Of a DNA stretch of 64,000 nt, positions 1 to 64,000 are shown piece after piece; positions within the stretch are counted from its first letter, which is position 1, and every line of letters starts with the position of its first letter. The notes under the pieces are model-generated. The model did not search any database and was not told the origin of the DNA. It saw only the letters and a list, made by a program, of their open reading frames with translations. The translations under genes were made by a program, and so were the position numbers. This stretch comes from a virus. The stretch covers positions 60,251 through 124,250 of the IMG/VR virus record IMGVR_UViG_3300015371_000002. One strand, 5' to 3'.

Positions 1-308
1 GAGAACGTCGGGTTGGCGTCCGGGTTGGCAGGCCAGCGCTTGTGCGCCAGATGCTGCCAGTAGCAGAACGCCCGGCCGTCGTTATCAATGCCGAACAGCA
101 GGGTCACCTCCGGGGCGTAGTTGCCCGTCTCGACCACCGGCATATCCGGCCCCTCGACGAGGTATCCGCGATAGAGCGCGTCGCCCTCGATATCGCGGCT
201 GGCAATGATTTTATGCTCGGGCGGCAGATACTGCTCGATCATGCCCTGGACGAACCCGGCGTGACCGGCGACCCGGAGAATTCCCCTACGGTATTCTGTG
301 CTGTCCAT
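1..308 (-). CDS. hypothetical protein (runs off window edge)
   Basis: ATG at 308 preceded by GGAGG; frame MDSTEYRRGILRV... stays open to position 1; translated by hand, not in the ORF track. Confidence 0.6.
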   Translation of the reverse strand, partial: MDSTEYRRGILRVAGHAGFVQGMIEQYLPPEHKIIASRDIEGDALYRGYLVEGPDMPVVETGNYAPEVTLLFGIDNDGRAFCYWQHLAHKRWPANPDANPTF

Positions 309-321
309 CGTGACCTCCCTA

Positions 322-567
322 TCACGGGAGGCGACGGTAAGGGGTCATCCCGAGTCCCGCGCAAGTGACCAGATCATAGAGCAGCCAGAGGATGAAAATG
401 ACGACGACGGCGGCTACGATGATCTTGATGACCTGCATCACTAGATCGCTGGCCATGCCAAGCATGTTCAGGAAATACGGCACCAACTTATATAGGACTG
501 CAATGACCGTGACGACGATGACGATGCGTATCAGCAGGTCGATCAACCATGGCAATGACAGGCACAT
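322..567 (-). CDS. small two-TM membrane protein
   Basis: Two long hydrophobic stretches; tightly packed in the minus-strand operon. Confidence 0.7.
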   Translation of the reverse strand: MCLSLPWLIDLLIRIVIVVTVIAVLYKLVPYFLNMLGMASDLVMQVIKIIVAAVVVIFILWLLYDLVTCAGLGMTPYRRLP

Positions 568-570
568 CGT

Positions 571-1371
571 CTACCTCCTAAGTTTCGTCTCGGCCGCCGC
601 TAAGACTTCATCGACGGTGATGCGATCCATCGCTGCGGCGCAATGTTCACATGGCCGCAGCCGGCCACAGGCTTCCGTGGCACCGCCGGTAAGATTTGCA
701 TGCGCGTCGTAACCGAGAACCGATGGCGGCAACCAGCCGCCAAACAACACAACGGCTGGCGTCCCAACCGCTGCCGCCGCATGGTGCATGCCGCCTTCGG
801 CTCCAACATACAATGCGGCCTTACCGAGGATTACCGCAGCAGAGCGGAATGATGGTGTTTGGATAAGCCAGACATTGTGCAGGCGTGGGACGTCGCCATA
901 AACGAATTGCAACACGCGAATGCCACGTGCGGATAGCTCATTGACGACTTGCTGATAGCGGTCAACGGACCATTGCTTGTTAACCAGATATGGGGCGCGG
1001 ATCGTAACATGACGTTTGACGTGTGGCTCGATGACCACGAACTTCTTTGGAAGCGATAGCCGCTCGGCGGCTGCTTCATCCCCAGCCGTAAAGAAGAACT
1101 CGCCGGGTTGCACGTGGAAATCGTAGTTGAAACGCCAACGGTCGCCTTCTTGCGTGCTATATTGACGACAGCCTTTGTAGAACCGCACCCATTCGACGTC
1201 CGAGCCGTTAAGCGGCGATCCTGGAAATACGACGTTGGGATTGTTGCGGAACACCGGCTCGGAATTCTGGTCCCAGATGAGTCTTAATCCATCACCGAAT
1301 GCGATGCGCTTGCCTCGCATACGCGCGCCCTTAGCGAAGGAACTCGCTATAAGATTGTCCCCGACACCCAA
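571..1371 (-). CDS. glycosyltransferase family 9 (heptosyltransferase-like)
   Basis: N-terminal G-x-GD; K-x-W motif (NKQWSVDRYQQVV); C-terminal EGGMHHAAAAVGTPAVVLFG typical of GT9. Confidence 0.8.
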   Translation of the reverse strand: MGVGDNLIASSFAKGARMRGKRIAFGDGLRLIWDQNSEPVFRNNPNVVFPGSPLNGSDVEWVRFYKGCRQYSTQEGDRWRFNYDFHVQPGEFFFTAGDEAAAERLSLPKKFVVIEPHVKRHVTIRAPYLVNKQWSVDRYQQVVNELSARGIRVLQFVYGDVPRLHNVWLIQTPSFRSAAVILGKAALYVGAEGGMHHAAAAVGTPAVVLFGGWLPPSVLGYDAHANLTGGATEACGRLRPCEHCAAAMDRITVDEVLAAAETKLRR

Positions 1372-1374
1372 AAG

Positions 1375-2100
1375 TCAGTGGCCCGCCGCCCAGGACGTTA
1401 GCTCAGCCCGCCATTCCTCGGCGAATTCGCAGTCGCGATACCCGTCCATATCCGGGCAGCCCAAGGTGAAATGCGCAATCTTTGGCGACACAAGCGGTTG
1501 CGGAGAGACACCCACAAGATAGTTGTATTCCAACCCCAGCTCGCCGATTTGGTTATCGGCCAGCCAGCAGAAGCGATGCAGGTTTCGTCCTGGCAGTTCG
1601 TTGATCATATCCACCGTGAGCGCTCTATTCGCCGGATGGTCGACGTTCAGGATGAAGCAGGAACTCCACCATTTGCGCTCGTAGGTCCACTGCAGTTGAT
1701 TATCCATCTTGGTCCCCTCGTCCATGGAGGGGGCGTGCTTGACGCAATACAGCGCATACCGCGGGTCAAGCTCATCGAAGATGCGCGTCAGGTTCCCACG
1801 CACCAAAATGTCTCCATCAACGAACATCGCCCAACCTTCTTGGGCGAGCTCCTTGATGAGGAACCGTGCGATGGCGTGCTCAGTGCTGCACGGCGCATTA
1901 GAGATAACATCCCAGAGCCGACCATCCCGCATCTGCATTTCGCGGCGATAGAGGCCTCTGCCACGCAAATCATCCAATACCACGCCGTAGATCGGCAGCT
2001 TCGTCGACATGCGACGCTGTGCCGAGTATCGCGCGACAGCGTAAGCCGCCGCCTCCCTCGGGTCGAAGCCGAGAAAAACCGTGCACCGCCGGTCGAGCAC
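1375..2100 (-). CDS. glycosyltransferase, GT-A fold (GT8-like phage family)
   Basis: FLGFDPRE start, DxD motif (FVDGD), YERKWWSS, IAHFTLGCP. Confidence 0.75.
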   Translation of the reverse strand: MLDRRCTVFLGFDPREAAAYAVARYSAQRRMSTKLPIYGVVLDDLRGRGLYRREMQMRDGRLWDVISNAPCSTEHAIARFLIKELAQEGWAMFVDGDILVRGNLTRIFDELDPRYALYCVKHAPSMDEGTKMDNQLQWTYERKWWSSCFILNVDHPANRALTVDMINELPGRNLHRFCWLADNQIGELGLEYNYLVGVSPQPLVSPKIAHFTLGCPDMDGYRDCEFAEEWRAELTSWAAGH

Positions 2101-2102
2101 GA

Positions 2103-2270
2103 CTATTCGGCCTCCAGCCGATCAGCGGTGCGCTCCATTCCGCAGGCGCCTTCGAACAACCGCAGCATGTTGGCCGCCGCGGTGATCGCTTCCCCACGGC
2201 CAAGCCCCTTCTCGATCTTGACGTAGGCCTGCAATTGCTTGTGCAGATGCTCGAGGCTCTTATCGGTCAT
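2103..2270 (-). CDS. hypothetical protein (55 aa)
   Basis: Hand-translated MTDKSLEHLHKQ...RLEAE; fills the gap between neighbours exactly. Confidence 0.55.
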   Translation of the reverse strand: MTDKSLEHLHKQLQAYVKIEKGLGRGEAITAAANMLRLFEGACGMERTADRLEAE

Positions 2271-2921
2271 TCACATCTTCCATTCTTGTAGCGCAACCTC
2301 CACCGAGGGCACGAACCGAAACTCTTTCACGTCGGAAAACCGCGTAGCGTTGGCGACATCGATGCCCATGTTGGACAGCGTCCGGGCGGCGATGGCGAAC
2401 GAGCGGCGCCAACGGCGAAAGTTGGCTTCTCCGGGATTGTTCGCCCCAGACCATTCGTTGCGGCCATACCAGTGCGGGCCTGAGCGGGTATGCACGTCGA
2501 GACCGACGAACGCGATCTGTCGCGCACCGAACTGCACCGCCAAATTTAATGCCTGGAACCCGCTATTACCGCCTGATCCGACAAACCCCGGACGCTCCAA
2601 CAGGATGTCGTCCTTGTGCATGTCGATCTTGATCAGATGAATGTCGGGATACTGCTCGTGCAGCAGTGGGTCATACGCGACCTTGAGGCCAGAGAACTTC
2701 GGCATGCCAATATTGGCGTGCCACCATGGTCGATCGCAGCCATAAATTACGTCCGGCTTGCAGAGCCGCCACGACTCCTTGATCGCTATAACCCTTACGC
2801 GCTGTTTCTGTGCCAGGATGCTGAGATCAACATTCTTGGCGGACGGGCCTGACGCTACGATGACAGCGACGCAGCCGCGCCAATCGGGAAACCACGCAGG
2901 CTTATCGATGCCGTCGAACAT
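2271..2921 (-). CDS. DUF115/MptE-like or sialyltransferase-like Rossmann protein
   Basis: IVASGPSA, GGNSGFQALNLAVQFGARQIAFVGLD motifs. Confidence 0.6.
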   Translation of the reverse strand: MFDGIDKPAWFPDWRGCVAVIVASGPSAKNVDLSILAQKQRVRVIAIKESWRLCKPDVIYGCDRPWWHANIGMPKFSGLKVAYDPLLHEQYPDIHLIKIDMHKDDILLERPGFVGSGGNSGFQALNLAVQFGARQIAFVGLDVHTRSGPHWYGRNEWSGANNPGEANFRRWRRSFAIAARTLSNMGIDVANATRFSDVKEFRFVPSVEVALQEWKM

Positions 2922-5578
2922 TAGGTCCGATCGCGACCTGGCACACCTGGCGGCCCTTGTTTACCCTCTGGACCCTTGAGCGATGCCAGCCACTCTTTCT
3001 CGGTGCCACTAAACCCCGCGGCACGCGCAATCTCGTAGGCCGACCGTCCATTCCTCGCGGACTTCACCGCCAAGCGCCATCCGCTGTCAGGACCTACGCC
3101 GGGCGTTGCCGTTGTGGTTTTCTGGGCCAACCAGACAGCGCCATCGCGTGTCACCGCATCCCCGAGAACGTATTCCCCATCGCGCCAAATGCCACGATCG
3201 AGCGGCAACGGGAAATAGAACGACTGCGTGTGCTTCTGGCCGTCGCGCTCCATGATCAGCGTCATCGTGCGCTCGCCGTCATATTCCCAGCGCATATCGT
3301 CGAACCCGAGGCCCGGTGCCCCGTCTTTACCGTCCTTACCGTCCCTGCCGTCGGCGGCGCGCACCAGCCCGATGGACAGCGAGCGATTATCCGTCATGTG
3401 TGCGATAAGATTGCCCTCGGCATCTAGCGAGAATGAATCAACACCGGGCGGCGTTGTTCCGTCATCTCCGCGGACGCGTCCGGCGGTTTCAGTGGTGCCG
3501 TCTCGGCGCACGAATACCAGATCGCCATCGGCATTAACCAGGAAGCCGCGAGGGACAGTTGCCAAAGCTGCATCGACTGAACGCTTAATCTCATCAGCAG
3601 TCGCCATTGCTCGTCCGATGGCATCGCCGATCTCTCCCTTCATTTGTTCGCGGAGCGCGTTGATGCGATCGTCGATTTCTGCGGCAATCTTAGTTACATC
3701 TGCATCGGAACCGTCACGGCCAGCAGGGCCCGGCTCGCCCTTCTCGCCAGGCGGGGCGGGCGGAATAGCGGAGACGGCTTCGGTAACCAGCGAGCGGACG
3801 AATTCCAGATCGACATCCGATCCGTCACGCCCGTCCCTACCGTCAGCTGGCTTAGGAATGGCGTTGACCGCTTCCTCGACCAAGGCGCGAATGACAATTG
3901 GATCGGCGTCCTTTCCGTCGATACCGTCACGCGCTGGCGGCAATGCCGCGACAGCGTCAGTGACGAGCAGGCGGACAAATTCCGGATCCGCGTTCTGTCC
4001 GGGATCGCCCTTTTCACCGACCGGCCCAGGAAGGCCATCGACGCCATCGCGTGGCGGTGGAACGGCGGCGAATGCTTCGGTAACCAACGACCGGACGAAC
4101 TCCGGATCGGTATCGCGGCCGGGTGGCCCAGGCTCTCCCTGCGGCCCCGGTGCGCCATCCATCCCGTCCTTGCCGTCGATCGCTAGTATGCGACCGAGGT
4201 TGATACTGCGCCCGTCGGTCAGGAATACGCGGGCGTGCCCGTCGGTATCTGTCTGCAGGTTGAGAATGCCGATACCGTCCATGCCATCGGCGCCCGGCAG
4301 GCCGTCGGCCCCCTTCTCACCTTGAATTCCTTGGAGGCCTACGCCCGGCTGCCCCGGAACGCCCTGTGGCCCTTCCGGTCCCGCTGGCCCCATCTCTCCC
4401 TGTGGGCCGGGCGGACCAACCACAGCCTCGCCCTGCGGTCCGGCCGGACCCATTTCGCCAGGATCGCCCTTCTCGCCGCGCTCTCCGGTTAGTCCCTTTT
4501 CGCCCTGTGGCCCCGGCAACCCGTCCACGCCATCGCGGCCCGTAAGACCCACGTCGCCCGGGTCACCTTTCTCGCCCTGAATACCTTTCTCGCCTGGAAT
4601 TCCAGGAGCACCGTCAATGCCATCGCGTGGCGGCGACAATGCCGCAATCGCCTCGGTCAGCATTGAACGGATCAGTTCTGGCTCAACGTCCTTGCCATCA
4701 ATGCCATCGCGACCCGCAGGCCCTGGCTCACCGTCCTTCGGTAACGGAATAGCCGAGACAGCCTCGACCACGAGAGAGCGAACAAATTCCGGATCGGCGT
4801 CCTTGCCATCGACCCCAGGCGGGCCCTCAAGACCATCGCGTGGTTTTGGCAATGCCGCGACAACATCGGTGATCAGTGACCGCACCAGCTCCGGCTCGAA
4901 ATCCCTGCCGTCTTTGCCATCGCGACCCGGCGGTCCCGGCTCTCCAACCATCGGCGGCGGAAGGGCTGCCACTGCCTCTTCCACCAACGAGCGAACCAGG
5001 AGTGGATCAGCGTCCTTCCCCGGATCTCCTGGCGGGCCATGGGCGCCGTCCACGCCATCACGCGGGACTGGGATGGCCGAAATCGCTTCGACCACGAGAG
5101 AGCGAACGAATGCGGGATCGGCATCGATGCCATCGGCGCCCGGATCGCCCTTTGGTCCCGGCTCGCCTCGCGGCCCCTTAATGTTCGATAGCGTCTCCTC
5201 GGTCTTGTCCGAATAGGCGAAATACAGTCGCCCCTCTTCGGTCACATAGGTATCGACAATCCCTCGTCCCGGCGGACCCGGTTCGCCGTCGACGCCATCC
5301 CTGGCAGGGGGCGCATCTCTACCATCCGCACCACGAACCTTGCCGACGCGAAGCAGCTCGCCGTCGGAGCGAGTAAAGCAAAGTTCGCCTTCGACATCTT
5401 GCATGGCACCGACGAAACCGACACCATCACGCCCTGGCGGCCCTGTCTCTGGCACAAGCATAGACCGCGCCTCGAGCGCGGCGATGCGCTGCTGCATAGG
5501 GGCCAGTTGCTCGCCGAGATATTGCCGCACGACAGGCGCAATAGCCTGCATGAGCCCAGCTATGGTCGCATGATCCAC
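2921..5578 (-). CDS. collagen-like (Gly-X-Y) virion protein downstream of portal
   Basis: Long GPxGExG runs alternating with DADPxFVRSLVxEAVxAIP repeats; probable GTG start at 5578 (ORF open to 5650). Confidence 0.8.
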
Positions 5579-5624
5579 TGGTGACGACCCCTTCGTGTTC
5601 TGCGGCCGGCTGATCCGCTTTCGG

Positions 5625-7067
5625 TCAATCTGCTGCCGACAGAACGGCACCGCCTCCCAGCGCTTTGGTCAGATGCCACGCAGCCATGGCGATGTCGGCC
5701 TCATCGAGGTCGCGCTGCTGTGCGGCTGGGCTTCCCGGCGCGCCCGGTCCGGATGGCGGCGTAAGTGCGGGCTGAAGGGGGGCAGGCGTTGCCGGGGCTG
5801 ATTCTCGCTGCGTCAGAACGTCAATGGGCCAATACTGCTGCTGAAGGAATGGAACATCGCCACCTTTGACCGGACGCATGTCGAACCGTGCGCGCGCTTC
5901 GTTCGGCGAGAAGATCGCCCGCTGCACGCCTTCGCCGATGGTCTTGACCTTGGTGGCGGTGTCCATGCGCAGTAGGCCATCGTCGATGTCGAACTCGGTG
6001 CCGTAAATATGTCCGGTGACCTCGGTTAGACCGAGGCCCTCGTCCAACAGCAATTCGATGTTCTCAAAGCGTGCCTGCAAGCACTGGCTATAATACGACA
6101 GGTTCAGCGCTTCCACGTTGTTATACGTCGGTGCTGCTTGCGTCACGAGAAACGCGGGCACGTGGAATGCGGAGCAGATGGTCTCGGCGGTCCACCTCAG
6201 TTGCTCGATGAGTTGGGCATCGACCGGATTGATACTCATCCGCTCGAACTTCATCCCATCGCCGAGGATCGCCACCCGCCCGACGTTCTCGCCCGCGTAG
6301 TTCGCCTGCCATTTGGCTTTGACGCGATCGGCGGTTTCCTGCGAGATCGGCCCCGGCGCGATCAGCATGCCAGATGGCACCGCCTGATTGCGCGACGTCT
6401 CGATCTGCTGCTTCTGCGCCTCAAGCCCCTGGAGCGCCGACAGGCCACACGCAGTGAGCGGCGAAATACCGATCAGCGGATGGAACACCGCCGACATGCG
6501 GTCGTGGATGATTTCCGACGCGGGAACAACCTGGCTGTCTTCTTCGACGCCGGTCAAGCTGTCCGCGTAGAGTTGGTAATAGACCGCACCATCGGGTGCG
6601 ACCAGCACCTTGGTGCGTGCTGGGTCAAGCACATACATGGCAATGACCACGCCACGACCGTCGCGCTGCTTCAGTATATACGTATTCCCCCACGTAAGGA
6701 GGCTATAGATCCAGCACTCCAGGAATTGAATTCGCGTTTGGTAGCGATTTGGCTTGCGCAGCACCGGGCTGAACGCGGGCGCGGAAGTCTCTTCCCAGAT
6801 GCCGGTGGTCGGATCCTGCTCGACCAGTTTGATACGAATTTTGGATATGTCCTGGGCAATCAGCGAAAGGCACGAATAGACGGCGTGATGGCGCAGGGAG
6901 GTTTCCTGCGTCATGCCCATGTTGCGCTGCCAGGCGCCCATGAACGGTTCCTGGATAGTCGGCCAGAACCACTGGGAGAACGTCGACATCGGCGGCACCA
7001 TCAGGCCGGTGGGCGGTGATGCCTTGGCGATGCCGTTGCGCGTGATGTCGAACCCGAGGATACGCAT
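5625..7067 (-). CDS. phage portal protein, HK97 family
   Basis: AVYSCLSLIAQDIS, LRKPNRYQT, EIIHDR, GISPL, ICSAFHVP, SPNEARARFDMRPVKGGD; likely start MRILGF at 7067. Confidence 0.92.
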   Translation of the reverse strand: MRILGFDITRNGIAKASPPTGLMVPPMSTFSQWFWPTIQEPFMGAWQRNMGMTQETSLRHHAVYSCLSLIAQDISKIRIKLVEQDPTTGIWEETSAPAFSPVLRKPNRYQTRIQFLECWIYSLLTWGNTYILKQRDGRGVVIAMYVLDPARTKVLVAPDGAVYYQLYADSLTGVEEDSQVVPASEIIHDRMSAVFHPLIGISPLTACGLSALQGLEAQKQQIETSRNQAVPSGMLIAPGPISQETADRVKAKWQANYAGENVGRVAILGDGMKFERMSINPVDAQLIEQLRWTAETICSAFHVPAFLVTQAAPTYNNVEALNLSYYSQCLQARFENIELLLDEGLGLTEVTGHIYGTEFDIDDGLLRMDTATKVKTIGEGVQRAIFSPNEARARFDMRPVKGGDVPFLQQQYWPIDVLTQRESAPATPAPLQPALTPPSGPGAPGSPAAQQRDLDEADIAMAAWHLTKALGGGAVLSAAD

Positions 7068-7074
7068 CGTCGCG

Positions 7075-7266
7075 TTAGTCCTCACGCGCAGCGAACAGGT
7101 CTGCCATTCGTGCGTCCTCCGGATCTCCGGCTGGGGAAATGAACCAGTTGTCGGGATCGGACATCCCATCAGGAACGTGGAAGGTCGGGCAGGCCAGGAT
7201 GGGTGTGTCCCGCAAGTCCAGCAGCAATTGGGCGTCTACAGGATCAAGCTCCGGTTTATCCGACAC
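7075..7266 (-). CDS. hypothetical protein
   Basis: C-terminal part of ORF 7075..7560 from GTG at 7266; fits operon packing. Confidence 0.5.
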   Translation of the reverse strand: MSDKPELDPVDAQLLLDLRDTPILACPTFHVPDGMSDPDNWFISPAGDPEDARMADLFAARED

Positions 7267-7270
7267 TGGC

Positions 7271-7693
7271 TTATTCCTCGGGCCGCAGATCGCGGCGGGA
7301 ATAGCGGCCGTGGATCGGCGGACGCCCACGTCCCCGACGCGGCGCATCGCCCTCCGGCTCATCACCACTGTCCACAGTCGCCTCGTCAGTCTCAGCCGGC
7401 GCCGCTTCGTCCGGCTCCATGACTTTCTCCAGCAATGACGGCGCGGGTTCCGGCGTTGGTTCGGGTGTGGACTCTGGTGGCGGTTCCGGTGGTGCCGCGA
7501 CCTTCTGCGGCGGCAATGGCGGAGGTGAGCCGATAGCCACAGGTTCGAACTTGCGCGCACGCTTGGCCGCGATCAGCACCTTGGCCAGATTGCGCCCCTT
7601 GTAGTCGTCGGGCACCTCGAATTCCTGGCCCGCCTTATAGACGACGCCCTTGCCGCCCGGCATGCGCAACAATGTAATGGCCTGCAGCCGCAT
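7271..7693 (-). CDS. hypothetical head-associated protein, Pro/Glu-rich with basic RRGRGRP tail
   Basis: Follows the capsid gene; ends YSRRDLRPEE; GGAG upstream. Confidence 0.65.
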   Translation of the reverse strand: MRLQAITLLRMPGGKGVVYKAGQEFEVPDDYKGRNLAKVLIAAKRARKFEPVAIGSPPPLPPQKVAAPPEPPPESTPEPTPEPAPSLLEKVMEPDEAAPAETDEATVDSGDEPEGDAPRRGRGRPPIHGRYSRRDLRPEE

Positions 7694-7707
7694 CGGGCAT
7701 GCTCCTG

Positions 7708-7810
7708 AAAAGAAGGCGGCCGAATTGCTCCGACCGCCAAGTTAGAAGGAGGAAACGTCGCCGCGTAACCGCGTTCCGAAGTGGGGGAGCACCTCAGAAC
7801 GCGGCTGGCC
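7708..7810 (-). ncRNA. SuhB/MmgR-like small RNA motif with intrinsic terminator
   Basis: Minus strand reads GTTTCCTCCTTCTAACTT, hairpin GGCGGTCGG...CGGCCGCC, then TTCTTTT; another hairpin at ~7770-7805. Confidence 0.55.
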
Positions 7811-7860
7811 TCGGTAGGACAAAAAGTCCCGATTAGAGTAACAAGATATTCGTTGCGGTA

Positions 7861-10221
7861 TCATACGTATTTGGCGTAGTCAATCCACTGCACGACGCCA
7901 GTGCGACGCTTGCGCCAATTGATCTCACGCTCTGCAAGAACCGCGGTCATATTTTCCTGCCACAGTGAGCGGTAAACAGTAGAGGCAGAGATCGGGCTAT
8001 CGGGCGCGCTATCGAACTGCAGCGAAGCCTGGTTGCTGCTGTCGATCGTCACGTTGCCGTCGTCGGCGAGCAGAATTTCGCCCGGCAAGATGAACGCGAT
8101 CATATAGCCATCCGTCGGCGAACCACCGGACGACGGCACGTTCGTGCTGGTGATGACGCGGAACCCGGCCAACGTGCCGCCACCGGCGGTGATGTCGGGG
8201 AACTCGCGTTGTCCAAGCGTATTCAGCATGAGGCTGAACGCGATCGCCTGGTTGACGTGCATGACCCACGTGCCGCCAGTCATGTCGAGATCCAGCGCTG
8301 CCATCGTGGTCAGCACCGTGCGGATGTTGGCGCGCGCGGCGTCGGCATCCGTGCCTGTTGCGGCAACAGCAGTAACGCCGTTGGTCAGTGACGCAGGCGA
8401 AGGACCGCCTGAACCCGTGCCGACGACCTTCGTGCTGTCGAGCAGGTCGGTGTCGAGCTTCTTGGCAATCGCTGCGACCATGTCCTGACGGATCATCGCT
8501 TCCAAACTTGGATTTGAGAACCGCAGGCTTTCGTTGGTGAATGCTACGAGCGCGGCAACCTTCGCGAAGGTCATCGTGATCGTATCAAACGCCGCGCTGC
8601 TCATGGGTTTAGACGATCCCTCGCCGACCCAATACGCTGTCGAACCGGATGACATCAATGGGACACGAATGTTAAATGGCACACGACGCATACCGCCAGC
8701 GAGCTTGTCGAGAATAGTCGCAGCACGAACCAGATCGATAAATTCACTGGCCATATACTGCAGCTGCACGAGGGGTGACGCCCACGTGGTATCGTAAGTG
8801 TTCGCCGGAGCGACTGCCGCCTTCAGCACCGTTGTGCCCTCGGCCGCAGCAAAGTTCAACACTTGTGCTACTTCCGGCGTGTCCTTCCATGCCTCACGCT
8901 GTGCGATCTGCACCGCCTGCTGCAAGTTGCCCTTCGACATCGCCTGTGCGGCAATGTAGCGAACGAACGCGGTGCCCTTCTCAAGCGGCGGACGCTTGAC
9001 CTGGACAACGGACGAAGTCTGGCGTGGCGCTAGCGACTGACCGGCATTGTAACCGATACGGTCGCCATCGACTGCTACCGCGGCCGAGATGTTCAGCTTC
9101 TCCTGCTCGCGTAGACGGGTCAGGTGCTTGTCAATCGACTTAATCTTGTCGTTCAGTTCGTCGTATTCGGTCTCCTGCTCCTCATCGAGCGTTGAGCCGT
9201 CTTCCGACGCCTTGCTCATCAGCTCGGACATCCGTGCTGCGTGTGCGGTTCGCGTCGATGCGTATGCGGCAATATCTTCCGCAATAGTTTTGGTTGCCAT
9301 TGGTGCCTCCCGGCTTGTCTGGCGGTTAACGGTCGCCGTGACGCCGGCGGGGTTCTGCTCAACACGCGGACTCTGCTTCTGGCCGGTCGCGGCCTGCAGC
9401 GCTTGCGTATCGAGGGATCTGATAAGCTGGATGGTGGCTTCCGATTGGGCTGGCACGGTCACGAGAGACAATTCATGCCAGTTCCATTCTTTAAACCGGA
9501 TGCCACCACCCTTAATCATCTCATATTGGTCTTTGATCGGCGTGAAACCGATGCTGACGCCTTTGACGAGTCCAGCGCGCACTGTCTGCCACGCCTCATC
9601 AACGCGATCCTTAAGTTTCCCGGGTTCCTCAACCTTGGCGATGCGTGCCTGGAACGAGATACCGCGGTCGGTCTTAGTTACGTGGGTAACCGTTCCGACC
9701 GGCTGGCTGTGCTGGTGCATCCATAGCAGCGGGATACTGACCGGCGTCGCGTATTTCGCACCCATGCTTTCCACGACGTCACCGACATGATCGACGGATG
9801 GCGTGGTAGCGATGCCGGAGATCATGCGTTCGCCTTCGTTGAGGCCCTTGACCTCCAGCGTTGTCGGCATCCATTTCATTTCGACCGGCGCGGAATGCAT
9901 CATCGGCGCGTCGGGCATCGATGGCTTGCTATCCATCCACGCCATCATGCAGGTTTCCTCGCTATCGCCGCCTTCGACGCATCTTTCCAAGAACGAAACC
10001 ATATCCTCCCCGCCACCGGGTGTGCAGCACGTCCCTGCCACATCGCGCTTTGGCGCCGGACCGTTCGCTGCGGACCCGTGATGTTCCCGCCAAAGATTCA
10101 GACATACGGCAATCCGTTGCCTGTTCGTAGCGAAATCATTATTGACCGTTGCATCGCCCATGCAGCGTGCCATCCACTGCTCGTTTGTCTCGCCTGATGG
10201 CTTAGGTTTTGGAAGCGGCAT
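7861..10221 (-). CDS. HK97-family prohead protease fused to major capsid protein
   Basis: Protease motifs (ISGIATTPSVDHVGD, LLWMHQH, GVSIGF, ELSLVTVPA), coiled-coil delta domain, capsid motifs (AYWVGEGSSKP, SLWQENMTAVLAERE); start MPLPKP at 10221. Confidence 0.92.
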   Translation of the reverse strand: MPLPKPKPSGETNEQWMARCMGDATVNNDFATNRQRIAVCLNLWREHHGSAANGPAPKRDVAGTCCTPGGGEDMVSFLERCVEGGDSEETCMMAWMDSKPSMPDAPMMHSAPVEMKWMPTTLEVKGLNEGERMISGIATTPSVDHVGDVVESMGAKYATPVSIPLLWMHQHSQPVGTVTHVTKTDRGISFQARIAKVEEPGKLKDRVDEAWQTVRAGLVKGVSIGFTPIKDQYEMIKGGGIRFKEWNWHELSLVTVPAQSEATIQLIRSLDTQALQAATGQKQSPRVEQNPAGVTATVNRQTSREAPMATKTIAEDIAAYASTRTAHAARMSELMSKASEDGSTLDEEQETEYDELNDKIKSIDKHLTRLREQEKLNISAAVAVDGDRIGYNAGQSLAPRQTSSVVQVKRPPLEKGTAFVRYIAAQAMSKGNLQQAVQIAQREAWKDTPEVAQVLNFAAAEGTTVLKAAVAPANTYDTTWASPLVQLQYMASEFIDLVRAATILDKLAGGMRRVPFNIRVPLMSSGSTAYWVGEGSSKPMSSAAFDTITMTFAKVAALVAFTNESLRFSNPSLEAMIRQDMVAAIAKKLDTDLLDSTKVVGTGSGGPSPASLTNGVTAVAATGTDADAARANIRTVLTTMAALDLDMTGGTWVMHVNQAIAFSLMLNTLGQREFPDITAGGGTLAGFRVITSTNVPSSGGSPTDGYMIAFILPGEILLADDGNVTIDSSNQASLQFDSAPDSPISASTVYRSLWQENMTAVLAEREINWRKRRTGVVQWIDYAKYV

Positions 10222-10286
10222 AGCAGTGGTTCTCCAGGGCTTAGAGGCTTGACGGCTGAGCTTAGGGACTGGCATGCTTAGCGTTA

Positions 10287-11360
10287 ATGAACTCAACGCC
10301 TGACAACCAACGTGTCTGCATAAATTGCGGACGGCCCCACTTCCCCACCAGAAAGGGTAGGTGCAAGGCATGCGATTATTACTGGCACACCTACGGCATA
10401 GAACGACCGGAGGTTATATTTAAGTCTCCAGTAAAAGGGCATTTTGCTGACCGAGATGGTCGCTCATGCCCTAACTGTGGGGTCCTATTTAACCCGATTA
10501 AGTTCTATCGGCGCGAGGGAAAGTTCCTATTTGCGGGGCAGTTGCGCTACTGCACAAGAGAATGTGGAAACGCCTATCGACTACGTCAAGCGAAGGGAAA
10601 ACCAAGCAAACTGCGCGGAAAGCGACTGGTCAAGGAACCCACAAGCGGGTTTGCATGTCGTGGGTGCGGCATTCTATGGACGCCGATCTATTATCGGCGG
10701 GGGAGGCCGATCCGCTTACAGCGAAGGTTAGCAGCAAGAGCGTTATGCTCCGATGCCTGTCGGAAGATCATCCGCATACAATCAGAGCCTCAACGATTAG
10801 CTAGCGTTCCTAGGGGCCCTAAGCACCGTTTCTGGAAGGGCGGAGTTGGTGCCTTATACCGACGCGGACTGGGATGGGCCAAGAAGACCGAGACCGTTCG
10901 TAGAAAACAGAAATACAAGTGCGCAGAGTGCGGCAAGTCTGAGAGCGAACTTGGCAAGGTTCTTGATGTGCATCACAAGGTTCCCTTCCACAACTTCGCC
11001 ACTGCGCGTGATGCCAACGTCTTTTCTAATCTGGTAGGCTTGTGTCGATCGTGTCATGCAAAGGCTGACGCAGCCATTGTGTCACGGCAACTAAGCCTAG
11101 GTCTGGTTCTTGCTGGTCGCGAGTTTCGCCCGGGGAAGGCCCGAGGAGGGCGTTGCGCTTCGGCCAAACTGACCGAAGCCATGGTCATAGAGATGCGCCG
11201 CAGACGGGCTGATGGCGCTACTACAAGCTATCTAGCTAAGCTATTCGGTGTTTCCCCCTCTGTTTCCCAATATGCCTGCTCAGGCAAAACGTGGAAGCAT
11301 GTCGGCGGACCGCTAACTAGCGGTAGGACCTATGCTAAAGCCGTAAATCCCTCTGGATGA
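10287..11360 (+). CDS. HNH endonuclease with Cys zinc-finger repeats and C-terminal HTH
   Basis: CAECG...LDVHHKVPF...NLVGLCRSCHAK; several CxxC; AKLTEAMVIEMRR HTH. Confidence 0.85.
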   Translation: MNSTPDNQRVCINCGRPHFPTRKGRCKACDYYWHTYGIERPEVIFKSPVKGHFADRDGRSCPNCGVLFNPIKFYRREGKFLFAGQLRYCTRECGNAYRLRQAKGKPSKLRGKRLVKEPTSGFACRGCGILWTPIYYRRGRPIRLQRRLAARALCSDACRKIIRIQSEPQRLASVPRGPKHRFWKGGVGALYRRGLGWAKKTETVRRKQKYKCAECGKSESELGKVLDVHHKVPFHNFATARDANVFSNLVGLCRSCHAKADAAIVSRQLSLGLVLAGREFRPGKARGGRCASAKLTEAMVIEMRRRRADGATTSYLAKLFGVSPSVSQYACSGKTWKHVGGPLTSGRTYAKAVNPSG

Positions 11361-11449
11361 CTTGATATTGCCCGTCGGCTGTTGGGTGGACGCGGCGCTG
11401 GGGAATATTCGGGGGCAGCCTCTAGTGGTCTTGCAGTAGTGCTACAGCA

Positions 11450-11632
11450 GTGCTATATGCAGTCCGACGAACGAAAGAGGCCCTGGTGCCGATGCGGAAG
11501 CAACAAGTGAGCCTGACGGATCCGCAGGTCGAATGGCTTGAGGCTGAGGCCAAGCGTCTTGGCGTCTCCATCGCCGAGGTGATCCGTCGGATCATCGATA
11601 AGCATCGTGAGCAACGGGAGAACCGTGAGTAA
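11450..11632 (+). CDS. ribbon-helix-helix (CopG-like) regulator
   Basis: KQQVSLTDPQVEWLEAEAKRLGVSIAEVIRRIID. Confidence 0.75.
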   Translation: MLYAVRRTKEALVPMRKQQVSLTDPQVEWLEAEAKRLGVSIAEVIRRIIDKHREQRENRE

Positions 11633-12035
11633 TGAGCGAGCCGTGATCCTCGAGAGAACCGCCAGACGGGAGCGATTGACGACGGGCACCGTGCTGATAA
11701 CCTCTCGCCCGTCGCTCGGTCTCCTACCCGAGTGGGAATACTCTTCATCATCCATGCAAACTTCAGCTTGCGGGGACCGCAAGTGGTGCCTCACGCGCGC
11801 CCGCAAGCTGACTTTTCCACAGCCGAATTAGTAAAAGAATCAGCCAGTTCACAAGTGTTCGTATTGCCAGAAGCGCGCGAGACCGGTAAGCAAGACGGGC
11901 ACGGGATGCCCCGTGCGAGTGATAGCGAAACTTCACCCGGTCTCGCGCCTCTGCCCCTGCGAGGTTCCCGAAACCCCCGTGCGCAAATGCGCGGGCCGGG
12001 TATTTTTGCCCTAGCGCGACGCAATACGCAACGGC

Positions 12036-13715
12036 CTAGGCGAACGCAATCTCATAGGTTGCAACACGCGCCGCATCCACACCGAGGCTAAGCACATCCG
12101 CCGCATCGAACAGCGCCATCGCCGCATCGATCTTCTGATCGCCGGCGTTAATCTTGGTCGCGCGGATGGCCGTGGCCGTCGGCTCGATCTTAATGTTCCC
12201 GATGCACCACGACATCATCGAGCTCTGGCTGTGCCACAACGTCCCTTTGGCCAGCCGCCGTTCGCATGTCTTCAGCGCGTTCATGAGCCGATAGCCCTGC
12301 CCAACCGGCCACAGCATCTTGTTCGCCTCGGTAATGCCGATCTCCGCCATCGCATCGACGATGTCGCCAACACCCGCCGGATCCACCGCCACGTGCGCCA
12401 AGATGCCCCTGGCCTTGATGTCGGCAATGATCTGCTTCATCGCCTCCAGGTCGTCCAGCATATCATCGCAAATCGTCAGTTCGCCGGCCCTTTCGAAGTC
12501 GAGCAGGCGCGGCGCGATCTGTTGCCGCCGCTCCAGCACGCTCCGGTGGCACCAAGCGTGGGACCATAGTAGCCACGACTTCGATGCCTTATCCCGGCCA
12601 TCAGCGTCGCGCCCCAGCACAGCAAAGCCGAACAGATCGTCCAGCCCACCGCCGTCCATCCCACACACCACCACCTCGGAGCGGTCCAACACAGCCTCAA
12701 GCGTGAGCGAAGGGTCGGTTTGCCGCTCCCAGAATTCCGCACCCGGCCAGCGGTCGGTCTGCAGCCCAAGGCCGATTTCGATGTTCAGATGCTGCGACGC
12801 CCAGCGCCGCAGTTCATGATCGCCCGCGGCAATCGCCGCCTCGTAGTCCGGGATCAGCCGCTCAATGGCCACCGTCAGCGTGGGGTTAACCATCCGCCAG
12901 TTGGCCGTGTCCCGCCAATCCACATCACGGGGAAACTCGTAGATCAACGGCAGCAGCGGCAATACCTGCTCGCCGTCACGCACCCGACGCGCATTATGCA
13001 GCGCCTCTTTGAACACACCCGACGGCGCACGCTCCGATTGCGTGGTAATCGAGATCAGGAACGCCTCGGGGTTGGCAATTAACCCACCGCGCAACTGCCC
13101 CATCACCCGATCCGCATCATGGGCGCCCGAAATGGCGTGTAGTTCGTCCACCAGCACACCGCACGGTTTGGAGCCGGTGACCACTCTGGGGTCGAATGAC
13201 TTAACCTTCAGGAAGGCCTTGGTCTGCCGATAGATGATGGTCTTGATGTGGTCCCGGATATGAAACTTGCCGGTCAGGATGGGGTCACTCTCGATCATCC
13301 CAACCGCCTGACGGAACGCCAGGTCGGCCACCTCCAGTGTCGGGGCGATCAGTAGGAATTCCGCCCGCGGTCGGCGGTTCATCAGCACCGCACAAATCAT
13401 AATCGCGGCTGCCGAAGTCGTCTTCCCGGACTTCTTGGCAATCATGCAGAAGAATTCGCGGATATGCCGCTCGTTGGTATCCGGGTCGTAGGAGCCGAAC
13501 ACCGCGCGAACCAGGTCCTTCTGCCACTGCCCAGCGACATCGCGGAATGGCGGTTGGTCGATGACATCGGGAAGCCGCAGCTTGGAGAAGATGCCGAGGG
13601 CTGCGTCTGCCTCGTCCTCGTTCAACGGCAGATCGGGAAGCAGCGACTGCCCCGCCTTAATGCGCGATTGCCAATCCGGCCGTGCGGTTGACCATGTGGG
13701 GAGGGACTGGTCCAT
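12036..13715 (-). CDS. terL: terminase large subunit
   Basis: Walker A IAKKSGKTT, Walker B VLVDELH, nuclease GMDGGGLDD and KIDAAMA. Confidence 0.95.
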   Translation of the reverse strand: MDQSLPTWSTARPDWQSRIKAGQSLLPDLPLNEDEADAALGIFSKLRLPDVIDQPPFRDVAGQWQKDLVRAVFGSYDPDTNERHIREFFCMIAKKSGKTTSAAAIMICAVLMNRRPRAEFLLIAPTLEVADLAFRQAVGMIESDPILTGKFHIRDHIKTIIYRQTKAFLKVKSFDPRVVTGSKPCGVLVDELHAISGAHDADRVMGQLRGGLIANPEAFLISITTQSERAPSGVFKEALHNARRVRDGEQVLPLLPLIYEFPRDVDWRDTANWRMVNPTLTVAIERLIPDYEAAIAAGDHELRRWASQHLNIEIGLGLQTDRWPGAEFWERQTDPSLTLEAVLDRSEVVVCGMDGGGLDDLFGFAVLGRDADGRDKASKSWLLWSHAWCHRSVLERRQQIAPRLLDFERAGELTICDDMLDDLEAMKQIIADIKARGILAHVAVDPAGVGDIVDAMAEIGITEANKMLWPVGQGYRLMNALKTCERRLAKGTLWHSQSSMMSWCIGNIKIEPTATAIRATKINAGDQKIDAAMALFDAADVLSLGVDAARVATYEIAFA

Positions 13716-14282
13716 TTAGTCAGTCAGGTGACGCCAAGTCTCGCGCAATCGTATCAAACGGACGTTCGCCTCGCTGACCGCAAACCTTGCCGCAATTACC
13801 TTGTGAGGCCCCTCTGAGGCTAGGATTTCCCTCACTTGCTTCTCCGTCAGCTTCGCCCAAGGCATCTGTTCGCCACAGTAATAGGTTCCGTGCATCTTTT
13901 TGTCTTCTTGGTTTTCCTTAGGAAGCGCCCAACGGAGATGAGCGGCAGAAACGCAACCCGTATGGCCGCGACCACAGGAATGTGCCACCTCGTGTAATTC
14001 AGTAGGACGGGGTCCGCTCGCAAGCCCGCATATCAGCTGGCAGGCTGATTTCCCGCCGATGTTGGCATAACCATTGCCAAACCTAGCAAACGGCCATTCT
14101 AAGCAGCCGTCGCCGTCATGAAGCAATGCGACGTGGTTGATAAAGTCTTCGGGCTCTCCCGGCGCGGCCCGCTTCTGATACAGCGGATCGCCGTGCCTTT
14201 GCCACCTCCTGTAGTGCTTCCCGCACCACGTCCTCTTGAACGGCCCACGGTTGGAACAGCCATCAATAGAGCACTCAGCCAT
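13716..14282 (-). CDS. HNH-like homing endonuclease between terS and terL
   Basis: CSIDGC...WCGKHYRRWQRHGDP, CLEWPF, VAHSCG...CV...HLRWALPKEN, AKLTEKQVREI. Confidence 0.85.
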   Translation of the reverse strand: MAECSIDGCSNRGPFKRTWCGKHYRRWQRHGDPLYQKRAAPGEPEDFINHVALLHDGDGCLEWPFARFGNGYANIGGKSACQLICGLASGPRPTELHEVAHSCGRGHTGCVSAAHLRWALPKENQEDKKMHGTYYCGEQMPWAKLTEKQVREILASEGPHKVIAARFAVSEANVRLIRLRETWRHLTD

Positions 14283-14309
14283 CTAACTCGTCTACCAGAC
14301 AGACCCGAG

Positions 14310-14657
14310 TCAGTTATAGGGGTCGGCATCCTTTTTGGTCTTTCCCGAATTCCGATTAAGGAGAGAAAACCACTCTGTCCCTTGGTCGTTGGTCCGCGCC
14401 TCTTCTTCGGCCGCCTGCTTCTTGCCAGCCATGACGGTATCGGCCTTCGGATGCACGAACGGTGCCGCCGCCGCTGCCATGCGATCCCGACGGACCGGAT
14501 CCACGACCGGGTCGTTCATCACATGCAGCATGTATTCGAGCGGCGTCATGTTCTGGCGCACCTGCTCGCTTTGCATCCCCTCAGCGGTCAGTTCTCGCAC
14601 CTTGCTGAGTGATCCAGGCGGACGTCCGCCGCCGTGTTTGAAGCCGCCTCGTGGCAT
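14310..14657 (-). CDS. terS: terminase small subunit
   Basis: MPRGG..GGGRPPGS, TPLEYMLHVMND...RRDRMAAAAAPFVHPK; upstream of terL. Confidence 0.8.
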   Translation of the reverse strand: MPRGGFKHGGGRPPGSLSKVRELTAEGMQSEQVRQNMTPLEYMLHVMNDPVVDPVRRDRMAAAAAPFVHPKADTVMAGKKQAAEEEARTNDQGTEWFSLLNRNSGKTKKDADPYN

Positions 14658-14699
14658 GAGATTAACCTTAAAACGTTGACAGTTAGTGGTGGGCCGCCG

Positions 14700-14830
14700 T
14701 GATAAATCGACCCAGGGGATAAAAAGGTCCGGGCGACCACCCTGGCGGTTACCCCCCTCGGCGACCGATTCTTTCAACACTCCCCCCCGGGGGGGCATCG
14801 ATGCTGGGACCGGGTGACGTATCCCCCCTA
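14700..14830. other. putative cos/packaging initiation region
   Basis: Non-coding stretch just upstream of terS with a C7G7 palindrome near 14783-14796 and G/C runs, as seen upstream of terS in HK97-like cos phages; position-based inference. Confidence 0.45.
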
Positions 14831-15185
14831 CCGCTGCAGATAGCAGACTGATGGCGCGCGCGATGGTGACGCACGATGCAACGTTGCGTTGCTGCGACCA
14901 TCAGGTAGGCTTGCGGGATGCGGTGGATATGCGTCGTTAGTATGGTCTGGGCTGGGGCCAGCCTTGTTGTGATGCTTGGGATGCTGGTGGCCGTGCCGTT
15001 CATCCACGCACGCCAGAAAACGCGCCGGGCACCAGACCAAGCCAGTATCAGCGAGGCGCCGCGTAAGCCCGCCTAGGCGTCAGCAATCAGCATCTACGCC
15101 ACTTGTGCCCTGGCGTGGTGCGCTTAGATATGCGGTGAGCTGGTAACCCTGCCGGTATTCTTTCCAATAATCCTTCAGATACCTG

Positions 15186-15214
15186 TTGACAGATACCCTG
15201 GGTATACCCATATT
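15186..15214 (+). promoter_or_regulatory. sigma70-like promoter with ATACC-N3-GGTAT in the spacer
   Basis: TTGACA-N17-CATATT; spacer gataccctgggtatacc. Confidence 0.45.
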
Positions 15215-16173
15215 AGGAGTGAACCAAAGGACAAGCCCTCGAACAAGAGCCCACCAGACCAGAGGTTCCAGGAACAACAAGACTAGCGGCCGCCACCGAC
15301 ACCAAGGCAACCAACTAAGGAGCGACACGGATCGCTCGCCTACCAGAGAATAGAGACAGGTTCGGCTTGAACTTGACTTCGTTCTAAGTGGCGCCATCGC
15401 GTGCCACGTTCCCGTTGCTAGCCTATCGGGCAATGAAGCCTGCCCAGTCTCCTGCCTCTGGACGACGTGGCCAGTCACGAAGCACAGGAGTCACCGAATA
15501 GTGCCATGGGCAAAGGCATCGAACGATGCATGGGTGTCATGGGCGAAGTCGGAAACTGGGAATACTCCACATACAGGGGACAGCCTCGCATAGGGCTTAG
15601 GGTTGCAATTCGGTTGCGAAGCGTATGCTTGAGGCTTGTTCCCTTGCTGGTCCTGCCCATGCGTGGGGCGCCCGAGTGTGGTCAACGGCCACGCTGGTTT
15701 CGCCAGTTACACGGTAGGCAAGATGCTTTTGACGGTAGCAGTCCATTTGCACGGCGGACTACACCAGCATTCCAACCGCTGGCCCATCGTGCGCTAACGT
15801 TCGGCGGGTATGGGGTTATGGACAACCCTCCGTAGCGCGACACTTGGCTTCCCGTCACTTGCGACGGTTGCTCAGTATACGCGACGGCACTCCGCGAAGG
15901 ACGCGAGTAAAGCTACCCGTTACAGTGTGACCCGCGTTTGTGGCAATGGGCTGGCCTAGGCGCTTATAGGCGCTGCAAACGTAGCAAGATTGACGCTAGC
16001 GGTCACGCTGCAACGAATAGCAAGGAAAGCAGGCTTGGCGCACCCCGAAGCGTGAGAACTATCGGAGTCTCCTAAGTGACAGGATGCAAGGCGCTTATCT
16101 CTCACAGTCTGCTGCCATGCCGTCAGGCGGTTTCGGCCGCCTTGCGCAATGGCAATAGAGGGTTAACTCGGAA

Positions 16174-16434
16174 ATGACGTATCAGGAAGCCAAGGCACGG
16201 CAAGCAGCGCTTGAGGCTAACGTAAAGCTGGCCGGCGCTGCATTGCGGCAATTCCCCGCAAACGGGCCGATGGGTCTAACGCCAGACTCGGTAAAAGCGT
16301 CGCCAGAGTTTCGGACGGCGAAGGCTTGCTTCGATCGGGCTTTCTCGCAATTAGCCGCGTTTAATGCGGCTTTCGTGAAAACGTATCGCAAGGAAGCGGC
16401 CGCAGAACGGAAAGCTCGGAGAAATGGGAGATAG
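16174..16434 (+). CDS. hypothetical protein (first gene of the small-gene island)
   Basis: GAGG upstream; GPMGLTPDSVKASPEFR; hairpin at ~16113-16153. Confidence 0.65.
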   Translation: MTYQEAKARQAALEANVKLAGAALRQFPANGPMGLTPDSVKASPEFRTAKACFDRAFSQLAAFNAAFVKTYRKEAAAERKARRNGR

Positions 16435-16708
16435 GCGAATGTTATGCGACCTTGGCAACCCCATGCCTAAGGGGACGCTGGTTACCGTCAAGACAAACAA
16501 CGGTGGCAAGATTACTGCCCCATTGGCGATGGCTTATCGTCCCTCTTATCGCGCCGTGATTGACGTTAATGGTGACGACGTTGTCATTCCAGCCACGCGC
16601 ATAACGTCAATTCAGAAGGAATTGCCACATCCATGCAAGCGATGCGGTATGATCGTTCCCGATGCTCGCGGCATCGTCCATTGCTGGCACCGCGAGTGCC
16701 CAGAGTAA
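16424..16708 (+). CDS. hypothetical protein with C-terminal CxxC..CxHxxC
   Basis: Overlaps the previous stop codon. Confidence 0.5.
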   Translation: MGDRRMLCDLGNPMPKGTLVTVKTNNGGKITAPLAMAYRPSYRAVIDVNGDDVVIPATRITSIQKELPHPCKRCGMIVPDARGIVHCWHRECPE

Positions 16709-16904
16709 GGAGTCAGTCATGACACGCCATGAATCCGCATATGTTTGGGAGATCGAACGTCTGCCGCACGAATTGCCGCAGGAAATGCCGCGCGACGAAC
16801 CAATGCTGCAGATTGTCCCCCATGAACGCGAGATCGATCACACACCAGCCGCAGTGATTATCCGGCCACCGATCGATCAACACGGAAATTTTCGTCCGTG
16901 GTAG

Positions 16905-16942
16905 GGATTACCGCTTGACGATACCCCACGGTATCCTTATGT
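16905..16942 (+). promoter_or_regulatory. promoter/operator repeat, copy 1 (38 bp)
   Basis: GGATTACCGCTTGACGATACCCCACGGTATCCTTATGT identical to 17965-18002; TTGACG-N17-TATGT with GATACC-N4-GGTATC in the spacer. Confidence 0.8.
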
Positions 16943-16971
16943 AGGGGGCAACGAAGCGGATGGATACACAG

Positions 16972-17130
16972 ATGACTACCTACCGCGTCACAGCCCAGAG
17001 CTACACCAGCAGCCAGCGGATTGCGAAGCTAATCACCAGTGACACTGAGCAGTCCGCACTACGGCAAGCTAACAAGGAGCTCGATGGCGATTGGTATGTT
17101 CTGGATATCAAGCCGGTATCTAAGGCATAG
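16972..17130 (+). CDS. hypothetical protein (52 aa)
   Basis: Hand-translated MTTYRVTAQSY...KPVSKA, directly after the promoter. Confidence 0.55.
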   Translation: MTTYRVTAQSYTSSQRIAKLITSDTEQSALRQANKELDGDWYVLDIKPVSKA

Positions 17131-17163
17131 GCGCCCAAACAAGCAAACCCAAAGGCAACGACA

Positions 17164-17460
17164 ATGACAAAGCATCGCACCCGAAAGTCACGAATTGAGA
17201 TTATGGTTGTTACACTGCCGGCATACTGGGCATGCGCAATAGTCAATGGCGATTGCAGCAGTATGGATGATACGGAAGTTTCCGACATGGAGCGTGAGCT
17301 TGAAGCGCTATCTGCTGAGGGCTGGTCAATTATTGACGTTGCTCGCGATAAGAGCGGGGAGCCCGACGAGTCGCGCTTTACATCGTCCTTCCGTCTGTAT
17401 GGCGGCAATTGCGCTGGTGGCGACGTATTGGATTACGTGGCTATTCGCGACAAGCGCTAA
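17164..17460 (+). CDS. hypothetical phage protein
   Basis: TLPAYWACAIVNGDCSSMDD; co-oriented in the island. Confidence 0.6.
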   Translation: MTKHRTRKSRIEIMVVTLPAYWACAIVNGDCSSMDDTEVSDMERELEALSAEGWSIIDVARDKSGEPDESRFTSSFRLYGGNCAGGDVLDYVAIRDKR

Positions 17461-17540
17461 GGCGGACACATAGCAGCGTTACGGCGCTGCTATAGCCTGC
17501 CTTCGCAGGAAACATAACAAGAGCAACCCAAGAGGTTACA

Positions 17541-17924
17541 ATGAGAACTAAGCACACAGAGCCGCTGTCCAACTGGTGGACCGGAACGGAATCGGCGTGG
17601 GAGCGGTTGCCCTATGACGAACGCAAGGAATTAGCATTTGCGGCAACGGGTTGTGAAGTTGCATGGCCACGTTGGCCCGCGCCAGTTCACTGCTTGCATA
17701 CAGACTGCCGCATCCGGCGCGGCGAAATTCTGCCGATCGTGAAGCTTAACGGCACCATGCGGTATGAAGCCCAAACCGGCTGGTGGCGCTTTATCGAGGA
17801 CCGCAATCAACTGGCGCGGATATACCGCCACTACCGCCGGGAAGCACGCAAGGTCGGCGAGTATGATCTATGGAAGCTTGGCGCTGTTGGTGTGGCTTTG
17901 TTAGGCGTTTCGCTTTCCAAGTAA
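17541..17924 (+). CDS. hypothetical protein
   Basis: GAGG RBS; island packing. Confidence 0.55.
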   Translation: MRTKHTEPLSNWWTGTESAWERLPYDERKELAFAATGCEVAWPRWPAPVHCLHTDCRIRRGEILPIVKLNGTMRYEAQTGWWRFIEDRNQLARIYRHYRREARKVGEYDLWKLGAVGVALLGVSLSK

Positions 17925-17964
17925 CGGGAGTAGCAACCGCCGGCCGAAACGCGATTAAATAGTC

Positions 17965-18002
17965 GGATTACCGCTTGACGATACCCCACGGTATCCTTAT
18001 GT
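17965..18002 (+). promoter_or_regulatory. promoter/operator repeat, copy 2 (38 bp)
   Basis: Exact direct repeat of 16905-16942. Confidence 0.8.
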
Positions 18003-18037
18003 TGTGGGTAACGCAGCAAACCCAAAAGGAGACAACA

Positions 18038-18397
18038 ATGGAACACTGGGAAACGGTCTGGCAATTCAATACCGCACGCTACACGGTGGCGCTGTCTGTC
18101 AGCGACGAAGAGTCAGATCCTGCGGACAGTTTCAGTTTTGAGGATGATGTCGAATATGCTCGTGAAGGCGGTTGGCATTGGTTCTGCGCACGGGTGCAAG
18201 TCATCTTCCGCGACGAGAACAACCCGAAGAACTGGGCGGTGCGGCGTGACTTGGTGTTAGGCGAGGACTTCATCGGCGGATGTAGCTATGAAGACTTAAA
18301 GTCCTTCAGGTCTGACGGCTATTTCCGCGACATGGTGGCGGAAGCCATTAGCGAGGCGCGCGGCAAGCTGTCTCGGTTGTGCAGTAAGGCAGCATAG
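18038..18397 (+). CDS. hypothetical phage protein
   Basis: AAGGAG RBS before MEHWETVW; LGEDFIGGCSY...DGYFRDMVAEAI. Confidence 0.65.
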   Translation: MEHWETVWQFNTARYTVALSVSDEESDPADSFSFEDDVEYAREGGWHWFCARVQVIFRDENNPKNWAVRRDLVLGEDFIGGCSYEDLKSFRSDGYFRDMVAEAISEARGKLSRLCSKAA

Positions 18398-18406
18398 GAG
18401 AGGACA

Positions 18407-18649
18407 ATGCACGCGCTTTCAGTAATCCGCTATCCTTCGGGGCGCTACGGCTTCGTCGGCAGGGTGCCCGCTGTTCTGGCTTATGAGGGCAGCGAAGAAG
18501 ACATGGAAACCGCTGCCCACTACGGGCCGGGAATTGCACGAAGGATTGCGAGCAGGAACGGCCGCGAATTCCGCGCGCTCTCATGGGCCACTCGCGAGGA
18601 TGCGCTTGCTGCCGCTGCTGCCCACGGCTTCGACGTCCATAACGGCTGA
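18407..18649 (+). CDS. hypothetical protein
   Basis: GGAGAGG RBS; YPSGRYGFVGRVP. Confidence 0.6.
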   Translation: MHALSVIRYPSGRYGFVGRVPAVLAYEGSEEDMETAAHYGPGIARRIASRNGREFRALSWATREDALAAAAAHGFDVHNG

Positions 18650-18757
18650 CCATGCTGTAAGGTGCACCTGTGCGGTGTCACCTTGCACAATGGCCAGAGT
18701 GACCATTGACGCGCCATACAGAGGGCGCGACGGCACATAAACGGAAGGCAAACCCAG

Positions 18758-19339
18758 ATGTCAGCGACCAACAAGTGCCCATGTTGTGGGCGCGCCATGC
18801 CGCGCCAGCGGACAGCGACAAAACCTAAGCTAATGACGGGCGAACAGTTCTTTGAAGCTCGCATGGTAGCCTGTCGCGCGATTGCGGCAGACCTAGGCGA
18901 AAATTGGCATCTAGTCGAGGGTGCAAGCTACTGGGCCACGATTCCCGCCAGGCTGCGATCGTTCAAAACCGCACGCGGCACAAAGATTAGGTGCAACCGT
19001 GAGGTAAGGTTGCCAGCGGGCCGGTATTGGCCGGCGGGCTGTCTGCCTGACGGTTTAGTCGTGGCTCCGCCGTATGCCAGAGACAAGACTCCGCCAGAGG
19101 TGGTGCGGCGCATGGCGGCGACACGCGAGCTTGGCAGGCTGGAACGTGAATATTCCCACGATCGCAGCCGTGCATTGCACGTCAACGTTCGTTGGCATGA
19201 CTCAAACTTGAGTCGCTACTACACGCCAGAGGATAGGGCAGCAGATATACAACGGGCTTGGGACGTTCGCCGCGAGCTTTCACAGGCTAGACGCGACAGG
19301 GCTCTGGTCGCTGATGATACCCTGCCTATGGCAGCATGA
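18758..19339 (+). CDS. hypothetical protein with N-terminal CPCCG
   Basis: 193-aa ORF in the island. Confidence 0.55.
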   Translation: MSATNKCPCCGRAMPRQRTATKPKLMTGEQFFEARMVACRAIAADLGENWHLVEGASYWATIPARLRSFKTARGTKIRCNREVRLPAGRYWPAGCLPDGLVVAPPYARDKTPPEVVRRMAATRELGRLEREYSHDRSRALHVNVRWHDSNLSRYYTPEDRAADIQRAWDVRRELSQARRDRALVADDTLPMAA

Positions 19340-19401
19340 CATGACGGCGTGCTGCGCTCACGTGGCAGGCTACCCCTCTCCAATCGAAGGAGATTAGTAA
19401 G

Positions 19402-19647
19402 ATGGACAAGAAAAGAACAAAGACGGCATATGGCGAATATCGTCCAGATTTGGGTCGCTTCATACTGCGCCCAGTGAAGCGCATTCCATTTATGGCGCCA
19501 ATTCCTTGCGCGGTGTTCCCTTCGATACAAGAAGCCGAGCAGGCTGCCGACGCCCATGGTTATCGAGTTATCTGGGACAAGTCACCCACTCCAATCGAAG
19601 GGGGCCAATTCCGGGCTCCCTGTCCAATCGAAGGGGATCGAAAATGA
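19402..19647 (+). CDS. hypothetical protein
   Basis: Motif copy just upstream of ATG. Confidence 0.55.
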   Translation: MDKKRTKTAYGEYRPDLGRFILRPVKRIPFMAPIPCAVFPSIQEAEQAADAHGYRVIWDKSPTPIEGGQFRAPCPIEGDRK

Positions 19648-19853
19648 ATCTCAGTGAGAGAACCGCGTTGATCAATCGCATTGCTAGCCTGCCCGGACCC
19701 GTCACGCTTGACGGAAAGCCGGCGCTGATTTGCGGACTGACCAGCGACTTCCTAACCGTGGTCACTATGACCTTACCGCGAGTGTCTTGTCAGTTCTCGT
19801 GGGAAGCGGTGGCGCGATTGCTCGACAAGGGCGGAGCTTTCCGTTCCTTCTGA
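19644..19853 (+). CDS. hypothetical protein
   Basis: MNLSERTALIN after motif copy 19624. Confidence 0.6.
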   Translation: MNLSERTALINRIASLPGPVTLDGKPALICGLTSDFLTVVTMTLPRVSCQFSWEAVARLLDKGGAFRSF

Positions 19854-19910
19854 CCAGTCTCGATCCTGTCCTCGCTTCGGTAGCATAACTCCAATCGAAG
19901 GAGCTTTGAA

Positions 19911-20069
19911 ATGAAGACCTATACACTTAGCGTCCTTGTCTCAGTCGACCTAGCGTTTTCCAACGACGAAGCGGCGAAAGAATGGGCGGAAGAGCACACT
20001 GTTTTCGATATGCTCGACAAAGGCGCTGGCGTTGGTGAAGTCGTCATTACTCCAATCGAAGGGGATTAA
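19911..20069 (+). CDS. hypothetical protein (52 aa)
   Basis: Hand-translated MKTYTLSVL...VITPIEGD; bounded by motif copies at both ends. Confidence 0.55.
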   Translation: MKTYTLSVLVSVDLAFSNDEAAKEWAEEHTVFDMLDKGAGVGEVVITPIEGD

Positions 20070-20070
20070 A

Positions 20071-20271
20071 ATGCTCACTCTCAGAGAGGCCGACATACTC
20101 CGCGCCTACTGGCGCCAAACCTACGCCGTAGTGCGCGTCCGTCGGGATGGCACAGTTGAGGCGAAGCAGTGCCCATCATCGCCGTGGGCCATCCTGGAAA
20201 CGCCGGAACAAGCGCGCCTTAGCGCCGCCGAGCTCTTGGCCATTCCGGGCAATCGAAGGGGATCGAAATGA
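20071..20271 (+). CDS. hypothetical protein
   Basis: MLTLREAD after motif copy 20052. Confidence 0.55.
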   Translation: MLTLREADILRAYWRQTYAVVRVRRDGTVEAKQCPSSPWAILETPEQARLSAAELLAIPGNRRGSK

Positions 20272-20458
20272 CAATGCATGATCTAGGGGACGTGTTTCAA
20301 CACGCGTTTCACCACGAACGATCCCCGCGAGCGAGCGCGGCGGAGGTCGCGACATTCTGCGGCATGGTGGCCGCTGCGCTGCTGGTGACGTGGTTCACCA
20401 CGGGCCACGCGTTGCTTATGGCGATGCGGTAGACCCATTCCAATCGAAGGGGGCCAAA

Positions 20459-20701
20459 ATGGCCATGAAACGTCAGCGCCTATGGACCGTATGGGGACAA
20501 GATCCCCTGCGCCCAGGCAATCGCATGTTCAAGACCGAAGCTGAAGCATTGGCCTATGCGGCCGTGCTGGCGCCGATATCTAGCGGATGGGCGATGGTTC
20601 AGGATCATTGGACGCGCGAGATCAGGACCGTGCGGGCGATATACCCCACTCCAATCGAAGGGGAGCGAAAATACCCTGTCCAATCGAAGAATACCGATTG
20701 A
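20459..20701 (+). CDS. hypothetical protein
   Basis: MAMKRQRLW after motif copy 20440. Confidence 0.5.
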   Translation: MAMKRQRLWTVWGQDPLRPGNRMFKTEAEALAYAAVLAPISSGWAMVQDHWTREIRTVRAIYPTPIEGERKYPVQSKNTD

Positions 20702-20726
20702 CAGATACCCTGCGGTATACTATATT
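20698..20726 (+). promoter_or_regulatory. near-consensus sigma70 promoter with ATACC-N4-GGTAT operator
   Basis: TTGACA-gataccctgcggtatac-TATATT. Confidence 0.75.
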
Positions 20727-20763
20727 GCAGGCAACAACAATTCAGCAAATCCAGAGGCAACCA

Positions 20764-21330
20764 ATGACCGAATATAGCAATCCACGCTTACGCGCCGTGA
20801 TCGACAATTGGCCCATCGGCAGCAAGCGTTGCACCGCAACGTTTATGATCGAGCGCAACGGCAAGGGAGAGCGCGGAGTTCGCACAACGGTTGGTGCACC
20901 CAAGAAGCTGACCTATGCCCGCAAGGCGCGCATTGTCGACGGTGACGATGGGCGAACGTATATCGCCGAGCTGTCGGCATACGGTTTCGTCTCAATTATG
21001 CGCGGCGACATGAAGTTTCAGCATGAAGCGGTGTTCGATACCGACCCGCGGTTTCGGGCGATCATGTCGCTATTCTCGGAGGGCCGACAGATGACCTGCT
21101 TTCCCGTTCGTGAGCCATCACTCGCAGCGTTAACCGACGCGCCAGTGTCTTTCCGCTACGGATCGAACAAGCGGCGCATCCTAGTCGATGCGTTGACGGC
21201 TCGGGCCATCCTGGCCGTTGTCGCTGCTATCAGCGATGAGAACCGCGAGAAGCTAGAGCGTATGATTAAGTCACCATCCGGACTTGCGAAAGTTGCCGAC
21301 TTTGCCATGAGCAAGTGTTCGATAGCTTGA
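20764..21330 (+). CDS. hypothetical protein
   Basis: MTEYSNPRL with GAGG RBS, downstream of the promoter. Confidence 0.65.
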   Translation: MTEYSNPRLRAVIDNWPIGSKRCTATFMIERNGKGERGVRTTVGAPKKLTYARKARIVDGDDGRTYIAELSAYGFVSIMRGDMKFQHEAVFDTDPRFRAIMSLFSEGRQMTCFPVREPSLAALTDAPVSFRYGSNKRRILVDALTARAILAVVAAISDENREKLERMIKSPSGLAKVADFAMSKCSIA

Positions 21331-21362
21331 CTCTCGCATGTCCAATCGAAGGGGATCATTCA

Positions 21363-21608
21363 ATGGAACACGTCACGCGATATGTCGGCACCTATGTGAA
21401 CAGCAACGGCGAGCGAACCTTAATGTCGGCAGCACAAGGACGCCATACCTACGCTTCGGCTGAAGAAGCGCAGGCCTGGATCGACGCTGTTACCACGAAC
21501 AACAGCGCCGATACGCTGAGGCAGGTCTGGGGCGATAACCCGCAATTCGAGGTTCGCCCCTGCCCCTGCTACCCGGGGCACTTTGACCCGCAAACTGTAT
21601 GGTTCTGA
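21363..21608 (+). CDS. hypothetical protein
   Basis: MEHVTRYVG after motif copy 21342; C-terminal CPCYPGHFDP. Confidence 0.6.
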   Translation: MEHVTRYVGTYVNSNGERTLMSAAQGRHTYASAEEAQAWIDAVTTNNSADTLRQVWGDNPQFEVRPCPCYPGHFDPQTVWF

Positions 21609-21673
21609 CGGCGCGGGCGCCCCATTCATAGCGGGGCGCCTCTCCAATCGAAGGAGCGAAATAGGAGGAAATC

Positions 21674-22136
21674 ATAGGCTTAGATATGTATTTGGAAAAG
21701 CGCCCATTACGTGAAGAACTGGGACAACATGGGACCGGAAGAGCGGCATCAGGTAACGGTGCTAAAAGGTGGCAAGCCGACGACCATTAAGCCGGAACGC
21801 GTCAGTTACGTGATCGAGCAGGTTGCATACTGGCGTAAGGCAAACGCTATTCATCAGTGGTTCGTCGAACACGTGCAGAATGGCGAAGATGACTGCAAGC
21901 CATATGTATGCGACTCTGACAAGCTGAAGGAACTATTGAGCGCAGTGGATGCGGTGCTGAAATGCCGCAAGAAGGCCAAGGAACTATTACCCACACAGGA
22001 AGGGTTTTTCTTCGGCAGCATCGAGTATGACGAATACTATCGGCAATACCTGAAGGACACCAAGCGGATGCTTGAGGAGATCCTTGCCGAACCCGATGCA
22101 GACATCAGTGAGTATGTTTATCAGTCTAGTTGGTAA
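21674..22136 (+). pseudogene. phage protein of the MGLDMYL...YWRKANAIH...YQSSW type with damaged 5' end
   Basis: AGGAGG then ATA-GGC-TTA-GAT-ATG-TAT-TTG (GLDMYL) in one frame; one extra base near 21704 shifts into the frame of ORF 21711..22136. Confidence 0.6.
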
Positions 22137-22162
22137 CGCCGCTCCAATCGAAGGAGGCCAAA

Positions 22163-22351
22163 ATGATCGTCCGTAGTCCAGACCCGCGTTTGGTTCGTAA
22201 GGCGCACAAGGCGCTGATGTGGTCGCGCGATTATCAGAGCGGCGAGGCCACGCGACCAGATCCGCTGGCATTCACGCCGGAGATGGAGCGCGCCACGCAG
22301 CAGTGGATTGCGCACATGCTGCGTCTTGGCATTGGGAAGGAAACGCGATGA
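22163..22351 (+). CDS. hypothetical protein
   Basis: MIVRSPDP after motif copy 22144. Confidence 0.5.
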   Translation: MIVRSPDPRLVRKAHKALMWSRDYQSGEATRPDPLAFTPEMERATQQWIAHMLRLGIGKETR

Positions 22352-22788
22352 AAACCGATGACGATGATGCGGCCATGCCAAAGAGCATGTTCGCCTTGCC
22401 CACGCACTTGCGGGACCTGCTGGACCGTTACGCGAAGGAGCGCGGGATCAAGAAGCCCGAAGCTGTGCGCCATATCCTGGCACTGTTCTTCGCCAGCCAA
22501 GAGGACGGACACCTGTCCAGCCAGGACGCGTTGGCGCGCATGGCGGAGGTGGCCGGGCAACAGGCTGGCAACCGCAACGCCCGCGAGCATGGCCGTGAGG
22601 CATGGTCAGGCGAGGATTTCCGCATAGCCGGCGAGGCAGCGGGGCGGATGGCGGCACGGTTGGCAGAAATCTGGGCCCCACTCCAATCGAAGGGGGCCGA
22701 ACCAGATGCTCTTACCTCGACCGATGTTGCCGTGGAGATTAGTGACGGTTTGGCTACCCCGAGGGTGGCCCGGCGGAAACGCGCGTGA
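22348..22788 (+). CDS. RHH/CopG-like DNA-binding protein
   Basis: SMFALPTHLRDLLDRYAKERGIKKPEAVRHIL; ATGA overlap with the previous gene. Confidence 0.55.
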   Translation: MKTDDDDAAMPKSMFALPTHLRDLLDRYAKERGIKKPEAVRHILALFFASQEDGHLSSQDALARMAEVAGQQAGNRNAREHGREAWSGEDFRIAGEAAGRMAARLAEIWAPLQSKGAEPDALTSTDVAVEISDGLATPRVARRKRA

Positions 22789-22816
22789 TCGCAACCCCAC
22801 TCCAATCGAAGGGGGC

Positions 22817-23404
22817 ATGGAGGAAAGCATGACTACCGAGCGGCGGGCGCAGCAGCACGAGCAAGTCCTAAGGCATTGCCTGCGAGCGCTAGCTGGCGAT
22901 TTGCTGCGTGCCATTGCGGGCGGTAGCGCCAGTAAGATTGTCGAACGCATTGGCGAGGCCAATGAGGCGATAGAGAATTGGTTTGATGGACGGCAGTGCA
23001 TGCCATTCGGCCAACGCACGGTCGAAGCTATGCTTTGGTTAGAGGAAGATCGCGACGGCTATGATGATCACAGAAAAGTCGAGCACGACATGATCATTGC
23101 CGCACTGCGAACGGTATCGGCTCGCATGCTACCTATGCCGCATATTCGTAATGATTGGTTTAAGTATGAAGACATCAACGCTCTAGCTGAGCTGCGCAAG
23201 AAGCGGCGAGAGCAGATGGAAAGAAAGTGGGCAAAATGGCGGGCGCGCTCGCCAGAGCACAAACAACCGGCAAATGATGTCTTACCGAAAGCCAACAAGG
23301 CGAAAGTCAACAAGACTGAACGACGGATCGCAATCCGAAAGCAAGCGCGGCAGGCTCAGAGAAGTCGTATGGGCATCGCCGCCACTCCAATCGAAGGAGA
23401 CTAA
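22817..23404 (+). CDS. hypothetical protein
   Basis: Starts after motif copy 22802; ends TPIEGD (motif copy 23387). Confidence 0.6.
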   Translation: MEESMTTERRAQQHEQVLRHCLRALAGDLLRAIAGGSASKIVERIGEANEAIENWFDGRQCMPFGQRTVEAMLWLEEDRDGYDDHRKVEHDMIIAALRTVSARMLPMPHIRNDWFKYEDINALAELRKKRREQMERKWAKWRARSPEHKQPANDVLPKANKAKVNKTERRIAIRKQARQAQRSRMGIAATPIEGD

Positions 23405-23536
23405 ATTTGGCATGTCCTGACATGGGCTGGCCGGCTGTCATTGGCGGGCTGGGGGCTCTCTGGGCAGTCGTGGCCCTGATGCTGGGGCTGGCCTGGTTGT
23501 TGCACGAATGACCCACTCCAATCGAAGGTGACTGAA

Positions 23537-24085
23537 ATGCGCCTCGTGCACTACGCGTCGGAGCCGTTTGGCGAGTTGGAGGAATTCGGTGAACCACCCG
23601 AGAAAGACTGGCGCACCTATTTCTACAAACCGCATGGTTTGTGGGTATCCGACGAAGATGCCGAGGGTGGCTGGCGTGAGTGGTGCATCGACAACCGGTT
23701 CAATCTGGAGTGCCTCACCCACGTGCATGATGTGGTATTGGCGCCCGATGCCAAGGTGTTGGTCATCAGCAACCCTCGTCGGCTCGACCAGTTCACCGCC
23801 GATTTTCGCCTACCGTCCTATTACGACAAGAAGCTTGCGGACGATATGCGGAGCTTCGTTGCAAGTTACGGCCTCGGATGGCGCGAGGTGGCGAAGATCT
23901 ACGACGGCCTGATTATTACGCCATACCTCTGGGAGCGGCGGCTCGATCCGACGTGCATGTGGTATTACGGATGGGATTGCGCCGGCGGTTGCTTATGGCA
24001 CACGCGCGCTATCCAGTCGGTCACGCTGCGTGAGGTCGTGCCAATCCCTGAGACCACTCCAATCGAAGGGGAGTCAAATGGTTGA
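23537..24085 (+). CDS. conserved hypothetical phage protein
   Basis: KPHGLWVS...WREWC...YDGLII...WYYGWDCAGGCLW. Confidence 0.7.
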   Translation: MRLVHYASEPFGELEEFGEPPEKDWRTYFYKPHGLWVSDEDAEGGWREWCIDNRFNLECLTHVHDVVLAPDAKVLVISNPRRLDQFTADFRLPSYYDKKLADDMRSFVASYGLGWREVAKIYDGLIITPYLWERRLDPTCMWYYGWDCAGGCLWHTRAIQSVTLREVVPIPETTPIEGESNG

Positions 24086-24281
24086 GCCTGACAGCATCGA
24101 GGTGGACGGCGTCTACCGCACCATGGAGGCGTTCTGGACGGTGACCGAGATCGTCGATGGTAAGGTGGACCTGCGCCGTGATGACGGAAAGCTGGCGCGG
24201 TTTGGCTTGGCGCACTTCGCACAGATCGTGGAACGTAGGGTTACTCCAATCGAAGGGGGCCAAAACAATGGACCACGGTGA
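24078..24281 (+). CDS. hypothetical protein
   Basis: MVEPDSIEVDG after motif copy 24059. Confidence 0.55.
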   Translation: MVEPDSIEVDGVYRTMEAFWTVTEIVDGKVDLRRDDGKLARFGLAHFAQIVERRVTPIEGGQNNGPR

Positions 24282-24534
24282 TGGCAATATGCAGCGCTGG
24301 AAGCGTGGCGCGACGAGAGAAGAATTACGCATGTCTCTCGTGGGTTTAATGGAGAGCATTAACCATGATGCCAAGGAGGGCATCGAAATCTGCGTTCGGC
24401 TAAGCACCAAGGAAGGCTGCGAAGGTCCGGGCACCCTAGGCACCGACTATTTCATCAAGATTATGCAGGCGGTTACGTGGATTGATGATCTCGTGGGGGA
24501 TTTGGAGCTTGCCGAAGAAAGGCTGATCCCATGA
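24268..24534 (+). CDS. hypothetical protein
   Basis: MDHGDGNM after motif copy 24246. Confidence 0.5.
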   Translation: MDHGDGNMQRWKRGATREELRMSLVGLMESINHDAKEGIEICVRLSTKEGCEGPGTLGTDYFIKIMQAVTWIDDLVGDLELAEERLIP

Positions 24535-24743
24535 GCCCGGCGGTTCTGGTGCTGCTCTTCACGTTCGCCAGCGGCGCGGGTGCCGTAGCGACGGTCGACA
24601 TGCCGTCTATGCAGATATGCAAGGCTGCTGCGAACGAAGCCATTGTCGCGCATGAACGCGATACGTCAGCGCGGTGCATATCACGCGTCGCAAAATAATC
24701 TACTTGCGTTCCTCGAGGGGTGTCCAATCGAAGGGGGCCAAAA

Positions 24744-25055
24744 ATGGCGGGACTAACCAGCTATGCACGGGACAAGCTGCTGGCAGAATTGCAATCGGGC
24801 ACGATGACATCCGGCGCTGTCTCGATCGACGTCGGTCATTTGCCCGCAGGTTACGTCAGGTTCGATAGCTGGCCCAAGGCGCCCGCGCCCGTCCATGGCT
24901 TGCTGACCGATCCGGAGACCGGCCAGTCGTGGCGGATCAGCTTGAATCAGGTTACCAAGCAGTGGGAAATTGTGGACGATCCCAGTCCAAGGATCAGCAA
25001 GGCAGCCCTGGAGGCGAAGATCGCCGATGCAGCATTGCGAGCGGCCAAGGAATGA
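24744..25055 (+). CDS. hypothetical protein
   Basis: MAGLTSYARD after motif copy 24724. Confidence 0.6.
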   Translation: MAGLTSYARDKLLAELQSGTMTSGAVSIDVGHLPAGYVRFDSWPKAPAPVHGLLTDPETGQSWRISLNQVTKQWEIVDDPSPRISKAALEAKIADAALRAAKE

Positions 25056-25327
25056 CGTGGGGGCCGTATCATAGGGTCTGGCATAGACCGATAAAACGCA
25101 AGCGGCGGTGGAGGTGCCTGCACTGCCAGCTTCTGCACCGACGCAACAACCTCGACCGGGTGCCGATTTACGCCATTGACCGGTTTCTTGGCCGAGTAGT
25201 GCGAGAACACGACAAGCTATGGAGCGCGCTGAAGGTCGGATGGTGCCCATGCAAGGCTACGGTCGAAATGCTGCCGTCGAATACCCCGCATCTGCGACGT
25301 ATCAAGCGAGAGCGGTTACGACCGTAG
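25052..25327 (+). CDS. hypothetical protein (last gene of the island)
   Basis: ATGA overlap; CLHC motif. Confidence 0.5.
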   Translation: MTWGPYHRVWHRPIKRKRRWRCLHCQLLHRRNNLDRVPIYAIDRFLGRVVREHDKLWSALKVGWCPCKATVEMLPSNTPHLRRIKRERLRP

Positions 25328-26014
25328 GGCAAAAGAAATGGCGGGGACCTAAAGCCACCCGCCCAGTTTTGCAAACCCAAAAGCAACAGACACAATGGAA
25401 GGTTTGTTGCTCAGATGCCGATATAGCCGAAAGTGGCGGGCATTACAATAGCTTCGGTGGTCGCGCGGGATCGTGGCCATTCCATTCTGGCACATCAACA
25501 GCTTCTCCAGGCGGCTGGATCGCCATAATGACGATAATCAGGACCACGGCGAGCGCCAGAACTGCGATCAGTGTCCAAATGATAAAGCGGAAGAACCTTA
25601 CGGGCTGGCGGGGCAACGCATGTCAGCGCAGGGACGTGATCCTGCCAACGGCTGCATCACTCCCAGGTTTTACCCGCTCGGCCCGTTCGACCGTGCCACC
25701 CAGAACACGCCGCTGGTTCTTCGTCGTGCGGCCCTGGACGAGATCTTCACAGACCTGATCCACCCGCCGCTGCACCGCCTTTTCCGACACATCGACAGAG
25801 TCCGGCTTCGGCTCATCGGCCTTGGTGAGGTAGGTGTCGGTGTAATATTCGATGATGTATTCGGTAGGCCCAACGTATTGCGGATTTGGCATGGGCGGCT
25901 CCTGGTGGCGGCTGAACCGACAATTTGGCGCGCCGGAATTACGCCCCCGACGCAAGGCGATCAGCACGAGGGCCCAGCTTCCCGGAAGGACCGCGCGCCG
26001 ACATTCTATTGGAA

Positions 26015-26269
26015 TTACGCCGGATCGGGGTCGGGCTCCGGCTCATCGTTGGTGTCCTCGGTAATTCGCCCGTCTTTGCCGTCCAGCATGACACGGGCGG
26101 TAGCGCCCGCCGCGTTGGTCGCTGAGCAGGCCCAATTACGCCCGCGGTGCTTCAGATCGGTGACGTTGGTATAACCTGCATCGGCCAGTGCCTGCTCGGC
26201 TCCGGCATCGTCCTGCACGGCGTCGTGAGAGTGGCCGTGCGGGTGCGCTGGATGTGGAGGTGCAGCCAT
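26015..26269 (-). CDS. PepSY-like domain protein
   Basis: ALADAGYTNVTDLKHRGRNWACSATNAAG...VMLDGKDGRI; paralog of 30655..30903. Confidence 0.7.
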   Translation of the reverse strand: MAAPPHPAHPHGHSHDAVQDDAGAEQALADAGYTNVTDLKHRGRNWACSATNAAGATARVMLDGKDGRITEDTNDEPEPDPDPA

Positions 26270-26771
26270 TTGGGTTATCTCCTGTTTTAGAAATTACAGC
26301 GGGTCACGGCCAGGCACCGACCAGCAGCCACCACAGGACCAAGGCCGGTGTGGCATACCAGAGGGCCGCCGCGAACACTGCGAGCAACAGAATAAATAGG
26401 GTCAGCTCACCGCAAGCCTTCGTCCTGATAGCCGCTATCCCATGCGCGCGCCTGTTCGGTGTCCCTGAAATAGGGGTTGTTCGAATCTTTTGCCTGTCGG
26501 CGCACCAGCATGCCTTGGACATAGGCGCGACCGATGCTCTGATTATGTGTCTCTTGGGCAGCGCTGTTCTCTGGCACCAACACCGGGACAGGCTTTGCCG
26601 ACGGCTTGTGGCCCCTAAGCCAGCGTCGCAACTGCTGATGCCATTTGGTCTCGGTCATCAGCCGAGCACCACGACTTGGTCGTGATAAACCCAGAAAGCG
26701 AGACCGAGCAGCACGACCACGGCGATGACGTAGTAGATCCTACGGGTTTTCATGGCTTGCCATGGTTTATC

Positions 26772-27542
<771 letters not shown>

Positions 27543-27545
27543 TCG

Positions 27546-27755
27546 CTATTTCATCCCTGTCAGGGCTGTTGTGCAAACGCTGAACAGCTTCATCACCGCT
27601 TCGATGCGCGTGATGGCCAAATCGTGCATGAACCATAGCATGCCGAGAATGAAGATGAGGTTTATACAGAGGAGCGCAACAAATGACGGCGGTAGTGTGC
27701 CGGTGACCTTGATGGCGACATCACGCACGTCTTCTGAGATTGTCATCATATCCAC
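27546..27755 (-). CDS. small membrane protein
   Basis: LPPSFVALLCINLIFILGMLWFM TM segment. Confidence 0.6.
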   Translation of the reverse strand: MDMMTISEDVRDVAIKVTGTLPPSFVALLCINLIFILGMLWFMHDLAITRIEAVMKLFSVCTTALTGMK

Positions 27756-28180
27756 GCTCCATTTATAGTTAATTGCCGACGTTAGATTCGTCGTCAGGGG
27801 CGCGGATGCAGGTCACGAAACCGACGATATGGTGCTCTACGAACTCCCTATTCTTGCGCAATGCCATGATCTGACACGACACATGATCGAACAGAGTGCT
27901 AGGACTGTAGACAATGACGTGGGGCGGGACATCGGCCGACAGGATTGCTGCGGTGATAACCCACGCGCCCCAAATCGAGGTCAATCCTCGACCGCTTCCC
28001 AGAGATCGCACACATCATCTGCCCTGGGCATTTCGTAGGGTGAGCCCATGCATAGACAGGCGCCGGGTGTGTCGGTCGCGAGGGTCTTTGCTTTCGTATA
28101 CCAATAATTGCAGAGATAGCAGGCGCGGCGTGGTTCTACGCTATCGACAACCTGCGGCGTGCTCTCTTGGGGAGCTGGTA

Positions 28181-28960
28181 TCATGTGGTCGTGGCCTCCA
28201 TTAAACGAATGGTCCAGAAGGACGACGAAAGGTTACCAGTTATATAACTATATGGCATTGTGCAATAGCCATTTGCGCCCCAGTTAGCGCCCCAGCTATT
28301 TCTCACGATAAATCGCTGGGTGTGGTCATCATGACCAACGACGGCCATGCAATGCCCGCCCAGGTTTTCTTCACCGCGAGCTGGCAGCGGAACAACGCCG
28401 GTGTTGGCGACAGCGTCACTCTCGAAGCTCTCGAACACAGAACATCCGAAGACGACCGGGAAACCCTCGGTCAGGCAGGCCTTTATCTGCGTCGTTGATT
28501 TGGTGACGCTCCAATATTGCACCGACTGGCGTAACAGCGCATCGGTGTAGGCATTGGTCGGTGGCTTTACCGCGAACCGCGTAATGACGTAGGGCCATTC
28601 ATGCTCATGTGGCGCGCCGAATTTGGCAATCACCTTAATTCCATCGCGTATGGTGCACCCAGCGTCGATGCTGGTCGTGTGCTCCATGACGCGAGCGTTG
28701 TAATAGATAAACAAACGTGACGGGATGACGTCCGGCAGGTTCTGCCGCTTCCAGTCGAAATGCACGGCATAGGCGACGCCCTGGCCAACACATGACCCCA
28801 ACTGGCCCTGGTCCCAGATCGGCGGGCTTTGTGGCCGTAGGTCGGTCGCGGCCGGTAGGCCCACGCGCATAACCGCATACGGCGCGGCGTAGAGAAAGTC
28901 ATGGTCTGGCCGATCAGGATTCCACCCCATCCCGCCGTGTTTCAGATATTTCCGCCGCAT
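28181..28960 (-). CDS. papain-family (C1) cysteine peptidase
   Basis: DQGQLGSCVG (Gln oxyanion, catalytic Cys), GGHCMAVVG (His), VRNSWG (Asn). Confidence 0.9.
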   Translation of the reverse strand: MRRKYLKHGGMGWNPDRPDHDFLYAAPYAVMRVGLPAATDLRPQSPPIWDQGQLGSCVGQGVAYAVHFDWKRQNLPDVIPSRLFIYYNARVMEHTTSIDAGCTIRDGIKVIAKFGAPHEHEWPYVITRFAVKPPTNAYTDALLRQSVQYWSVTKSTTQIKACLTEGFPVVFGCSVFESFESDAVANTGVVPLPARGEENLGGHCMAVVGHDDHTQRFIVRNSWGANWGANGYCTMPYSYITGNLSSSFWTIRLMEATTT

Positions 28961-28971
28961 GCTGCCTCCGG

Positions 28972-30276
28972 TCAGTTGAACCAACCGTCAGCCGCCGCGA
29001 CAGCAACGGTGTCGTTGTAATAAAGCTTGGTCCGCGTCAGATGATCGCCGGTGCAGCGCAGCCTGTAGGGGTTGGTGTCCTCAGTGCGCGGCGGATACAG
29101 CCCGCCGGCATTGTAGGCGGCCGCGGCCAGGATCGGGTCGTAGAGCGTCTTGGGCCGCTGGCTAGCGAGATACGCGGTGCCCGCGGCGATGGAGACTTCC
29201 GGTTGATTGAGTTCTTGTGCGGTGACCGGACGCCCAAGCATTTCTGTTGCAGTGCCGAGAAGAACTTGCATCAGCCCGACCGACTGGCGCCCGTCCGGCT
29301 CAGAAAGCAGCGCCTTGGCAATGCCGCGCGACTCAACCGCGATGGTGGTGACGATCAGCTCGAGTGGCACGCCACTGGATAATGAGGCGGCTTTGATCTG
29401 CGTGCCAAAGTCCTTCCAGATCCTCCGAACCGTGACCGGCTCGCCAACGGTGCGGGCGGCTGATATTTCACCCTCATCCAATATACCGGTCGGCGTCACT
29501 TGCCAGCGCAATCCGCCGAACGGCCCCTGTTTCCAGGCAACCGTATCCGTGACCACCGTTGGCAGGACGGCAATGGGGGGCGGTGGTGTGGGTGTGGCGA
29601 TCTGCTTGACGATGGACGCCTGAACCGCGGCCGCATCACCAAGCTGCTGGCCCTGATGCGACAGCACCTGCGAGATGCTGTCGTCCTTGCCCTGCGAACG
29701 CGCATTGTCGCCGTAGTAGAACGAGATGATTTGCGAGGCATATCCGGCGATATTGCCCAGAATGGTGCCAATTATCGTATACCAGGCGGCCGCGAGGGCC
29801 GAATTCGTCGGGTTTGGCGATATGACGCCCGCAATCATCAAGATCGCGCCGATTACCACCAATAGCATCGAGCCGATGGCGAGGAAGACGATCGCCATAC
29901 CCCAGCGCATCATCGGCTGGGCGAGGACCGAGGCGATTTGGAAGCTGCGTGCGGAGGCCCGGTCTTTGTTGGCCAGTTCGGCGAATTTGAGGTCGTTGGC
30001 CAACTCGAACTGCTGAAGCTTGATCTCAGCGTCGCGCAGATTGGTCAGGAAGTCCGGATTGCCCGCATTTGCCTGGACGGTGGCCACCACGGCCGGGGGC
30101 GAAAGCGGAGCGTCAGGGGCAATATTCGCCGCTTGGTCTGGAGGCAGGAAAGCCCGAATGGCCGAACTAACGACGGCGGATGCGAGCAGATTGAATGGTG
30201 GTGGGACCAGTAGGCCCGCGAGCAGCGTCGGGGCGGATGATTTGAGGATGGATTCGACAATCGGTGGAAGTGCCAT
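28972..30276 (-). CDS. holin-like membrane domain fused to lytic transglycosylase (SLT) domain
   Basis: N-half: APTLLAG...DRASAR plus two TM helices ending ISFYYG; C-half: SLT motifs AVESRG, GLMQV, AAYNAG. Confidence 0.8.
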   Translation of the reverse strand: MALPPIVESILKSSAPTLLAGLLVPPPFNLLASAVVSSAIRAFLPPDQAANIAPDAPLSPPAVVATVQANAGNPDFLTNLRDAEIKLQQFELANDLKFAELANKDRASARSFQIASVLAQPMMRWGMAIVFLAIGSMLLVVIGAILMIAGVISPNPTNSALAAAWYTIIGTILGNIAGYASQIISFYYGDNARSQGKDDSISQVLSHQGQQLGDAAAVQASIVKQIATPTPPPPIAVLPTVVTDTVAWKQGPFGGLRWQVTPTGILDEGEISAARTVGEPVTVRRIWKDFGTQIKAASLSSGVPLELIVTTIAVESRGIAKALLSEPDGRQSVGLMQVLLGTATEMLGRPVTAQELNQPEVSIAAGTAYLASQRPKTLYDPILAAAAYNAGGLYPPRTEDTNPYRLRCTGDHLTRTKLYYNDTVAVAAADGWFN

Positions 30277-30443
30277 AGTGCCGCACTCCCCCATGAGGAA
30301 CAGCCAAAGTCTTGACGAATCAGGAATTCTATCGTGGCATTATCGAGCCGGCAGGCTGGACCGGTAACCCAGTAAGCAGGGAGGGTAATTAACTTTATCT
30401 CGCCAAACTTTGGGCCGCGCACTACCCCCGTAGCGGCCCCATT

Positions 30444-30650
30444 TTACCCAAAGCGCTTCTGATCGTTGAGCCACGCATCACGCAGGCTGCGGATTTCGGT
30501 TTCGTTGGTGTGTCCTGTGCAGGACAACCCGCTGTTGCCGGCCTCGATCTTCACCTTCGGATCACCATAGGCGACCAGCTCGGTGCGCCCGCGGCCGCAT
30601 TTGGTGCAAAAGCCATTGTCGAATGTATGGTCCATGATTGTTTCGGGCAT
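30444..30650 (-). CDS. hypothetical Cys-containing protein
   Basis: HTFDNGFCTKCG; operon packing. Confidence 0.5.
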   Translation of the reverse strand: MPETIMDHTFDNGFCTKCGRGRTELVAYGDPKVKIEAGNSGLSCTGHTNETEIRSLRDAWLNDQKRFG

Positions 30651-30654
30651 CGTC

Positions 30655-30903
30655 CTATGACTCCTCGGAATCCAAGGAGTTCAACTCGTCCTCGGAAACA
30701 CGGCCGCTTTTGCCCAGCACAATGACCTCGCATGAGACACCGGCAGGGTTGATCGCGGTGGCCATCCAGCCGTTACCCCGGTGAGTGAGATCAGAGACAT
30801 TGGTATAACCGGCGTTGTTTAGCGCCAGCAGCGCTTCGTCGTCGGTCTTCACGGCATCAATCGGATGGGATGGCGACGTCGGGAGGCGCATTAGCGTTTC
30901 CAT
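30655..30903 (-). CDS. PepSY-like domain protein
   Basis: ALNNAGYTNVSDLTHRGNGWMATAINPAG...GRVSED. Confidence 0.7.
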   Translation of the reverse strand: METLMRLPTSPSHPIDAVKTDDEALLALNNAGYTNVSDLTHRGNGWMATAINPAGVSCEVIVLGKSGRVSEDELNSLDSEES

Positions 30904-30905
30904 GC

Positions 30906-30978
30906 AAAAAGCCCGCGACCGCGACGCGGATAAAGGGCCACGCGCGGGGCGGGGGGTAAGTTTGGGGAGGAAACGTCG
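30906..30978 (-). ncRNA. SuhB/MmgR-like small RNA motif with terminator (second copy)
   Basis: Minus strand CGACGTTTCCTCCCCAAACTT then GC-rich hairpin and TTTTT; shares CGACGTTTCCTCC with the copy at 7748-7760. Confidence 0.5.
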
Positions 30979-31268
30979 GTAGTCTCAGGCAGCGGCAACG
31001 CATGATGATGACCGCCCCCTACGAACCTAACCGATACGGCCTGTCCCGCTCTCGACTAGATGCGCATCGTGAGGGGCCGTGCCCCTATAGTTCAGCGTCC
31101 CTTGCCGCGCCCTTTGCTGCGTTTAGGCGCGGATTTCTTCGGTGTTTTCGCCGCTGGCTTATCGTCTGTAGCCGGCCGATCCTTCAGCTTAGGCCACGGC
31201 CTGCCGGGCGAGAGCGTGCGCTTAGCCATGGGATTTTCTGCCGCCCTTACGTGGTTTGCACTTCGCCA

Positions 31269-31604
31269 TCAGGGAGCCGGCGGAGGCGCTGGCGTGTTCG
31301 CAGCAACGGCAGCGGCCAGGGCAGCGTCCTTCTGCTGTAGCTCGTCAGCAAGGGCCCGCAGCGCCACTGGATCATCGGCCAGTGCCCGGATCTGGTCGGC
31401 GAGGCCGCCGATTAGCGCAACTGCGCTGTCGACCACGCTGCTGTTGGCATGCACCTGCGCGGTAAGGGCGTCGAGTTCGGCTGACATGATTTGCTCCTGT
31501 TCGTAGATGGGGGCGAAGTTCTGCTGCAACTTCGCTGCAACAGCCGTGGCGATGGCATCGAGGTCGTCCGCCGTCAGGCGCACGGGGATGACTATCTCGG
31601 CCAT
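31269..31604 (-). CDS. hypothetical coiled-coil protein
   Basis: MSAELDALTAQVHANSSVVDSAVALIGGLA...LAAAVAANTP. Confidence 0.65.
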   Translation of the reverse strand: MAEIVIPVRLTADDLDAIATAVAAKLQQNFAPIYEQEQIMSAELDALTAQVHANSSVVDSAVALIGGLADQIRALADDPVALRALADELQQKDAALAAAVAANTPAPPPAP

Positions 31605-31620
31605 GAATATTCCTACTGGT

Positions 31621-31947
31621 TTATTGCGCCATTCGTTTGGCTCGTTCGCGCAGCGTCTTCACTGTGTGGCAACGCGCGCATCTCGCCAAGCCATTGTTTG
31701 CGCTTGTTAACGATCCACCATCACGGCGCTCAACCACATGATCCGCATGCAGGCGAATGCCGGAGCGGGGATATCGTGGATCGTGCTGCGGATCTTCGCA
31801 TTGGTAGTTTGCCCGCTTGAGCACGGCAGCGGACCATTTGCGATGCTCTTTGGTCAGCAGATACGGATCAGTGCCACCCTGCGGTGGTGGCCCGAGCCCA
31901 ATTCTCTGCGTCGGACGCATGGTCAAGCGAGACGGTGTTGGCCGCAT
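31621..31947 (-). CDS. small HNH endonuclease (HK97 gp74-like packaging HNH)
   Basis: WSAAVLKRANYQC...LHADHVVERRDGG...N...CARCHTVKT. Confidence 0.85.
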   Translation of the reverse strand: MRPTPSRLTMRPTQRIGLGPPPQGGTDPYLLTKEHRKWSAAVLKRANYQCEDPQHDPRYPRSGIRLHADHVVERRDGGSLTSANNGLARCARCHTVKTLRERAKRMAQ

Positions 31948-32026
31948 CGGGATTTTGCGTTTCAGTGTGTTTTGTGTTTATTTTTCTATGGGGTGAGTTT
32001 CACGAAATGTCGCTGGAGAACAATAG

Positions 32027-32407
32027 ATGGCACGACCCTTCGCAATAGACCCAGCCAAATGGCCGAAGATCCTCCAACAACTCGATGCCGGAGAAAGCCC
32101 AGGAGCCCTCGCTGAAGCCCATGGAGTGTCGGTTGCCGCGATTCACGGCATCCGCAAACGCTCCGCCGATGGGGCACCAAAAGCCAACGGGAAGCGGAAG
32201 ACGCGGAAGGCACGTGGGGCGTCGACCAATGGTGCGAAGCGCAAATTGCTGACCCAGGCGGGCAGCAACGAAGTCGTAATGCCGACAATTATGGAGTGGA
32301 TCAGCGCCCTCTATAAGGCACAGCACGATCCTGCCGACCGGCCACGACTGCAGCAGGCTAACGCGGCGATCGTTAAGCTGGCGGCGGACATCCAAGCCGA
32401 ACTTTAG
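32027..32407 (+). CDS. HTH-containing DNA-binding protein
   Basis: GESPGALAEAHGVSVAAIHGIRK. Confidence 0.6.
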   Translation: MARPFAIDPAKWPKILQQLDAGESPGALAEAHGVSVAAIHGIRKRSADGAPKANGKRKTRKARGASTNGAKRKLLTQAGSNEVVMPTIMEWISALYKAQHDPADRPRLQQANAAIVKLAADIQAEL

Positions 32408-32655
32408 TCGCTCGCTGGCCTCCGCGGGGGCAAGCCGAGGCGCTTACGGACTTTCCACAGCGTGGAAATGCTAACTTCGAGCACCTCGGCCATCCGTCGG
32501 GTGGGCAGACCGGAGTTCCACAGGACCGTGAAGCGTTGGACATTGTCCTTCGCCACGGTCTCCCACGGTCGTCGGTTTCCACCTCGCATGTCGCGAGGAT
32601 AGCCAGCTACACACCGATTCGGATGGGGGTAATTGGGGATTTGCACCTGCGCCAT
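32404..32655 (-). CDS. small HTH protein (GcrA N-terminal-like)
   Basis: LWNSGLPTRRMAEVLEVSISTLWKVRKRLGLPPR. Confidence 0.55.
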   Translation of the reverse strand: MAQVQIPNYPHPNRCVAGYPRDMRGGNRRPWETVAKDNVQRFTVLWNSGLPTRRMAEVLEVSISTLWKVRKRLGLPPRRPASD

Positions 32656-33130
32656 GATCCGGGCGCATTACGGCGCAGACCATATTCCACCATGCGTTGC
32701 AGACGGCAACGTTGTCAATACCAATCGCAGAAATAGTGGTCACTAAGGGGATAATTCCCCAATCCGTTGGGCATGCGGTAGCTGGTGATGTAGCGCTGTC
32801 GTTTAATGCCGCTGCACGTAGGCCATTGCGATGGGGGCCTGGGCAGTAACCACGGCGGGCGCCTGCCACTCCTTCAGGGCGGTTGCACCAACGGACAGTC
32901 CTATGGCGAGCAGGATGGCGACGGCATAGTAGATCGGGTCTGCTGACATGAATATTGCTCCTGGGTTTGCATTTATTATTCAGTCCGCTTTGTGCGGTTT
33001 CTGGTGGCGGGCGGTGGACTTCTTCATGCTCAGTGCCACAGCCAAAATGAACCGAGGATCGCCGCCATGATGACTACGAACGTCAGGATGCCGGCGATAT
33101 CACGGGCGTCCTGGCGGGCGTCCCAGCGGG

Positions 33131-33379
33131 TCATTCTGGCGGCTCCGGCTGCTCCATCCATCGCGTCACGGAGCGGACGCGCGCTAACTCCCCATTGCCG
33201 AACGCCACAATGTCGCCGTCGATGAGCACAAGCCAGTCCTCAATCACCCCGCCCCACTCGCCGACATTGACCGCGCCGTTCCAGAGCAGAACTGCCCGAT
33301 CCTTTGGCGCTGTCTCCATCGGCTGCCAATCGCCAGCGAGGGCCACTACGCAATCAGCGACGTGGGAATTATCGGTCAT
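33131..33379 (-). CDS. DUF551-like phage protein
   Basis: WQPMETAPKD...VTRWMEQPEPP. Confidence 0.75.
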   Translation of the reverse strand: MTDNSHVADCVVALAGDWQPMETAPKDRAVLLWNGAVNVGEWGGVIEDWLVLIDGDIVAFGNGELARVRSVTRWMEQPEPPE

Positions 33380-33843
33380 GGCTCAGGCTCCATCCCATCA
33401 ATCATCTCCTGGGCGGTGGCGTAACGCGGCAGGACCGTGGTGCGTGCCTCGTTCATCGCGGCCTCAGTCACCGCGCGCTGTTCTCGGCACCACAGGAAGA
33501 AGCGCTGCGCCATGTGGCAGTAAGGCGCCCCAGGCTTGTCCCGGAAGTGACGAATGTCGCAAATGGGGCATACCGGTTCGTGCGGCTCCTCCACTTGCGC
33601 GGCGAATTCCCGCCACCGCTCGGCGGCGGCCGGCGTGTTGCGGGCGGCCGACATGGCGCAGATCATTGGGGCACCTTCCATTCCCTGAATATTGCGATGG
33701 TTATTCTTATGGACATCGGACCAATGCCCGCGTTTTTCAGCAACAGCATTTGCGTAGGTTCGCGCATCGGCCGCCGAGAAGGTCTGTTCATTGCCATAAA
33801 TCAGACGATCGACCAACGCTGCGAGCACGATCCTGTCGGTCAT
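33376..33843 (-). CDS. hypothetical protein
   Basis: ATGA overlaps on both sides. Confidence 0.55.
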   Translation of the reverse strand: MTDRIVLAALVDRLIYGNEQTFSAADARTYANAVAEKRGHWSDVHKNNHRNIQGMEGAPMICAMSAARNTPAAAERWREFAAQVEEPHEPVCPICDIRHFRDKPGAPYCHMAQRFFLWCREQRAVTEAAMNEARTTVLPRYATAQEMIDGMEPEP

Positions 33844-34337
33844 TGGCCCAACTCATGAACCAGAGCGTGCATAGCCCACCATCCAGCGACGTAGGCTTGG
33901 CTTAGATGGACCGGCCAGGCAGCAGGTGCGGCACCAGAGCCGCCACCGAGAAAGGCCATTTCTCCGCTCTGCCACGCCTTGGCGATCTCTGCCTTCAGCC
34001 GATCGGCGACGACGGCGAGCGAGGCAAACGGGTCGGGGCGGACGCTGAACGAGAGGTCGGCCAGACCGACCTTGGCTTCTGTCCGGTTGCGCTGGCGCTT
34101 CGGACCCTGGCGCTTTGGTGCGATCACCCGCTTGACGCCCATCAGGCGGCGCAGATCGGTGAGGCTGTTGTCTGGCCCGTGATAAGCGTCGGATGGCGAG
34201 GCCGGGACGACGAACATCAGCGACTGGCCGTTGAAGACGAAGCGGATTTTTGGGTGCTTGCCCTGCTCCACCGTCCATTCGGTGACGCCGTGGACTTCCA
34301 GCTCCCGCGTTACCGTCTCGACAGCATCATACGGCAT
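33840..34337 (-). CDS. hypothetical protein with HicA-like N-terminus
   Basis: WTVEQGKHPKIRFVFNG...VVPASPSD; likely start MPYDAVE. Confidence 0.5.
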   Translation of the reverse strand: MPYDAVETVTRELEVHGVTEWTVEQGKHPKIRFVFNGQSLMFVVPASPSDAYHGPDNSLTDLRRLMGVKRVIAPKRQGPKRQRNRTEAKVGLADLSFSVRPDPFASLAVVADRLKAEIAKAWQSGEMAFLGGGSGAAPAAWPVHLSQAYVAGWWAMHALVHELGQ

Positions 34338-34923
34338 TGCCGTCTCTAGCCTTATCCCGCACCGCCTTGGCCTCGGCGAACTCACGCTGACGGACATATT
34401 CGCGCGCCCACATGATCGCCCCGCGGGCCTCCGTCAGGTGGGTCGTCGTCTTGGCGTTCAGCCCGTCGGTCTTGGCGATCAGCTCCCGCGCGGCAGTGGC
34501 TGCGGCAATCATGTCCTTGTCGATCCGGTCGAGCAGCGCGGCCAAATTTGCCACCATCGTGCTGGGATCAGGCCGGTCCTGCACCCAGCGACCGCCCGGC
34601 ATTTCCGGCAGGAGAGCCACTGGATGGCGAGGAATACGGAACGGCTCGGTCAAGCCATCGAATCGTAGGACGGAGCCGATCCAATCCGATGTCCAGGCGA
34701 TCACGGCGTTGCAGCCGGGCGCGCCGATGCCCTCCTCGAACGAGTAACTGATCCATGGCAGCGCCTCCTGCCATGACAGCACCACGCCACGCGGCTGGTT
34801 GACGTAATTCGGCACCGTCTCGCTTTTGTAGTCGCCCCAGCCCATTTCGCCGATCACCACGGCCTCGACTGGCTGGCCGTCTGCTAGGTCCTCGATCCAT
34901 TTTTTCAGCGTAGGCATAGTCAC
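34327..34923 (-). CDS. hypothetical phage protein
   Basis: VLSWQEALP...GAPGCNAVIAWT...FDG...IPRHP. Confidence 0.6.
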   Translation of the reverse strand: MTMPTLKKWIEDLADGQPVEAVVIGEMGWGDYKSETVPNYVNQPRGVVLSWQEALPWISYSFEEGIGAPGCNAVIAWTSDWIGSVLRFDGLTEPFRIPRHPVALLPEMPGGRWVQDRPDPSTMVANLAALLDRIDKDMIAAATAARELIAKTDGLNAKTTTHLTEARGAIMWAREYVRQREFAEAKAVRDKARDGNAV

Positions 34924-35501
34924 CTGGTCCCTGGTTTATGGCTGTCTCGCTTCGGCACGACGAGCGGCGTTGTCGATGCCTCTCGCCACCTGCCACAGAA
35001 TGAACACAGACAAGCAGCCGGTGAGCGTGCCGACCAGTCCAAGAAGGAAAGCCGCTCTCAGCACATCATTCGTCCGTATGGGGCTTTGCGATGGCGCGGA
35101 TCGCGCTCTCAACGCCGCCCGGAGTATCTAACGCCAGGACGATCAATCGGGCCACCGCCTCCAATTCCTCGCGGTTGAGGTAACCCTCCCCGGAACTGAC
35201 TGTCGGAAACAGAGCAAGAACGCGCTTGCGTCCTCCATCGACAGCGATGGCCCAGCCGGAGCCATCAGGAACTTTAACGTGCGCCATTAATGAATCACCG
35301 CTAGCGACATATTCTGTGTCCTCTGGGTTGCCGAATTGTTGTTGTGGTCATAACCATACCGTGCTATGCCACGGATCGCAATGGCTATTTCGACACATAG
35401 GAAAACAAATGGCTGGCGCGAATAATCCCTGGGTAAATTCCCTAACTACCGCGTCATCCGATGTGCCTACGAACGACATGGCCCCCTTTGGAGGAACGTA
35501 A

Positions 35502-36437
35502 ATGAGACACGCACACTCGCCGCCGACCGCGCGATCATGGGTCGGCAACCATGGCAACAACAACATCACCAACAGCAATAATTGGTCGCCCGCGGGGCTA
35601 ATCGGCCCGGCGGATACCCTAACGATGGCGACGGGAACCATGAACATTAGCGGCACCCAGCTACCGTCAACCGACGAACTGAACGTCTCCGGAGCCTCAA
35701 TCGTCAATGTTGCGAACGGCCACGGCGAGCATTTCCTTGCCTCGGGCAATGCTACCATTAACCTCACGAATTCGAGCGGTATCCTCGTCCGCAATGCCGG
35801 TGGCGATGTCACCATCAACACTCTGGGGCAGAACGAACTGCACGTCCAAACGGTCGGTCGTGCCACCCCTGGCTCGGTGACGATCAATAACAACGGCAGC
35901 CTGCTGGAGGGCGGCCTAGCTGGATTCGGGTCAAAATACACGCTCAACGGCGGTCTGTTCGCCAATGAGTTCTCATGGGCTGGGCTCGATGGCCAGACGG
36001 TCGTCATCAACGCTGATGTGGTCGGCCAGGGCTCGTGGCAAGTCTCATCGTATCATTCCCCGGGCGCTGGGCATCTGGAATTCGTCAAGTCGGTGTCTGA
36101 ACTACAAAACGTGGTGCTTACCAGCAGCGTCGGCTGGGATCACCTGCAGATCGACCAACCGAGCCAGTTCCATGCGGCCATCCAGCTGATTGACAAGGCT
36201 GAGATAGACTTGGTTGGGCTAGCGGCCGACAGCTATCGCTATAATAGCAGCGCAGGCATTCTTGACTTCTACGCGGGCAACACCGTGGTCGACAGCCTAC
36301 GCCTTACTTCGACGCTTGCCGACGGGTTTGGCGTGGCCGCTGGCACATCAACCGGTGGTGCCGGGGTAGAGATCTACTCGCATATCGGGCCGCCGGGTAT
36401 GCATCCGCACGGCGCCGAACTGCCTGTGCACGTCTGA
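35502..36437 (+). CDS. Gly/Asn/Ser-rich beta-helix passenger-like protein (moron)
   Basis: WVGNHGNN...NWSPAG start, LQIDQPSQFHAAI...IDLVGL repeat; transcribed against its neighbours. Confidence 0.65.
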   Translation: MRHAHSPPTARSWVGNHGNNNITNSNNWSPAGLIGPADTLTMATGTMNISGTQLPSTDELNVSGASIVNVANGHGEHFLASGNATINLTNSSGILVRNAGGDVTINTLGQNELHVQTVGRATPGSVTINNNGSLLEGGLAGFGSKYTLNGGLFANEFSWAGLDGQTVVINADVVGQGSWQVSSYHSPGAGHLEFVKSVSELQNVVLTSSVGWDHLQIDQPSQFHAAIQLIDKAEIDLVGLAADSYRYNSSAGILDFYAGNTVVDSLRLTSTLADGFGVAAGTSTGGAGVEIYSHIGPPGMHPHGAELPVHV

Positions 36438-36653
36438 GAGATGGCCGGTGGGAGACATCCTACACTGCGGCGCGACGCGGGGGTTTGTCACCCTCCGTGG
36501 CAGGCGACATGGCTAACCTCGCTACCACTGGCTCCCGGCAGCTATCATTCGGGCTGGTGAATGCGCAAACCCGGTCTCCCGACAAACACTAAGCGGGAAA
36601 GGTTGGCCAGCGCGCATAATGGCTAGCTTTTGGCATAGACAACTGGGGGCGCC

Positions 36654-37130
36654 TTAGCGCCTCCTGCATTCCCGCCGCTCTTCGTAATCCTTGGCCCGCG
36701 CGTCTTTGGTTGTCTGCCACTGCATATTCCACGTCGCATCGGCACCACCCGCACAGAGCGGCTTGATATGATCGCGCACATAGCCTGGACAGGCGCCCGA
36801 TTTACGCCCGGTGGACGGACACGGGTGTTCCTTCTGGAACTGGCGTGGCACGTCGCGAGAGCGGGCGTGGCTTGGATGCGGAAGTGCGGAGAAAAGCAGA
36901 TAGCCGACGCCAGCGAGGGCCAGAAGCGATGGCCAGATCCACAGCGCGTGATTTCCCCGCGAACGCCAAACCACAACGACAAGGTATGTGATAACGCCGA
37001 CGATGGCGCCGATCGCGCTGCTGCTTGTGATGAGCATTGCCGCAATTGCGAGAGCGGTGGCGCAGAGGATGGCCGCCAACAGGTCCCGCTCCGGACATTC
37101 ATACCCGAGCAACAATCGGCGGAGCTTCAT
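36654..37130 (-). CDS. membrane protein with C-terminal HNH domain
   Basis: Three hydrophobic segments, then HPCPSTG...CPGYVRDHIKPLCAGGAD...NMQWQT. Confidence 0.7.
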   Translation of the reverse strand: MKLRRLLLGYECPERDLLAAILCATALAIAAMLITSSSAIGAIVGVITYLVVVVWRSRGNHALWIWPSLLALAGVGYLLFSALPHPSHARSRDVPRQFQKEHPCPSTGRKSGACPGYVRDHIKPLCAGGADATWNMQWQTTKDARAKDYEERRECRRR

Positions 37131-37133
37131 CGG

Positions 37134-37898
37134 TCATGCGGCCTGCGGCAAAATCGGCGGCGGATCCTGCATCAATTCATCCACAAGCGGGCCGATGCCC
37201 TCACGACGGTCAGCGTCGCCGTTGAGCCATGATGTCAGCACCGCCCGGTTGGTGAACCACAGGCCCGAGTCTTCATCCCTGGCCACTTCCCGCATTGTCC
37301 GCCCCTTCTCCCGGGCCAGCAGCACGTCGATCACCTCCGGAGGAAGCTGCCGAACCACGAATATCGGACAGGAATTACCCACAGTCTTACGCACAAGGGC
37401 GAACGCATCGTCCGGATCGACACCGTCGGGTGCCATGCCATAGTTCAGCACCACGATCTGGCGGGCGTAGGTGTTGGTGCCCTGCACCGCGCGATAATAC
37501 GCGAGGTCCTTCAGCTGCGGCCCAACCACGTGCACCGCGATCGTCTCCAGCCCGGCGTCGGCAAACAGCTCCGTCATGTCGGGGAGCTTGTCCTGCAGCT
37601 GCAGCACCATTGGATCGTCGCCGCCGCCCGGATCCACAACGGCGTGCTTGGTGCCGCGGATGGTCTCGTCGATAGCCGCTTCCAACGCCCTACGGCGGGC
37701 CGGATCAGAGCCGTCCGGCTTGCCATCGAGACCGGTGGGCCGACGCGCATCGACGAAGCGGGCCAACATCGGCGCACGGTCCAAATCCCACGCCGTTACC
37801 TCGTGCGCACGCCGCTGCATTTCTTCGAACACCGCGTTGGCGATTGTGGAATTGCCGATACGCCCACGCCCGCCGAAGATGATCATGCGTCGCAACAT
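37134..37898 (-). CDS. ParA/MinD-like P-loop protein (plasmid mob accessory type)
   Basis: Degenerate Walker A GGRGRIGNST, AWDLD, AVVDPGGGD, IVVLNYG. Confidence 0.65.
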   Translation of the reverse strand: MLRRMIIFGGRGRIGNSTIANAVFEEMQRRAHEVTAWDLDRAPMLARFVDARRPTGLDGKPDGSDPARRRALEAAIDETIRGTKHAVVDPGGGDDPMVLQLQDKLPDMTELFADAGLETIAVHVVGPQLKDLAYYRAVQGTNTYARQIVVLNYGMAPDGVDPDDAFALVRKTVGNSCPIFVVRQLPPEVIDVLLAREKGRTMREVARDEDSGLWFTNRAVLTSWLNGDADRREGIGPLVDELMQDPPPILPQAA

Positions 37899-38433
37899 TC
37901 AGCCGATCTCCTCGTCGAGAAATTCCGCAGTGAAGTCCCGTTTGAGAGCATCGAACTCGATGCCCTGCTGCACCGTCAGGCTGCCGCAGATCGCGCTCTG
38001 ATAGACTGGATCGTCATCGTCCGTGACAACGAAGACTTTGCAATGCATGTGTCCTGGCGTCTCGCTGCAATAAATGCGGAATTTCATGCCCCATCCCCAC
38101 GGGGGAATGCCAGGCGGTTCAGCATGAAGAGGAACGCTGCGGCGACCATCAGCGCCCAGGTAACAAAGAACAAGACGCTGGGCACCGGCAACTCGAGCTG
38201 GGGAAACACCATCACCAACACTGGTGCGATTATTCCACTGGCGACCAAGGCAAACCATCCTGCAAGCGCCAGTTTTGCTGGCGTATATCGTTCGCGCGCT
38301 ACTCGCCGTAGTTCTGAGAGCGTAAGCCTTGCTTCGGTCATCAGTTTCCTCGCCTACTTACACAGCATCTGGGCTACGGGGCACACGATTGGTGCGGCCC
38401 ACCATATCGGAACCACGATCGACCCGCGCATCC

Positions 38434-38763
38434 TTATTCCTCGAACCGTTTCGACGAATGCCGCGGCACCGCTGGAGCCTCTGGCCTCAGCGGACGTCCA
38501 ATGCGCCCCTGTCGCTCCTTCGCGATCTGGCGCGCCACTCGGCGATACGCTTCTCTCACCGTCGCAGCATCCGGAGGTTTCCTGTTCGCATCACGCACGC
38601 CACGGGCGGCTATTGCAGCCGCGATCTGCGCCCACTCGGCGTGCTTCCTATGTTCAGTAATCAGCGCAAAGTTCTCGCGTATGTAGCCCGCCAGCTTCAC
38701 CGTTCCAGCGCCCAGATCGCCAACCGCACGGGCGATTTCCTCGGCCAACTTCGGGTCGCTCAT
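38434..38763 (-). CDS. plasmid mobilisation accessory-like DNA-binding protein
   Basis: WAQIAAAIAARGVRDANRKPPDAATVREAYRRV; upstream of the ParA-like gene. Confidence 0.45.
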   Translation of the reverse strand: MSDPKLAEEIARAVGDLGAGTVKLAGYIRENFALITEHRKHAEWAQIAAAIAARGVRDANRKPPDAATVREAYRRVARQIAKERQGRIGRPLRPEAPAVPRHSSKRFEE

Positions 38764-39254
38764 CGCGAACTCCCCCAGGCCCACTGGCGCTGCGTCTGGC
38801 GGCTCGGACGCTTGGGTGTGCAGGCCAAAAAGTAGGCGCCGGCCACCAGCATGAACCACGACAGGTCGCCAATCATCCCGCCCAGCGCGGTGCTGATCCA
38901 GTTCAAATAAGCGGAGAATGCATCGAACGGTAGCATGAGGAGAAAGAATAAGCGGAACCACGCATCCGATATTCTTTCTGGCGGCAACGCATCTCGCCCC
39001 TCTGCCCATTGCTTATCGATACGAATCGCGCGAACGACCCTGATCGGAACCCAAAATAAAGACAACATCAGACCGAACGTGAGTAGAATAAGGTATTGGC
39101 CTTTAGAATAAGCCAGCGCATACCAGAGAAAGTGCATGGCCGCGAAGCCGACCAACAAGAAGCTGCCGATGGCGTAGCACGATGCCACGCGATGCAGTGC
39201 GTCGGCGATCTTCTGGAATACGCGGTCGATTAGGAAGTCGTCGAGGCGGCGCAT
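38760..39254 (-). CDS. multi-pass membrane protein
   Basis: Four hydrophobic segments. Confidence 0.6.
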   Translation of the reverse strand: MRRLDDFLIDRVFQKIADALHRVASCYAIGSFLLVGFAAMHFLWYALAYSKGQYLILLTFGLMLSLFWVPIRVVRAIRIDKQWAEGRDALPPERISDAWFRLFFLLMLPFDAFSAYLNWISTALGGMIGDLSWFMLVAGAYFLACTPKRPSRQTQRQWAWGSSR

Positions 39255-39906
39255 TACAGAAACACCCCTCGCACAAATGCGACGATCACGACTACAAAGG
39301 GAAATGCGATCGCTACGAAAACCGCGGCCGCGGCATACATCTCCAGCCTGGTGACGAACCGGCGGCGGGATGGCGGCAGCGGGCGGCGCGGTAATGGCGC
39401 CCCCTCCTTTCGCTCCTCAAGAAAGCACATCATGTTCGACCTCTGATTACAGAGCCCTGTGAATCGTCGCCGTCGCGTTGGTCGGAAAATTAACCGTCTC
39501 GATGACGAAGATCGCCAGGAGCGCGATGGCCAGCACGGCCAGCACGACGAGGAGCACGCCTTCTGTGAACTCGTATCGACGGTGTTCGCGTGGCTTCTGG
39601 GTAGTTTCTGGAGTCGAGGGTCTGTTGTTCACAGGCAAGAGTCCCCATGCAATGTGTGCACCAGCGCCTTACTGGCCTTTATATATTCTTCTTGGGATTT
39701 GAGAGATGCCCTCTGCCACTCTTCGTAGCATCCCATGCCCTTGCAGGCTTTGATTGTGTAGCCGTTCGCAGCAAGGCAGACTGCTGCTGCAACAAACATG
39801 ACAGACAGCATCATACACGGCAGGCCAACCAGAAGTATGAGGTAGCGGACTATCGTAGTGGTAGTCCCTTGGGGACGGACCGCAGTCTTAAGCCTCTCGT
39901 CTCCGG

Positions 39907-40248
39907 TCATTGGGGGTTTGTCCCCGTTTGTCCACCAGCCACTAGTGGCAAGAAGCTTATTACAACAGAAAATACCGCCGCTGGCACACCGCAAGCGAGC
40001 ACATATCCCCAGAAGCTTAGGCCAAACAAACCGCCCCACAGAAAGCTAAACGTGGCAGGCCAAAGGTAGCCAGCCGCATACATCAATCCGCCAACCGCCG
40101 CCAATGTCAGCGCTGCACATATGCAGGCTGCTGCAAGAGACGCTTCAAAGACTGCATTCGCTCTACGCTGTTCCGACGCCCGCTGTTCTCGATCTTCCTG
40201 CAATGCTTTGCGAAGGGCGGCCTGGACATCATGCTCGGTTAGGGTCAT
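39907..40248 (-). CDS. membrane protein
   Basis: Hydrophobic C-terminal half; ATGA overlaps. Confidence 0.5.
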   Translation of the reverse strand: MTLTEHDVQAALRKALQEDREQRASEQRRANAVFEASLAAACICAALTLAAVGGLMYAAGYLWPATFSFLWGGLFGLSFWGYVLACGVPAAVFSVVISFLPLVAGGQTGTNPQ

Positions 40249-41014
40249 TTGATTGTTCCTGTTTTAATTAACGTCAGTCCTGCGGGCGGCATGCCACGCA
40301 CAAGGTTGGTGCGCACCACCCAGATTTGTCCGGCGCCGTTGCCCCGCCCGTTGGACTTAATCTGCACCGGCTCTACCCACACACGCACGCCGTGGTGGCC
40401 GCGCGAATGCCAGAAGTTGCGGATATCTTCGGCGTTCTGTTCGGCGCCTATCTTCGACGTGCTGTCGCGACACCGGCCATTGCCCGGAGACGCCTTGGGC
40501 ACGACGATATCGATGTCGGGTCGATAGTTCACTGGCACGACTCGCAGTCCGGCGCGTCCACGCTGCATACCGCTGCCACCGGCGCCATCGTCACTGCCTC
40601 ATCCTGGCTGTCGAGCAACAGCTTTGTGTTCTCGTCCCCGAGCGGGCAGTATTCCTCGCCGGGCCTAGCGCCACATAACTCGCAGCCAACCGTCTTATTC
40701 TCGCGTGGACATGCGTCGGTCATGGTTCCGACTCCTCATCGGCAAACCGATAAACCGTCCGCAGCCTGGGTCGCATCGACCAATGCCCTCGCCTGTCGCA
40801 GTGGCTGACGTTGCGCGTCTCCTCCTCAGCCACACCTTCGCCGTCGTAACTGCACTGGCGGCAGACGCCTGAGGCAGGAAGTTCATCGCAGCCGTTCGGA
40901 CACCAAGTAGCTGGCTCGGCCATCACGGTATCACCGACAGAAAAATCGCCAGCAGGACTATGAAAGCGATGATCCCGCACACGGTCCACCACGCGATCCG
41001 ATCGGTCCGACGTT

Positions 41015-41275
41015 TCATTTTCTCTGGGTCTGGCCATGTGCTGCCTGCTCCTCGTTGAGGATGTCCGTCAGCAGCTGGATCATCGTCTGCTGCTGTTCGA
41101 TGATTTTATCCAATTGGCCCGCGTAGCCGATCGGCGGGCTGATCACCGAGACCAAAATGGCAACGGCCAGCACGCCAAGGAAGCAGAACACGATTGTCGG
41201 GGTGGGATCGCGCCACCATGGCTTGCTGGTTTCCGCATCATTGTTGTTATCCTCCGCAGAGTCTGGTTTGGACAC
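41015..41275 (-). CDS. single-TM small protein
   Basis: TM then IEQQQTMIQLLTDIL. Confidence 0.55.
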   Translation of the reverse strand: MSKPDSAEDNNNDAETSKPWWRDPTPTIVFCFLGVLAVAILVSVISPPIGYAGQLDKIIEQQQTMIQLLTDILNEEQAAHGQTQRK

Positions 41276-41282
41276 TTCCGGA

Positions 41283-41519
41283 TCACTTCTGCTCCTGAGC
41301 CTTAATCAGGTCCCTCAGCAGAGAGTTGGTCTTCTGCTGCTCCACCAGCATTGAGTTTTGCGTCGCAGCGATTTGCTGGATGGCGACATCGCGGGGGGTT
41401 GGGCCGCTGAAACTGAATGCCGCCACTGACATAATGACAATGAGCGCGATACAAACCATGATCATGTTGTCGCGTGCATTCCAGATTTTCCTGGCCCACG
41501 TCGTTAGTGATCCGCTCAT
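41283..41519 (-). CDS. single-TM small protein
   Basis: GGAGG RBS; TM then VEQQKTNSLLRDLI. Confidence 0.6.
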   Translation of the reverse strand: MSGSLTTWARKIWNARDNMIMVCIALIVIMSVAAFSFSGPTPRDVAIQQIAATQNSMLVEQQKTNSLLRDLIKAQEQK

Positions 41520-42013
41520 CGTCGTTTCCTCCGTTATTCAGCAGTATCCTAGCTCACACAGAATCTTTTTATCTTTGCGGGCTCGGTATTCACCGACGAT
41601 CGCTCCGATGATCGCCAAGGCCCGGCCTCCATTGCGTGTCGCGGTGAGCCTTCCAGCTGCGCTCCGCATGCCGGAGAATATCGTCCCATGCGTTAGGCGG
41701 GATCTTCTCGCCACGCAGCCCAAACCCAGCCAGCACCCGCTCCACCGCGATGTGACGCGGCGACCGAAACAACCCATGCTGCCGCGTGCGCCGACCGGTG
41801 CCCGGAACCGCAAAGATGTGCGCCAAGTCGAGCCTCATTGCTGTTCCCCTCCGCGCTTGCGGAAGTAAATGCCGAACGCCAGCGGGCCGAGCACGCCGCT
41901 GTAGCCCTCCATCCGGGTCGCGCGCTTTAGCTCCAGGCCCCAGTAGTCCGACCACGACGCCACGATCATTACGCGCTTTACCGTCAGGACCACGTCACCA
42001 ATCCCCGCTCGTC

Positions 42014-42361
42014 TCATCCGCCGAACAATCGTTGCCACCAACCGCGCTTTGGATTTCGTGCCGCCACATCCCGCACGACGACTGCCGCAAACTCCGGGGT
42101 TATGCGAAACAGCTCTCGGCGCCGCCGCACCCGATATTGCCGCAGCCGGGTATGGACCTCCCGCTCAGCCACCCGACGATCCGCCACATACGCCCAGCAA
42201 TGCACCGAGCAGGGAGCGATCAGTCCCGAGACTGAAGTGATCTGCGCCGCACGACGCTTCGGGTCCTGACGTGTCATGCCGATCTTCACGATCCCGATTT
42301 TCCCCCACGCTGGATGTGTCATCACGTAGAGATAGCCGTCACGGCGCTCACCAATCTTCAT
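42014..42361 (-). CDS. GIY-YIG superfamily T5orf172-domain protein
   Basis: GYLYVMTHP...VKIGMT..DPKRRA...EREVH..L...RV..RRELF. Confidence 0.8.
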   Translation of the reverse strand: MKIGERRDGYLYVMTHPAWGKIGIVKIGMTRQDPKRRAAQITSVSGLIAPCSVHCWAYVADRRVAEREVHTRLRQYRVRRRRELFRITPEFAAVVVRDVAARNPKRGWWQRLFGG

Positions 42362-42638
42362 CCGCATTCGTCTCGTAGTAGCCGCACGCGCCACATTCCT
42401 CGCTGTAGTAGGCGTTCAGCGAACCACCCTCAGCGGCTTCCCAGTCGCGGCGGAATAGCTGCCACCGACGGCATTCCGGGCATTCTGTGGTGTGACGTTC
42501 GGTCGTCAGCCGATATCCCGGCTCCAGGCATCCACCGTAGGCTTGCGCACCATACGAATAGCGGGAGCCGTCCTCGTGGGACTTCTGGTCCTGCCAGTTT
42601 GCGCATTCCCGCTCCAAACCATCCAGTTCCTTCGCCAT
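42348..42638 (-). CDS. hypothetical Cys-containing protein
   Basis: CPEC and CGACG motifs. Confidence 0.5.
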   Translation of the reverse strand: MAKELDGLERECANWQDQKSHEDGSRYSYGAQAYGGCLEPGYRLTTERHTTECPECRRWQLFRRDWEAAEGGSLNAYYSEECGACGYYETNADEDW

Positions 42639-42827
42639 TACGAGCCCCTCCGATTCGCACCAGCACTACAGCACACACCATAACATGTGTCAACATATAA
42701 TTAGCATTATTTTGTCATGCTAGGACACGGGATGGCACGCGATTTTGCTGGGTCTGGTGGGGGAAGGACAAACGCAAGACGCATCGATCGCTTGCATGGC
42801 AAGAATGTTTCGTGGCATTGCGCGGAT

Positions 42828-45512
42828 GTGGCTATCCCTTATGCAGGCGTGCGCTTTGTTGGCAGGTCGGGGGGCGGGAACGCGGTGCGCTCGGCCGCCT
42901 ACAACATGCGGGAGCGGATTATCGGCGAAAAAGTCGGAGAGAATTTCAACTTCAGCGACCGAAGGCAGGAAGCGCTGCACCACGACATTTTATTGCCCGT
43001 CGGGGCGAACCCCTCGTTCAACAACCCAGAGCGTTTGTGGCGGGCGGTCGAAGCGGCCGAGAAACGCAAGGACGCGCGGGTTGCCAAGGAGGTGCTGATC
43101 GCCCTGCCGACCAACCCGGGGGTGACGAAGAAAGACTGGATCGCGCTAACCGAGAGCTTTGCCCGCGAACAATTCGTGTCCCGTGGCGTCGCGGCGCAGA
43201 TCAACATCCACCACGACAAGGCGCACAACCCGCACGCCCACATCCTGATCACCACCCGCCGGATCGAAGACGACCGGCTGGCGAGCCACAAAGCGCGTGA
43301 CCTGGACCCGATCGTGCGGCGTGGGGTTAAGGGGCGGGCGTTCGTCACCGAGGCGCAGGCGTTCGGCAAGGCTTGGGCGGACCATCAGGATAAATACTTC
43401 CGCCAGCGGGGGCTGCCGATCCGCGTCGACCCGATCGCCATCGTGCCGGGCAGGCACATCGGCCCGGTCCGCCACCGTAAGCCGGGCGACAAGAACGCCA
43501 AGCATAATGCTGCACTGCAGAAAGCCAACGCAGCATTAATCCAAGATCCTGGAAAAATCATAGAGGCACTGACCCGGCAAAAAGCCACCTTCGACCCCCG
43601 CGAGGTGTCCCGGTTACTGCACAAGGCGGGCATGGGCCGCCCCGAGGCGGAGGCAATGAAGGCGCGGGTGCTCGGTCACGCCTCGGTGCTGCCACTCTAC
43701 GATCCACGAACCGGCGAACCGAACGAGCGTTACACGACGCATGCCATCCGTGCTCAAGAGCGCCACGCGATGGCCGTCGCTCGGATGGTGGCCGATAGTC
43801 ATCATCCGGCGATTGCGCTCGAGGCTCCAGCCCGCCTGCGCGAGGACCAACGCAAGGCATTTGACAGCACATTATCTGCAGGCGGGCTGAAGCTCATCGA
43901 GGGCAGAAGTGGGACGGGCAAGTCGGTTGTCTTGGCCTCGGTGAAGGATGCCCATGAGGCCGCCGGCTACCGAGTAGTAGGTATGGCACCGACCAACACC
44001 GTGGCGTCCGACATGCGGGTGCGCGAGGGGTTTGGTGAAGCCCGCACGGCGCATTCGTGGCTGTTCAGGCTGAAGAACGACCGCGACCAGTGGGACCGGA
44101 ACACGACCGTCATCCTGGACGAGGGTGCGATGATCTCGGCGCCGATCATGGGCGAGGTGCTAGAGCAGGTGCATCAGTCCGGGGCCAAGCTGATCATCGC
44201 GGGCGACGACCGCCAACTCCCCTCGATTGAGCGCGGCGGGCTGTTCAGCGAGATGGTCCGCGTCCACGGATCGGCCGAAATCACCGGCGTGGTTCGCCAG
44301 AACGAGGAGTGGCAGCGGCAGGCCTCGATGGACCTCGCCGCCGGACGGTTCCACAGCGCGGTAGAGCGGCTTAATGCCGCCGGGGCGATATCCTGGTCGG
44401 AGGATCGTCCGCACGCCCTGGCGGCGCTTGTGGGCGCCTGGGCGAGGGACACTTTGGCTGAGCCGGGGAAGACGCGGTTCGCCTTCGCCTGGACCAATGA
44501 GGACGTGGACCGGGTAAACGCCGAACTGCGCGCGGTGCGGGTCGGGCGGGGCGAGTTGGGCGACATCGACCATGTGTTCCAGACCCGGCACGGCAAGGCG
44601 ACGTTCGCGGTCGGCGACCGGGTGCAGTTTACCGCGACGGAAAAGCCGCTGGGCATCCAGAACGGTGAGACCGCCACGATCCTCTCTATCCGTTCTGGCA
44701 TGGTCCGATCGGGCCTGATCGAGGCCAAAACCGACCGCGGCGATCTCGTGCGCTGGAACCCCCGAGAGTTCGACGGGTTCCGCCACGGCTATGCCGGGAC
44801 GATTTATCGCGGCCAAGGGCAAACCCTGGACGCCGCCTACGTCCTGCACTCGGTGCATTGGCGTGCGCCAGCGGCTTATGTCGCCCTTACTCGACAACGC
44901 GAGACGATCAAGCTGTTCGTGGCCGAGAGCATCGCGCCCAACGAGCGCGAACTGGCCGAGCAAATGGGAAGGAAGGAAGAGCGCGGGGCGTCACTGCGCT
45001 GGGAAGACAATCGGGAGGACGCACTGAAACGCATGGCCGAGATCAGACTACAGGAAAGGGATGCGGAACGCGCCGCACGGCGCGAACGGACCGCGCAGCC
45101 GGCGGGCAGCAATTTGGAATTCCACGCGCGGCAAGTGGTGCAGAGCTGGGCGGATTACCTAGACGTGCTCGACCTGCAGATCGCCAAGGAGATGGCGACC
45201 ATTCCCAAGGGGGCGCCGCCAGAAGCGTGGGATCATGCGCATGACCGCGCGGCCAACAAGCTGCAATGGGCGCTGGATCGGGCGGAGGAGTGGTATGCTG
45301 AGGTCCGCGCCGACTGGACCCCACAGCAATGGGCCAGGGCGATCGAACGCGGCGTGGCGACCGACCTCGAGGCGATCCAGGCAGTGGTCAGGAACATGGA
45401 TGGCGATGACGTGGCCTACCGCGCGACCCGTGCCGTCATGGACGCGAAGAAGCAGCAGGCGGATCAGGTGGAACAAGTGGTGCAACAACCGGCGCAGCAC
45501 ATGCGGCGCTGA
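42828..45512 (+). CDS. traA: Ti-type conjugative relaxase-helicase (MobA/MobL + RecD-like SF1B helicase)
   Basis: GTG start VAIPY; RSAAY (catalytic Tyr), LWRAVEAAEKRKDARVAKE, NPHAHILITTR (HUH); Walker A GRSGTGKS, ILDEGAM, GDDRQL, HGYAGTIYRGQG, YVALTR. Confidence 0.9.
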   Translation: MAIPYAGVRFVGRSGGGNAVRSAAYNMRERIIGEKVGENFNFSDRRQEALHHDILLPVGANPSFNNPERLWRAVEAAEKRKDARVAKEVLIALPTNPGVTKKDWIALTESFAREQFVSRGVAAQINIHHDKAHNPHAHILITTRRIEDDRLASHKARDLDPIVRRGVKGRAFVTEAQAFGKAWADHQDKYFRQRGLPIRVDPIAIVPGRHIGPVRHRKPGDKNAKHNAALQKANAALIQDPGKIIEALTRQKATFDPREVSRLLHKAGMGRPEAEAMKARVLGHASVLPLYDPRTGEPNERYTTHAIRAQERHAMAVARMVADSHHPAIALEAPARLREDQRKAFDSTLSAGGLKLIEGRSGTGKSVVLASVKDAHEAAGYRVVGMAPTNTVASDMRVREGFGEARTAHSWLFRLKNDRDQWDRNTTVILDEGAMISAPIMGEVLEQVHQSGAKLIIAGDDRQLPSIERGGLFSEMVRVHGSAEITGVVRQNEEWQRQASMDLAAGRFHSAVERLNAAGAISWSEDRPHALAALVGAWARDTLAEPGKTRFAFAWTNEDVDRVNAELRAVRVGRGELGDIDHVFQTRHGKATFAVGDRVQFTATEKPLGIQNGETATILSIRSGMVRSGLIEAKTDRGDLVRWNPREFDGFRHGYAGTIYRGQGQTLDAAYVLHSVHWRAPAAYVALTRQRETIKLFVAESIAPNERELAEQMGRKEERGASLRWEDNREDALKRMAEIRLQERDAERAARRERTAQPAGSNLEFHARQVVQSWADYLDVLDLQIAKEMATIPKGAPPEAWDHAHDRAANKLQWALDRAEEWYAEVRADWTPQQWARAIERGVATDLEAIQAVVRNMDGDDVAYRATRAVMDAKKQQADQVEQVVQQPAQHMRR

Positions 45513-45720
45513 GTTGGTGCGACTCGGCGGCAGGAATATTCTATGGCCGCCATGAAAAGACCGACCCAAACCGTTGGCTTGCTTGGACTGAACCATCGCA
45601 ATTGTGGGTGCGGGATCGGTATCAATGGGCGACCGACCGCAGGCCAGGGAGCTATGGACTGGGCTGGCGCCTGGGAAATTCCGTGTCCGGATTGTGCCGA
45701 ACAGGTCGCGACGGCGATGG

Positions 45721-46311
45721 CTATGAATGTGACGCAACGGCGGCTGGCCGGCGGCGGAAGTTCTCCAAATAAGCGGCGCCGTCTGGCGTAAGGCGATAGC
45801 CGCGGCGGCCATTCTCTCTCGTCCGAACAACCCAGCCAGTGTCCACCGGCGCTCTCATGGCAAAATGCACGTTTGAGACCGTGCTCCCGCACTTGGTGAC
45901 AAGATTCTGTTGCGAGATGAAATCTCCCTTGAGGTCGAAGACGGTCTGCCGAATGTGGTCGCCAATCGCTACTTGTCGACGTGGCTGACCGAGGGCGCGA
46001 TACCATTCGATATCGGTATTCTCCCGCTTGCTTCCCTGCTGCTTTCTCTTCGCTAGCGCCGGCTGGGCCAACCGATGGCGCCGGTTCCTGGGCCGAGACG
46101 ACAGGGACGGCACCTCTACACCTTCGACGGGGCCGCGCGTCATGGCCATCAATGGTTGCCCGTTGGCGCGCGGCTGAAGGGTTTTCACCGCAATGGCGCG
46201 ACGACGCTCCGGATCGGTGAAATAGACAATGAGAAAGTCGCCCCTCTGCGCTGTAAGGCGGTCAGTCGCGACCTCTACGAGGATGTCACACTCGACAAGT
46301 GGCTGCTTCAC
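45721..46311 (-). CDS. hypothetical protein, possible C-terminal winged helix
   Basis: Ends GWVVRTRENGRRGYRLTPDG. Confidence 0.5.
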   Translation of the reverse strand: MKQPLVECDILVEVATDRLTAQRGDFLIVYFTDPERRRAIAVKTLQPRANGQPLMAMTRGPVEGVEVPSLSSRPRNRRHRLAQPALAKRKQQGSKRENTDIEWYRALGQPRRQVAIGDHIRQTVFDLKGDFISQQNLVTKCGSTVSNVHFAMRAPVDTGWVVRTRENGRRGYRLTPDGAAYLENFRRRPAAVASHS

Positions 46312-46793
46312 CGCACCCTCATGAAGGTTCGGCCATTGTCCTCGGTTACGATCGTCCGGGTTCGGAGATGCCGAGCGAGAATCTTGCGGAAGGCGACGGC
46401 CTTGGCACGATTGGTCAAATCCGGCTCATCCCAGCGCTCCATCAGATCGGCGATGGAGAATTCCGCGCGAGGACGGCGGTCCTGAACAATCCGCTCAAGT
46501 TGCTCGCCGTATTGCGCCAGGACTGTCGGCTGATTGATCCAATATTCCTCGTTCCCCGCCAAGCACAGCTCGACCTTGTTGAGTTCTACGATTTCTCCCC
46601 GGTCAACCAACGCCCGAACCAGTTGGTAACCCTTGCCGATGAACGTGGAATACATGTAGCCGGTTACGCCGTCCTTATAGAGCGACTCCAGCAGTTCCAC
46701 GCAGTCCGAACGCGTGAACCAGCGGCGGCCGAAGGCGGCGGTTATTTCCTTACGCAACAGATCTGCCGTGAAGCCATTCGGCCTGATCGGCAT
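46308..46793 (-). CDS. hypothetical protein
   Basis: AAGGAGGGAG RBS; ATGA overlap. Confidence 0.6.
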   Translation of the reverse strand: MPIRPNGFTADLLRKEITAAFGRRWFTRSDCVELLESLYKDGVTGYMYSTFIGKGYQLVRALVDRGEIVELNKVELCLAGNEEYWINQPTVLAQYGEQLERIVQDRRPRAEFSIADLMERWDEPDLTNRAKAVAFRKILARHLRTRTIVTEDNGRTFMRVR

Positions 46794-46867
46794 CAGCTCC
46801 CTCCTTTATTTACCGAGCCGAGAGAGGTTAGTATATTGCAGATATGCTAGAGCACAAGTCGGACCAG

Positions 46868-47038
46868 ATGCCCAGAAAGTCTCATGCGCTCACCCTCAAG
46901 CTGACCGAGGGGATGGTGACGGAGATTGACGAGTGGCGGCGGCAGCAGCCGGATCTGCCCAACCGTGCGGAGGCCATCCGGCGCCTAATCCTGACCAACC
47001 CAGCCCTGGCTAATGTCCCTGCAAGAAAAGGGCGGTGA
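46868..47038 (+). CDS. ribbon-helix-helix regulator
   Basis: HALTLKLTEGMVTEIDEWRRQQPDLPNRAEAIRRLI. Confidence 0.75.
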   Translation: MPRKSHALTLKLTEGMVTEIDEWRRQQPDLPNRAEAIRRLILTNPALANVPARKGR

Positions 47039-47303
47039 CCGCCACCTGCTTACTGCTGCCTCGTATCCTGTTCCTCGGTCGGCTCGATCTCCATCCTGAA
47101 CCGCAGACCGCTGAACCTGGACCACGCGATCCAGAACGGCATGTGCCTGGCGAGGAAGGCACGGCACGCGATCTCCATCAGCACCATGCATAGCAGTTTA
47201 TAGCGCCGAGCCAGGCGCAGGTTGTAGATCGCAAGTCCGACATTAGCGGCCATGACGACCATAGCGGCCAGCATTGTCAGCAAAGAAACATCCAGAAGGT
47301 CCA

Positions 47304-47600
47304 TCACGGCATCGGCCCATCGATCTGCGCCAGCTCCTTGGCCAGCGCCACGAGGTCAATGGCGTAGCGTTTCTGGAACGTCTTCCACCCGACGTTATGT
47401 CCCTGGCGATGATGATGCACACAGATGCCGATAACGGCCGTGTGGTCTGGCTTCATCCCGGTGCCGGAATTGGCGGCGGTGCGGACGTGGTGCAATTCGA
47501 TCGGCGTATGCCAGCAGCCCGGCACGCAGCAGCCCATGGAGCGGATGATCTCCAGCCGCATGGCGGGGCTGAGCTTCGCCTTAATGGTCGTGTGTTGCAA
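47304..47600 (-). CDS. DUF968/Ref-like HNH-type nuclease
   Basis: CCVPGC...ELHHVR...GMKPD...IGICVHHH. Confidence 0.75.
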   Translation of the reverse strand: MQHTTIKAKLSPAMRLEIIRSMGCCVPGCWHTPIELHHVRTAANSGTGMKPDHTAVIGICVHHHRQGHNVGWKTFQKRYAIDLVALAKELAQIDGPMP

Positions 47601-47889
47601 AGGTCGTTATCCCCCGTTATTCGGTTGGTCCCGTTCCGTCTGTGAAGACACCCGTGGAGCCATCACACCGCCGCCTGGGGGTCTCGGCGGGACGGGGCAT
47701 ATGTTCATGCCGCTTCCCGCGACACATGGAAGCCTTCGCGGGCCAGCACGTTCAGCAGCACCATCGCCCAATGCTCAGGTGCGTGCTCGGCCAACATCGT
47801 CCACTCCTCGACCACATTAACGATGATGTCGATCACCAGCGCCTGCTCGACCTCGGTCATCGCTGGATCGATACCGTCGATCATGCTCT

Positions 47890-48327
47890 TCATGCTGGTA
47901 GCACCTCTCTCGCCCCCTGGTCAGGCCGTTGCGCAGCAGACTGGAGCAGCGAGCGTCGCCCGCAGCCACGCGAACAGAATGTGCTCCCGCTTAAGCTCAC
48001 GAACAGATTGCCGCATTGCGGACAGGTCGTGGGGTTCACCACCACCACCGTCTCCCTGGGCAACTTTCCGCTCTTGCCTTTGCGCCGTGGTTTGTCGAGA
48101 GTCACATCGTAGCAATACAATGTCGCGATCATTAGGTGCCAACGCATTTCCGCCGGACTGGCGAGCGTATCGTCTTTATTTGGTAGCGCGCACCACATGC
48201 GCGTAACGGTGTGCATCGGCATCAGCCCTGCGACCCTGTCGTAAATCTCCCCCAAGGTGGTTGGCTTATCTATGTGCTCGGTGAGATACCGGCGAAGTTC
48301 GATGCGCCATGCCGGCGGTTGCGCCAT
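47890..48327 (-). CDS. hypothetical protein with C-terminal zinc finger
   Basis: CPQCG...FCSRGC. Confidence 0.55.
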   Translation of the reverse strand: MAQPPAWRIELRRYLTEHIDKPTTLGEIYDRVAGLMPMHTVTRMWCALPNKDDTLASPAEMRWHLMIATLYCYDVTLDKPRRKGKSGKLPRETVVVVNPTTCPQCGNLFVSLSGSTFCSRGCGRRSLLQSAAQRPDQGAREVLPA

Positions 48328-49316
48328 TCGTTGGCCCTCTCTTTTTCCTCGATCAGCTTGTCCACCTCAGCCATGACCTCGGCGATGACCGTGGCGGCGT
48401 CCTCCAGCATTTTGCGCTCGCCCTTCAATTCTTGCGCCGTGAACCCGCCGAGATAGAGTTTATCTGGCGATCCTGGATACGCCTTCACCATGCCACGAGG
48501 CCTGGACAGAAACGCCGTTCCCTTGGCCTTCGGTGTGCGGCTGCGCTTGCCGCGGTTCTCCGCCTCGATCTGCGCCATCTCCCGGTCACGCTCTTCAATG
48601 AGCTTCAGTGCTTGCCGCTCACTGGTCTTCTCCTTGAGCTCCTTGATCAGCGACGTTGCGGCGCTGGTGCGCAGATCAGGATAGCGAGCGATCAGTCTCA
48701 CCGCCTCGGTGAAGATGACGTCGTTGTTCAGGCCGAACAGCGGTTGTTTCAGAGCCTTGAACTTGTCGTGGGAGATCTCGGCACCCACGCCAAGACGCTG
48801 CGCGCGCTCGGCGACCTCATTCTCCCTGAGATGGTTGGCGACCGTCTGCGGCCTCAAGCCAAAGCGCACGGCCAGCTCGTTGACCGGGACATCCGGATAC
48901 AGCCGATGGATTTCGGCGATGTGGTTGAGCTTCTCCATCTGATCGGGCGCACGACCTTCGATGTTATTGATCGTGCGCAGCAATAGTTCCACGCGATACG
49001 GATCGGCGTCACGAACAACATAAGCATCTAGCGCGTCGATCTCCGCTTCCTTCGCGCCCTCGATGCGGTGACGACCGGTTATTAGCCGGCTAGGCTTATT
49101 GTCGCCGGCATCCAACACCACGATGGCGGGGAAGTCCGCTCCATCGATCATCGCCAACCCGTAACTCAATGCCCGATCCTTATCGAGCTTCTTATACAGC
49201 CGAGCAGGATTGGCGTCGGCCTCCTTCAGATCAATCGCCGCAAACTTGAGCTGCTTGACGAAGACATGGCCATAGCCGTTAGCCTTCAGGAAATTCTCGG
49301 TCTTCGGGTCCCTCAT
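48270..49316 (-). CDS. ParB/Srx N-terminal domain protein
   Basis: DFPAIVV...LITGRHRIEGA followed by an HTH-like segment; start MRDPKT. Confidence 0.7.
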   Translation of the reverse strand: MRDPKTENFLKANGYGHVFVKQLKFAAIDLKEADANPARLYKKLDKDRALSYGLAMIDGADFPAIVVLDAGDNKPSRLITGRHRIEGAKEAEIDALDAYVVRDADPYRVELLLRTINNIEGRAPDQMEKLNHIAEIHRLYPDVPVNELAVRFGLRPQTVANHLRENEVAERAQRLGVGAEISHDKFKALKQPLFGLNNDVIFTEAVRLIARYPDLRTSAATSLIKELKEKTSERQALKLIEERDREMAQIEAENRGKRSRTPKAKGTAFLSRPRGMVKAYPGSPDKLYLGGFTAQELKGERKMLEDAATVIAEVMAEVDKLIEEKERANEWRNRRHGASNFAGISPST

Positions 49317-49335
49317 ACACGTTCCTTCCCGCGGG

Positions 49336-49932
49336 TCACGCCCGCATGTGCCCCTTCTGCAGTGCCGTATCGATGTCGGCGTCAAGGAACTTGGCGAGAT
49401 GGTCCATCATGCCCACCAGCTTGCCAAGCTCGATCTTAGAGTTCGGCTTCTGCCCAGTGCGAGTCTCTTCGGTGCGACACCAGAAGTCGACGCTATGGTT
49501 CTGGAACAGGATAACCGCCGCCATGCGCTGTTGTTGCTCGCGCAGCGACGCCCAGATGCGTTTGAATTCGTCGATGGCGCGACACTGCGAATGCGACGCC
49601 TTGCTAAAATCGAGTCGGGGCCCATAGACCAGCGCGTTCACCGGCATGCCGTCACGCGGTGCGCTGAAGCCGATGCGGGCGACGTCGGCGCGGGTGCGCA
49701 GATAGTCGGCGGCGTGAACGTGCTCTTCCTTGATCTCACGGCTAACGCGCTGCAATCGGCGCAGCATGCACATCGTCCAATAGCCACGGATGACACGGGC
49801 GGTGCGCTGGTTGGGACGGATGTCGTCTGGGTCTATCCATTCACCGCTATCAATTTGGTTTTCGCCCCCGTCTTTGCTGCGGCGGCGGACGGCTTGCGGT
49901 GGGTCCTGGTATTCAGTCGCTCGCTGCGCCAT
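49336..49932 (-). CDS. putative late transcription regulator (DUF6456-like)
   Basis: Position after replication genes; EEHVHAADYLR...LVGMMDHLAKF. Confidence 0.45.
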   Translation of the reverse strand: MAQRATEYQDPPQAVRRRSKDGGENQIDSGEWIDPDDIRPNQRTARVIRGYWTMCMLRRLQRVSREIKEEHVHAADYLRTRADVARIGFSAPRDGMPVNALVYGPRLDFSKASHSQCRAIDEFKRIWASLREQQQRMAAVILFQNHSVDFWCRTEETRTGQKPNSKIELGKLVGMMDHLAKFLDADIDTALQKGHMRA

Positions 49933-50504
49933 GGCCACCCGACGCTTGCGGCGTGTTCCAGACACAGGTTGAGGTCGGGGTGCGGTGACGGCTCGAGCGC
50001 CGCTGCTCGGAGCGATGGCGGCAGCGTTGTCGCATCCTGTCCGGGTGACACGACCACGACGTCCCTCTGGCACCCGTCGAACGAGCACTTCCGTTGCTTC
50101 CATTTCGCTTCCTCGTGGGTATTCGTCATTGGGGGGCCTCCTTGGGGTTAGTTGGGTAATTCGGCAGTTTGCCGGTCGGCTCGTAGCTCCAGTAATCGTA
50201 ACGCAACGCTTTGACCGGTGACGTGCGATCGCCTTCGGTCCAGACGTGGTCGCCGCGGCGTTCGTTGTATTGGGGCGGCTTCATGCCGCCTTCCCTTCCT
50301 GCACCGACGCCTCGAACCACGCGCGGTGCTCTCGGCAGGTCCATGCCTGCTCCTTACAGAACGGCGGGCCATAGCCGAACGATGGATGGACAGTGCAGCC
50401 GGGATGGGCGCACCTGCGTGCATCGTATTCGCGCACCCATGCTTGCTTGGTGGGTTTTTTCTTCTGGTCGTCGGGCTGACCGAACAGATCAGGTATCTCA
50501 ACCA

Positions 50505-52304
50505 TCAGTCAGTCACCCAGCTTGGTGGCGGTGGAATCGGTTCCGCGTCAGATGGGTCGCGATAGCGGTTGGACGCTGACTCGAAATCCATGATCGCCCG
50601 CCGCCCGCGCGCCGACCAGCGCTTGGACTTAGATTTCCAAACGTATAGTCCAACGGCGCCATCTTTTTCGTGGTGCACGGTGATCCCAAGGTCGCTCTTG
50701 TTTGCCCAGTGCTGGCTTCCCGAGATTGAATATCCGACCGGCACCATGTAATCGCCCCGATCCTTTGACGGCGCCGGCTTTGCCGGATGCGCTATGACCC
50801 ACACATTGCAGCCATACCGCTGCGCGAACGAGCGAAACCGTTGCAATGCTTTGCCGATGAAGTCCGTCTCCGGCGTATCGCCACGCTGTTGGTCTATCTC
50901 GTTCCACGGATCTACCATCAGATCGGTAACGCCATAACGAACGACCGTAGCAGCAGCCCGTTCGAGCACCCAGTCCATGGTGGGCGCTTCGTCCTCAGCA
51001 TCGCATACCATCATTGTCACACGCCCGTTAAGCCAATCACCCGCATGAGCGATTTCCGCATCGCTCATTGTGTCCATGCCTGGGACGCTCCAGAACGGCT
51101 TGCCCGAGTAGACCTCCGCACATTCAGCAGCAAAATATTCCCACGGTTGATGTTCTGGGGAGAACACGGCCCAAACACGATCATGGCGTCTAATCGTGTG
51201 GATCATGACGAACCGCGCCCAGCTGGTTTTGCCGTGACCCGCATATCCGGTGACGATGATTAGCCTACCGTCTCCGGGGAATTTGAGAATTTCATCGGTC
51301 GCACGGATGCCTGTCGTTAGCACAGGAGGGGGTGGTCTGTTACGCAAAGCGAGCAGCGGTTGCGGCCCGATTTCGTAAATGCCTTTGATCGGGTAGGGCA
51401 GCGCGCCGGCAATTGTCGCAACAAGCGCGTCAACCCCATCGCGGATTAATGTGTCACAGGCATCCTTGCAACCATCCGGCCACGTCGCAAGAAAGCACCG
51501 GTGCCGTCCGAGCCGCCGCGCCAATTCCTCGCGAAGCGCTAAACCGGGCGCGTCAGTGTCGCCGGCCAACACGATCCGTTTTGCCTTGACCAGCAGGTCC
51601 GCATGCGTGCGTAGGGCGGCGAAGCGTTTATCGTTTGGGTTGGCTGTATCGGAAACTGTGATGCCTGCGCCGTCCTTGAGCGTTACCGCGTTCGTCAGCC
51701 CGCACTCGTGCAGCGCCATGACATCCGGCTCACCCTCGACCCAGATGATTTCCTTCGGTTCATCACCGACAGCATCAACGTTGAACAACGTCGGCAGCGC
51801 GTTTGCTTCCTGCATCTGCGGCTGCTTGTCTGGGTCCGGACGATACTTCCGATTTACGACATCGCCCTTGAGCCGATATGGAAAGACGATGGCTGGCCGC
51901 TTACCAAGACCCTGGAAATTCCTGGTGACGGAATAACAGCCGAAATAGTCCACCGTCCGCGCGCCGATATGCCGATCGGCGAAGAAGCGATACATCCACT
52001 CAGGCTTTTCGCTGTCGTCCTGTGGCGCTGGCTTGCGTGGCGGCGCCTGCGGTTCATCCCATTTGGTATGCCGCTCGCGCTCCTCTCCGCGGACACGCTC
52101 CCCGGCCGTCCACTGACATTTCCCGCGCCAGCACTTCACGACGACGCCTAGCCCGTCGTCATCGATTTTCACCTGCAGGCTCTTTTCCCGCGTGCGCCCG
52201 CCATCGCAGCGTGGGCAGACAACCTCCTCCTGCGCTCCCGGGCGCATCGACCGCAGGTTGCGGATGCCGAAGTTGTCCAGAATTCCCGCGACGCTGTCGG
52301 CCAT
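50505..52304 (-). CDS. bifunctional primase-helicase (T7 gp4/Twinkle-like)
   Basis: Zn finger CPRC...C...C, TOPRIM WVEGEPD and LAGDTD, KDACD, Walker A TGYAGHGKT, VDPWNEI, ISGSQHW. Confidence 0.9.
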   Translation of the reverse strand: MADSVAGILDNFGIRNLRSMRPGAQEEVVCPRCDGGRTREKSLQVKIDDDGLGVVVKCWRGKCQWTAGERVRGEERERHTKWDEPQAPPRKPAPQDDSEKPEWMYRFFADRHIGARTVDYFGCYSVTRNFQGLGKRPAIVFPYRLKGDVVNRKYRPDPDKQPQMQEANALPTLFNVDAVGDEPKEIIWVEGEPDVMALHECGLTNAVTLKDGAGITVSDTANPNDKRFAALRTHADLLVKAKRIVLAGDTDAPGLALREELARRLGRHRCFLATWPDGCKDACDTLIRDGVDALVATIAGALPYPIKGIYEIGPQPLLALRNRPPPPVLTTGIRATDEILKFPGDGRLIIVTGYAGHGKTSWARFVMIHTIRRHDRVWAVFSPEHQPWEYFAAECAEVYSGKPFWSVPGMDTMSDAEIAHAGDWLNGRVTMMVCDAEDEAPTMDWVLERAAATVVRYGVTDLMVDPWNEIDQQRGDTPETDFIGKALQRFRSFAQRYGCNVWVIAHPAKPAPSKDRGDYMVPVGYSISGSQHWANKSDLGITVHHEKDGAVGLYVWKSKSKRWSARGRRAIMDFESASNRYRDPSDAEPIPPPPSWVTD

Positions 52305-53095
52305 CACGGGCACCACGACGGCACGGGCTGGCGATACGGCGACGCCGGCCGCGCGGGAGGTTTATCTTGCTCGCTGCGTTGGTCACGATAACGGACGTAA
52401 TTCAGACACCAAGTGCGCCAGGAAGCTCCCCAGTCTGCGCTGTCGGTTCCGTTGGCCTGATGGTAGGCCACGAAGCGCGCTATTTCTGCGAGCGGGACGC
52501 CCCGTTCGGTGGCGAAGGCGCTTGCCTTTCCGTCCGCGGACCAGTCCTCCGGGATCGTCGTTCTGCTGCGTGGCTTCGGAGTAGCCTTTTGGCGCTTCGG
52601 TTTCCCGCGCGCGCGATAAGACTCCAAACTATGAATATTAGATTCTGGTTCTTTCCTTGGTTCATTGGATAGATTCCCTCCCTGATTTGGGAGGGGGGGG
52701 GATCCATTTTTGGTAGCCCCCCCTTCCGTATTTGGTATCCCCACCTCTTCCGTTTTTGGTATCCCCTCCCCTTCCATATTCGGTAGGGGGACCCCTTCCG
52801 CATTTGGTAGGGGGGTATCTCCGATTTTGAGACGATACTCAGCGCTGAGGTGGGGCTTGCTGGCATCATCGCCAGGCCGCAGACACCGCTCGGTGAGACC
52901 TGAAGCGCAGAGAGCCGAGAGGGCCTTGCGGACCGTCTTTGGATTGAGATGCGTTCGGCGGCAGATTGTCTGGATAGAGGGGAAGGCGCGTTCGCCCTCT
53001 TTATTGGCATACCAAGCAAGACAGACTAACACCAGCTTGGCGGCACTCGTGGGGCATTCCTGCTCCCACGCCCAAGACTGTGCGCTGAAGCTCAT
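52304..53095 (-). CDS. HTH replication initiator (lambda O-like architecture)
   Basis: AKLVLVCLAWYAN...AFPSIQTI...KTVRKAL; internal repeats; C-terminal ADWGASWRTWC; TGATG coupling to the primase gene. Confidence 0.8.
   Translation of the reverse strand: MSFSAQSWAWEQECPTSAAKLVLVCLAWYANKEGERAFPSIQTICRRTHLNPKTVRKALSALCASGLTERCLRPGDDASKPHLSAEYRLKIGDTPLPNAEGVPLPNMEGEGIPKTEEVGIPNTEGGATKNGSPPLPNQGGNLSNEPRKEPESNIHSLESYRARGKPKRQKATPKPRSRTTIPEDWSADGKASAFATERGVPLAEIARFVAYHQANGTDSADWGASWRTWCLNYVRYRDQRSEQDKPPARPASPYRQPVPSWCP
52680..52822 (-). repeat. iteron-like direct repeats (putative replication origin)
   Basis: Five to six copies of TACC(A/G)AA-N3-GGAAG(G/A)GG at 21-24 bp spacing inside the initiator gene. 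Confidence 0.7.
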
Positions 53096-53231
53096 GGCGT
53101 GGCATCCACGCCGCGCCATTGCACGACGTTGGCAGCCTGCACCCATAGGAATGCTGCCCAGCGGGCTTCAAGCCGAGAATGATAGCGGCGACCGCGATAG
53201 ACGGTCGGGATAGCCGCTATCCAGTAGCCGC

Positions 53232-53591
53232 TCATGCGTCGACTCCGGGTTCGGTTGTGGGAAGGCCGCTGCGCACGGGCGGATCCAGCAGATGAAAGCG
53301 GCTGACCCCGTGGGCGACCGGCTCGGCGCGGACCAGATGCTTCTGCTCCAGCGACTCGATCGCGCGGTAGACATTGGCGCGTTGGCCGCTGCGGCTGATG
53401 TGGTCGGCGATGGCCTGGATGGTCAGCCGGCAGCTATTGCCGTCGGCCCGTCCGACGAGGACCGCATAGACCAGTTGCTGGAAAGTGCTGAGATCTGGCG
53501 TGGCGAGCGCCGCCATGACCCGGCTGGTGCCCGTGGGCGCCTCGCCGATACCACCCCTAGTGCCTGTCGCGAAAGAATCATCAAATATCAC
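53232..53591 (-). CDS. winged-HTH protein
   Basis: LTIQAIADHI...NVYRAIESLEQKHLV. Confidence 0.6.
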   Translation of the reverse strand: MIFDDSFATGTRGGIGEAPTGTSRVMAALATPDLSTFQQLVYAVLVGRADGNSCRLTIQAIADHISRSGQRANVYRAIESLEQKHLVRAEPVAHGVSRFHLLDPPVRSGLPTTEPGVDA

Positions 53592-53686
53592 ACCGACCGC
53601 CTTGATTTTGGCGTTCGCGTGTGCGAAAAGGCGCTTGCGAGGGCGACCTGTTTTCGCACCATGCGAACGCTAGGTTAATCTAACAG

Positions 53687-53718
53687 ACGCCGCCGGGACC
53701 CAACCCCGGCGGCGTTTT
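53687..53718. terminator. GC hairpin, probable terminator
   Basis: ACGCCGCCGGG-acccaac-CCCGGCGGCGT followed by TTT. Confidence 0.6.
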
Positions 53719-53871
53719 GCGTTATACGCCTATCAGCCCCCGTTGCAAGCGAACATCGCCAATTTCCCCATATGGCAACCCATCATTGCGGGGGATAAGT
53801 GGCGTTCGCCTATCAGGCGTTGCATCGTGCGTCAGTATGCAGCAAGTTGCACGCGAAATACCGTCGCAGGA

Positions 53872-54324
53872 CTACCCCGTCTGGTTGCTTAATGGCGCGT
53901 CGTTATCACTGACTAGGTGCGGCCTTTCGCCACGCACAACCGTCTGCTGGATTGACAGCTCCGTAATACGATGGTTAGCCACCTCCAGTTGTTCGCCTAG
54001 GACCTGCAGCGCTTCGTTCAACTGGCTGATCCGCATATGGTCCTGCCGCGTCTGCGCCTGTCGCTCAACGGCGGCATCGGGCCGTGGCGGGAAGAAGGCG
54101 CGGCCATGACCGCCCCGTAGTTGCAGGACGCGCTCCCGCTCGCTGGCCAATTGCTCGCGCAACTGGCGGGCCTGGTCGTGCACTGCGGCGAGTTCGCGGT
54201 CTTTTCCGTCGATCAATAGCCAGGCCTGCTCGAGCTCGGCCCGCAGTCGTTTGGTCAACTCACTGGCGTTGGCGCGCATGTGCGAATCGCATTGCTTCCG
54301 GTTGTGGTTCTGCGACTGTGGCAA
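53872..54324 (-). CDS. coiled-coil hypothetical protein
   Basis: Heptad pattern. Confidence 0.5.
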   Translation of the reverse strand: MPQSQNHNRKQCDSHMRANASELTKRLRAELEQAWLLIDGKDRELAAVHDQARQLREQLASERERVLQLRGGHGRAFFPPRPDAAVERQAQTRQDHMRISQLNEALQVLGEQLEVANHRITELSIQQTVVRGERPHLVSDNDAPLSNQTG

Positions 54325-54368
54325 ATAGGTAACGGGTGGCCAAGCGGCAAATACCGCTCGGAGGTATG

Positions 54369-54710
54369 TTACCTGGGCGCGTTGGGCGGCGGGCGCCGGA
54401 GGCTGAACAGGCGCTCCTGGATGCGGTGGTGAGCCGCCTCCAATTCTTCATTCATGATTTGTAATTCTTCATTGATGTGGCTGTGTTTTTCGTCTTCCAG
54501 AAGCCGGTGAACCTCAGTGGCGGCTTTGCTTAAGTCGTGCTCGAGGCTATGCCGCTGCTGCATTTCGCTGACCAGCATGCCGCGCAGCCGTCGGTTTTCG
54601 GCATGCTGCGCTGCAATGTCCGACTCCAAAGTTTCGATATATTTCCTCGCAACATTCAGCTCTTCGGTCAGGCTGCGCGTAAGTTCGCTCTGCCGTGTCC
54701 GGACTATCAT
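54369..54710 (-). CDS. coiled-coil hypothetical protein
   Basis: NEELQIMNEELEAA segment. Confidence 0.5.
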   Translation of the reverse strand: MIVRTRQSELTRSLTEELNVARKYIETLESDIAAQHAENRRLRGMLVSEMQQRHSLEHDLSKAATEVHRLLEDEKHSHINEELQIMNEELEAAHHRIQERLFSLRRPPPNAPR

Positions 54711-54985
54711 ATGCCACCCACGCTACTCTGGCGGGAGGTAGGGTATAGTTATTCGCCGTGAATACAAGCGTTGCCGGTTGCAACGCCCAGCGAAGCGGCA
54801 ATCAACGCTTAGCGAGGCGGGTGGGCTAAGCGTTTATGGCAAAAGGATTACAAGCCACAGCACCCCTAGACCGGCGACCAGATTAACGCTGGCCAGCCAC
54901 GTCAGGGTGCCTAGCCTACGCTCAATCATGGTTAGCTTGCGCTCGATACTCATGGTTCTCTCAAATAAAAGCATAACGCTGCTCC

Positions 54986-55162
54986 TTATTTTTTCTTCGT
55001 TGCTCCGTGGTGCTCGCAGTCCTGCTCGCTAAGCACCTGATCAATCATGCGGCGTATTGATTCAGCGCGACTCGGTAGATCGGATTGCTGTCGCCGCCAA
55101 TCGTCAATCTGCCGAACCATGTCGGGCGACAGTTTAAGCGTCAGCGCGTGAGTGAGAGGCAT
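54986..55162 (-). CDS. ribbon-helix-helix regulator (paralog of 46868..47038)
   Basis: HALTLKLSPDMVRQIDDWRRQQSDLPSRAESIRRMI. Confidence 0.75.
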   Translation of the reverse strand: MPLTHALTLKLSPDMVRQIDDWRRQQSDLPSRAESIRRMIDQVLSEQDCEHHGATKKK

Positions 55163-55174
55163 TTTCACAATCCC

Positions 55175-55203
55175 TTGACACTTGGGGTGCCCCAATATAT
55201 GTG
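55175..55203 (+). promoter_or_regulatory. sigma70-like promoter with palindromic operator
   Basis: TTGACA at 55175, TTGGGG-TG-CCCCAA at 55182-55195, then TATATGT; lies between divergent genes. Confidence 0.6.
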
Positions 55204-55281
55204 ATGCTCGGTCACTCAGAGAAGCCCGATCAACGGAAATGGTTCCAGCGACGGATCCGCGAATGACCAGGAGCGAAAACA

Positions 55282-56247
55282 ATGGTTCAGTTCACTATTG
55301 ATCTGGCCTCAACGTCATCGGCTGCCTTCGGCAACCTCATCGAGCAGTTCGAGAAATGGAAGCAGGACTCTCCGCCTGCACCGTTTGGCCTGACGACGGG
55401 TATCCATACGATTACCCCTGAGCAGGCCGAGGAGCTGCTGAAGCGCAATCGGAAGAACCGTTCAGTTGATATGAGGACGGTTCAAAACTATGCCGTCCAA
55501 CTGATGCGGCAAGAGTGGAAGATTACTGGACAGCCCGTGATCTTTACTGAGCAGGGCAACCTCTTGGACGGGCAGCACCGTTTGTGGGCTTGCTATCTGA
55601 GCGGAGTGCCGATCACCACATATGTGGTAACCGGCATCCCCGATCAGGATAACCTGTTCGCCTACGTCGACAATTGTCGGCCACGCTCGGCCGGCGATGC
55701 TTTGCAGACTGCTGGGTTGAATGGCCTCGCCAAGCACGTGGCGGCAGTCATTCAGGAGTTCGCTCATCGCTATGATGAAGGAGCGCTCGGCGTATCTGGC
55801 CGTGTCTTCGGTATGACGTTGTCCAACCGCGAAGTGCTTGGTTACATGCAGGACCATCCTGACCTGATGGATGTCGCCCGCTATGTAGACAAGATGCACA
55901 AGCAGGCGAAGGCCAAGTTGGGCGCCTCGATCACTACGTTCCTGGCATGGAAGATCGAACAGCTCTATGGCCGGGAGACTGTCGATGAGTTCTTTCACTC
56001 ACTCATCGCAGTTGATTTGCCTAACGACCATCCGGTCACGATGCTGCGCAAGTATATCGAACCGCCGACCCTGACGCCGAAACAGCGGCAGGCAGGCATT
56101 ACCGCGAAGCAACCTCCGGCAAAGACCCGGCTGGCCATGGCCATCGCTGCCTTTAATGCGGTGCAGTCTGGTCAGCGCCTTAAGAAGCTGCAGATCGACC
56201 CGATGAATTCTTACGTCATCAATGAGCCGGTTGCGCAGGCAGCCTAA
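55282..56247 (+). CDS. ParB-like N-terminal domain protein
   Basis: ITPEQAEELLKRN..NR...W...GQPVIF...LLDGQHRLWA. Confidence 0.8.
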   Translation: MVQFTIDLASTSSAAFGNLIEQFEKWKQDSPPAPFGLTTGIHTITPEQAEELLKRNRKNRSVDMRTVQNYAVQLMRQEWKITGQPVIFTEQGNLLDGQHRLWACYLSGVPITTYVVTGIPDQDNLFAYVDNCRPRSAGDALQTAGLNGLAKHVAAVIQEFAHRYDEGALGVSGRVFGMTLSNREVLGYMQDHPDLMDVARYVDKMHKQAKAKLGASITTFLAWKIEQLYGRETVDEFFHSLIAVDLPNDHPVTMLRKYIEPPTLTPKQRQAGITAKQPPAKTRLAMAIAAFNAVQSGQRLKKLQIDPMNSYVINEPVAQAA

Positions 56248-56296
56248 CGGATGGGGGCGGCGGAGACGCCGCCCTTCATTCTCTGGAGCACGTGTC

Positions 56297-57322
56297 ATGA
56301 GATACGAACTACACCCGGCCTGCGCTGCGTTCCCGCCGATGTCTGATAAGGAACTGAGGAAGCTTGCCGAGGACATTAGATTCAATGGTCTGATGGAGCC
56401 CATCACACTGCTTGATGGCAAGGTGCTCGATGGACGCAATCGCATGCTGGCGTGCGAAATGGTGGCCATGGAGCCGGATACCCAGGACTTCAATGAGAAG
56501 TTCCGTGGCTTCGATCCGATCCGGTTCGTGCTGGCGAAGAATGAACGCCGACGGCATCTGCCGGCTAACGAACGCGCGATGATTGCTGAGACGCTGGCCG
56601 CAATAGCTAAGGGCCAGAAAAAGTCAGATAGAGTAATTACTCTATCTGAGGCTCTGACGCAGGAAGAGGCCGCAGAAGAGATGGGCGTAAGCGTGCAGGC
56701 AATCAAAGATGCACGCACAGTTAAGAAGAACGCCGCTCCGAATGTCATCGACATGGTGCGTAAGGGCGATGTCGGTATGCAGGTTGCTGCCCGTGCCGCG
56801 TCAGCCACACCATTGCAAGAACAGGCGAAGTGGAAGTCGCCGAAGGATGTGCGCGCCGCATTCGAAGCACAGCGGCCAACTAACCGGAGACCATCCACGG
56901 ATCAGAAGGCACCAAGGAGAAACACCCGACAAGAGGCATGGGAGCGGAGGATTAATCGCCCTGCATTCCGATCGCTTCCACCGGAAGAAACAGGCAAGCC
57001 GGTGGGCCTAGAGGCGTTAGAACCAGACCCGGATAACCCTACCGTCACCATTGGGTTCTCGCATATTGCCAAACACGGAATGGTGCAAATCCTACCGATC
57101 ACAGAACAGCAGCGCATGGACTTTCGCGCGAAACTCTATGATCTGACGGGCGCAATGAAGGACCTCGCCAACAAGGAGTGTGCGACCGCAGAGGAGTTTG
57201 TGACGCTTCTGACAGAAAAGGAGCGGGCGCCATTCTTACGCCAATGGTCGGACTACATCAGCAAGATCGAGCAAACGATTCAGACATTGAGCGGGCTGAT
57301 TGAACGTGAGAAAGCAGCATAA
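56297..57322 (+). CDS. ParB/Srx domain protein with HTH
   Basis: LHPACAAFPPM...LAEDIRFNGLMEPI...LDGRNR...NERRRHL; TQEEAAEEMGVS. Confidence 0.8.
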   Translation: MRYELHPACAAFPPMSDKELRKLAEDIRFNGLMEPITLLDGKVLDGRNRMLACEMVAMEPDTQDFNEKFRGFDPIRFVLAKNERRRHLPANERAMIAETLAAIAKGQKKSDRVITLSEALTQEEAAEEMGVSVQAIKDARTVKKNAAPNVIDMVRKGDVGMQVAARAASATPLQEQAKWKSPKDVRAAFEAQRPTNRRPSTDQKAPRRNTRQEAWERRINRPAFRSLPPEETGKPVGLEALEPDPDNPTVTIGFSHIAKHGMVQILPITEQQRMDFRAKLYDLTGAMKDLANKECATAEEFVTLLTEKERAPFLRQWSDYISKIEQTIQTLSGLIEREKAA

Positions 57323-57503
57323 AGGAGCCAGTGTGATGAACGAAGAGGCATCTGGATTAGCGCACGAGATCGAACATCTGATGCGATCAATTAGACTGAC
57401 AGATCCAAAGAAATTTGTCGAGCTTTGCGATTTGCTCGGGGTTGATCCGGAGGATTTTGACAAGTTCCTTAAGGAGGACGTTGCGCGCCAGGATAATTGA
57501 GCA

Positions 57504-57770
57504 ATGATTGACAAAGAGGCTGCTGAATTGGCGGTTGCTGCTCTGCTTGAAGCACGCCAAGTCGCGCTGGAAAGGGCGGCTCGGTTGCGCGCTGATGCAC
57601 CGGACCCACGCGGTCGAGTTCGCCTTACGCTGATTAGACAGGCTGTTTCGCTGGAGCGAAATGCCAGACTGCTCTCTGGCGTTATTGACACTCTTAAGGC
57701 GTGGGAAGCGCGCGACCAGACGCTCCGGCGGTTCGCTCATTACACTTTAAAGGGAGAAGGAAATGACTGA
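57504..57770 (+). CDS. hypothetical protein
   Basis: Operon packing. Confidence 0.45.
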   Translation: MIDKEAAELAVAALLEARQVALERAARLRADAPDPRGRVRLTLIRQAVSLERNARLLSGVIDTLKAWEARDQTLRRFAHYTLKGEGND

Positions 57771-58227
57771 GGACACCCTGTTCCCGATGTCGCCGCGGCG
57801 TGCGGTGAACAAGACACGCAGCGTGCGGGCCGATGACATACTCCTGACTTTGTTATTAACCGACCTGGAACGTGCCGAGCTTAAATGGAATACGCCTGGG
57901 CCTAGCAATGAAATGGGCGGCTATCAGAGATGCGAAAACGAGGCGATCACTCGGGCGGATGGGCATGCAGAAACCGTCCCTGGCAAATTCTATAAGATCG
58001 ATGTCGATAAAGACTTTTGGTGGATGTTGACTCGCTACATCCAACGTCATGAGGGGGGTGGACCCAACGAGCGACTCCGTAGGGCGTTCCGTAGGTATAT
58101 CGGCGAAGGCGTCGGCTTCTGCAAAGCATGCGACGCCGCCGCAGTGAGGCCAGACGGATTTGGCGCGCCCGTTCCCAAGAAACACTGTCTGGGATGCGGC
58201 AGACCGCTCTGGACGCTGAAGGCTTAG
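57763..58227 (+). CDS. hypothetical protein with C-terminal CxxC pairs
   Basis: GGAGAAGG RBS; CKAC...CLGCG. Confidence 0.55.
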   Translation: MTEDTLFPMSPRRAVNKTRSVRADDILLTLLLTDLERAELKWNTPGPSNEMGGYQRCENEAITRADGHAETVPGKFYKIDVDKDFWWMLTRYIQRHEGGGPNERLRRAFRRYIGEGVGFCKACDAAAVRPDGFGAPVPKKHCLGCGRPLWTLKA

Positions 58228-58860
58228 CTCATCATGACCGTCGTGAGCGCACCCACGACATGCCGCGAATGTCGCGGATGGTTCTGGTGGCGCCCACGTG
58301 ACACGAATGCCACATGGACGTGCTGGGGCTGTTCCCCGCCGGACTACGGCTGGACCTGCGCCACGGTGGAGATAAGGAACGCGCGGCGCGACGTCTCGGC
58401 ATGAGTGACAGCCCTGTCCCACCGAAGCCCCTCATGGGGCCCGCGAAGGCCCGCGATATAGCGCGTGACTTCAAGGCATGGTCCGAACATCTGCACGAAC
58501 TTGGCCTGACCGCCGAGGCCAGCCGGGCAGAACGCGACAGTCAATGGTGGCTCATTTACAGCATAGCTCTGTCGCAGATCCCGCCCGGGCGCGTCGAAAC
58601 ATAATCCCACCACCTCCGCCGTTCATTACGTGTCAGTGCGCAACGGAATTGCTCCCTCCTGGAAACAGCGTTGCACGCCGCGTCGAAAGTGTTGACGCAA
58701 TTCGTCGATATATGGATGACTATATACTGTGCTGCCACACAGCATGACGCGTCGATGCGTTACCGTCCCATATGGTCTCTCTCAGGGTCGGTGATCTGCC
58801 TCGCGCGTCCCCTGTTTAATGCTCCGGGCTCGTGGGCCGGAACTTGAGGGAGAACGTCGC

Positions 58861-59721
58861 ATGGCAACGCGTCCTATTCGCCGTAATCAGCGCAAGCCGA
58901 ACCGTCCATCGCCCGACCGCCAAGAGCCAGAAGATGAAGTGCCAGTCACGCCAGAAATCGAAGAAGAGGCTCCGCTCGCACCAGCTTCGCTGACAGCGCT
59001 GCTGTCCACCGCTCCGGTCTATACTCAATTCGACATTTGGTTGGTGGGTGACACGCCGCTGATCTGCCACGCGTGGTCGCTCAAGGCGCGGCTAGAGATG
59101 CTTGCGACCCAGACCAAGGCCGTGCGAGACACCAAAGTTGCGCGTGATCCGCAGGCCGATTTCATCAGCTCGCTATACGAGATGTCGGAAGGCAGTGGAG
59201 AATACGGCTTTCCGCTGACCGGGATTAAGAACTGCATTCTGTCGATGGCGCATAAGGATCGCGGTGTTCCGCGAACCACAGTGCGTGCGTCACTGCAATT
59301 GCGCGGGAACATCGTTCGGGTGCGGCCAGCGTTAGCAGGTGCGATATGCGATATGCCGCTTTGCCGGATCTACGGCGGGAAGCCAGAGATGCGCGAGGAT
59401 ATGGTGCGGGTAGGAGCGGGGCTTCGTAAGAAAGCGACCCTTGCCTATCGTGCCCAATTTTGGCCCTGGGCTATCCGCATCGCGGGGCGGGTCAATACGC
59501 GGATGCTGCCCAGCGAGGCGTTGGTCTTTCTCGCTAGGGAAGGCGGCAGCGCTACTGGCATCGGCGAATGGCGCAACGAGAGGGATGGCATCTTTGGTGC
59601 CTTCCACCCGGCTCGCGTAAACGAGGCAGACGCATGGGGGAAATTTGCCAGTGGCAAGGGGCCGTTGCCACACGTCGAACCCTGGGTTGGGCTGGATTCT
59701 GACGAGAGCGAGGCGGCGTAA
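58861..59721 (+). CDS. stand-alone Cas7/RAMP-like RNA-binding protein
   Basis: IWLVGDTPLICH (RAMP first strand, cf. TPLHIG), YGFPLTGIKNCI (cf. IPGSSLKG), C-terminal Gly-rich loop GGSATGIGEWRNERDGIFGAF; GAGGGAG RBS before ATG 58861. Confidence 0.7.
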   Translation: MATRPIRRNQRKPNRPSPDRQEPEDEVPVTPEIEEEAPLAPASLTALLSTAPVYTQFDIWLVGDTPLICHAWSLKARLEMLATQTKAVRDTKVARDPQADFISSLYEMSEGSGEYGFPLTGIKNCILSMAHKDRGVPRTTVRASLQLRGNIVRVRPALAGAICDMPLCRIYGGKPEMREDMVRVGAGLRKKATLAYRAQFWPWAIRIAGRVNTRMLPSEALVFLAREGGSATGIGEWRNERDGIFGAFHPARVNEADAWGKFASGKGPLPHVEPWVGLDSDESEAA

Positions 59722-60225
59722 ATGGCAGAACAGTGGACGGTTCATCAAAATAGCGCACTGCGCAATGTCAAAAATCGCACTCAGCTTGACCCATCGCGCG
59801 TCGGTCCGGAACTGCAGCGGCACCCGACCAACGAAACGGCGCTGGAGGCAGCAAAATCCAACCGCAATCCGCTCCATCGGCATTTGGAGTGGGATGACGC
59901 TGTCTGTGGCGTCGCGCATCGTCTCGGACAGATCGCCGCGCTGCGATCATGCATCCGTCTATACGATGAGGAAACCGATGAGGTTCATCGCGCCTTCATC
60001 TCGTTGACTGACGATGAAGATCGCCACCGGGCGCGATATTACAGCCGCCAGCAGGTTCTCGACTCGATCGAGATTCAACGGCAGGTGCTACGAAAATGGA
60101 TCACCCGCTTCGAAGCGATTCAATCGGATCTGTCCGAAATGGAAGACCTGTGCCAAGCGGCGAAGGACTTTGGCCAACGACTAAGGGATCGGCTGCAATC
60201 GTTTGAAGCACGCCCATCGGAATGA
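59722..60225 (+). CDS. partner protein of the RAMP-like gene
   Basis: Starts on the base after the previous stop; LEAAK...NPLHRHLEWDD...HRL motif; C-terminal coiled coil. Confidence 0.75.
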   Translation: MAEQWTVHQNSALRNVKNRTQLDPSRVGPELQRHPTNETALEAAKSNRNPLHRHLEWDDAVCGVAHRLGQIAALRSCIRLYDEETDEVHRAFISLTDDEDRHRARYYSRQQVLDSIEIQRQVLRKWITRFEAIQSDLSEMEDLCQAAKDFGQRLRDRLQSFEARPSE

Positions 60226-60251
60226 TGGCAAGAAAAACCAACAAGATTTTT

Positions 60252-61116
60252 GGCGGGGGGCGGCTCTGCTCTCCCTGGCTTGGCGGGGCGCGACCCGTCT
60301 CGGCCGGCTTGTCCGGGAATGGCGCGTCAGAGGCTGGGCACGGCTCAGCACTGCTGTGCCAGGCAGGCACGGCGCGGCTCGGCGGGTCCCTGCAAAACAT
60401 GGCCTCTCTCAGCGTGGCGGGGCAGGTCTCGGCAGGCATGGCGCGGCATGGATTGCGTGGCTTGGCCCTGCAGTGCCCGGAATTGCTCGTCTTTGCACGG
60501 CCGACATGGCTAGGCTGGGCCGAGCATGGCTGGGCTGGCCCCGGCGTGGCTCGTCTCGGTGTGCAAGGCAGGCACGGCTCGGCGGTGCGGGACCCGTCTC
60601 GGCAATGCCAGGCAGGGCCGGGCTCGTCATACCAAGGCAGGCGCGGCGCGGCCAGGCTAGGATGGCGGTGCTCAGCATTGCTCGGCATGGCCCGGCATGG
60701 CTTGGCAGGCAGGCTCGGCAAGTCTCAGCGTGCCTCGGCCTGGCATGGCGCACGGCATTGCTCAGCTGGTCTTGGCAGGCATGTCAGGTATCGGCAAGTC
60801 CGGGCAAGGCACGTCACAGCGTGGCTTGGCAGGCAGAGCGCGGCTCGGCGCAACGTAGCTTGGCCCGCCATGGCAGGTCTCTGGCATGGCGTGGCGGGTC
60901 GAGGCAGGCACGGCGGGTCCAGGCAAATTCTGGCCAGGCTGAGCTCGGCCCGGCGGTGCACGACGTGGCAAGGCCGGAAAGGTTCGGCACGGCATGGAGT
61001 GGCTTGTCTGGGCACGTCATTACTGGGCGTCGCTGGGCATGACTTGGCAGGCACGGCTAGGCCTGTCACGGCAAGACTCAGCAAGGCCAGGCATGGCGAA
61101 GCGTGTCCCGGCTCGG
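60252..61116 (+). ncRNA. array of ~69-nt units made of GGC-NN pentamers (putative guide-RNA array)
   Basis: 4-nt phase breaks GGCA/GGCC at 60302, 60362, 60431, 60499, 60567, 60636, 60704, 60774, 60828, 60903, 60972, 61046; spacings 60,69,68,68,69,68,70,54,75,69,74; a typical unit is 4 + 13x5 nt. Confidence 0.8.
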
Positions 61117-61146
61117 GGCGGTTGGCAGCAATAGTTGCCAGCCGCC
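61117..61146 (+). terminator. hairpin closing the pentamer array
   Basis: GGCGGTTGGCAGC-AATA-GTTGCCAGCCGCC, 13-bp stem with two G-U pairs on the plus strand. Confidence 0.7.
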
Positions 61147-61160
61147 TCTGCTGTCATAAT

Positions 61161-61442
61161 TCAGTCCAGGTGATACACCCGACTGGCATCGTCCGCCGCG
61201 CGGTCCTTCATTAGCTCGATGCGCAGTTTGTCGCGATCGAACGGTGGCGCGTATTGGGCGATGGCGTCGATCAGTGGGTCTGGATTGTAGCGGAACTCGT
61301 TGGGCGAACTGCCGAGTGACAGCACCGGCCCTGCATCACCGTGCCTTTCCAATTCGACGACGCAGAAGAAAGTGCGCAGTGGCGGATCCCAGCCGATGAC
61401 CATGTAGTCGCCGCCATCAGGCTCGAGGTGGCATTTGCTCAT
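61161..61442 (-). CDS. hypothetical protein
   Basis: VIGWDPPLRTFF; overlaps the end of the RuvC-like gene. Confidence 0.6.
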   Translation of the reverse strand: MSKCHLEPDGGDYMVIGWDPPLRTFFCVVELERHGDAGPVLSLGSSPNEFRYNPDPLIDAIAQYAPPFDRDKLRIELMKDRAADDASRVYHLD

Positions 61443-61978
61443 GCTAAATCCCATCGGAACAACGGCTGCTTCGCCGACGGAATGCCGAGGATCTTCTGCC
61501 GGTAATCGTGCCAACAGATGATGGCATCCGCAGCGTTATGGTCGGTTACGTCAAGTTTCAGTTCCTGGCGGCAGAACTGCACCACGGCGGTCTTCGTCTC
61601 ACCCTTAACCCAACGGCAGCGGCCCATGACGTTGGTGCGGATGGTATCAACGTGAGCGCCATGGAACGCCACGTCATGACGGAAGCATGCTTCCCTGACG
61701 AAGCCGACGATGGCGTAGATCTGCATCATGGTGTCGACATTGGTGTTCGGCACGTTGGGCGGCAACGGGTTCTCGATCACCACGTCCGCAGGGTTCCACG
61801 CATCCATCGTGTCGTTGACCTTATCGACGAAAGCAGCGTAACGCGCGCCGACGCCGCCGATCTTCGGTAAGGTCCAGTGGCCGAATTCCGGCTGTTTCCG
61901 CCTGAGCGGTGCATAGGCCCAGCCGATGACGGTAGCGGACAGATCCAGCGCCAGCACACCGCCATCGGGCATGGTCAT
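61439..61978 (-). CDS. RuvC-like Holliday junction resolvase
   Basis: VLALDLS..IGWA, VVIENP, DHNAADAI. Confidence 0.8.
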   Translation of the reverse strand: MTMPDGGVLALDLSATVIGWAYAPLRRKQPEFGHWTLPKIGGVGARYAAFVDKVNDTMDAWNPADVVIENPLPPNVPNTNVDTMMQIYAIVGFVREACFRHDVAFHGAHVDTIRTNVMGRCRWVKGETKTAVVQFCRQELKLDVTDHNAADAIICWHDYRQKILGIPSAKQPLFRWDLA

Positions 61979-61979
61979 C

Positions 61980-62600
61980 TCATGCCGCCGTCTGCGGCTG
62001 CTTACGCGGCCGTCCCCGTGGCCGCTTCAGCGGCACCACATTTTCCTTTGGCGCCGCCAGAGCCTTCATCGCCTTGGGCATCCTCCCTCTGGCCTTGGGC
62101 TGTGCCTTGTTGGCCTGCGCCACGGTGCCGCGTGCGCCGGCGATATGCTCCTGCGCTCGCACGCCGATCTGCCACCACTTCACCCAGCCCTGGCTTTCCT
62201 CGGATCCCTCCTCGTATTGGTTGGCATCCTCGCCTAGCCCGCCACGGCCAGCGAGAAAGCCTTCATCGTTGGCCTTGGCGACCCGGCCCATTTTGCGGAT
62301 CGACTCGGGGAATTCCTCAGTAGCATTGAAGACGTTCAGCTGCGGTCCCAGAACCAGCCCGTTGGCGGCCGACGCCCGAGCGAAATTGGCAATGAAGGCT
62401 TCTGCTTTGGCCGCCCCGCGTCGCCGGAGCCGGATCGATAGCTTGATCTCTTCGACCGGCACGCCGATGTCGCGCCAGCGCTTGTCGATCGCCGCTCGCA
62501 GCGCGTTCTCGACCTTACACTTGCGGTCCTGTTCCTCGTATTCGAGCTGGTAGTCTGCTGCATCCTGCATAGTCCAAATCGGACCGTTGGTTCCTGACAT
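61980..62600 (-). CDS. hypothetical protein with basic AT-hook-like tail
   Basis: EGFLAGRGG...NQYEEGSEE...W; KRPRGRPRK. Confidence 0.6.
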   Translation of the reverse strand: MSGTNGPIWTMQDAADYQLEYEEQDRKCKVENALRAAIDKRWRDIGVPVEEIKLSIRLRRRGAAKAEAFIANFARASAANGLVLGPQLNVFNATEEFPESIRKMGRVAKANDEGFLAGRGGLGEDANQYEEGSEESQGWVKWWQIGVRAQEHIAGARGTVAQANKAQPKARGRMPKAMKALAAPKENVVPLKRPRGRPRKQPQTAA

Positions 62601-62912
62601 CTATTCGTCATCCTGTCTCAGCTTGTCTCGTAGGCGTGTTTCAAACAGCGCCCGGAGCTGTTTCTCCGTTAGCGCCACGTTGAGGATTTTCGCAGCTCGT
62701 CCGATTCGCTCGAACCATTCCGGTGGAATGCCGTCCCGCCGATGCCACGCCCGGGCGGTGCTGGCGGGCACACCGATTTCCCTGGCCAGCGCTGCCCGCC
62801 GGGGGAACAGATCAATCGCCTCTCTGTATGAATTCAATGACTTCGCCACCTTCTCTGCCCAGGTTCCCGTTCCGTTGCAATGTGCAACCCCCCTCGTTAG
62901 CGGGTCAACCAA
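62601..62912 (-). CDS. Cro-like HTH regulator
   Basis: AIDLFPRRAALAREIGVPASTARAWHRRDGIPPEWF; true start may be internal. Confidence 0.7.
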   Translation of the reverse strand: MVDPLTRGVAHCNGTGTWAEKVAKSLNSYREAIDLFPRRAALAREIGVPASTARAWHRRDGIPPEWFERIGRAAKILNVALTEKQLRALFETRLRDKLRQDDE

Positions 62913-62983
62913 TTACCGTATTGACACGACCGGGGGCGCCACATAAATGTTGTCAAACATATAACCATTCGGTGGGCGAGTTC

Positions 62984-63481
62984 ATGAGCGCTGCGACTGG
63001 CACCCGGAGATTTTCGCTACCCCAGATTGAGAACTTCATTATGGAGGCCCGTAGGCTGCGGTCGGAGTTCGCCGCGGAGGAAGACGAGACGCTCATCCAC
63101 GACACGCTGGAGGGGCAGACCAACCTCTATGAGGCGATCGACCAGATCGGCGAGGACCATCTCCGCGACAAGCTGCTAATCGAAGCAGCAGAGGCGCGGA
63201 TTAAGCGGCTGAAGCGGCGGGCCGATCGCCGCCAGGAATGGCTGGGCCGGAAGCTGGCCGACCTGGGCCTGAGCACATCACAGGAACGCCCGCTTTTCAC
63301 CCTCGGCCTGGAATGGAAGTCGCACGTGGTGGTGACCGACGAAAACGCCCTCGCCCCCCGATACGTCAGACACGCACCGGATAAGATCGTCATTGGCAAG
63401 GACCTGCGCGCTGGCACGTTCGTCGGCGAAGGCGCCGAACTGTCCAACCCGCAACCATCTGCCCGAATCTACAGGAAGTAG
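62984..63481 (+). CDS. siphovirus Gp157-family protein
   Basis: DTLEGQTNL...VVVTDENAL...PDKIVIGKDL...GAELSN. Confidence 0.8.
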   Translation: MSAATGTRRFSLPQIENFIMEARRLRSEFAAEEDETLIHDTLEGQTNLYEAIDQIGEDHLRDKLLIEAAEARIKRLKRRADRRQEWLGRKLADLGLSTSQERPLFTLGLEWKSHVVVTDENALAPRYVRHAPDKIVIGKDLRAGTFVGEGAELSNPQPSARIYRK

Positions 63482-63487
63482 AACGAA

Positions 63488-64000
63488 ATGAGCGCAGCAG
63501 CAGCAGCAGAGACTCAGCTCGCGACGATCTCCCAGAAGGACGAAGACCTGCTGATCGAGGCCATGCAGAACAGCCTCTACCCTGGGGCCAAGCGAGAAAG
63601 CGTCGCGCTGGTCCTGAGTTACTGTCGGGTCAACAAGCTCGATCCGATGACCAAGCCGGTGCACATCGTGCGGATGAAGGTAAAGACCGGCTATGACCCA
63701 GTAAAGCGCCAGAACATAGAAGAATGGCGCGATGTGCTGATGCCGGGCATCGGCGATTATCGCATCAAGGCGGCCCGTAGCGGTGAATATGGCGGTAAGA
63801 CGGAACCAGAATTTGGCCCCGTTATCAGAGAGAAGCTGGGCGGCACGGAGGTGTCATATCCACAGTGGTGTAGGATCACGGTGCATCGCATCGTGCAGGG
63901 GCAACCGAGGGCCTTCGCCGCCAAGGAATATTGGCTCGAGAACTACGCCAATGACGGCCACTCGGATAAGCCGAACTATATGTGGAAAAAGCGGGCATTC
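63488..64000 (+). CDS. bet: phage recombination protein Bet (RecT/Red-beta family), partial
   Basis: Hand-translated: NSLYPGA...YC...LDPMTKPVHIV...MPGIGDYRIKAARSGEYGG..EPEFGP...MWKKRAF; runs off the window. Confidence 0.85.
   Translation, partial: MSAAAAAETQLATISQKDEDLLIEAMQNSLYPGAKRESVALVLSYCRVNKLDPMTKPVHIVRMKVKTGYDPVKRQNIEEWRDVLMPGIGDYRIKAARSGEYGGKTEPEFGPVIREKLGGTEVSYPQWCRITVHRIVQGQPRAFAAKEYWLENYANDGHSDKPNYMWKKRAF

Follow-up and report, generated by a model that had tools for sequence, protein, structure and literature searches.

Co-oriented, start-proximal repeats in an island of small phage genes

The motif and its distribution

The window, that is, the whole 64-kb stretch of DNA analysed here, contains an island of about 5.4 kb (19380–24734) in which the short sequence CCAATCGAAGG recurs. 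A scan of the window with at most one mismatch recovered 19 copies, 17 of them exact and two with a single mismatch (GCAATCGAAGG at 20249 and CCAATCGAAGA at 20680), all on the plus strand, which also encodes the genes of the array, themselves all in one orientation. Over 100 dinucleotide shuffles, matches averaged 1.44 and peaked at 6, and 19 was never reached. Across the complete virus record of 124,250 bp, the exact 11-mer occurs 17 times forward and never in reverse, while a reversed control pattern has no match on either strand. A position-weight scan of both strands gave scores of 18.0–32.6 for the 19 copies and of 16.0 and 10.5 for the next best sites; neither type of scan of the whole record found a copy outside the island. 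The number, common strand and confinement of the copies proposed by a first-pass annotation are thereby confirmed.

Conservation reaches past the 11-mer to a core of 14 nt, T-CCAATCGAAGG-R-G, in which the T at −1, the R at +11 and the G at +12 of the 11-mer are each present in 18 of the 19 copies; it is weaker in the flanks, which read cc(a/t)c upstream and form an A-rich spacer downstream. The seven bases TCCAATC, which lie outside the Shine-Dalgarno (SD) part, are invariant in 17–19 of the 19 copies. An 18-mer of the motif, compared with 185,579 species represented by one genome each, gave single matches only. Rhizosphere metagenome runs, one of which may be the source sample, contain separately assembled contigs with the same arrangement, and a metagenome contig of 1,572 nt matches 23315–24886 with one letter different, spanning five copies. 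The phage is a soil phage, its host is probably an alphaproteobacterium, and the island is made up of small early genes.

Genes of the island

In the gene model, which is the analyst's own, the island holds 18 genes (g1–g18), 15 of which are headed by a copy of the motif. Genes g1–g6 (19402–20701, plus strand; 81, 69, 52, 66, 54 and 80 aa) each have a copy before them and match no Pfam or PHROG family. A sigma70-like promoter follows (20698–20726, plus strand; TTGACA-17-TATATT, 11 of 12 positions), with a short palindrome between its hexamers, and similar promoter/operator copies lie at 15186, about 16915 and 17975. The first gene past this promoter, g7 (20764–21330, plus strand; 188 aa), is without the motif and has its own leader, GCAAATCCAGAGGCAAC. 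Among the genes g8–g18 (21363–25055, plus strand), the motif precedes g8, g9, g10, g12–g16 and g18, and the two that are without it, g11 and g17, have starts that overlap the preceding stop as ATGA. Matches to phrog_7971 and phrog_8582 were found for g9 and g14, respectively. The early genes upstream of the island (16174–19339) have ordinary, dissimilar SD sequences.

Position of the copies relative to starts, stops and reading frames

All copies are exact except the two named above. The first (19380–19390) is intergenic, with g1 starting 11 nt on. At the 3' end of g1, an orphan read as TPIEG (19591–19601) precedes by 33 nt a copy read as CPIEG (19624–19634), from which g2 starts 9 nt on. An intergenic copy (19891–19901) stands 9 nt before g3; a copy read as TPIEG in g3 (20052–20062) stands 8 nt before g4; the mismatched copy at 20249–20259, read as NRRG in g4, stands 8 nt before g5; and the copy at 20440–20450 has the g5 stop 7 nt before it and the g6 start 8 nt after it. 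Two orphans close this group, one within the 3' end of g6 and read as TPIEG (20651–20661) and the other, with a mismatch, at the end of g6 (20680–20690), with the −35 hexamer of the promoter 8 nt on.

Beyond the promoter, the copy at 21342–21352 lies between the g7 stop (11 nt before) and the g8 start (10 nt after), that at 21644–21654 heads g9, and that at 22144–22154 lies between the g9 stop (7 nt before) and the g10 start (8 nt after). A copy within g11, read as LQSKG (22683–22693), is followed 12 nt on by an ATG (22706) in frame with g12, and the next (22802–22812) has the g11 stop 13 nt before it and the g12 start 16 nt past the 11-mer. A copy read as TPIEG in g12 (23387–23397) stands 9 nt before the TTG start of g13, and one at 23518–23528 has the g13 stop 6 nt before it and the g14 start 8 nt after it. 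The last three copies are read as TPIEG in g14 (24059–24069; g15 start 8 nt on), read as TPIEG in g15 (24246–24256; g16 start 11 nt on) and intergenic (24724–24734; g18 start 9 nt on).

Taken together, a start codon (12 ATG, one TTG) lies 8–11 nt past the 11-mer in 13 of the 19 copies, the spacing being 8 nt in six, 9 nt in four, 10 nt in one and 11 nt in two, so that the last G of GAAGGRG, the 3' half of the motif, falls 6–9 nt from the start, which is the SD position. The copies at 21644 and 22802 have a second, canonical SD (AGGAGG and GGAGG, respectively) between motif and start, which the first-pass annotation had missed. It had also listed four copies with no start behind them; this stands for those at 19591, 20651 and 20680 and is less clear for that at 22683, since the ATG at 22706 overlaps g11 and its use is uncertain. 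Since four copies are without a properly placed start and two have a separate SD, the module is not an SD alone. Seven copies are read as (T/C)PIEG and two as (L/V)QSK, in agreement with the peptides first noted, one more as NRRG, and nine are intergenic. Of the 15 copies that head a gene, 11 have the stop codon of the preceding gene within them, behind them or no more than 13 nt before them.

A 4-bp CUCC/GGRG stem is possible in 14 of the 19 copies (−3.5 to −4.8 kcal/mol), and the other five cannot form all four pairs. In a covariation test of 24 copies, 88.5% of cells pair, but 171 of 500 shuffles do as well, and this weak hairpin thus gains no support from covariation. Perfect GGAG stems are not found in the copies overlapped by upstream ORFs, which makes them a poor fit to a simple coupling design.

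Comparison with relatives and metagenome contigs

Two insertions or deletions relative to close relatives are bounded exactly by copies of the motif. The g14 indel lies between the copies at 23518 and 24059, and the indel containing g16 and g17 between those at 24246 and 24724; each pair corresponds to one copy in the relative (L107 and L223, respectively). By a manual count among close relatives, six of 15 homology-block ends fall inside a copy, and copies cover about 7% of the island. Blocks shared with L107 end at 23528 and 24263 and begin at 24060 and 24722, two of them overlapping by 10 nt that are the motif itself, and beyond 24263, at the 3' edge of the copy before g16, L107 and a contig of metagenome run X1 each continue with a different sequence. 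With another relative, G001, homology sets in at 21642, where the copy preceding g9 has its 5' edge, and this copy also heads the g9 homologue there. The same orthologous genes have the motif or not, depending on the phage: in relatives, ordinary SDs head the orthologues of g15, g16 and g18, and the 5' half of the motif is thus dispensable for expressing those genes. In close relatives the motif varies in its loop (CCGATCGAAGG in L223, CCAATCGTAGG in L107).

Joints between two motif copies account for none of the three joints listed for contigs of four metagenome runs (depth about 2–6). Short direct repeats do recombine in this region in nature: in one run X1 contig, position 16904 is linked to 17965, the two sides having 38 nt of the promoter/operator repeat in common. 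Breakpoints of gene gain and loss at the motif, which the first-pass annotation had proposed to look for, were found for the two indels.

Each of five related contigs has its own, different, co-oriented start-proximal repeats. In G001, CCGTGTTTACGGGG occurs six times within 2.3 kb and is absent from the rest of the 40.8 kb; AGGGGAAACC occurs seven times in L238 and five times in L239; L236 has five copies of a GGGC-GARA-GCCC hairpin, and L234 four of ACTAAAGGAG.

Interpretation and alternatives

With confidence evenly balanced, the motif is taken to be a standardised translation-initiation module, a start-associated sequence that serves internal cistrons in two early operons made up of small accessory genes and is spread by cassette exchange. 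Its GAAGGRG half sits at the SD position, and only genes that must initiate by themselves carry it; it would act in the mRNA. The 5' half, (C)UCCAAUC, may fold onto the SD (CUCC with GGRG, loop AAUCGAA), and the stop of the preceding gene is usually within the module or a few nucleotides away; ribosomes terminating there would open this hairpin and ease initiation. Units of module plus ORF would enter, leave and move, as the comparisons partly show, and exchange at the module would spread and homogenise the motif, keeping its copies near-identical, and provide newcomer genes with a working start site. Cassette shuffling would then be a consequence and a maintaining force and not a separate machinery. 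The SD spacing in 13 of 19 copies and the restriction of the motif to genes needing their own initiation argue for this reading, as do the ordinary SDs of the early genes upstream, the movement of units together with their module, the start-proximal repeats that related phages have of their own, and the same anatomy of the Cluster K mycobacteriophage sequences (PMC3203893). Invariance of TCCAATC is left unaccounted for by it. The first-pass annotation had offered three alternatives without choosing among them; its translational element is supported, and so is its cassette junction as an observed effect, which, with a copy at nearly every gene boundary, need not be caused by the motif.

That the motif is a recombination junction only, its non-SD half having no role in expression and the repeat being kept alike by concerted evolution as a short homology for inserting, deleting or swapping cassettes in the manner of the promoter-early stem-loops (PeSLs) of T4-type phages, appears unlikely. 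The two indels, the block ends that fall in copies, the resemblance of the orphans at 19591, 20651 and 20680 to empty junctions, the joint across the promoter/operator repeat, and the differences between phages in which orthologues have a motif and between lineages in which repeat is used all favour it; but with a copy at nearly every boundary, whole-gene indels would be copy-bounded whatever their cause. The identity shared between copies is just 14–20 nt, which is short for homologous recombination, the population joints listed do not link copies, and selection on translation is evident from the strict SD spacing. Pfam scans covered 120 ORFs as two sets (in one scan, 25 of the 28 families are listed) and about 45 singly, the five largest ORFs of the left arm being compared with PHROGs only; the families listed include none of a dedicated factor or an RNA polymerase and, bar an IS1595-type transposase in the Pfam scans, none of an integrase or recombinase.

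Less probable still is an operator at which a phage or host RNA-binding repressor, activator or endoribonuclease reads the AAUCGAA loop with its context and jointly switches, processes or silences the island genes, as in the T4 RegA or RegB regulons. Such a factor would fit the near-constancy within the genome of the loop and the non-SD bases where positions flanking the stem vary, the gene-less orphans, two of them directly before a promoter, the absence of the motif from the rest of the phage, its single matches among species, and the different motifs at equivalent places in relatives, as expected of co-evolving pairs of factor and site. Against it, the loop differs even in close relatives, other phages have the same genes without the motif, and the families listed in the scans include none of RNA-binding proteins, nucleases, RegA or RegB, which is weak evidence because Pfam matches are lacking for most ORFs. 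A signal in the DNA, be it a promoter read by an RNA polymerase or sigma factor specific to the phage or a polar protein-binding site, is very improbable. Common orientation, a place upstream of genes and conservation over about 18–20 nt make the copies comparable to promoters of single-subunit RNA polymerases; yet ten lie within coding sequence, a DNA site needs no fixed distance of 8–11 nt to a start, a transcript begun within the motif would carry its SD at the extreme 5' end, the region already has four copies of a sigma70-like promoter/operator, and no RNA polymerase or sigma family is among those listed for the same ORFs.

Relation to known systems

Signals shared by many early genes are known from T4, where the RegB and RegA targets lie on or beside the SD, and from T7, where RNase III sites separate the cistrons of the early transcript; in each case one protein reads or controls the whole set. 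A protein of this kind was not recognised in the present phage, RNase III would need a far longer hairpin, and the motif is much longer and more specific than GGAG. Integron cassettes are likewise co-oriented, promoter-less small genes with a recurring site between them (attC, an imperfect palindrome of 57–141 bp), and, as in the island, their gene content varies between relatives. However, neither an integron integrase nor a palindrome of that kind was found here, and unlike attC the motif marks the 5' end of each gene and at the same time provides its SD. The PeSLs of T4-type phages are composites of a sigma70 promoter and terminator stem-loops (PMC2839356, PMC4122927); like the motif, they recur as regulatory cassettes that separate small non-essential ORFs in a plastic region, and they bound indels or replacements between close relatives, whereas the motif, a ribosome-binding module, has neither promoter hexamers nor terminator.

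The closest likeness is to the SAS of Cluster K mycobacteriophages, a 13-bp asymmetric repeat, GGGATAGGAGCCC (Pope et al. 2011, PMC3203893; 2025 survey, PMC12699233), and the comparison with mycobacteriophage repeats made at first pass was apt. Both sequences are short and asymmetric, with 11–19 copies per genome almost all in one orientation; both stand a few nucleotides before the starts of non-structural genes only, prefer ATG, include the SD core with extra conserved bases beyond 16S pairing, and head unrelated families. The sequences themselves, GGGATAGGAGCCC and CCAATCGAAGG, are unrelated; in this phage, all copies crowd into 5.4 kb out of a 124-kb genome, ten are read as coding, and the probable host is an alphaproteobacterium instead of an actinobacterium. 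No counterpart of the Cluster K ESAS, a 17-bp inverted-repeat pair, was found in this phage.

SAS-like or start-proximal repeats are also described for Microbacterium phages of Clusters EF, EC and EG (PMC7302621) and, as a 26-bp repeat, for Citrobacter phage Mordin (PMC4611695), located immediately or 14–30 bp upstream of start codons. As here, each motif is group-specific and stands at small genes of no assigned function; the copies in those phages number 8–12, the sequences differ, and the EG and O motifs are palindromes (PMC7302621), while that of the island is asymmetric. The motif adds a new case to the start-associated sequences of phages, and Mordin shows that such repeats exist in phages of Gram-negative hosts too (PMC4611695).

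A start-associated motif confined to one gene island

The 11-mer CCAATCGAAGG is present in 17 exact copies and in two copies with one mismatch, all found by pattern scan on the plus strand between positions 19380 and 24734 of the window, and dinucleotide shuffles of the same scan yielded a mean of 1.44 and a maximum of six copies against the 19 observed. The first-pass annotation had described the motif as confined to about 5.4 kb and to the plus strand, and this is borne out beyond the window: none of the 19 copies is on the reverse strand, and scanning both strands of the whole 124,250-bp record revealed no further exact CCAATCGAAGG and no copy beyond these limits. With a weight matrix applied to both strands, the copies score 18.0–32.6 bits and the next site 16.0; an antisense partner is absent from the genome, where the top reverse-strand score is 8.9. 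The near-invariant core comprises 14 nt, T-CCAATCGAAGG-R-G, and is flanked by a weaker cc(a/t)c on its 5' side and by an A-rich spacer, often GCCAAAA or ATCGAAA, on its 3' side. Independently assembled contigs from rhizosphere metagenome runs, one of which may be the source sample of the record, show the same arrangement at identities of at least 99%, and one contig covers five copies with a single differing letter. Chance and assembly artefact are ruled out by the shuffles and by these contigs; the motif is real, sharply defined and non-random.

In other genomes, an 18-mer of the motif was found at five single-copy loci, in one genome each, among 185,579 species searched, and at 19 single-copy loci in metagenome contigs, none of them with a second core copy. 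In viral contigs a 14-mer gave at least 118 stretches, of which the 80 listed are all single, and a 16-mer gave 12 single matches, one of them in a close relative (L107). No other multi-copy contig is present among the matches listed for these three words in the viral, metagenome and genome collections. A host repeat, an uptake sequence or a Chi-like genomic signal is improbable, as the 18-mer has only single matches, and the literature search for the motif string returned no phage paper, judged by titles.

The phage and its island

The IMG/VR record, rated 92% complete and with the window (60251–124250) as its right half, is that of a tailed phage with a portal, a protease–capsid fusion, a large terminase and a tape measure protein, and these structural genes lie outside the motif island. 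The fusion is a single ORF of 836 aa (7861–10371), in which a prohead protease domain is followed by an HK97-type capsid domain; the portal gene adjoins a gene for a 909-aa protein with collagen triple-helix repeats (2921–5650). The left arm (genome positions 1–60250, loci L127–L130) carries an IS1595/ISXO2-type transposase and, among its virion genes, many genes for glycosyltransferases, methyltransferases and NDP-sugar epimerases. A MobA/MobL relaxase fused to an AAA_30 helicase (42717–45512) and a Toprim/AAA_25 primase-helicase (50505–52316) share the record with the full virion gene set; no integrase was recognised among the ORFs scanned, and the record may be a phage-plasmid. The terminase is nearest (44–46%) to those of phages of Roseibium, Agrobacterium and Bradyrhizobium, and the relaxase (49%) to those of Mesorhizobium plasmids; because these relatives lie there, a Rhizobiales-type host appears likely.

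The island is part of a rightward array of small genes that adjoins the leftward packaging genes, and in our gene model it holds 18 genes (g1–g18) of 34–191 aa. Family matches in Pfam and PHROGs are limited to g9 (phrog_7971) and g14 (phrog_8582), those of the rest being weak; an Atlas look-up of g15 gave scores all under 0.9, and the island had no blastn match among 50,697 phage records. No close relative of g14 (23537–24085) was found in the viral contig collection, and all 91 of its tblastn matches in the phage collection are to Mycobacterium, Microbacterium, Gordonia and Nocardia phages, at 37–43% identity; its distant homologues are in actinobacteriophages, and for the remainder of the record an alphaproteobacterial host is indicated.

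Four sigma70-like promoters with a short palindrome between their hexamers were recognised at 15179–15214 (promoter at 15186), 16905–16957 (promoter at about 16915), 17965–18017 (promoter at 17975) and 20691–20726 (promoter at 20698), the last of which divides the island into two transcription units. The palindrome is GATACCC..CGGTAT in these four copies, which are probably operators of one repressor, and three of the four are followed by a similar leader, GCAAACCCAAAGGCAAC. The two promoter copies most alike have 38 nt in common, and the 1,060 bp that separate them are absent from a contig of rhizosphere run X1.

Which genes carry the motif

Counted from the last base of the 11-mer, a start codon follows after 8 nt in six copies, 9 nt in four, 10 nt in one and 11 nt in two, so that 13 of the 19 have a start 8–11 nt past the 11-mer, that is 6–9 nt past GGRG. 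It had been noted in the first-pass annotation that most copies stand just 5' of a start and supply its ribosome-binding site, and these 13 copies confirm it: GAAGGRG sits 6–9 nt before the start, in the place of a Shine-Dalgarno (SD) sequence, and from this spacing it is close to certain that it is the working SD of 13 genes. At copies 21644 and 22802 a second canonical SD (AGGAGG and GGAGG, respectively) stands between copy and start. The remaining four copies are orphans. The same annotation had listed 19591, 20651, 20680 and 22683 as having no start behind them, which is correct for the first three, while 22683 has a doubtful one.

Counted by gene, a copy stands at the head of 15 of the 18 island genes, the exceptions being g7, which comes first after the promoter at 20698 and has a different leader, and g11 and g17, the ATG of which overlaps the preceding stop as ATGA. 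The early genes directly upstream of the island have ordinary, dissimilar SDs. The rule is thus that all independently initiated internal cistrons carry the motif, and promoter-proximal and ATGA-coupled genes never do; this gene-by-gene distribution indicates that the motif serves those cistrons of the island as initiation site and serves nothing else. With the usual anti-SD sequence of 16S rRNA only GAAGGRG would pair, and this does not account for the seven further bases TCCAATC.

Ten copies are also translated, seven as (T/C)PIEG and two as (L/V)QSK, in agreement with the TPIEG and LQSKG peptides described earlier, and one as NRRG; the other nine are intergenic. Copies are read as protein because the genes are tightly packed, and we take the encoded peptides to be a by-product. 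A C-terminal TPIEG peptide as the selected feature is unlikely, given nine intergenic copies and three in other frames.

Gene gain and loss in relatives

One close relative is represented by a 4,331-bp fragment (L107/L138), with a terminase 92% identical in DNA and homologues of g13, g15, g16, g17 and g18. It is without g14 and has a single copy, GCAATCGAAGG, where the window phage has a copy, g14 and another copy, and its homology blocks on either side of this site overlap by exactly 10 motif bases. Past the copy at the end of g15 it has about 190 extra bases, after which g16 follows with an ordinary SD, and a third copy, CCAATCGTAGG, stands at the head of g18. In a second strain (L223), g15, which has an ordinary SD, is followed by one copy, CCGATCGAAGG, and then directly by g18; g16–g17, which are flanked in the window phage by copies 24246 and 24724, are missing. 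The first-pass annotation had raised gene shuffling with breakpoints at the motif, and in this comparison both indels against close relatives, of g14 and of g16–g17, are bounded by motif copies. By our count 6 of 15 homology-block ends in the island fall within a copy, and copies make up about 7% of it; BLAST ends are approximate. Eight g18 homologues (P0001–P0008) were retrieved, one of them on a 28-kb contig.

G001, a more distant virus (L224/L226; terminase about 75% identical in DNA), retains the copy and the second SD before g9, and homology begins at the 5' edge of this copy (21642); the g16–17 and g18 homologues of G001 have ordinary SDs. The G001 homologue of g9 (L226:5960–6010) has its ATG 6 nt past AGGAGG and reads MGLDMYLEKRHYVKNWD. 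In the corresponding stretch of the window (21674–21720) ATA stands in place of this ATG, and an additional C (CGCCCATTAC vs CGCCATTAC) shifts the frame, so that g9 of the window phage can start only at GTG 21711; a frameshift or else a homopolymer error accounts for the difference.

In metagenomes, the comparison covered assembled DNA contigs of four runs, with parts of the island uncovered in X5 and X6. A contig of run X1 departs from the reference just past the 3' edge of copy 24246, into an insertion of the L107 type. None of the three joints seen in contigs of the four runs connects two motif copies; the joint from 16904 to 17965 is a deletion between two copies of a 53-nt promoter/operator repeat with 38 shared letters.

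Possible RNA structure

In RNA, CUCC on the 5' side of the motif can pair with GGRG of the SD around the loop AAUCGAA. All four CUCC/GGRG pairs are possible in 14 of the 19 copies, at −3.5 to −4.8 kcal/mol, and position +11, opposite an invariant U, is G or A, which fits RNA pairing and fits an SD equally. In a covariation set of 24 copies (the 19 here and five from relatives), 88.5% of cells pair, the same being seen in 171 of 500 column shuffles, and a double change occurs in one cell only. With no pairing excess over the shuffles, the hairpin is possible and weak, and is unsupported by covariation. Rfam gave four matches in all (E 0.42–3.7), far under the gathering score and none at a motif copy, and inverted repeats of at least 12 nt do not recur beside the copies. 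Binding by a CsrA- or Hfq-type host protein was considered and dropped, as most copies have AAGGG, unlike the GGA and ARN patterns of such proteins; a likeness to the T-arm of tRNA was dropped on inspection.

Start-proximal repeats of other phages

G001 has a repeat of its own, CCGTGTTTACGGGG, in six co-oriented copies within 2.3 kb (L226:5461–7725). Its form is (A/G)CCCC(A/C)TTCCGTGTTTACGGGG, two copies being in tandem 21 nt apart, and it makes a UUCCGU-GUUU-ACGGGG hairpin of 6 bp with a GUUU loop. In our reading each copy stands 8–40 nt before the start of a small gene; none was found elsewhere in the 40.8 kb of G001 or in the window phage. The same contig of G001 carries this unrelated repeat together with one copy of the window motif before g9.

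A homologue of g7 is encoded by 12 viral contigs, four of which, from uncultured phages, show same-strand repeats close to starts. The word AGGGGAAACC occurs in seven copies in L238 (5247–8105), with an ATG 0–3 nt behind in six of the seven, and in five copies in L239 (18–2376), with an ATG at this distance in four of the five. Five copies of a GGGC-GARA-GCCC hairpin (GNRA-type, AGACGGGCGArAGCCCCCAAC), followed by an SD and ATG, are present in L236 (164–2976), and four copies of ACTAAAGGAG in L234 (3501–6457). In L233 the repeat array is tandem and of a different type, and L237 and L242–244 have four-copy words.

A k-mer screen of loci L131–L199 and L223 upward, including 69 TerL loci, flagged 21, of which L145, L172, L176, L227 and L224–226 were inspected. 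L145 is a prophage with a related terminase (53% identical) and carries, on the minus strand, the repeat CCCCTCTCGAGGGCAT in five co-oriented copies within 1.2 kb (20114–21329 in reverse-complement coordinates); the repeat forms a 4-bp stem with a CUCG loop, and behind one copy an SD and ATG follow at about 35 nt. In L227, likewise on the minus strand, a promoter-like cassette TTGACG-17 nt-TAAAGG is present six times between 1881 and 7019 (reverse-complement coordinates), at intervals of about 1 kb; a GC-rich leader able to form a stem follows every copy, and the cassettes resemble promoter-early stem-loops (PeSLs). Start-proximal repeats are thus common among these soil phages, and every lineage has a sequence of its own.

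Comparison with known systems

The start-associated sequences (SAS) of Cluster K mycobacteriophages are 13 bp long, occur in 11–19 copies of one orientation in the non-structural half of the genome, stand 3–7 bp before starts, and combine AGGAG with unexplained conserved bases (PMC3203893). They have been known since 2011 without a known function (PMC3203893), and a 2025 paper still assigns them none (PMC12699233). In these described features the window motif resembles SAS, being short, asymmetric and many-copy (19 copies of a 14-nt core), of single orientation, confined to non-structural genes, and placed in the RBS position a few nt 5' of starts with an SD core included. Unlike Cluster K SAS proper, which have the consensus GGGATAGGAGCCC and associated ESAS inverted repeats (PMC3203893), it has a different sequence and no ESAS-like inverted repeats by its copies. 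Similar motifs are described for Microbacterium phages of Clusters EF, EC and EG (PMC7302621), and a 26-bp repeat before eight genes for Citrobacter phage Mordin (PMC4611695).

Gene gain and loss in indels bounded by repeat copies is a likeness to T4-type PeSLs (PMC2839356, PMC4122927). Those elements are promoter–terminator composites, however, and the window motif has neither a sigma70 promoter nor a terminator stem-loop: none of nine promoter-like and 20 terminator-like predicted sites coincides with a motif copy, and the motif stem has 4 bp only and no T run. Unlike an integron cassette array, the island has no long imperfect palindrome (attC) at motif copies, and no IntI-type integrase family was recorded in the Pfam-scanned ORFs (25 of 28 families listed in one set). 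The motif is a start-associated sequence of an already known, functionally unexplained kind, here with natural variants and a usage rule.

What the motif may do

The explanation that we favour, with a confidence that goes about halfway, is that the motif would act in mRNA as a standard translation-start module, that it would have been spread and homogenised because genes move as units of module plus ORF, and that the weak SD-masking fold might be a coupling device. That it is purely a recombination junction we consider unlikely: such a junction accounts for the orphan copies, for the lineage-specific motifs and for the motif being dispensable in orthologues, but the coincidence of indels with copies is confounded, since nearly all gene boundaries in the island hold one. 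A phage-specific promoter or other DNA site fits least and is very improbable.

A bolder alternative is that the invariant UCCAAUC and the AAUCGAA loop are the address of a dedicated phage factor, either a translational switch that binds RNA or an endoribonuclease with sequence specificity. Such a factor would switch the 15-gene accessory island on or off as one regulon, with a factor–address pair in each related lineage. It would account best for the invariant loop, yet we judge it rather improbable: the loop varies among copies of close relatives, and no candidate was recognised in about 165 Pfam-scanned ORFs, although most of these match no family. Among those scanned, 64 further window ORFs and 56 left-arm ORFs had no match to an RNA polymerase, sigma, integrase or RNA-binding family (25 of 28 families listed in the left-arm set). 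If such a factor were real, SAS across many phages would be a general, programmable system of post-transcriptional control, and in this dense island one would have a good chance of finding the protein that reads the motif.

Start-associated sequences reach phages of probable Rhizobiales hosts, and here the motif marks the true starts of very small genes (34–80 aa), which are often missed by gene callers. The island is an unusually clean case: 19 near-identical copies stand within 5.4 kb, the presence of the motif at a gene follows a clear rule, and natural relatives either differ in gene content exactly at copies, by loss or gain, or have other motifs in use. Both main ideas, the translation module and the exchange junction, are therefore open to direct test.

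Follow-up and report, generated by a model that had tools for sequence, protein, structure and literature searches.

The locus at positions 58861-61148 of the analysed stretch of DNA (64,000 nucleotides, referred to as the window) belongs to a 124-kb phage and very probably represents a VIPR (Viral Interference Programmable Repeat) system. This reading was based on protein homology and fold, contact residues, the grammar of the array, the co-occurrence of the three parts in many phages and the setting in a phage genome, and the locus is a further example of a kind already known, the CRISPR-related VIPR systems of the 2026 preprints. VIPR is a very recent class, described in preprints dated April to October 2026 (10.64898/2026.04.26.720920, 10.64898/2026.04.26.720927, 10.64898/2026.10.15.759431), and is of interest because it recognises DNA through a non-contiguous RNA code and has been proposed to be ancestrally related to CRISPR. 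The locus leaves the current understanding of VIPR function as it is and adds a well-resolved case of the staggered type, the least characterised VIPR array layout, from a rhizosphere phage. The two abutting plus-strand genes, patterned tract and hairpin named in the original prediction were read directly from the sequence, with the tract starting approximately 25 nt past the second stop codon.

The Vipr-type RAMP protein

The first gene, vipr (58861-59721, plus strand), encodes a Vipr-type RAMP protein of 286 aa and was assigned using a homolog profile, an AF2 model and fold searches. GAGGGAG lies 8-9 nt ahead of its ATG (58861), and its stop codon is immediately followed by the ATG of the second gene (59722). 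The core of the protein spans approximately residues 50-256 and a charged N-terminal stretch of about 45 aa is disordered. Comparison of a 33-homolog profile with the PDB sequences gave a sole match at E <= 1, chain 36pp_D, 'SUSP1 Vipr protein' (E 1.2e-7), against which the single sequence scored E 0.019. The protein also matched PHROG 4652 (8.4e-14), and a search of Pfam returned no family for it.

The gene had been described as Cas7/RAMP-like in the original prediction, which proposed a structural search of 58861-59721, and Foldseek of the AF2 model (pLDDT 76.6) returned Cas7-type RAMPs in every top row, with four matches at E <= 0.001 and with type VII Cas7 and Csm3 as the top matches (E 5e-4, probability 0.99-1.0). 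The best match in VIA-align was Csm3 (9g9i_D; rmsd 4.3, 149 aligned, model residues 51-254) at Z 7.9, a value which by the program's own note is within the range reachable by a common arrangement. Its neighbours Csm3, Cmr4/6, type VII Cas7 and Cas7-11 gave Z 6.7-7.9 over about 150 residues at a sequence identity of 5-14%, and all 50 rows shown were CRISPR RAMP backbone chains. The fold assignment depends mostly on how uniform the list of matches is, together with the sequence match to SUSP1 Vipr. As modelled, the protein has the RAMP fold with RRM core, G-loop and thumb. The resemblance to VIPR suggested in the original prediction was borne out by the profile match to SUSP1 Vipr, by the Cas7/Csm3-type folds and by a repeat in which GGY is fixed and NN variable.

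The G-loop corresponds to G229-N239, of which G229, G233 and G235 are invariant in the 33-sequence alignment. According to the cryo-EM preprint (10.64898/2026.04.26.720927), the G1/G2/Y3 contacts of SUSP1 Vipr are made by H17, R138, D177, W178 and R179, and these align with H70, R197, E236, W237 and R238 of the present protein, all invariant or at least 90% conserved in the same alignment, with one substitution among the five (SUSP1 D177 to Glu at E236). By this sequence correspondence, the five residues are candidate GG-contact residues. The present protein, with its N- and C-terminal extensions, is larger than the 202-aa SUSP1 Vipr.

The vap-like partner

The second gene (59722-60225, plus strand, 167 aa) was assigned as a vap-like accessory gene from homolog adjacency, an AF2 model and a match to PHROG 15946 (2.4e-11). 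A homolog is found directly downstream of vipr on the same strand in 113 of the 190 homolog loci, a further 15 of which have no room for one. The model (pLDDT 94.1) consists of an N-terminal alpha/beta domain followed by a C-terminal helical hairpin, and the conserved motif is LHxHFEWDD..AA. A search of Pfam with 44 family members returned no family, only single stray matches, and comparison with the PDB sequences related the protein to no solved chain. Foldseek of the model against the PDB gave zero matches at E <= 0.001 and only MarR/SlyA-like rows at E 0.9-5, a wide VIA-align search matched the helical hairpin alone (Z ~8), and the matches in BFVD were uncharacterised phage proteins only. 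In Gordonia phage UmaThurman the homolog is placed after the array, giving the order vipr-array-vap as opposed to vipr-vap-array here.

Periodicity and grammar of the array

The staggered-type vrRNA array (60250-61115, plus strand) contains 161 NN-GGY pentamers in about 13 units and was delineated from its periodicity, a register-tracking parse and the arrays of 29 relatives. Base identity over 60226-61160 was 0.466 at lag 5 and 0.461 at lag 10, as against 0.21-0.23 at lags 2-3. Over 60250-61115 the lag-5 identity was 0.483, compared with a mean of 0.292 (sd 0.015, maximum 0.344; z 12.5) in 500 dinucleotide-preserving shuffles of the same interval. The parse yielded 92 exact NNGGY pentamers (89 of them NNGGC) and 61 that were one base off, while 100 shuffles parsed in the same way gave a mean of 42.7 exact pentamers and a maximum of 56. 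These values uphold the predicted pentamer array of about 0.9 kb. The entropy at the five pentamer positions was 1.98, 1.95, 1.06, 1.01 and 0.46 bits, with all 16 dinucleotides present at NN. Outside the array, the periodicity threshold was reached in 0 of 4914 scanning windows of the whole 124-kb record, and no second periodic patch was seen within 57000-62000. A search of 58000-62000 against Rfam gave no ribozyme or other structured family.

It is extremely improbable that the tract is instead a low-complexity protein gene (the 330-aa ORF at 60222-61214) or a repeat acting at the DNA level, for example in partition or protein binding. The ORF covers the tract and would be picked up by gene callers, the equivalent tract of phage UmaThurman is annotated as a CDS (gp40), and the window contains three ParB-like genes further upstream; but the 5-nt period is not divisible by 3, the arrays show frequent one-base register shifts, and positions 1-2 are near-random while positions 3-5 are fixed. 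Long ORFs are open across the tract in several frames and on both strands because it is stop-poor and GGC-rich. The tract moreover travels with vipr, whereas ParB-like genes recur in none of the 190 loci.

As an RNA array, the tract is split by one-base-short repeats (xxGG|CAGGC) into its units, which hold 9-15 pentamers each. The clear 'GGCAGGC' junctions are spaced by 69, 136, 69, 68, 4, 66, 54, 75 and 143 nt, and the fixed unit of about 69 nt that had been predicted was not upheld, since unit lengths vary from 54 to 75 nt between clear junctions and are set by the one-base-short repeat. Eleven of the 19 register slips in the array are of 4 nt and the other eight of 1-3 nt. The same grammar was measured over 30 arrays, comprising that of the window and those of 29 loci at >=50% identity (L003-L005 being identical copies). 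Here, 316 of 498 slips were of 4 nt, while 74, 57 and 51 were of 1, 2 and 3 nt, respectively; 247 of the 316 were followed by CTGGC, CAGGC or CCGGC, giving a clade junction consensus of RAGG|CWGGC, and slip spacings followed 5k+4 with modes at 54-84 nt, equal to 10-16 pentamers. This junction consensus and unit-length spectrum may be useful in their own right. The range of 10-16 pentamers agrees with the 9-16 repeats given for a vrRNA in the published description (10.64898/2026.04.26.720920).

The array is of the staggered type, with successive guides offset by one nucleotide. In the legend of fig. S18 of the same preprint, a 'staggered vrRNA array' with '1 nt overlapping positions' is described, and, as judged from that legend, the end of one guide marks the start of the next at a one-nucleotide offset, as here. 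VIPR systems with staggered arrays (10.64898/2026.04.26.720920 / PMC13142463) have, like the present locus, a lone Vipr RAMP, one accessory gene, carriage by a phage and GGY/NN pentamers. The preprint does not count staggered arrays among the architectures with small-RNA sequencing support.

Units of the array

All units were parsed on the plus strand. Two worn leading units, the first of 10 and the second of 5+6 pentamers, occupy 60250-60363, with slips at 60300 (tcgg) and 60329 (a). They are followed by a unit of 13 pentamers preceded by the junction CAGG|CAGGC (60364-60428) and by a unit after TCGG|CAGGC in which 3 pentamers, a slip (atgg) and 10 pentamers succeed one another (60433-60501). 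The next unit, preceded by the atypical junction cgac|ATGGC, has 11 pentamers, 8 with exact GGY (60506-60560); Tandem Repeats Finder recorded an internal 20-nt duplication at 60499-60538. A unit of 13 pentamers with the junction AAGG|CAGGC inside (60564-60628) precedes another with AAGG|CAGGC (60633-60706), which consists of 5 pentamers, a slip (tagg) and a clean 9-pentamer tract at 60662-60706 that was used in the target scans. Two units of 8+5 and 2+7 pentamers, with the junctions TTGGC-AGG-CAGGC and TTGGC-AGG-CATGT, span 60710-60825. The remaining units comprise 10+4 pentamers preceded by TTGG|CAGGC (60830-60900), 14 preceded by GAGG|CAGGC (60905-60974), 13 preceded by the atypical junction cgga|AAGGT (60979-61043) and, in the last unit, 13-15 preceded by TTGG|CAGGC (61048-61115), which runs into the hairpin.

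The array is more worn than those of its relatives, and some of its units may be inactive. That the locus is VIPR by descent with an array in decay, either a relic or one in which few units still make working guides, was considered unlikely. In its favour are the low share of pentamers with exact GGY (57%, 92/161), the eight slips of 1-3 nt inside units, the much cleaner look of relatives L011 and L003 and the finding of a target for no unit; but both ORFs are intact, the contact residues are conserved, the 61 further pentamers are just one base off, and missing targets in incomplete collections say little. A metagenome scan for closer relatives that could be added to the array comparison gave at most 68% identity; one relative at 93% was seen elsewhere and is not part of that comparison.

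Closing hairpin and upstream region

The array is closed by a hairpin (61115-61148, plus strand) which on folding has a 15-bp perfect stem, a 4-nt loop and no U-run, in keeping with the closing hairpin that had been predicted. The minimum free energy of 61090-61170 was -41.9 kcal/mol (z -3.9), a value equalled by 1 of 200 shuffles. It is the only hairpin in the locus, faces the end of a convergent gene (61161-61514, minus strand) and is probably the terminator of the cassette transcript; having no T-run, it was missed by a simple terminator scan. The arrays of L003, L008 and L011 are followed by comparable hairpins. Over 89 arrays, whose ends were placed crudely, the mean array-end MFE was -30.1 compared with -28.9 in controls, and 20% fell below the controls' 5th percentile.

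In the upstream non-coding region (58590-58755, plus strand), three copies of CGCGTCGA (58590, 58679 and 58748), out of six in the window, and a TTGACG at 58693 were read from the sequence. This region is a possible promoter and operator of the cassette, as inferred from these elements only; a consensus promoter scan found none.

Proposed mode of action and relation to type II VIPR

By analogy with the SUSP1 and P. fulva systems, vipr, the vap-like gene and the array would be transcribed rightward as one RNA ending at the hairpin, on which Vipr protomers would polymerise at one protomer per pentamer. Each GGY would be held by H70, R197, E236, W237 and R238, leaving both variable bases exposed, an arrangement that had been anticipated in the original prediction, is reported for SUSP1 (10.64898/2026.04.26.720927) and, given the retention of the named residues, may apply here. 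The 9-15 exposed dinucleotides of one unit would then read dsDNA with one base skipped between dinucleotides, which could silence a gene in a competing phage or other mobile element. The guides would adjoin within the array, with neither structured tail nor ribozyme, the one-base-short repeat serving as the end of one guide and the start of the next.

Type II VIPR is known from Escherichia phage SUSP1 and a Pseudomonas fulva prophage (10.64898/2026.04.26.720920), and a phage-satellite conflict involving this type is the subject of 10.64898/2026.10.15.759431. As described there and in the earlier preprints, the type II systems have in common with the present locus a homologous Vipr, the H, R and W-R contacts, the GGY/NN code and the order vipr, vap and downstream array. 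SUSP1 vrRNAs are described as about 100 nt long with an invariant structured 3' tail containing a pseudoknot, together with one upstream vrRNA, whereas the units here have no such tail and abut with a 4-nt short repeat between them.

A filament that acts on RNA, like the type III and type VII Cas7 backbones, and not on dsDNA was judged very unlikely for this clade. The nearest solved folds besides Vipr are the RNA-targeting Csm3, type VII Cas7 and Cas7-11, the DNA-targeting rule is applied to the clade by analogy, and the codon test of 398 guides (see below) was unspecific; but the protein is homologous in sequence to SUSP1 Vipr, which has been shown to bind dsDNA and form triplex R-loops (10.64898/2026.04.26.720920, 10.64898/2026.04.26.720927), the same GG-contact residues are present, and all seven VIPR types are described as built on the same repeat code (10.64898/2026.04.26.720920).

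A tentative and rather doubtful proposal concerns guide maturation. Guide boundaries in this clade might be defined by the one-base-short repeat alone (YNGG within RAGG|CWGGC), without tail or ribozyme, such that the register break both ends one Vipr filament and nucleates another, while the clade-specific partner protein (LHxHFEWDD) would recognise or cut the junction and so act in guide maturation instead of binding DNA. If this were true, the three parts would be a self-contained module, passed between unrelated phages and variable in the order of its parts, vipr-vap-array here and vipr-array-vap in UmaThurman.

Target searches

Targets were sought under the rule of one skipped base. In a mismatch-tolerant scan of the 13 in-phase tracts against the phage's own record (array masked) and the loci of 80 relatives (0.6 Mb), none rose above shuffles, the best skip-1 scores being equal to those of shuffled guides and of skips of 0, 2 and 3. 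When 450 guides, drawn from all arrays, were compared with both strands of 0.93 Mb of sequence, skip-1 enrichment was absent, with 11, 11, 3 and 14 guides at >=85% match for skips of 0 to 3; the top skip-3 matches probably stem from duplicate loci.

Six exact 9-pentamer scans of a viral contigs collection, each with 18 specified bases, gave 1, 0, 3, 0, 0 and 3 loci, none of which extended or exceeded chance. At the single locus of tract 60506 the skipped base fell on codon position 2 and the extension was 1/4, tracts 61048, 60905 and 60564 gave 0 loci each, and the three loci of tract 60979 were all one 38%-GC sequence (extension 3/8). Two of the three loci of tract 60662 were complete proviruses, in which the sites lie antisense and in wobble register in homologous D12 N6-adenine methyltransferase genes (peptide NIGIDIDPI) and differ from one another at six skipped bases. 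As this match resembled the published logic, it was tested further. The other window guides scored no higher than shuffles against the two proviruses. The tract 60662 pattern was searched with <=1 mismatch in 401 genomes of the Hyphomicrobiales, the order of the nearest cellular homolog (Tianweitania sp.), and occurred in 13 of them, twice perfectly, compared with 0 for a backwards control that is not codon-neutral. Eight examined sites sit in unrelated genes: seven, scanned with Pfam, were MOSC, two GMC oxidoreductases, two phosphopantetheinyl transferases (the two perfect matches), Mu Gp27 and redoxin, and the eighth was in a 50-aa open span. Because the same pattern falls in unrelated genes, the 18 informative bases match a common peptide-like pattern, and the D12 methyltransferase was rejected as a demonstrated target, given the recurrence in unrelated housekeeping genes. 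Codon composition over 398 unique guides gave z 4.3 for positions 1-2 and 6.0 for positions 2-3 and was thus unspecific.

Phage context and spread of the cassette

The record is that of a virus, estimated by CheckV as 92% complete, and carries genes for terminase, portal, major head protein, tail fibre, primase/helicase, RuvC, Gam and SSAP. VIPR loci in general are minimal pairs of vipr and vap with adjacent tandem YNNGG repeats, found for the most part on phages or prophages, and lack cas genes and CRISPR arrays. Class 1 CRISPR-Cas systems, whose Cas7 backbones (Csm3, Cmr4/6, type VII Cas7 and Cas7-11) share the RRM core, glycine-rich loop and thumb with the present protein, have cas1/cas2, a repeat-spacer array and a contiguous spacer, whereas the present locus has none of these and its guide is a 5-nt coded repeat. 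As the original prediction had stated, there was neither a cas1 or cas2 gene, in a Pfam search of the whole record with positive controls that gave signal, nor a repeat-spacer array in the window (Tandem Repeats Finder); no other cas-like gene was seen among the 60 window ORFs in a PHROG scan. No RNA run is among those listed with the locus, and contigs from four DNA runs consisted of fragments that matched the window exactly and left gaps in the array. Comparison of an 8-kb structural block of the phage with the 401 genomes gave terminase-like matches in 50, at only 63-68% over long stretches and up to 93% in short pieces.

Periodicity downstream of homologs, an examination that had also been proposed, was found: at 134 homolog loci, a strong 5-nt tract starts within 1.5 kb downstream in 98, while 4 have a tract upstream only, 7 have no room and 25 have none at threshold. 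None of the 11 genes flanking the cassette recurs in any of the 190 homolog loci, and the vipr/vap-like/array cassette travels without its neighbours, an observation of possible use in that the cassette moves as a unit. The clade is large and extends from phages of Alphaproteobacteria to Gordonia and Mycobacterium phages, and it may be useful that cultured, tractable actinophages have the same three parts, with the array mis-annotated there as a protein gene.

Organisation of the cassette

The cassette comprises a plus-strand open reading frame of 286 residues (vipr, 58861-59721), with GAGGGAG 8-9 nt before its ATG and a TAA stop, directly abutted by the ATG of a second plus-strand frame of 167 residues (gene B, 59722-60225). 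A patterned tract starts approximately 25 nt after gene B and runs on the same strand to approximately 61115, where a hairpin with a perfect 15-bp stem (61115-61148) lies directly 3' of the array. The minimum free energy of this hairpin (-41.9 kcal/mol over 61090-61170, z of -3.9) was equalled by 1 of 200 shuffles, and the hairpin is faced by the end of a convergent minus-strand gene (61161-61514). Three of the six copies of CGCGTCGA in the window fall within the 166 nt of 58590-58755, shortly before vipr, all on the plus strand and spaced by 89 and 69 nt, with TTGACG at 58693 nearby; these copies may form an operator cluster that controls the cassette. The promoter scan found no consensus promoter upstream of vipr.

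Vipr and its partner

No Pfam family was found for either frame, and PHROGs placed the two in separate families of unknown function. A large protein database yielded 1017 relatives of vipr at E ≤ 0.001 among 2764 candidates, every named one being "hypothetical". Searched against all PDB chain sequences, a profile of 33 relatives returned a single entry, 36pp_D "SUSP1 Vipr protein" (E of 1.2e-7; 0.019 with the single vipr sequence), and this match, together with the GGY/NN array, bears out the likeness to VIPR systems noted in the original prediction. In the cryo-EM study of SUSP1 Vipr, residues H17, R138, D177, W178 and R179 hold the two guanines and the pyrimidine (10.64898/2026.04.26.720927); these align with H70, R197, E236, W237 and R238 in the window protein, each of which is either unchanged or conserved to at least 90% across the 33-sequence family alignment. 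The AlphaFold2 model (pLDDT of 76.6, disordered at residues 1-45) gave as top Foldseek matches only Cas7-type RAMPs, led by type VII Cas7 (E of 5e-4) and followed by Csm3, Cmr6 and Cas7-11, as expected for the proposed Cas7/RAMP-like gene, and CRISPR backbone chains accounted for 50 of 50 among the VIA-align matches listed. The best of the latter was Csm3 9g9i_D (rmsd of 4.3 over 149 aligned residues, model residues 51-254), with a Z of 7.9 that, being just below 8, is weak by itself, so that the fold was called from the uniform match list together with the sequence match.

Gene B was modelled with a pLDDT of 94.1 as a small alpha/beta domain with a long helical hairpin, for which no explanatory match was found among solved or viral structures, MarR/SlyA-like rows appearing at E of 0.9-5 only. 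Its sequence changes quickly, with 21-38% identity between loci whose Vipr proteins are 50-66% identical. Gene B is a true partner of vipr: in 113 of 190 loci the next gene after the vipr homolog, on the same strand, is a gene B homolog, the remainder having it elsewhere (5), undetected (57) or without room (15).

Grammar of the array

Base identity at a lag of 5 was 0.483 over 60250-61115, compared with a mean of 0.292 (standard deviation 0.015, maximum 0.344) in 500 dinucleotide-preserving shuffles. A register-tracking parse divided the array into 161 pentamers, 92 of them exact NNGGY (89 NNGGC) and 61 one base off, whereas the same parse of 100 shuffles gave on average 42.7 exact pentamers and at most 56. 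Entropy is 1.98 and 1.95 bits at the near-random pentamer positions 1 and 2, where each of the 16 dinucleotides occurs, and 1.06, 1.01 and 0.46 bits at the fixed positions 3-5. None of 4914 windows in the rest of the 124-kb record reached the periodicity threshold, and the pattern exceeds chance.

The register moves back one base at intervals along the array, which has 11 four-base units as against 3, 1 and 4 slips of 1, 2 and 3 bases. These units are mostly xxGG followed by CAGGC, and GGCAGGC occurs at 60362, 60431, 60567, 60636, 60704/60708, 60774, 60828, 60903 and 61046. In a pooled set of 30 arrays (the window and 29 loci with a Vipr at least 50% identical, the identical copies L003-L005 being kept), 316 four-base slips were counted against 74, 57 and 51 of other lengths; AAGG (96) and then GAGG (43) were the commonest, and CTGGC, CAGGC or CCGGC followed 247 of the 316. 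Consecutive four-base units in this set are spaced by 5k+4 nt with modes at 54, 59, 64, 69, 74, 79 and 84 nt, corresponding to 10-16 pentamers per unit. The predicted unit of approximately 69 nt therefore holds as one mode of a spectrum, while the idea of a fixed unit length does not. The window array has approximately 13 units and is more worn than those of its relatives, for instance L003 and L011.

Open frames of 330, 279, 206, 119 and 114 residues cross the array (60203-61214) on both strands and in several frames; they are spurious, as stop codons are scarce in this GGC-rich sequence, and gene callers will predict a hypothetical protein there.

Comparison with published VIPR systems

VIPR has been described as a lone ancestral RAMP (Vipr) with a vap gene, found mainly in phages and prophages (10.64898/2026.04.26.720920; PMC13142463). 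The same report gives vrRNAs, the guide RNAs, as 9-16 YNNGG repeats whose NN dinucleotides recognise DNA with one base skipped, silencing competing mobile elements; it distinguishes seven types, type II vrRNAs being tailed, and also names "staggered arrays with overlapping vrRNAs" (10.64898/2026.04.26.720920). As far as they are described there, the staggered arrays have the grammar measured here. Small-RNA sequencing confirmed the ribozyme-interspersed and single-vrRNA layouts, and the text does not claim this for staggered arrays (10.64898/2026.04.26.720920). A later report recovered 99 intergenic VIPR-like clusters with period-5 entropy as the sole criterion (10.64898/2026.10.21.760802). 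With its protein homology and fold, contact residues, code-like array, three-part linkage and carriage by a phage, the window locus is a genuine VIPR locus with a staggered array, complete or nearly so in its parts, and adds a member to a class that is already, if very recently, known.

By analogy with these published systems, the cassette would be read rightwards from a putative promoter in 58590-58860, its transcript ending at the closing hairpin. Vipr would coat the array RNA with one protomer per pentamer and each unit would expose 9-15 dinucleotides, reading a gapped DNA site and so blocking transcription of a rival element. We infer that the short repeat delimits guides because the protein register breaks there.

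Natural targets were sought with mismatch-tolerant local scans and with six exact scans of the viral collection, all of which stayed at chance level. A 9-pentamer tract (60662-60706) has perfect matches, in wobble register, in two complete proviruses, where they lie in D12 methyltransferase genes that are homologous to each other. This target was rejected: the other guides have no match in either provirus, and the same pattern occurs in unrelated housekeeping genes in 13 of 401 Hyphomicrobiales-order genomes. Set against loci L210 and L211, this 9-pentamer guide offers only 18 informative bases, and perfect sites for its pattern lie in phosphopantetheinyl-transferase genes of 2 of the 401 sampled genomes; guides as short as this would also match bacterial chromosomes at off-target sites.

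Linkage across genomes and phage context

Homologs were examined for downstream 5-nt periodicity, as had been proposed, in 134 loci (80 from IMG/VR and 54 from species genomes), and 98 of them carry a strong tract that begins downstream of the vipr homolog at no more than 1.5 kb; the others have a tract upstream only (4), no room downstream (7) or none at threshold (25). Some of these 25 are not truly empty. In four IMG/VR loci (L001, L002, L006 and L009; Vipr 62% identical), the junction motif, AGGCAGGC or AAGCAGG, recurs at unit-like distances downstream of the gene B homolog, and these loci fall below threshold because the GGY scaffold between junctions has faded to approximately NNGKN; their repeats may follow a different consensus, or the arrays may be decaying. 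Across the 25 loci, junction-like motifs occur at 3.5 per kb downstream versus 1.6 per kb upstream. Homologs of 11 genes flanking the window cassette were found in none of the 190 loci, so the cassette is a travelling unit.

Gordonia phage UmaThurman (NC_031249.1, locus L195) has the order vipr (gp39, a Vipr homolog of 36% identity), array, gene B homolog (gp41), adjoining immunity repressor, excise and integrase genes. Its array of NNGGY pentamers with GGCAGGC junctions (L195 3083-3406, record 33362-33685) is annotated as CDS gp40, "hypothetical protein". Vipr homologs are annotated hypothetical in 32 cultured-phage records (27 Mycobacterium and 5 Gordonia).

The stretch belongs to a virus record of 124,250 bases that CheckV rates as 92% complete, and structural and packaging products encoded in the window are terminase, portal, major head and tail-fibre-like proteins. 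The cassette is located among replication and recombination genes, those in the window encoding a primase/helicase, replication initiator, RuvC-like resolvase, Gam-like protein and single-strand annealing protein. Cas1 and Cas2 were absent from the whole record (positive controls were detected) and no repeat-spacer array was present in the window, in agreement with the original prediction; an Rfam search of the locus and its surroundings gave neither a ribozyme nor any other family. The nearest cellular homologs are from Tianweitania sp. (60%) and then other Rhizobiales (40-44%), and the stretch is present in DNA runs whose labels read rhizosphere or soil metagenome.

The early region holds three ParB-like (ParB/Srx nuclease-domain) genes (48270-49385, minus strand; 55282-56247 and 56222-57322, plus strand). 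Two of these immediately precede the cassette, but none of the three accompanies vipr in the 190 other loci. A 24/48-nt tandem repeat of 2-3 copies (52703-52814), within a replication-initiator-like gene region (52304-53146, minus strand), looks like origin iterons, and at 27465-27514 the hexamer GCCGTT is repeated perfectly 8.3 times.

What the first reader, a model, noticed from the sequence alone, without database searches (positions are those of the whole stretch)
60252..61116. Two-level grammar of the array: about 13 pentamers per unit with information in positions 4-5
Seen: the unit at 60362 parses as GGCA GGCac GGCgc GGCtc GGCgg GTCcc TGCaa AACat GGCct CTCtc AGCgt GGCgg GGCag GTCtc, and the unit at 60903 as GGCA GGCac GGCgg GTCca GGCaa ATTct GGCca GGCtg AGCtc GGCcc GGCgg TGCac GACgt GGCaa. 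Position 3 is almost always C, positions 1-2 are mostly GG, and positions 4-5 differ in every unit. A 4-nt GGCA/GGCC break resets the phase 12 times, usually every 68-70 nt. Simple slippage would homogenise the units, so the NN strings (about 24-26 nt per unit) look like stored information. The first pentamer (GGCAY) may belong to the delimiter or processing site.
Basis: partly seen in the sequence, partly recalled or inferred. Interest (0 to 1): 0.9.

Follow-up and report, generated by a model that had tools for sequence, protein, structure and literature searches.

The report
Phage VIPR guide-RNA array, staggered type

Summary
Window 60252-61119 is a lattice of 157 five-base units (G .77, G .77, C .94, then two near-random letters) broken by 15 four-base units, 13 of them GGCA/GGCC, spaced mostly 66-75 nt.

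It is the vrRNA array of a VIPR system (bioRxiv 10.64898/2026.04.26.720920 and .720927). The gene two places upstream (58861-59721) is a Vipr RAMP protein. Its family profile matches Escherichia phage SUSP1 Vipr (hhalign 93.6%, E 2e-7) and only that chain in the PDB sequences (36pp_D, E 3e-7). The residues that read G-G-Y in SUSP1 are conserved, and the model looks like Cas7/Csm3.

The four-base break equals the "staggered, 1-nt overlapping" array of that paper's Fig. S18 legend.

In sister phages, three guides hit HNH, YqaJ and another gene of rival sisters under the 1-nt-skip rule only.

For this window's own guides I found no target and no RNA data.

This scan has already found VIPR arrays on other DNA. 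Verdict: a new member of a known kind.

The parts
58861..59721 (+). vipr: lone RAMP (Cas7-like) protein, about 286 aa. The longest ORF starts at 58819; ATG 58861 follows a GAGGGAG and fits the length of homologs.
   Evidence: At least 997 homologs and no Pfam family. AF2 model pLDDT 76. Every row Foldseek listed (ranks 1-50, gaps for near-duplicate chains) is a chain of a CRISPR effector complex. VIA wide: top Z 8.7 to Csm3; 48 of 50 rows are CRISPR RAMPs. hhalign to SUSP1 gp039: 93.6%, E 2.1e-7, 175 columns. The only PDB sequence hit is 36pp_D 'SUSP1 Vipr protein', E 3.3e-7. phrog_4652, unknown function.
59722..60225 (+). vap-like accessory gene, 167 aa. Its ATG directly follows the vipr stop.
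   Evidence: A homolog lies directly downstream of vipr in about 60 session loci. AF2 pLDDT 93: an N-terminal alpha/beta domain plus a 48-residue C-terminal helix. Only weak MarR/winged-helix rows, E >= 0.9. No similarity to SUSP1 gp038, which I presume to be vap1 (probability 0.2%). phrog_15946, unknown function.
60252..61119 (+). Staggered vrRNA array: 157 GGC-NN pentamers in about 13 phase blocks.
   Evidence: No period-3 signal: 0.27 against 3.4-7.6 in neighbouring genes. The body is no more structured than shuffles, z +0.16.
60362..60430 (+). Unit: GGCA break plus 13 pentamers.
60431..60498 (+). Unit with an internal GGAT break (3 + 9 pentamers).
60499..60566 (+). Unit opened by GGCC: 11 pentamers, a GGTG break, then 1 pentamer.
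60567..60635 (+). Unit: GGCA plus 13 pentamers.
60636..60707 (+). Unit with an internal GGAT break (4 + 8 pentamers), ending in a doubled GGCA.
60708..60773 (+). Unit with an internal 7-nt irregularity (7 + 4 pentamers).
60774..60827 (+). Unit: GGCA plus 10 pentamers.
60828..60902 (+). Unit with an internal 6-nt irregularity (9 + 4 pentamers).
60903..60971 (+).
60972..61045 (+). Unit: GGCC plus 14 pentamers.
61046..61119 (+). Last unit: GGCA plus 14 pentamers, running into the hairpin.
61115..61148 (+). 15-bp hairpin closing the array, 13 nt before the stop of the convergent gene 61161-61514(-). No T-run follows it.
   Evidence: dG -35.4 kcal/mol, z -6.5, 0 of 200 shuffles as stable. Relatives L130, L127 and L124 have a strong hairpin in the same place. 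It was not called as an intrinsic terminator.

Best explanation
The tract is the guide-RNA (vrRNA) array of a phage VIPR system.

Shown here:
- A Vipr-family RAMP gene and an accessory gene sit directly upstream on the same strand.
- The array has the GGY/NN pentamer grammar.
- It is cut into blocks of about 10-14 pentamers by one-base phase slips (GGCA|GGC, i.e. two pentamers sharing a G).

Inferred from the two preprints on the SUSP1 system:
- The array is transcribed with or after vipr-vap.
- One Vipr protomer clamps each GGC, through the residues equivalent to SUSP1 H17, R138 and D177-W178-R179 (here H84, R211 and E250-W251-R252).
- The filament presents the NN pairs, which pair with double-stranded DNA reading two bases and skipping one.
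- Binding silences genes of competing phages.

Inferred from sister phages:
- Each in-phase block acts as one guide.
- Typical targets are conserved coding motifs of genes in closely related rival phages.

The targets of this window's guides, and how the staggered transcript is divided, are unknown.
For: Protein:
- hhalign of the family alignment against SUSP1 gp039: probability 93.6%, E 2.1e-7, 175 columns. H84, R211 and E250-W251-R252 sit on SUSP1's GGY-reading residues (residue roles), and they are invariant or nearly so in 30 homologs.
- The profile's only PDB sequence hit at E <= 1 is 36pp_D 'SUSP1 Vipr protein'.
- Fold searches return CRISPR RAMPs.

Context:
- 121 loci (120 fetched from IMG/VR by a pure DNA pattern, 8 x GGCNN, plus the Quico locus found by blastn) were searched for Vipr. 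57 encode a Vipr-like ORF.
- In 57 of those 57 the nearest array is on the gene's strand, with a median gap of 23 nt.
- Conversely, 13 of 16 loci fetched by the protein have a period-5 tract beside it.
- SUSP1 gp039 itself is flanked by GGT-NN repeats.

Grammar:
-. The same GGCA or GGCT breaks at 4+5k spacing occur in relatives.
- The Fig. S18 legend of the first preprint describes exactly this.

Information reading, in 65 related records (744,856 nt, arrays masked, 191 guides):
- At a 1-nt skip, 4 guides (3 distinct) reach local scores of 19-23.
- The maximum is 14 at skip 0 and 15 at skip 2.
- 955 shuffled guides at skip 1 reach at most 16.
- The three targets lie in an HNH gene, a YqaJ gene (Pfam) and a 194-aa ORF. 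In each the skipped base is at codon position 3.

Other points:
- No self-target in the 124-kb genome, as the paper reports for its systems.
- Sister arrays share 2-4 of their 10-13 guides and differ in the rest.
Against: - No target was found for any guide of this window. Own genome: chance level at skips 0-3. 745 kb of relatives: local scores 10-13. Five exact 8-dinucleotide seed scans of IMG/VR gave 121 seed hits whose extension was at chance; the best was 22 of 26, a level that my own estimate (not a tool result) puts at tens of chance hits per guide in a collection of that size.
- There is no evidence of transcription or of unit-length RNAs. No RNA run holds the locus.
- Only 85 of 157 units are exact GGC, and several units carry extra internal breaks, so part of the array may be decayed.
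- Only one of the three sister-phage hits comes from a block inside a staggered array; the other two are solitary vrRNAs.
- The accessory protein is unrelated to SUSP1 gp038.
- No per-unit 3' tail exists, so the experimentally studied type II architecture is not met.
- A full-length open frame whose ATG overlaps the vap stop occurs in only 3.2% of NN permutations and is unexplained.
Confidence: 0.9

Rival explanations
1. The tract is a VIPR array, but a largely decayed, non-functional one. The many degenerate GGC units and extra internal phase breaks mean that few or none of its blocks still guide anything.
For: Exact GGC occurs in only 85 of 157 units, and 5 of the 11 units after 60362 carry an internal irregular break. 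No target was found for any block. None of its 9 long blocks is shared with a relative.
Against: Position 3 is C in 94% of units, and the lattice is kept over 868 nt. The vipr and vap genes are intact, with conserved RNA-reading residues. The first preprint notes frequent internal degeneracy of working vrRNAs. My target search was insensitive: exact seeds and small local databases.
Confidence: 0.12
2. The tract is a protein-coding gene: ORF 60222-61214, 330 aa, a Gly/Ala/Arg/Trp-rich pentapeptide-like repeat protein, translationally coupled to the upstream gene.
For: The ORF's ATG overlaps the upstream TGA. One + frame is open over the whole array, which happens in 3.2% of NN permutations. Equivalent tracts in Mycobacterium phage records are annotated as hypothetical proteins.
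Against: Period-3 power is 0.27, against 3.4-7.6 in neighbouring genes, and there is no lag-15 excess over lags 5 and 10. The conserved letters follow a 5-nt lattice, not a codon lattice, and all three + frames read the same kind of repeat. Unit lengths of 4+5k in the window and its relatives are mostly not multiples of 3. The lattice can form almost no stop codons, so open frames are expected.
Confidence: 0.03
3. The tract acts as double-stranded DNA: an array of binding sites (origin iterons, partition centromere or packaging site) for an oligomeric DNA-binding protein. No RNA is involved.
For: It is a non-coding repeat tract between convergent genes, close to recombination genes (RecT, RuvC-like). 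This was my first guess, recorded.
Against: The strand of the G-rich lattice always follows the Vipr gene (57 of 57). The neighbouring protein is a RAMP with conserved RNA-reading residues. Variable NN strings in sister phages match foreign coding sequences under a skip-1 code, which iterons would not do.
Confidence: 0.03

Closest known systems
VIPR systems (Vipr + vap + vrRNA), 'staggered vrRNA array' architecture. Source: bioRxiv 10.64898/2026.04.26.720920. I read the Results, methods sections 18, 20, 26 and 27, and the figure legends, including Fig. S18.
   Same: - A lone minimal RAMP gene, an accessory gene and GGY/NN pentamer guides within the published 9-16 repeat range, in a phage.
- Successive guides overlap by one base, so the lattice slips by one.
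- There is no self-targeting.
- Sister phages target rival phages under the 1-nt skip rule, with the skipped base at codon wobble positions.
   Different: - The paper confirmed hammerhead-interspersed and single-vrRNA architectures by sRNA-seq, but not staggered arrays.
- No target is known for this array.
Type II VIPR of Escherichia phage SUSP1 (NC_028808 gp039/gp038; PDB 36pp). Structure preprint: bioRxiv 10.64898/2026.04.26.720927, abstract and sections 5-6 read.
   Same: - Homologous Vipr (hhalign 93.6%, E 2e-7).
- The same G1/G2/Y3-reading residues.
- The array is on the gene's strand.
- One accessory gene follows vipr.
   Different: - SUSP1 has four separate ~100-nt vrRNAs with GGT units, each with a conserved 3' pseudoknot tail. 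Here about 13 GGC blocks abut without tails, and a single hairpin closes the whole array.
- The accessory proteins are unrelated.
- This Vipr carries an extra N-terminal stretch of about 55 residues, modelled with low confidence.
Class 1 CRISPR-Cas effector backbones (Cas7/Csm3/Cmr4 on crRNA).
   Same: - RAMP fold. The best structural matches are Csm3, Cmr4/6, type VII Cas7 and Cas7-11.
- One protomer per fixed RNA step, with a thumb that interrupts pairing periodically.
   Different: - No CRISPR repeats, no spacers and no other cas genes.
- The step is 5 nt with only 2 pairing bases, not 6 with 5.
- Guides are hard-wired, and no acquisition machinery is known.
Cluster F-type Mycobacterium phages (Quico, Florinda, Saal and others) and Gordonia phages (UmaThurman, Pipp, Ecliptus, ODay).
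   Same: - A Vipr homolog (for example Quico gp57; HMM E 7.5e-26) lies next to a GGCNN array with the same GGCAGGC breaks.
   Different: - The array lies upstream of vipr there.
- It is about 250 nt long, with irregular break spacing (77, 45, 63 and 34, by my own reading of the sequence).
- The hosts are actinobacterial.
- The records annotate these features as hypothetical proteins or not at all.

Membership tests
VIPR system | A Vipr protein (minimal RAMP homologous to SUSP1 Vipr) encoded at the locus. | tested here: met
   hhalign A1 against SUSP1 gp039: 93.6%, E 2.1e-7, 175 columns. The profile's only PDB hit is 36pp_D 'SUSP1 Vipr protein', E 3.3e-7. RAMP fold: VIA Z 8.7 to Csm3, 48 of 50 rows CRISPR RAMPs; Foldseek's 7 hits at E <= 0.001 are all CRISPR RAMPs.
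VIPR system | Residues that read G1, G2 and Y3 of each repeat (SUSP1 H17, R138, D177, W178, R179). | tested here: met
   They align to H84, R211, E250, W251 and R252. R211, W251 and R252 are invariant, and H84 and E250 at least 90% conserved, in 30 homologs. Residue roles were taken from the structure preprint.
VIPR system | vrRNA of tandem GGY/NN (YNNGG) pentamers, 9-16 per guide, with hypervariable NN. | tested here: met
   157 pentamers; C at position 3 in 94%; 0.06 and 0.09 bits at positions 4-5; main blocks of 9-14 pentamers.
VIPR system | Array adjacent to vipr and on its strand. | tested here: met
   In the window the array starts 27 nt after vap. 57 of 57 loci from the pattern search set have the array on the same strand. 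13 of 16 protein-found loci have an array.
VIPR system | vap accessory gene. | tested here: inconclusive
   A conserved 167-aa gene always follows vipr in this clade. It is unrelated to SUSP1 gp038, and its fold gives only weak winged-helix rows. Which of vap1-6 it is, if any, could not be checked because the supplements were closed.
VIPR system | NN strings match DNA targets under the 1-nt skip rule, with no self-target. | tested here: inconclusive
   Window guides: no target found and no self-target. Sister phages of the same Vipr clade: 3 distinct guides at 21/22, 21/22 and 26/28, only at skip 1, above all 955 shuffles.
VIPR system | vrRNAs expressed and bound by Vipr. | not testable with these tools
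   No RNA run holds the locus. This needs wet-lab work.
Type II VIPR (SUSP1-like) | Each vrRNA followed by a conserved structured 3' tail (pseudoknot). | tested here: not met
   Blocks abut directly at GGCA|GGC. The array body is no more structured than shuffles (z +0.16). Only one hairpin is present, at the array end.
Staggered vrRNA array (Fig. S18 of the first preprint) | Successive vrRNAs overlap by 1 nt, so the end of one marks the start of the next. | tested here: met
   There are 13 GGCA/GGCC four-base steps, equal to two pentamers sharing one base. The definition comes from the legend text only; I could not see the figure.
CRISPR-Cas | Identical direct repeats separated by unique spacers, with cas genes. 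| tested here: not met
   Tandem and direct-repeat analysis finds only the degenerate 5-nt lattice. No Rfam family is matched. Apart from the RAMP-fold gene, the neighbouring genes checked with Pfam or PHROGs match no Cas family.

The most novel reading that the evidence does not exclude
In staggered arrays the one-base slip is itself the ruler. One long tail-less transcript is not cut by a dedicated nuclease. Instead it is partitioned because a Vipr filament locked to the 5-nt lattice cannot continue across a 4-nt step. A single RNA would then carry about 13 independent guide filaments ('beads on a string'), each aimed at a conserved coding motif of a sister phage, and the single conserved terminal hairpin caps the whole string. 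This assembly and processing logic would differ from the tailed type II vrRNAs studied so far.
Probability: 0.2. Interest if true: 0.6.

Novelty: new member of a known kind. Interest (0 to 1): 0.4.

Why it matters
So the scan's pentamer-lattice signal is a reliable flag for VIPR loci.

Beyond filing it, three points may help people working on VIPR:

1. The staggered, tail-less architecture is the one array type the first preprint did not confirm by RNA sequencing. Here it has computational support for guide function in this clade: skip-1 hits on HNH, YqaJ and a third gene of sister phages.
2. In those sisters the targets are conserved genes flanking the rival's own VIPR locus. This fits inter-phage warfare among near kin.
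3. Homologous systems sit unannotated in cultured Mycobacterium and Gordonia phages, which are tractable hosts for testing staggered arrays.

For this window itself the targets remain unknown.

Tried and rejected
First guesses that I dropped:
- A ring-protein binding site (TRAP-like RNA, TerS/pac, partition centromere or origin iterons; recorded). Dropped once the protein link appeared.
- Homology between the window's upstream genes and Quico gp55/gp56. None was found; the homolog is gp57, downstream of Quico's array.

Searches that gave nothing useful:
- Rfam at E <= 1: only a chance snoRNA row.
- Sigma-70 promoters: 0 found. Terminator-like sites: 2 found against 2.0 expected, neither at the array.
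- Target search for the window's guides: own genome; 139 session loci (best 18/20 for block 60252 in L054 against a shuffle maximum of 17, not followed further); five IMG/VR seed scans (extensions).
- The best hit, L207 at 22/26, lies in a 152-aa ORF with the skip at wobble, but it is within chance expectation.
- 745 kb of relatives: nothing.
- I did not scan IMG/VR with mismatches, did not scan bacterial genomes, and tried only 5 of about 13 blocks there. Absence of a target is therefore weak.

Skip-3 scores of 22 and 21: one is an orthologous vrRNA that escaped my mask (L308:266). The other my script placed beyond the end of L306, so I do not interpret it. One shuffled guide scored 19 at skip 0.

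Relatives and host:
- Genome contigs: 2 loci only (an Alphaproteobacteria MAG at 41% and an Anaerotruncus MAG at 37%).
- Metagenome scan: 56 loci, none above about 68% identity. So unit turnover could be judged only among sister phages, not against this array.
- TerL's nearest relatives are Roseibium, Agrobacterium and Bradyrhizobium phages at 43-46%. The host is not established.

RNA and reads:
- No RNA holder is listed.
- Laid DNA contigs are short and low-depth. They stop at the array edge, and one 192-nt contig carries different pentamers beside a 41-nt match. This is too thin to use.

vap fold: Foldseek rows have E >= 0.9. VIA matched only the long helix, Z 5.8.

Supplements of all three preprints were closed. 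The lists of systems, types and vap families may already include this clade and the actinophage systems.

The third preprint (10.64898/2026.10.15.759431) was seen only as a search listing plus passages for six terms. It holds no 'staggered' and no 'Mycobacteri'.
Full report
WHAT IS THERE

The window is the last 64 kb of a 124,250-base IMG/VR virus record. Between the stop of a + strand gene (60225) and the stop of a convergent - strand gene (61161) lies about 900 nt that is G-rich on the + strand: G 353 and C 265 over 60231-61130.

Base identity peaks at lags 5, 10 and 15 (0.475, 0.467, 0.419) against 0.20-0.27 at lags 1-3 and 6-8. A growing shoulder at lags 4, 9, 14 and onward shows one-base phase slips. 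Period-5 power is 3.1-8.8 here against a window median of 0.66. No other such tract exists in the whole record.

For 60252-61119 it gives 157 pentamers and 19 irregular units, 15 of them of 4 nt. The score is 191 against 25.5 +/- 5.3 for shuffles.

- Position 3 is C in 148 of 157 units, and positions 1 and 2 are G in 77% each.
- Positions 4-5 carry 0.06 and 0.09 bits and use all 16 dinucleotides.
- There are 13 GGCA/GGCC breaks, spaced 60, 69, 68, 68, 69, 68, 4, 66, 54, 75, 69 and 74 nt.

So the two-level grammar is real. The 68-70 nt regularity holds for about half of the intervals, and several units have a further internal slip.

IT IS NOT A GENE

A 330-aa ORF spans the tract and its ATG overlaps the upstream TGA. 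Three things argue against coding:

- Period-3 power is 0.27 against 3.4-7.6 in neighbouring genes.
- The conserved letters follow a 5-nt lattice.
- Unit lengths of 4+5k are mostly not multiples of three.

The lattice can hardly form stop codons. One oddity remains: a frame open over the whole tract arises in only 3.2% of NN permutations.

HOW I GOT TO THE ANSWER

A blastn search of the region hit 20 Mycobacterium phage records. In phage Quico the hit is an intergenic tract of about 250 nt made of the same GGCNN pentamers with the same GGCAGGC slips.

Many of them have GGCA slips at 4+5k spacing.

[quoted passage not shown] I read its Results, four methods sections and the figure legends. It defines VIPR systems as follows:

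- A minimal RAMP protein (Vipr), an accessory gene (vap), and vrRNAs of 9-16 YNNGG repeats.
- The NN dinucleotides pair with double-stranded DNA while one target base is skipped.
- The systems are used by phages against competing elements.

Its Fig. [quoted passage not shown] That is the GGCA|GGC step: two pentamers sharing a G. The paper states that the hammerhead-interspersed and single-vrRNA architectures were confirmed by sRNA-seq; staggered arrays are not in that list.

MEMBERSHIP, TESTED

The 300-aa ORF at 58819-59721 (probable start 58861) has at least 997 homologs and no Pfam family.

- Its AlphaFold model (pLDDT 76) finds only CRISPR RAMPs with Foldseek: 7 hits at E <= 0.001, and every listed row is a chain of a CRISPR effector complex.
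- The Foldseek-independent search gives a top Z of 8.7 (rmsd 4.6, 151 aligned residues) to Csm3, and 48 of 50 rows are CRISPR RAMPs.
- I fetched Escherichia phage SUSP1. Its gp039 (195 aa) is flanked by two long intergenic tracts. The one I read, downstream of gp038, consists of GGT-NN repeats.
- My 30-sequence alignment matches gp039 with hhalign probability 93.6%, E 2.1e-7, over 175 columns.
- Against all PDB chain sequences the profile hits one thing only: 36pp_D, 'SUSP1 Vipr protein', E 3.3e-7.

The structure preprint (abstract and sections 5-6 read) says G1 is read by H17 and D177, G2 by R138 and W178, and Y3 by a pocket that includes R179. These residues align to H84, R211, E250, W251 and R252 here, all invariant or at least 90% conserved in the family.

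CONTEXT

The protein and the array find each other from both directions.

- 121 loci were searched for Vipr: 120 fetched by the DNA pattern plus the Quico locus found by blastn. 29 encode a tblastn-detectable homolog and 57 an HMM-detectable one.
- In 57 of those 57 the nearest array is on the gene's strand. It is downstream in 41 and upstream in 16, with a median gap of 23 nt.
- Of 16 loci fetched by the protein, 13 have a period-5 tract beside the gene.
- In the widened set, 55 of 65 records have one.

The 167-aa gene between vipr and the array recurs directly after vipr in about 60 loci. Its model (pLDDT 93) is an alpha/beta domain plus a 48-residue helix. Fold searches give only weak winged-helix rows and coiled-coil matches. 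It is unrelated to SUSP1 gp038.

A 15-bp hairpin (61115-61148, -35.4 kcal/mol, z -6.5) closes the array. Relatives L130, L127 and L124 have one in the same place. The array body is no more structured than shuffles.

IS THE NN STRING INFORMATION?

For this window I could not show it.

- No block matches its own genome above shuffles at skips 0-3.
- Five IMG/VR scans used exact 8-dinucleotide, 1-nt-skip seeds and gave 50, 16, 3, 33 and 19 seed hits. Their remaining positions matched at chance. The best total, 22 of 26 in L207, is a level that I estimate arises tens of times by chance in a collection of that size.

I then took the nearest relatives: ten whole virus contigs plus 54 metagenome loci, 744,856 nt together with the own genome, arrays masked. 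I scored all 191 in-phase blocks of 8 or more pentamers by ungapped local matching.

- At skip 1, four blocks (three distinct; one record is a duplicate) score 19-23.
- At skip 0 the maximum is 14, and at skip 2 it is 15.
- At skip 3 the only high scores are array-to-array artefacts.
- 955 shuffled blocks at skip 1 reach at most 16. On the smaller set, 268 shuffles per skip gave one 19 at skip 0 and otherwise at most 16.

The three hits are:

- A solitary vrRNA of G005 on the HNH motif DFEIDHCVPEG of G009, 21/22.
- The vrRNA upstream of vipr in G008 on a YqaJ gene of L311 (26/28) and of G006 (25/28).
- The last block of G008's staggered array on a 194-aa ORF of G006, 21/22, covering the whole block.

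The HNH and YqaJ identities are by Pfam. In all three the skipped base is codon position 3. The target genes flank the VIPR locus of the sister phages, and each phage holds its own allele at 61-84% amino-acid identity.

Sister arrays share 2-4 of their 10-13 blocks at >= 80% NN identity and differ in the rest. The window shares none of its 9. The window's own blocks score 10-13 at every skip in this set.

VERDICT

The tract is a VIPR vrRNA array of the staggered kind, beside an intact vipr and an accessory gene.

- What is shown is family membership and grammar.
- What is inferred is transcription, filament assembly and DNA silencing.
- The targets of this particular array remain unknown.

The class, its code and the staggered layout are in 2026 preprints, and this scan has filed VIPR arrays on other DNA several times. 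It is therefore a new member of a known kind.

The limits of my claim about print are these. Supplements were closed. 'Mycobacteri' does not occur in the main text of the first or third preprint, which is all I can say about the actinophage systems.

Noticed in passing
L002 (Mycobacterium phage Quico) 2480-2745 and 2756-3463; phage records: 27 Mycobacterium phage records (Quico, Florinda, Saal, Donkeykong, Brocalys and others) and 5 Gordonia phage records (UmaThurman in two records, Pipp, Ecliptus, ODay) encode a Vipr homolog. The Mycobacterium records and Gordonia phage Pipp also show a GGCNN array beside it. The records call both features 'hypothetical protein' or leave them unannotated, and the array itself is often annotated as a CDS. 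These are cultured phages of tractable hosts.
   Followed up: partly
G009 (L131) 6337-6368; G006 (L279) 51-82 and 2871-2911; L311 around 935: [quoted passage not shown]
   Followed up: yes
window 60222-61214 (+): The ATG of a frame that stays open across the whole array overlaps the vap stop codon (ATGA). Only 3.2% of NN permutations leave a full-length open frame, yet there is no period-3 signal. Unexplained.
   Followed up: partly
G005, G006, G008, G009: Sister phages carry several further short period-5 segments scattered over the genome, away from vipr; these look like solitary vrRNAs. The window's genome has only the one array.
   Followed up: partly
window 59879-60222, runs X2 and X3: A co-occurring strain has a vap 3' half about 14% diverged (44-48 differences in about 310-345 nt). 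Its contigs end exactly at the array start, and one 192-nt contig shows different pentamers beside a 41-nt match. This hints at array variants in the same habitat.
   Followed up: no
window 61439-61978 (-), 62723-63481 (+), 63488-64000 (+): The array borders a recombination module: a RuvC-like resolvase (phrog_159), a Sipho_Gp157-like protein and RecT.
   Followed up: no
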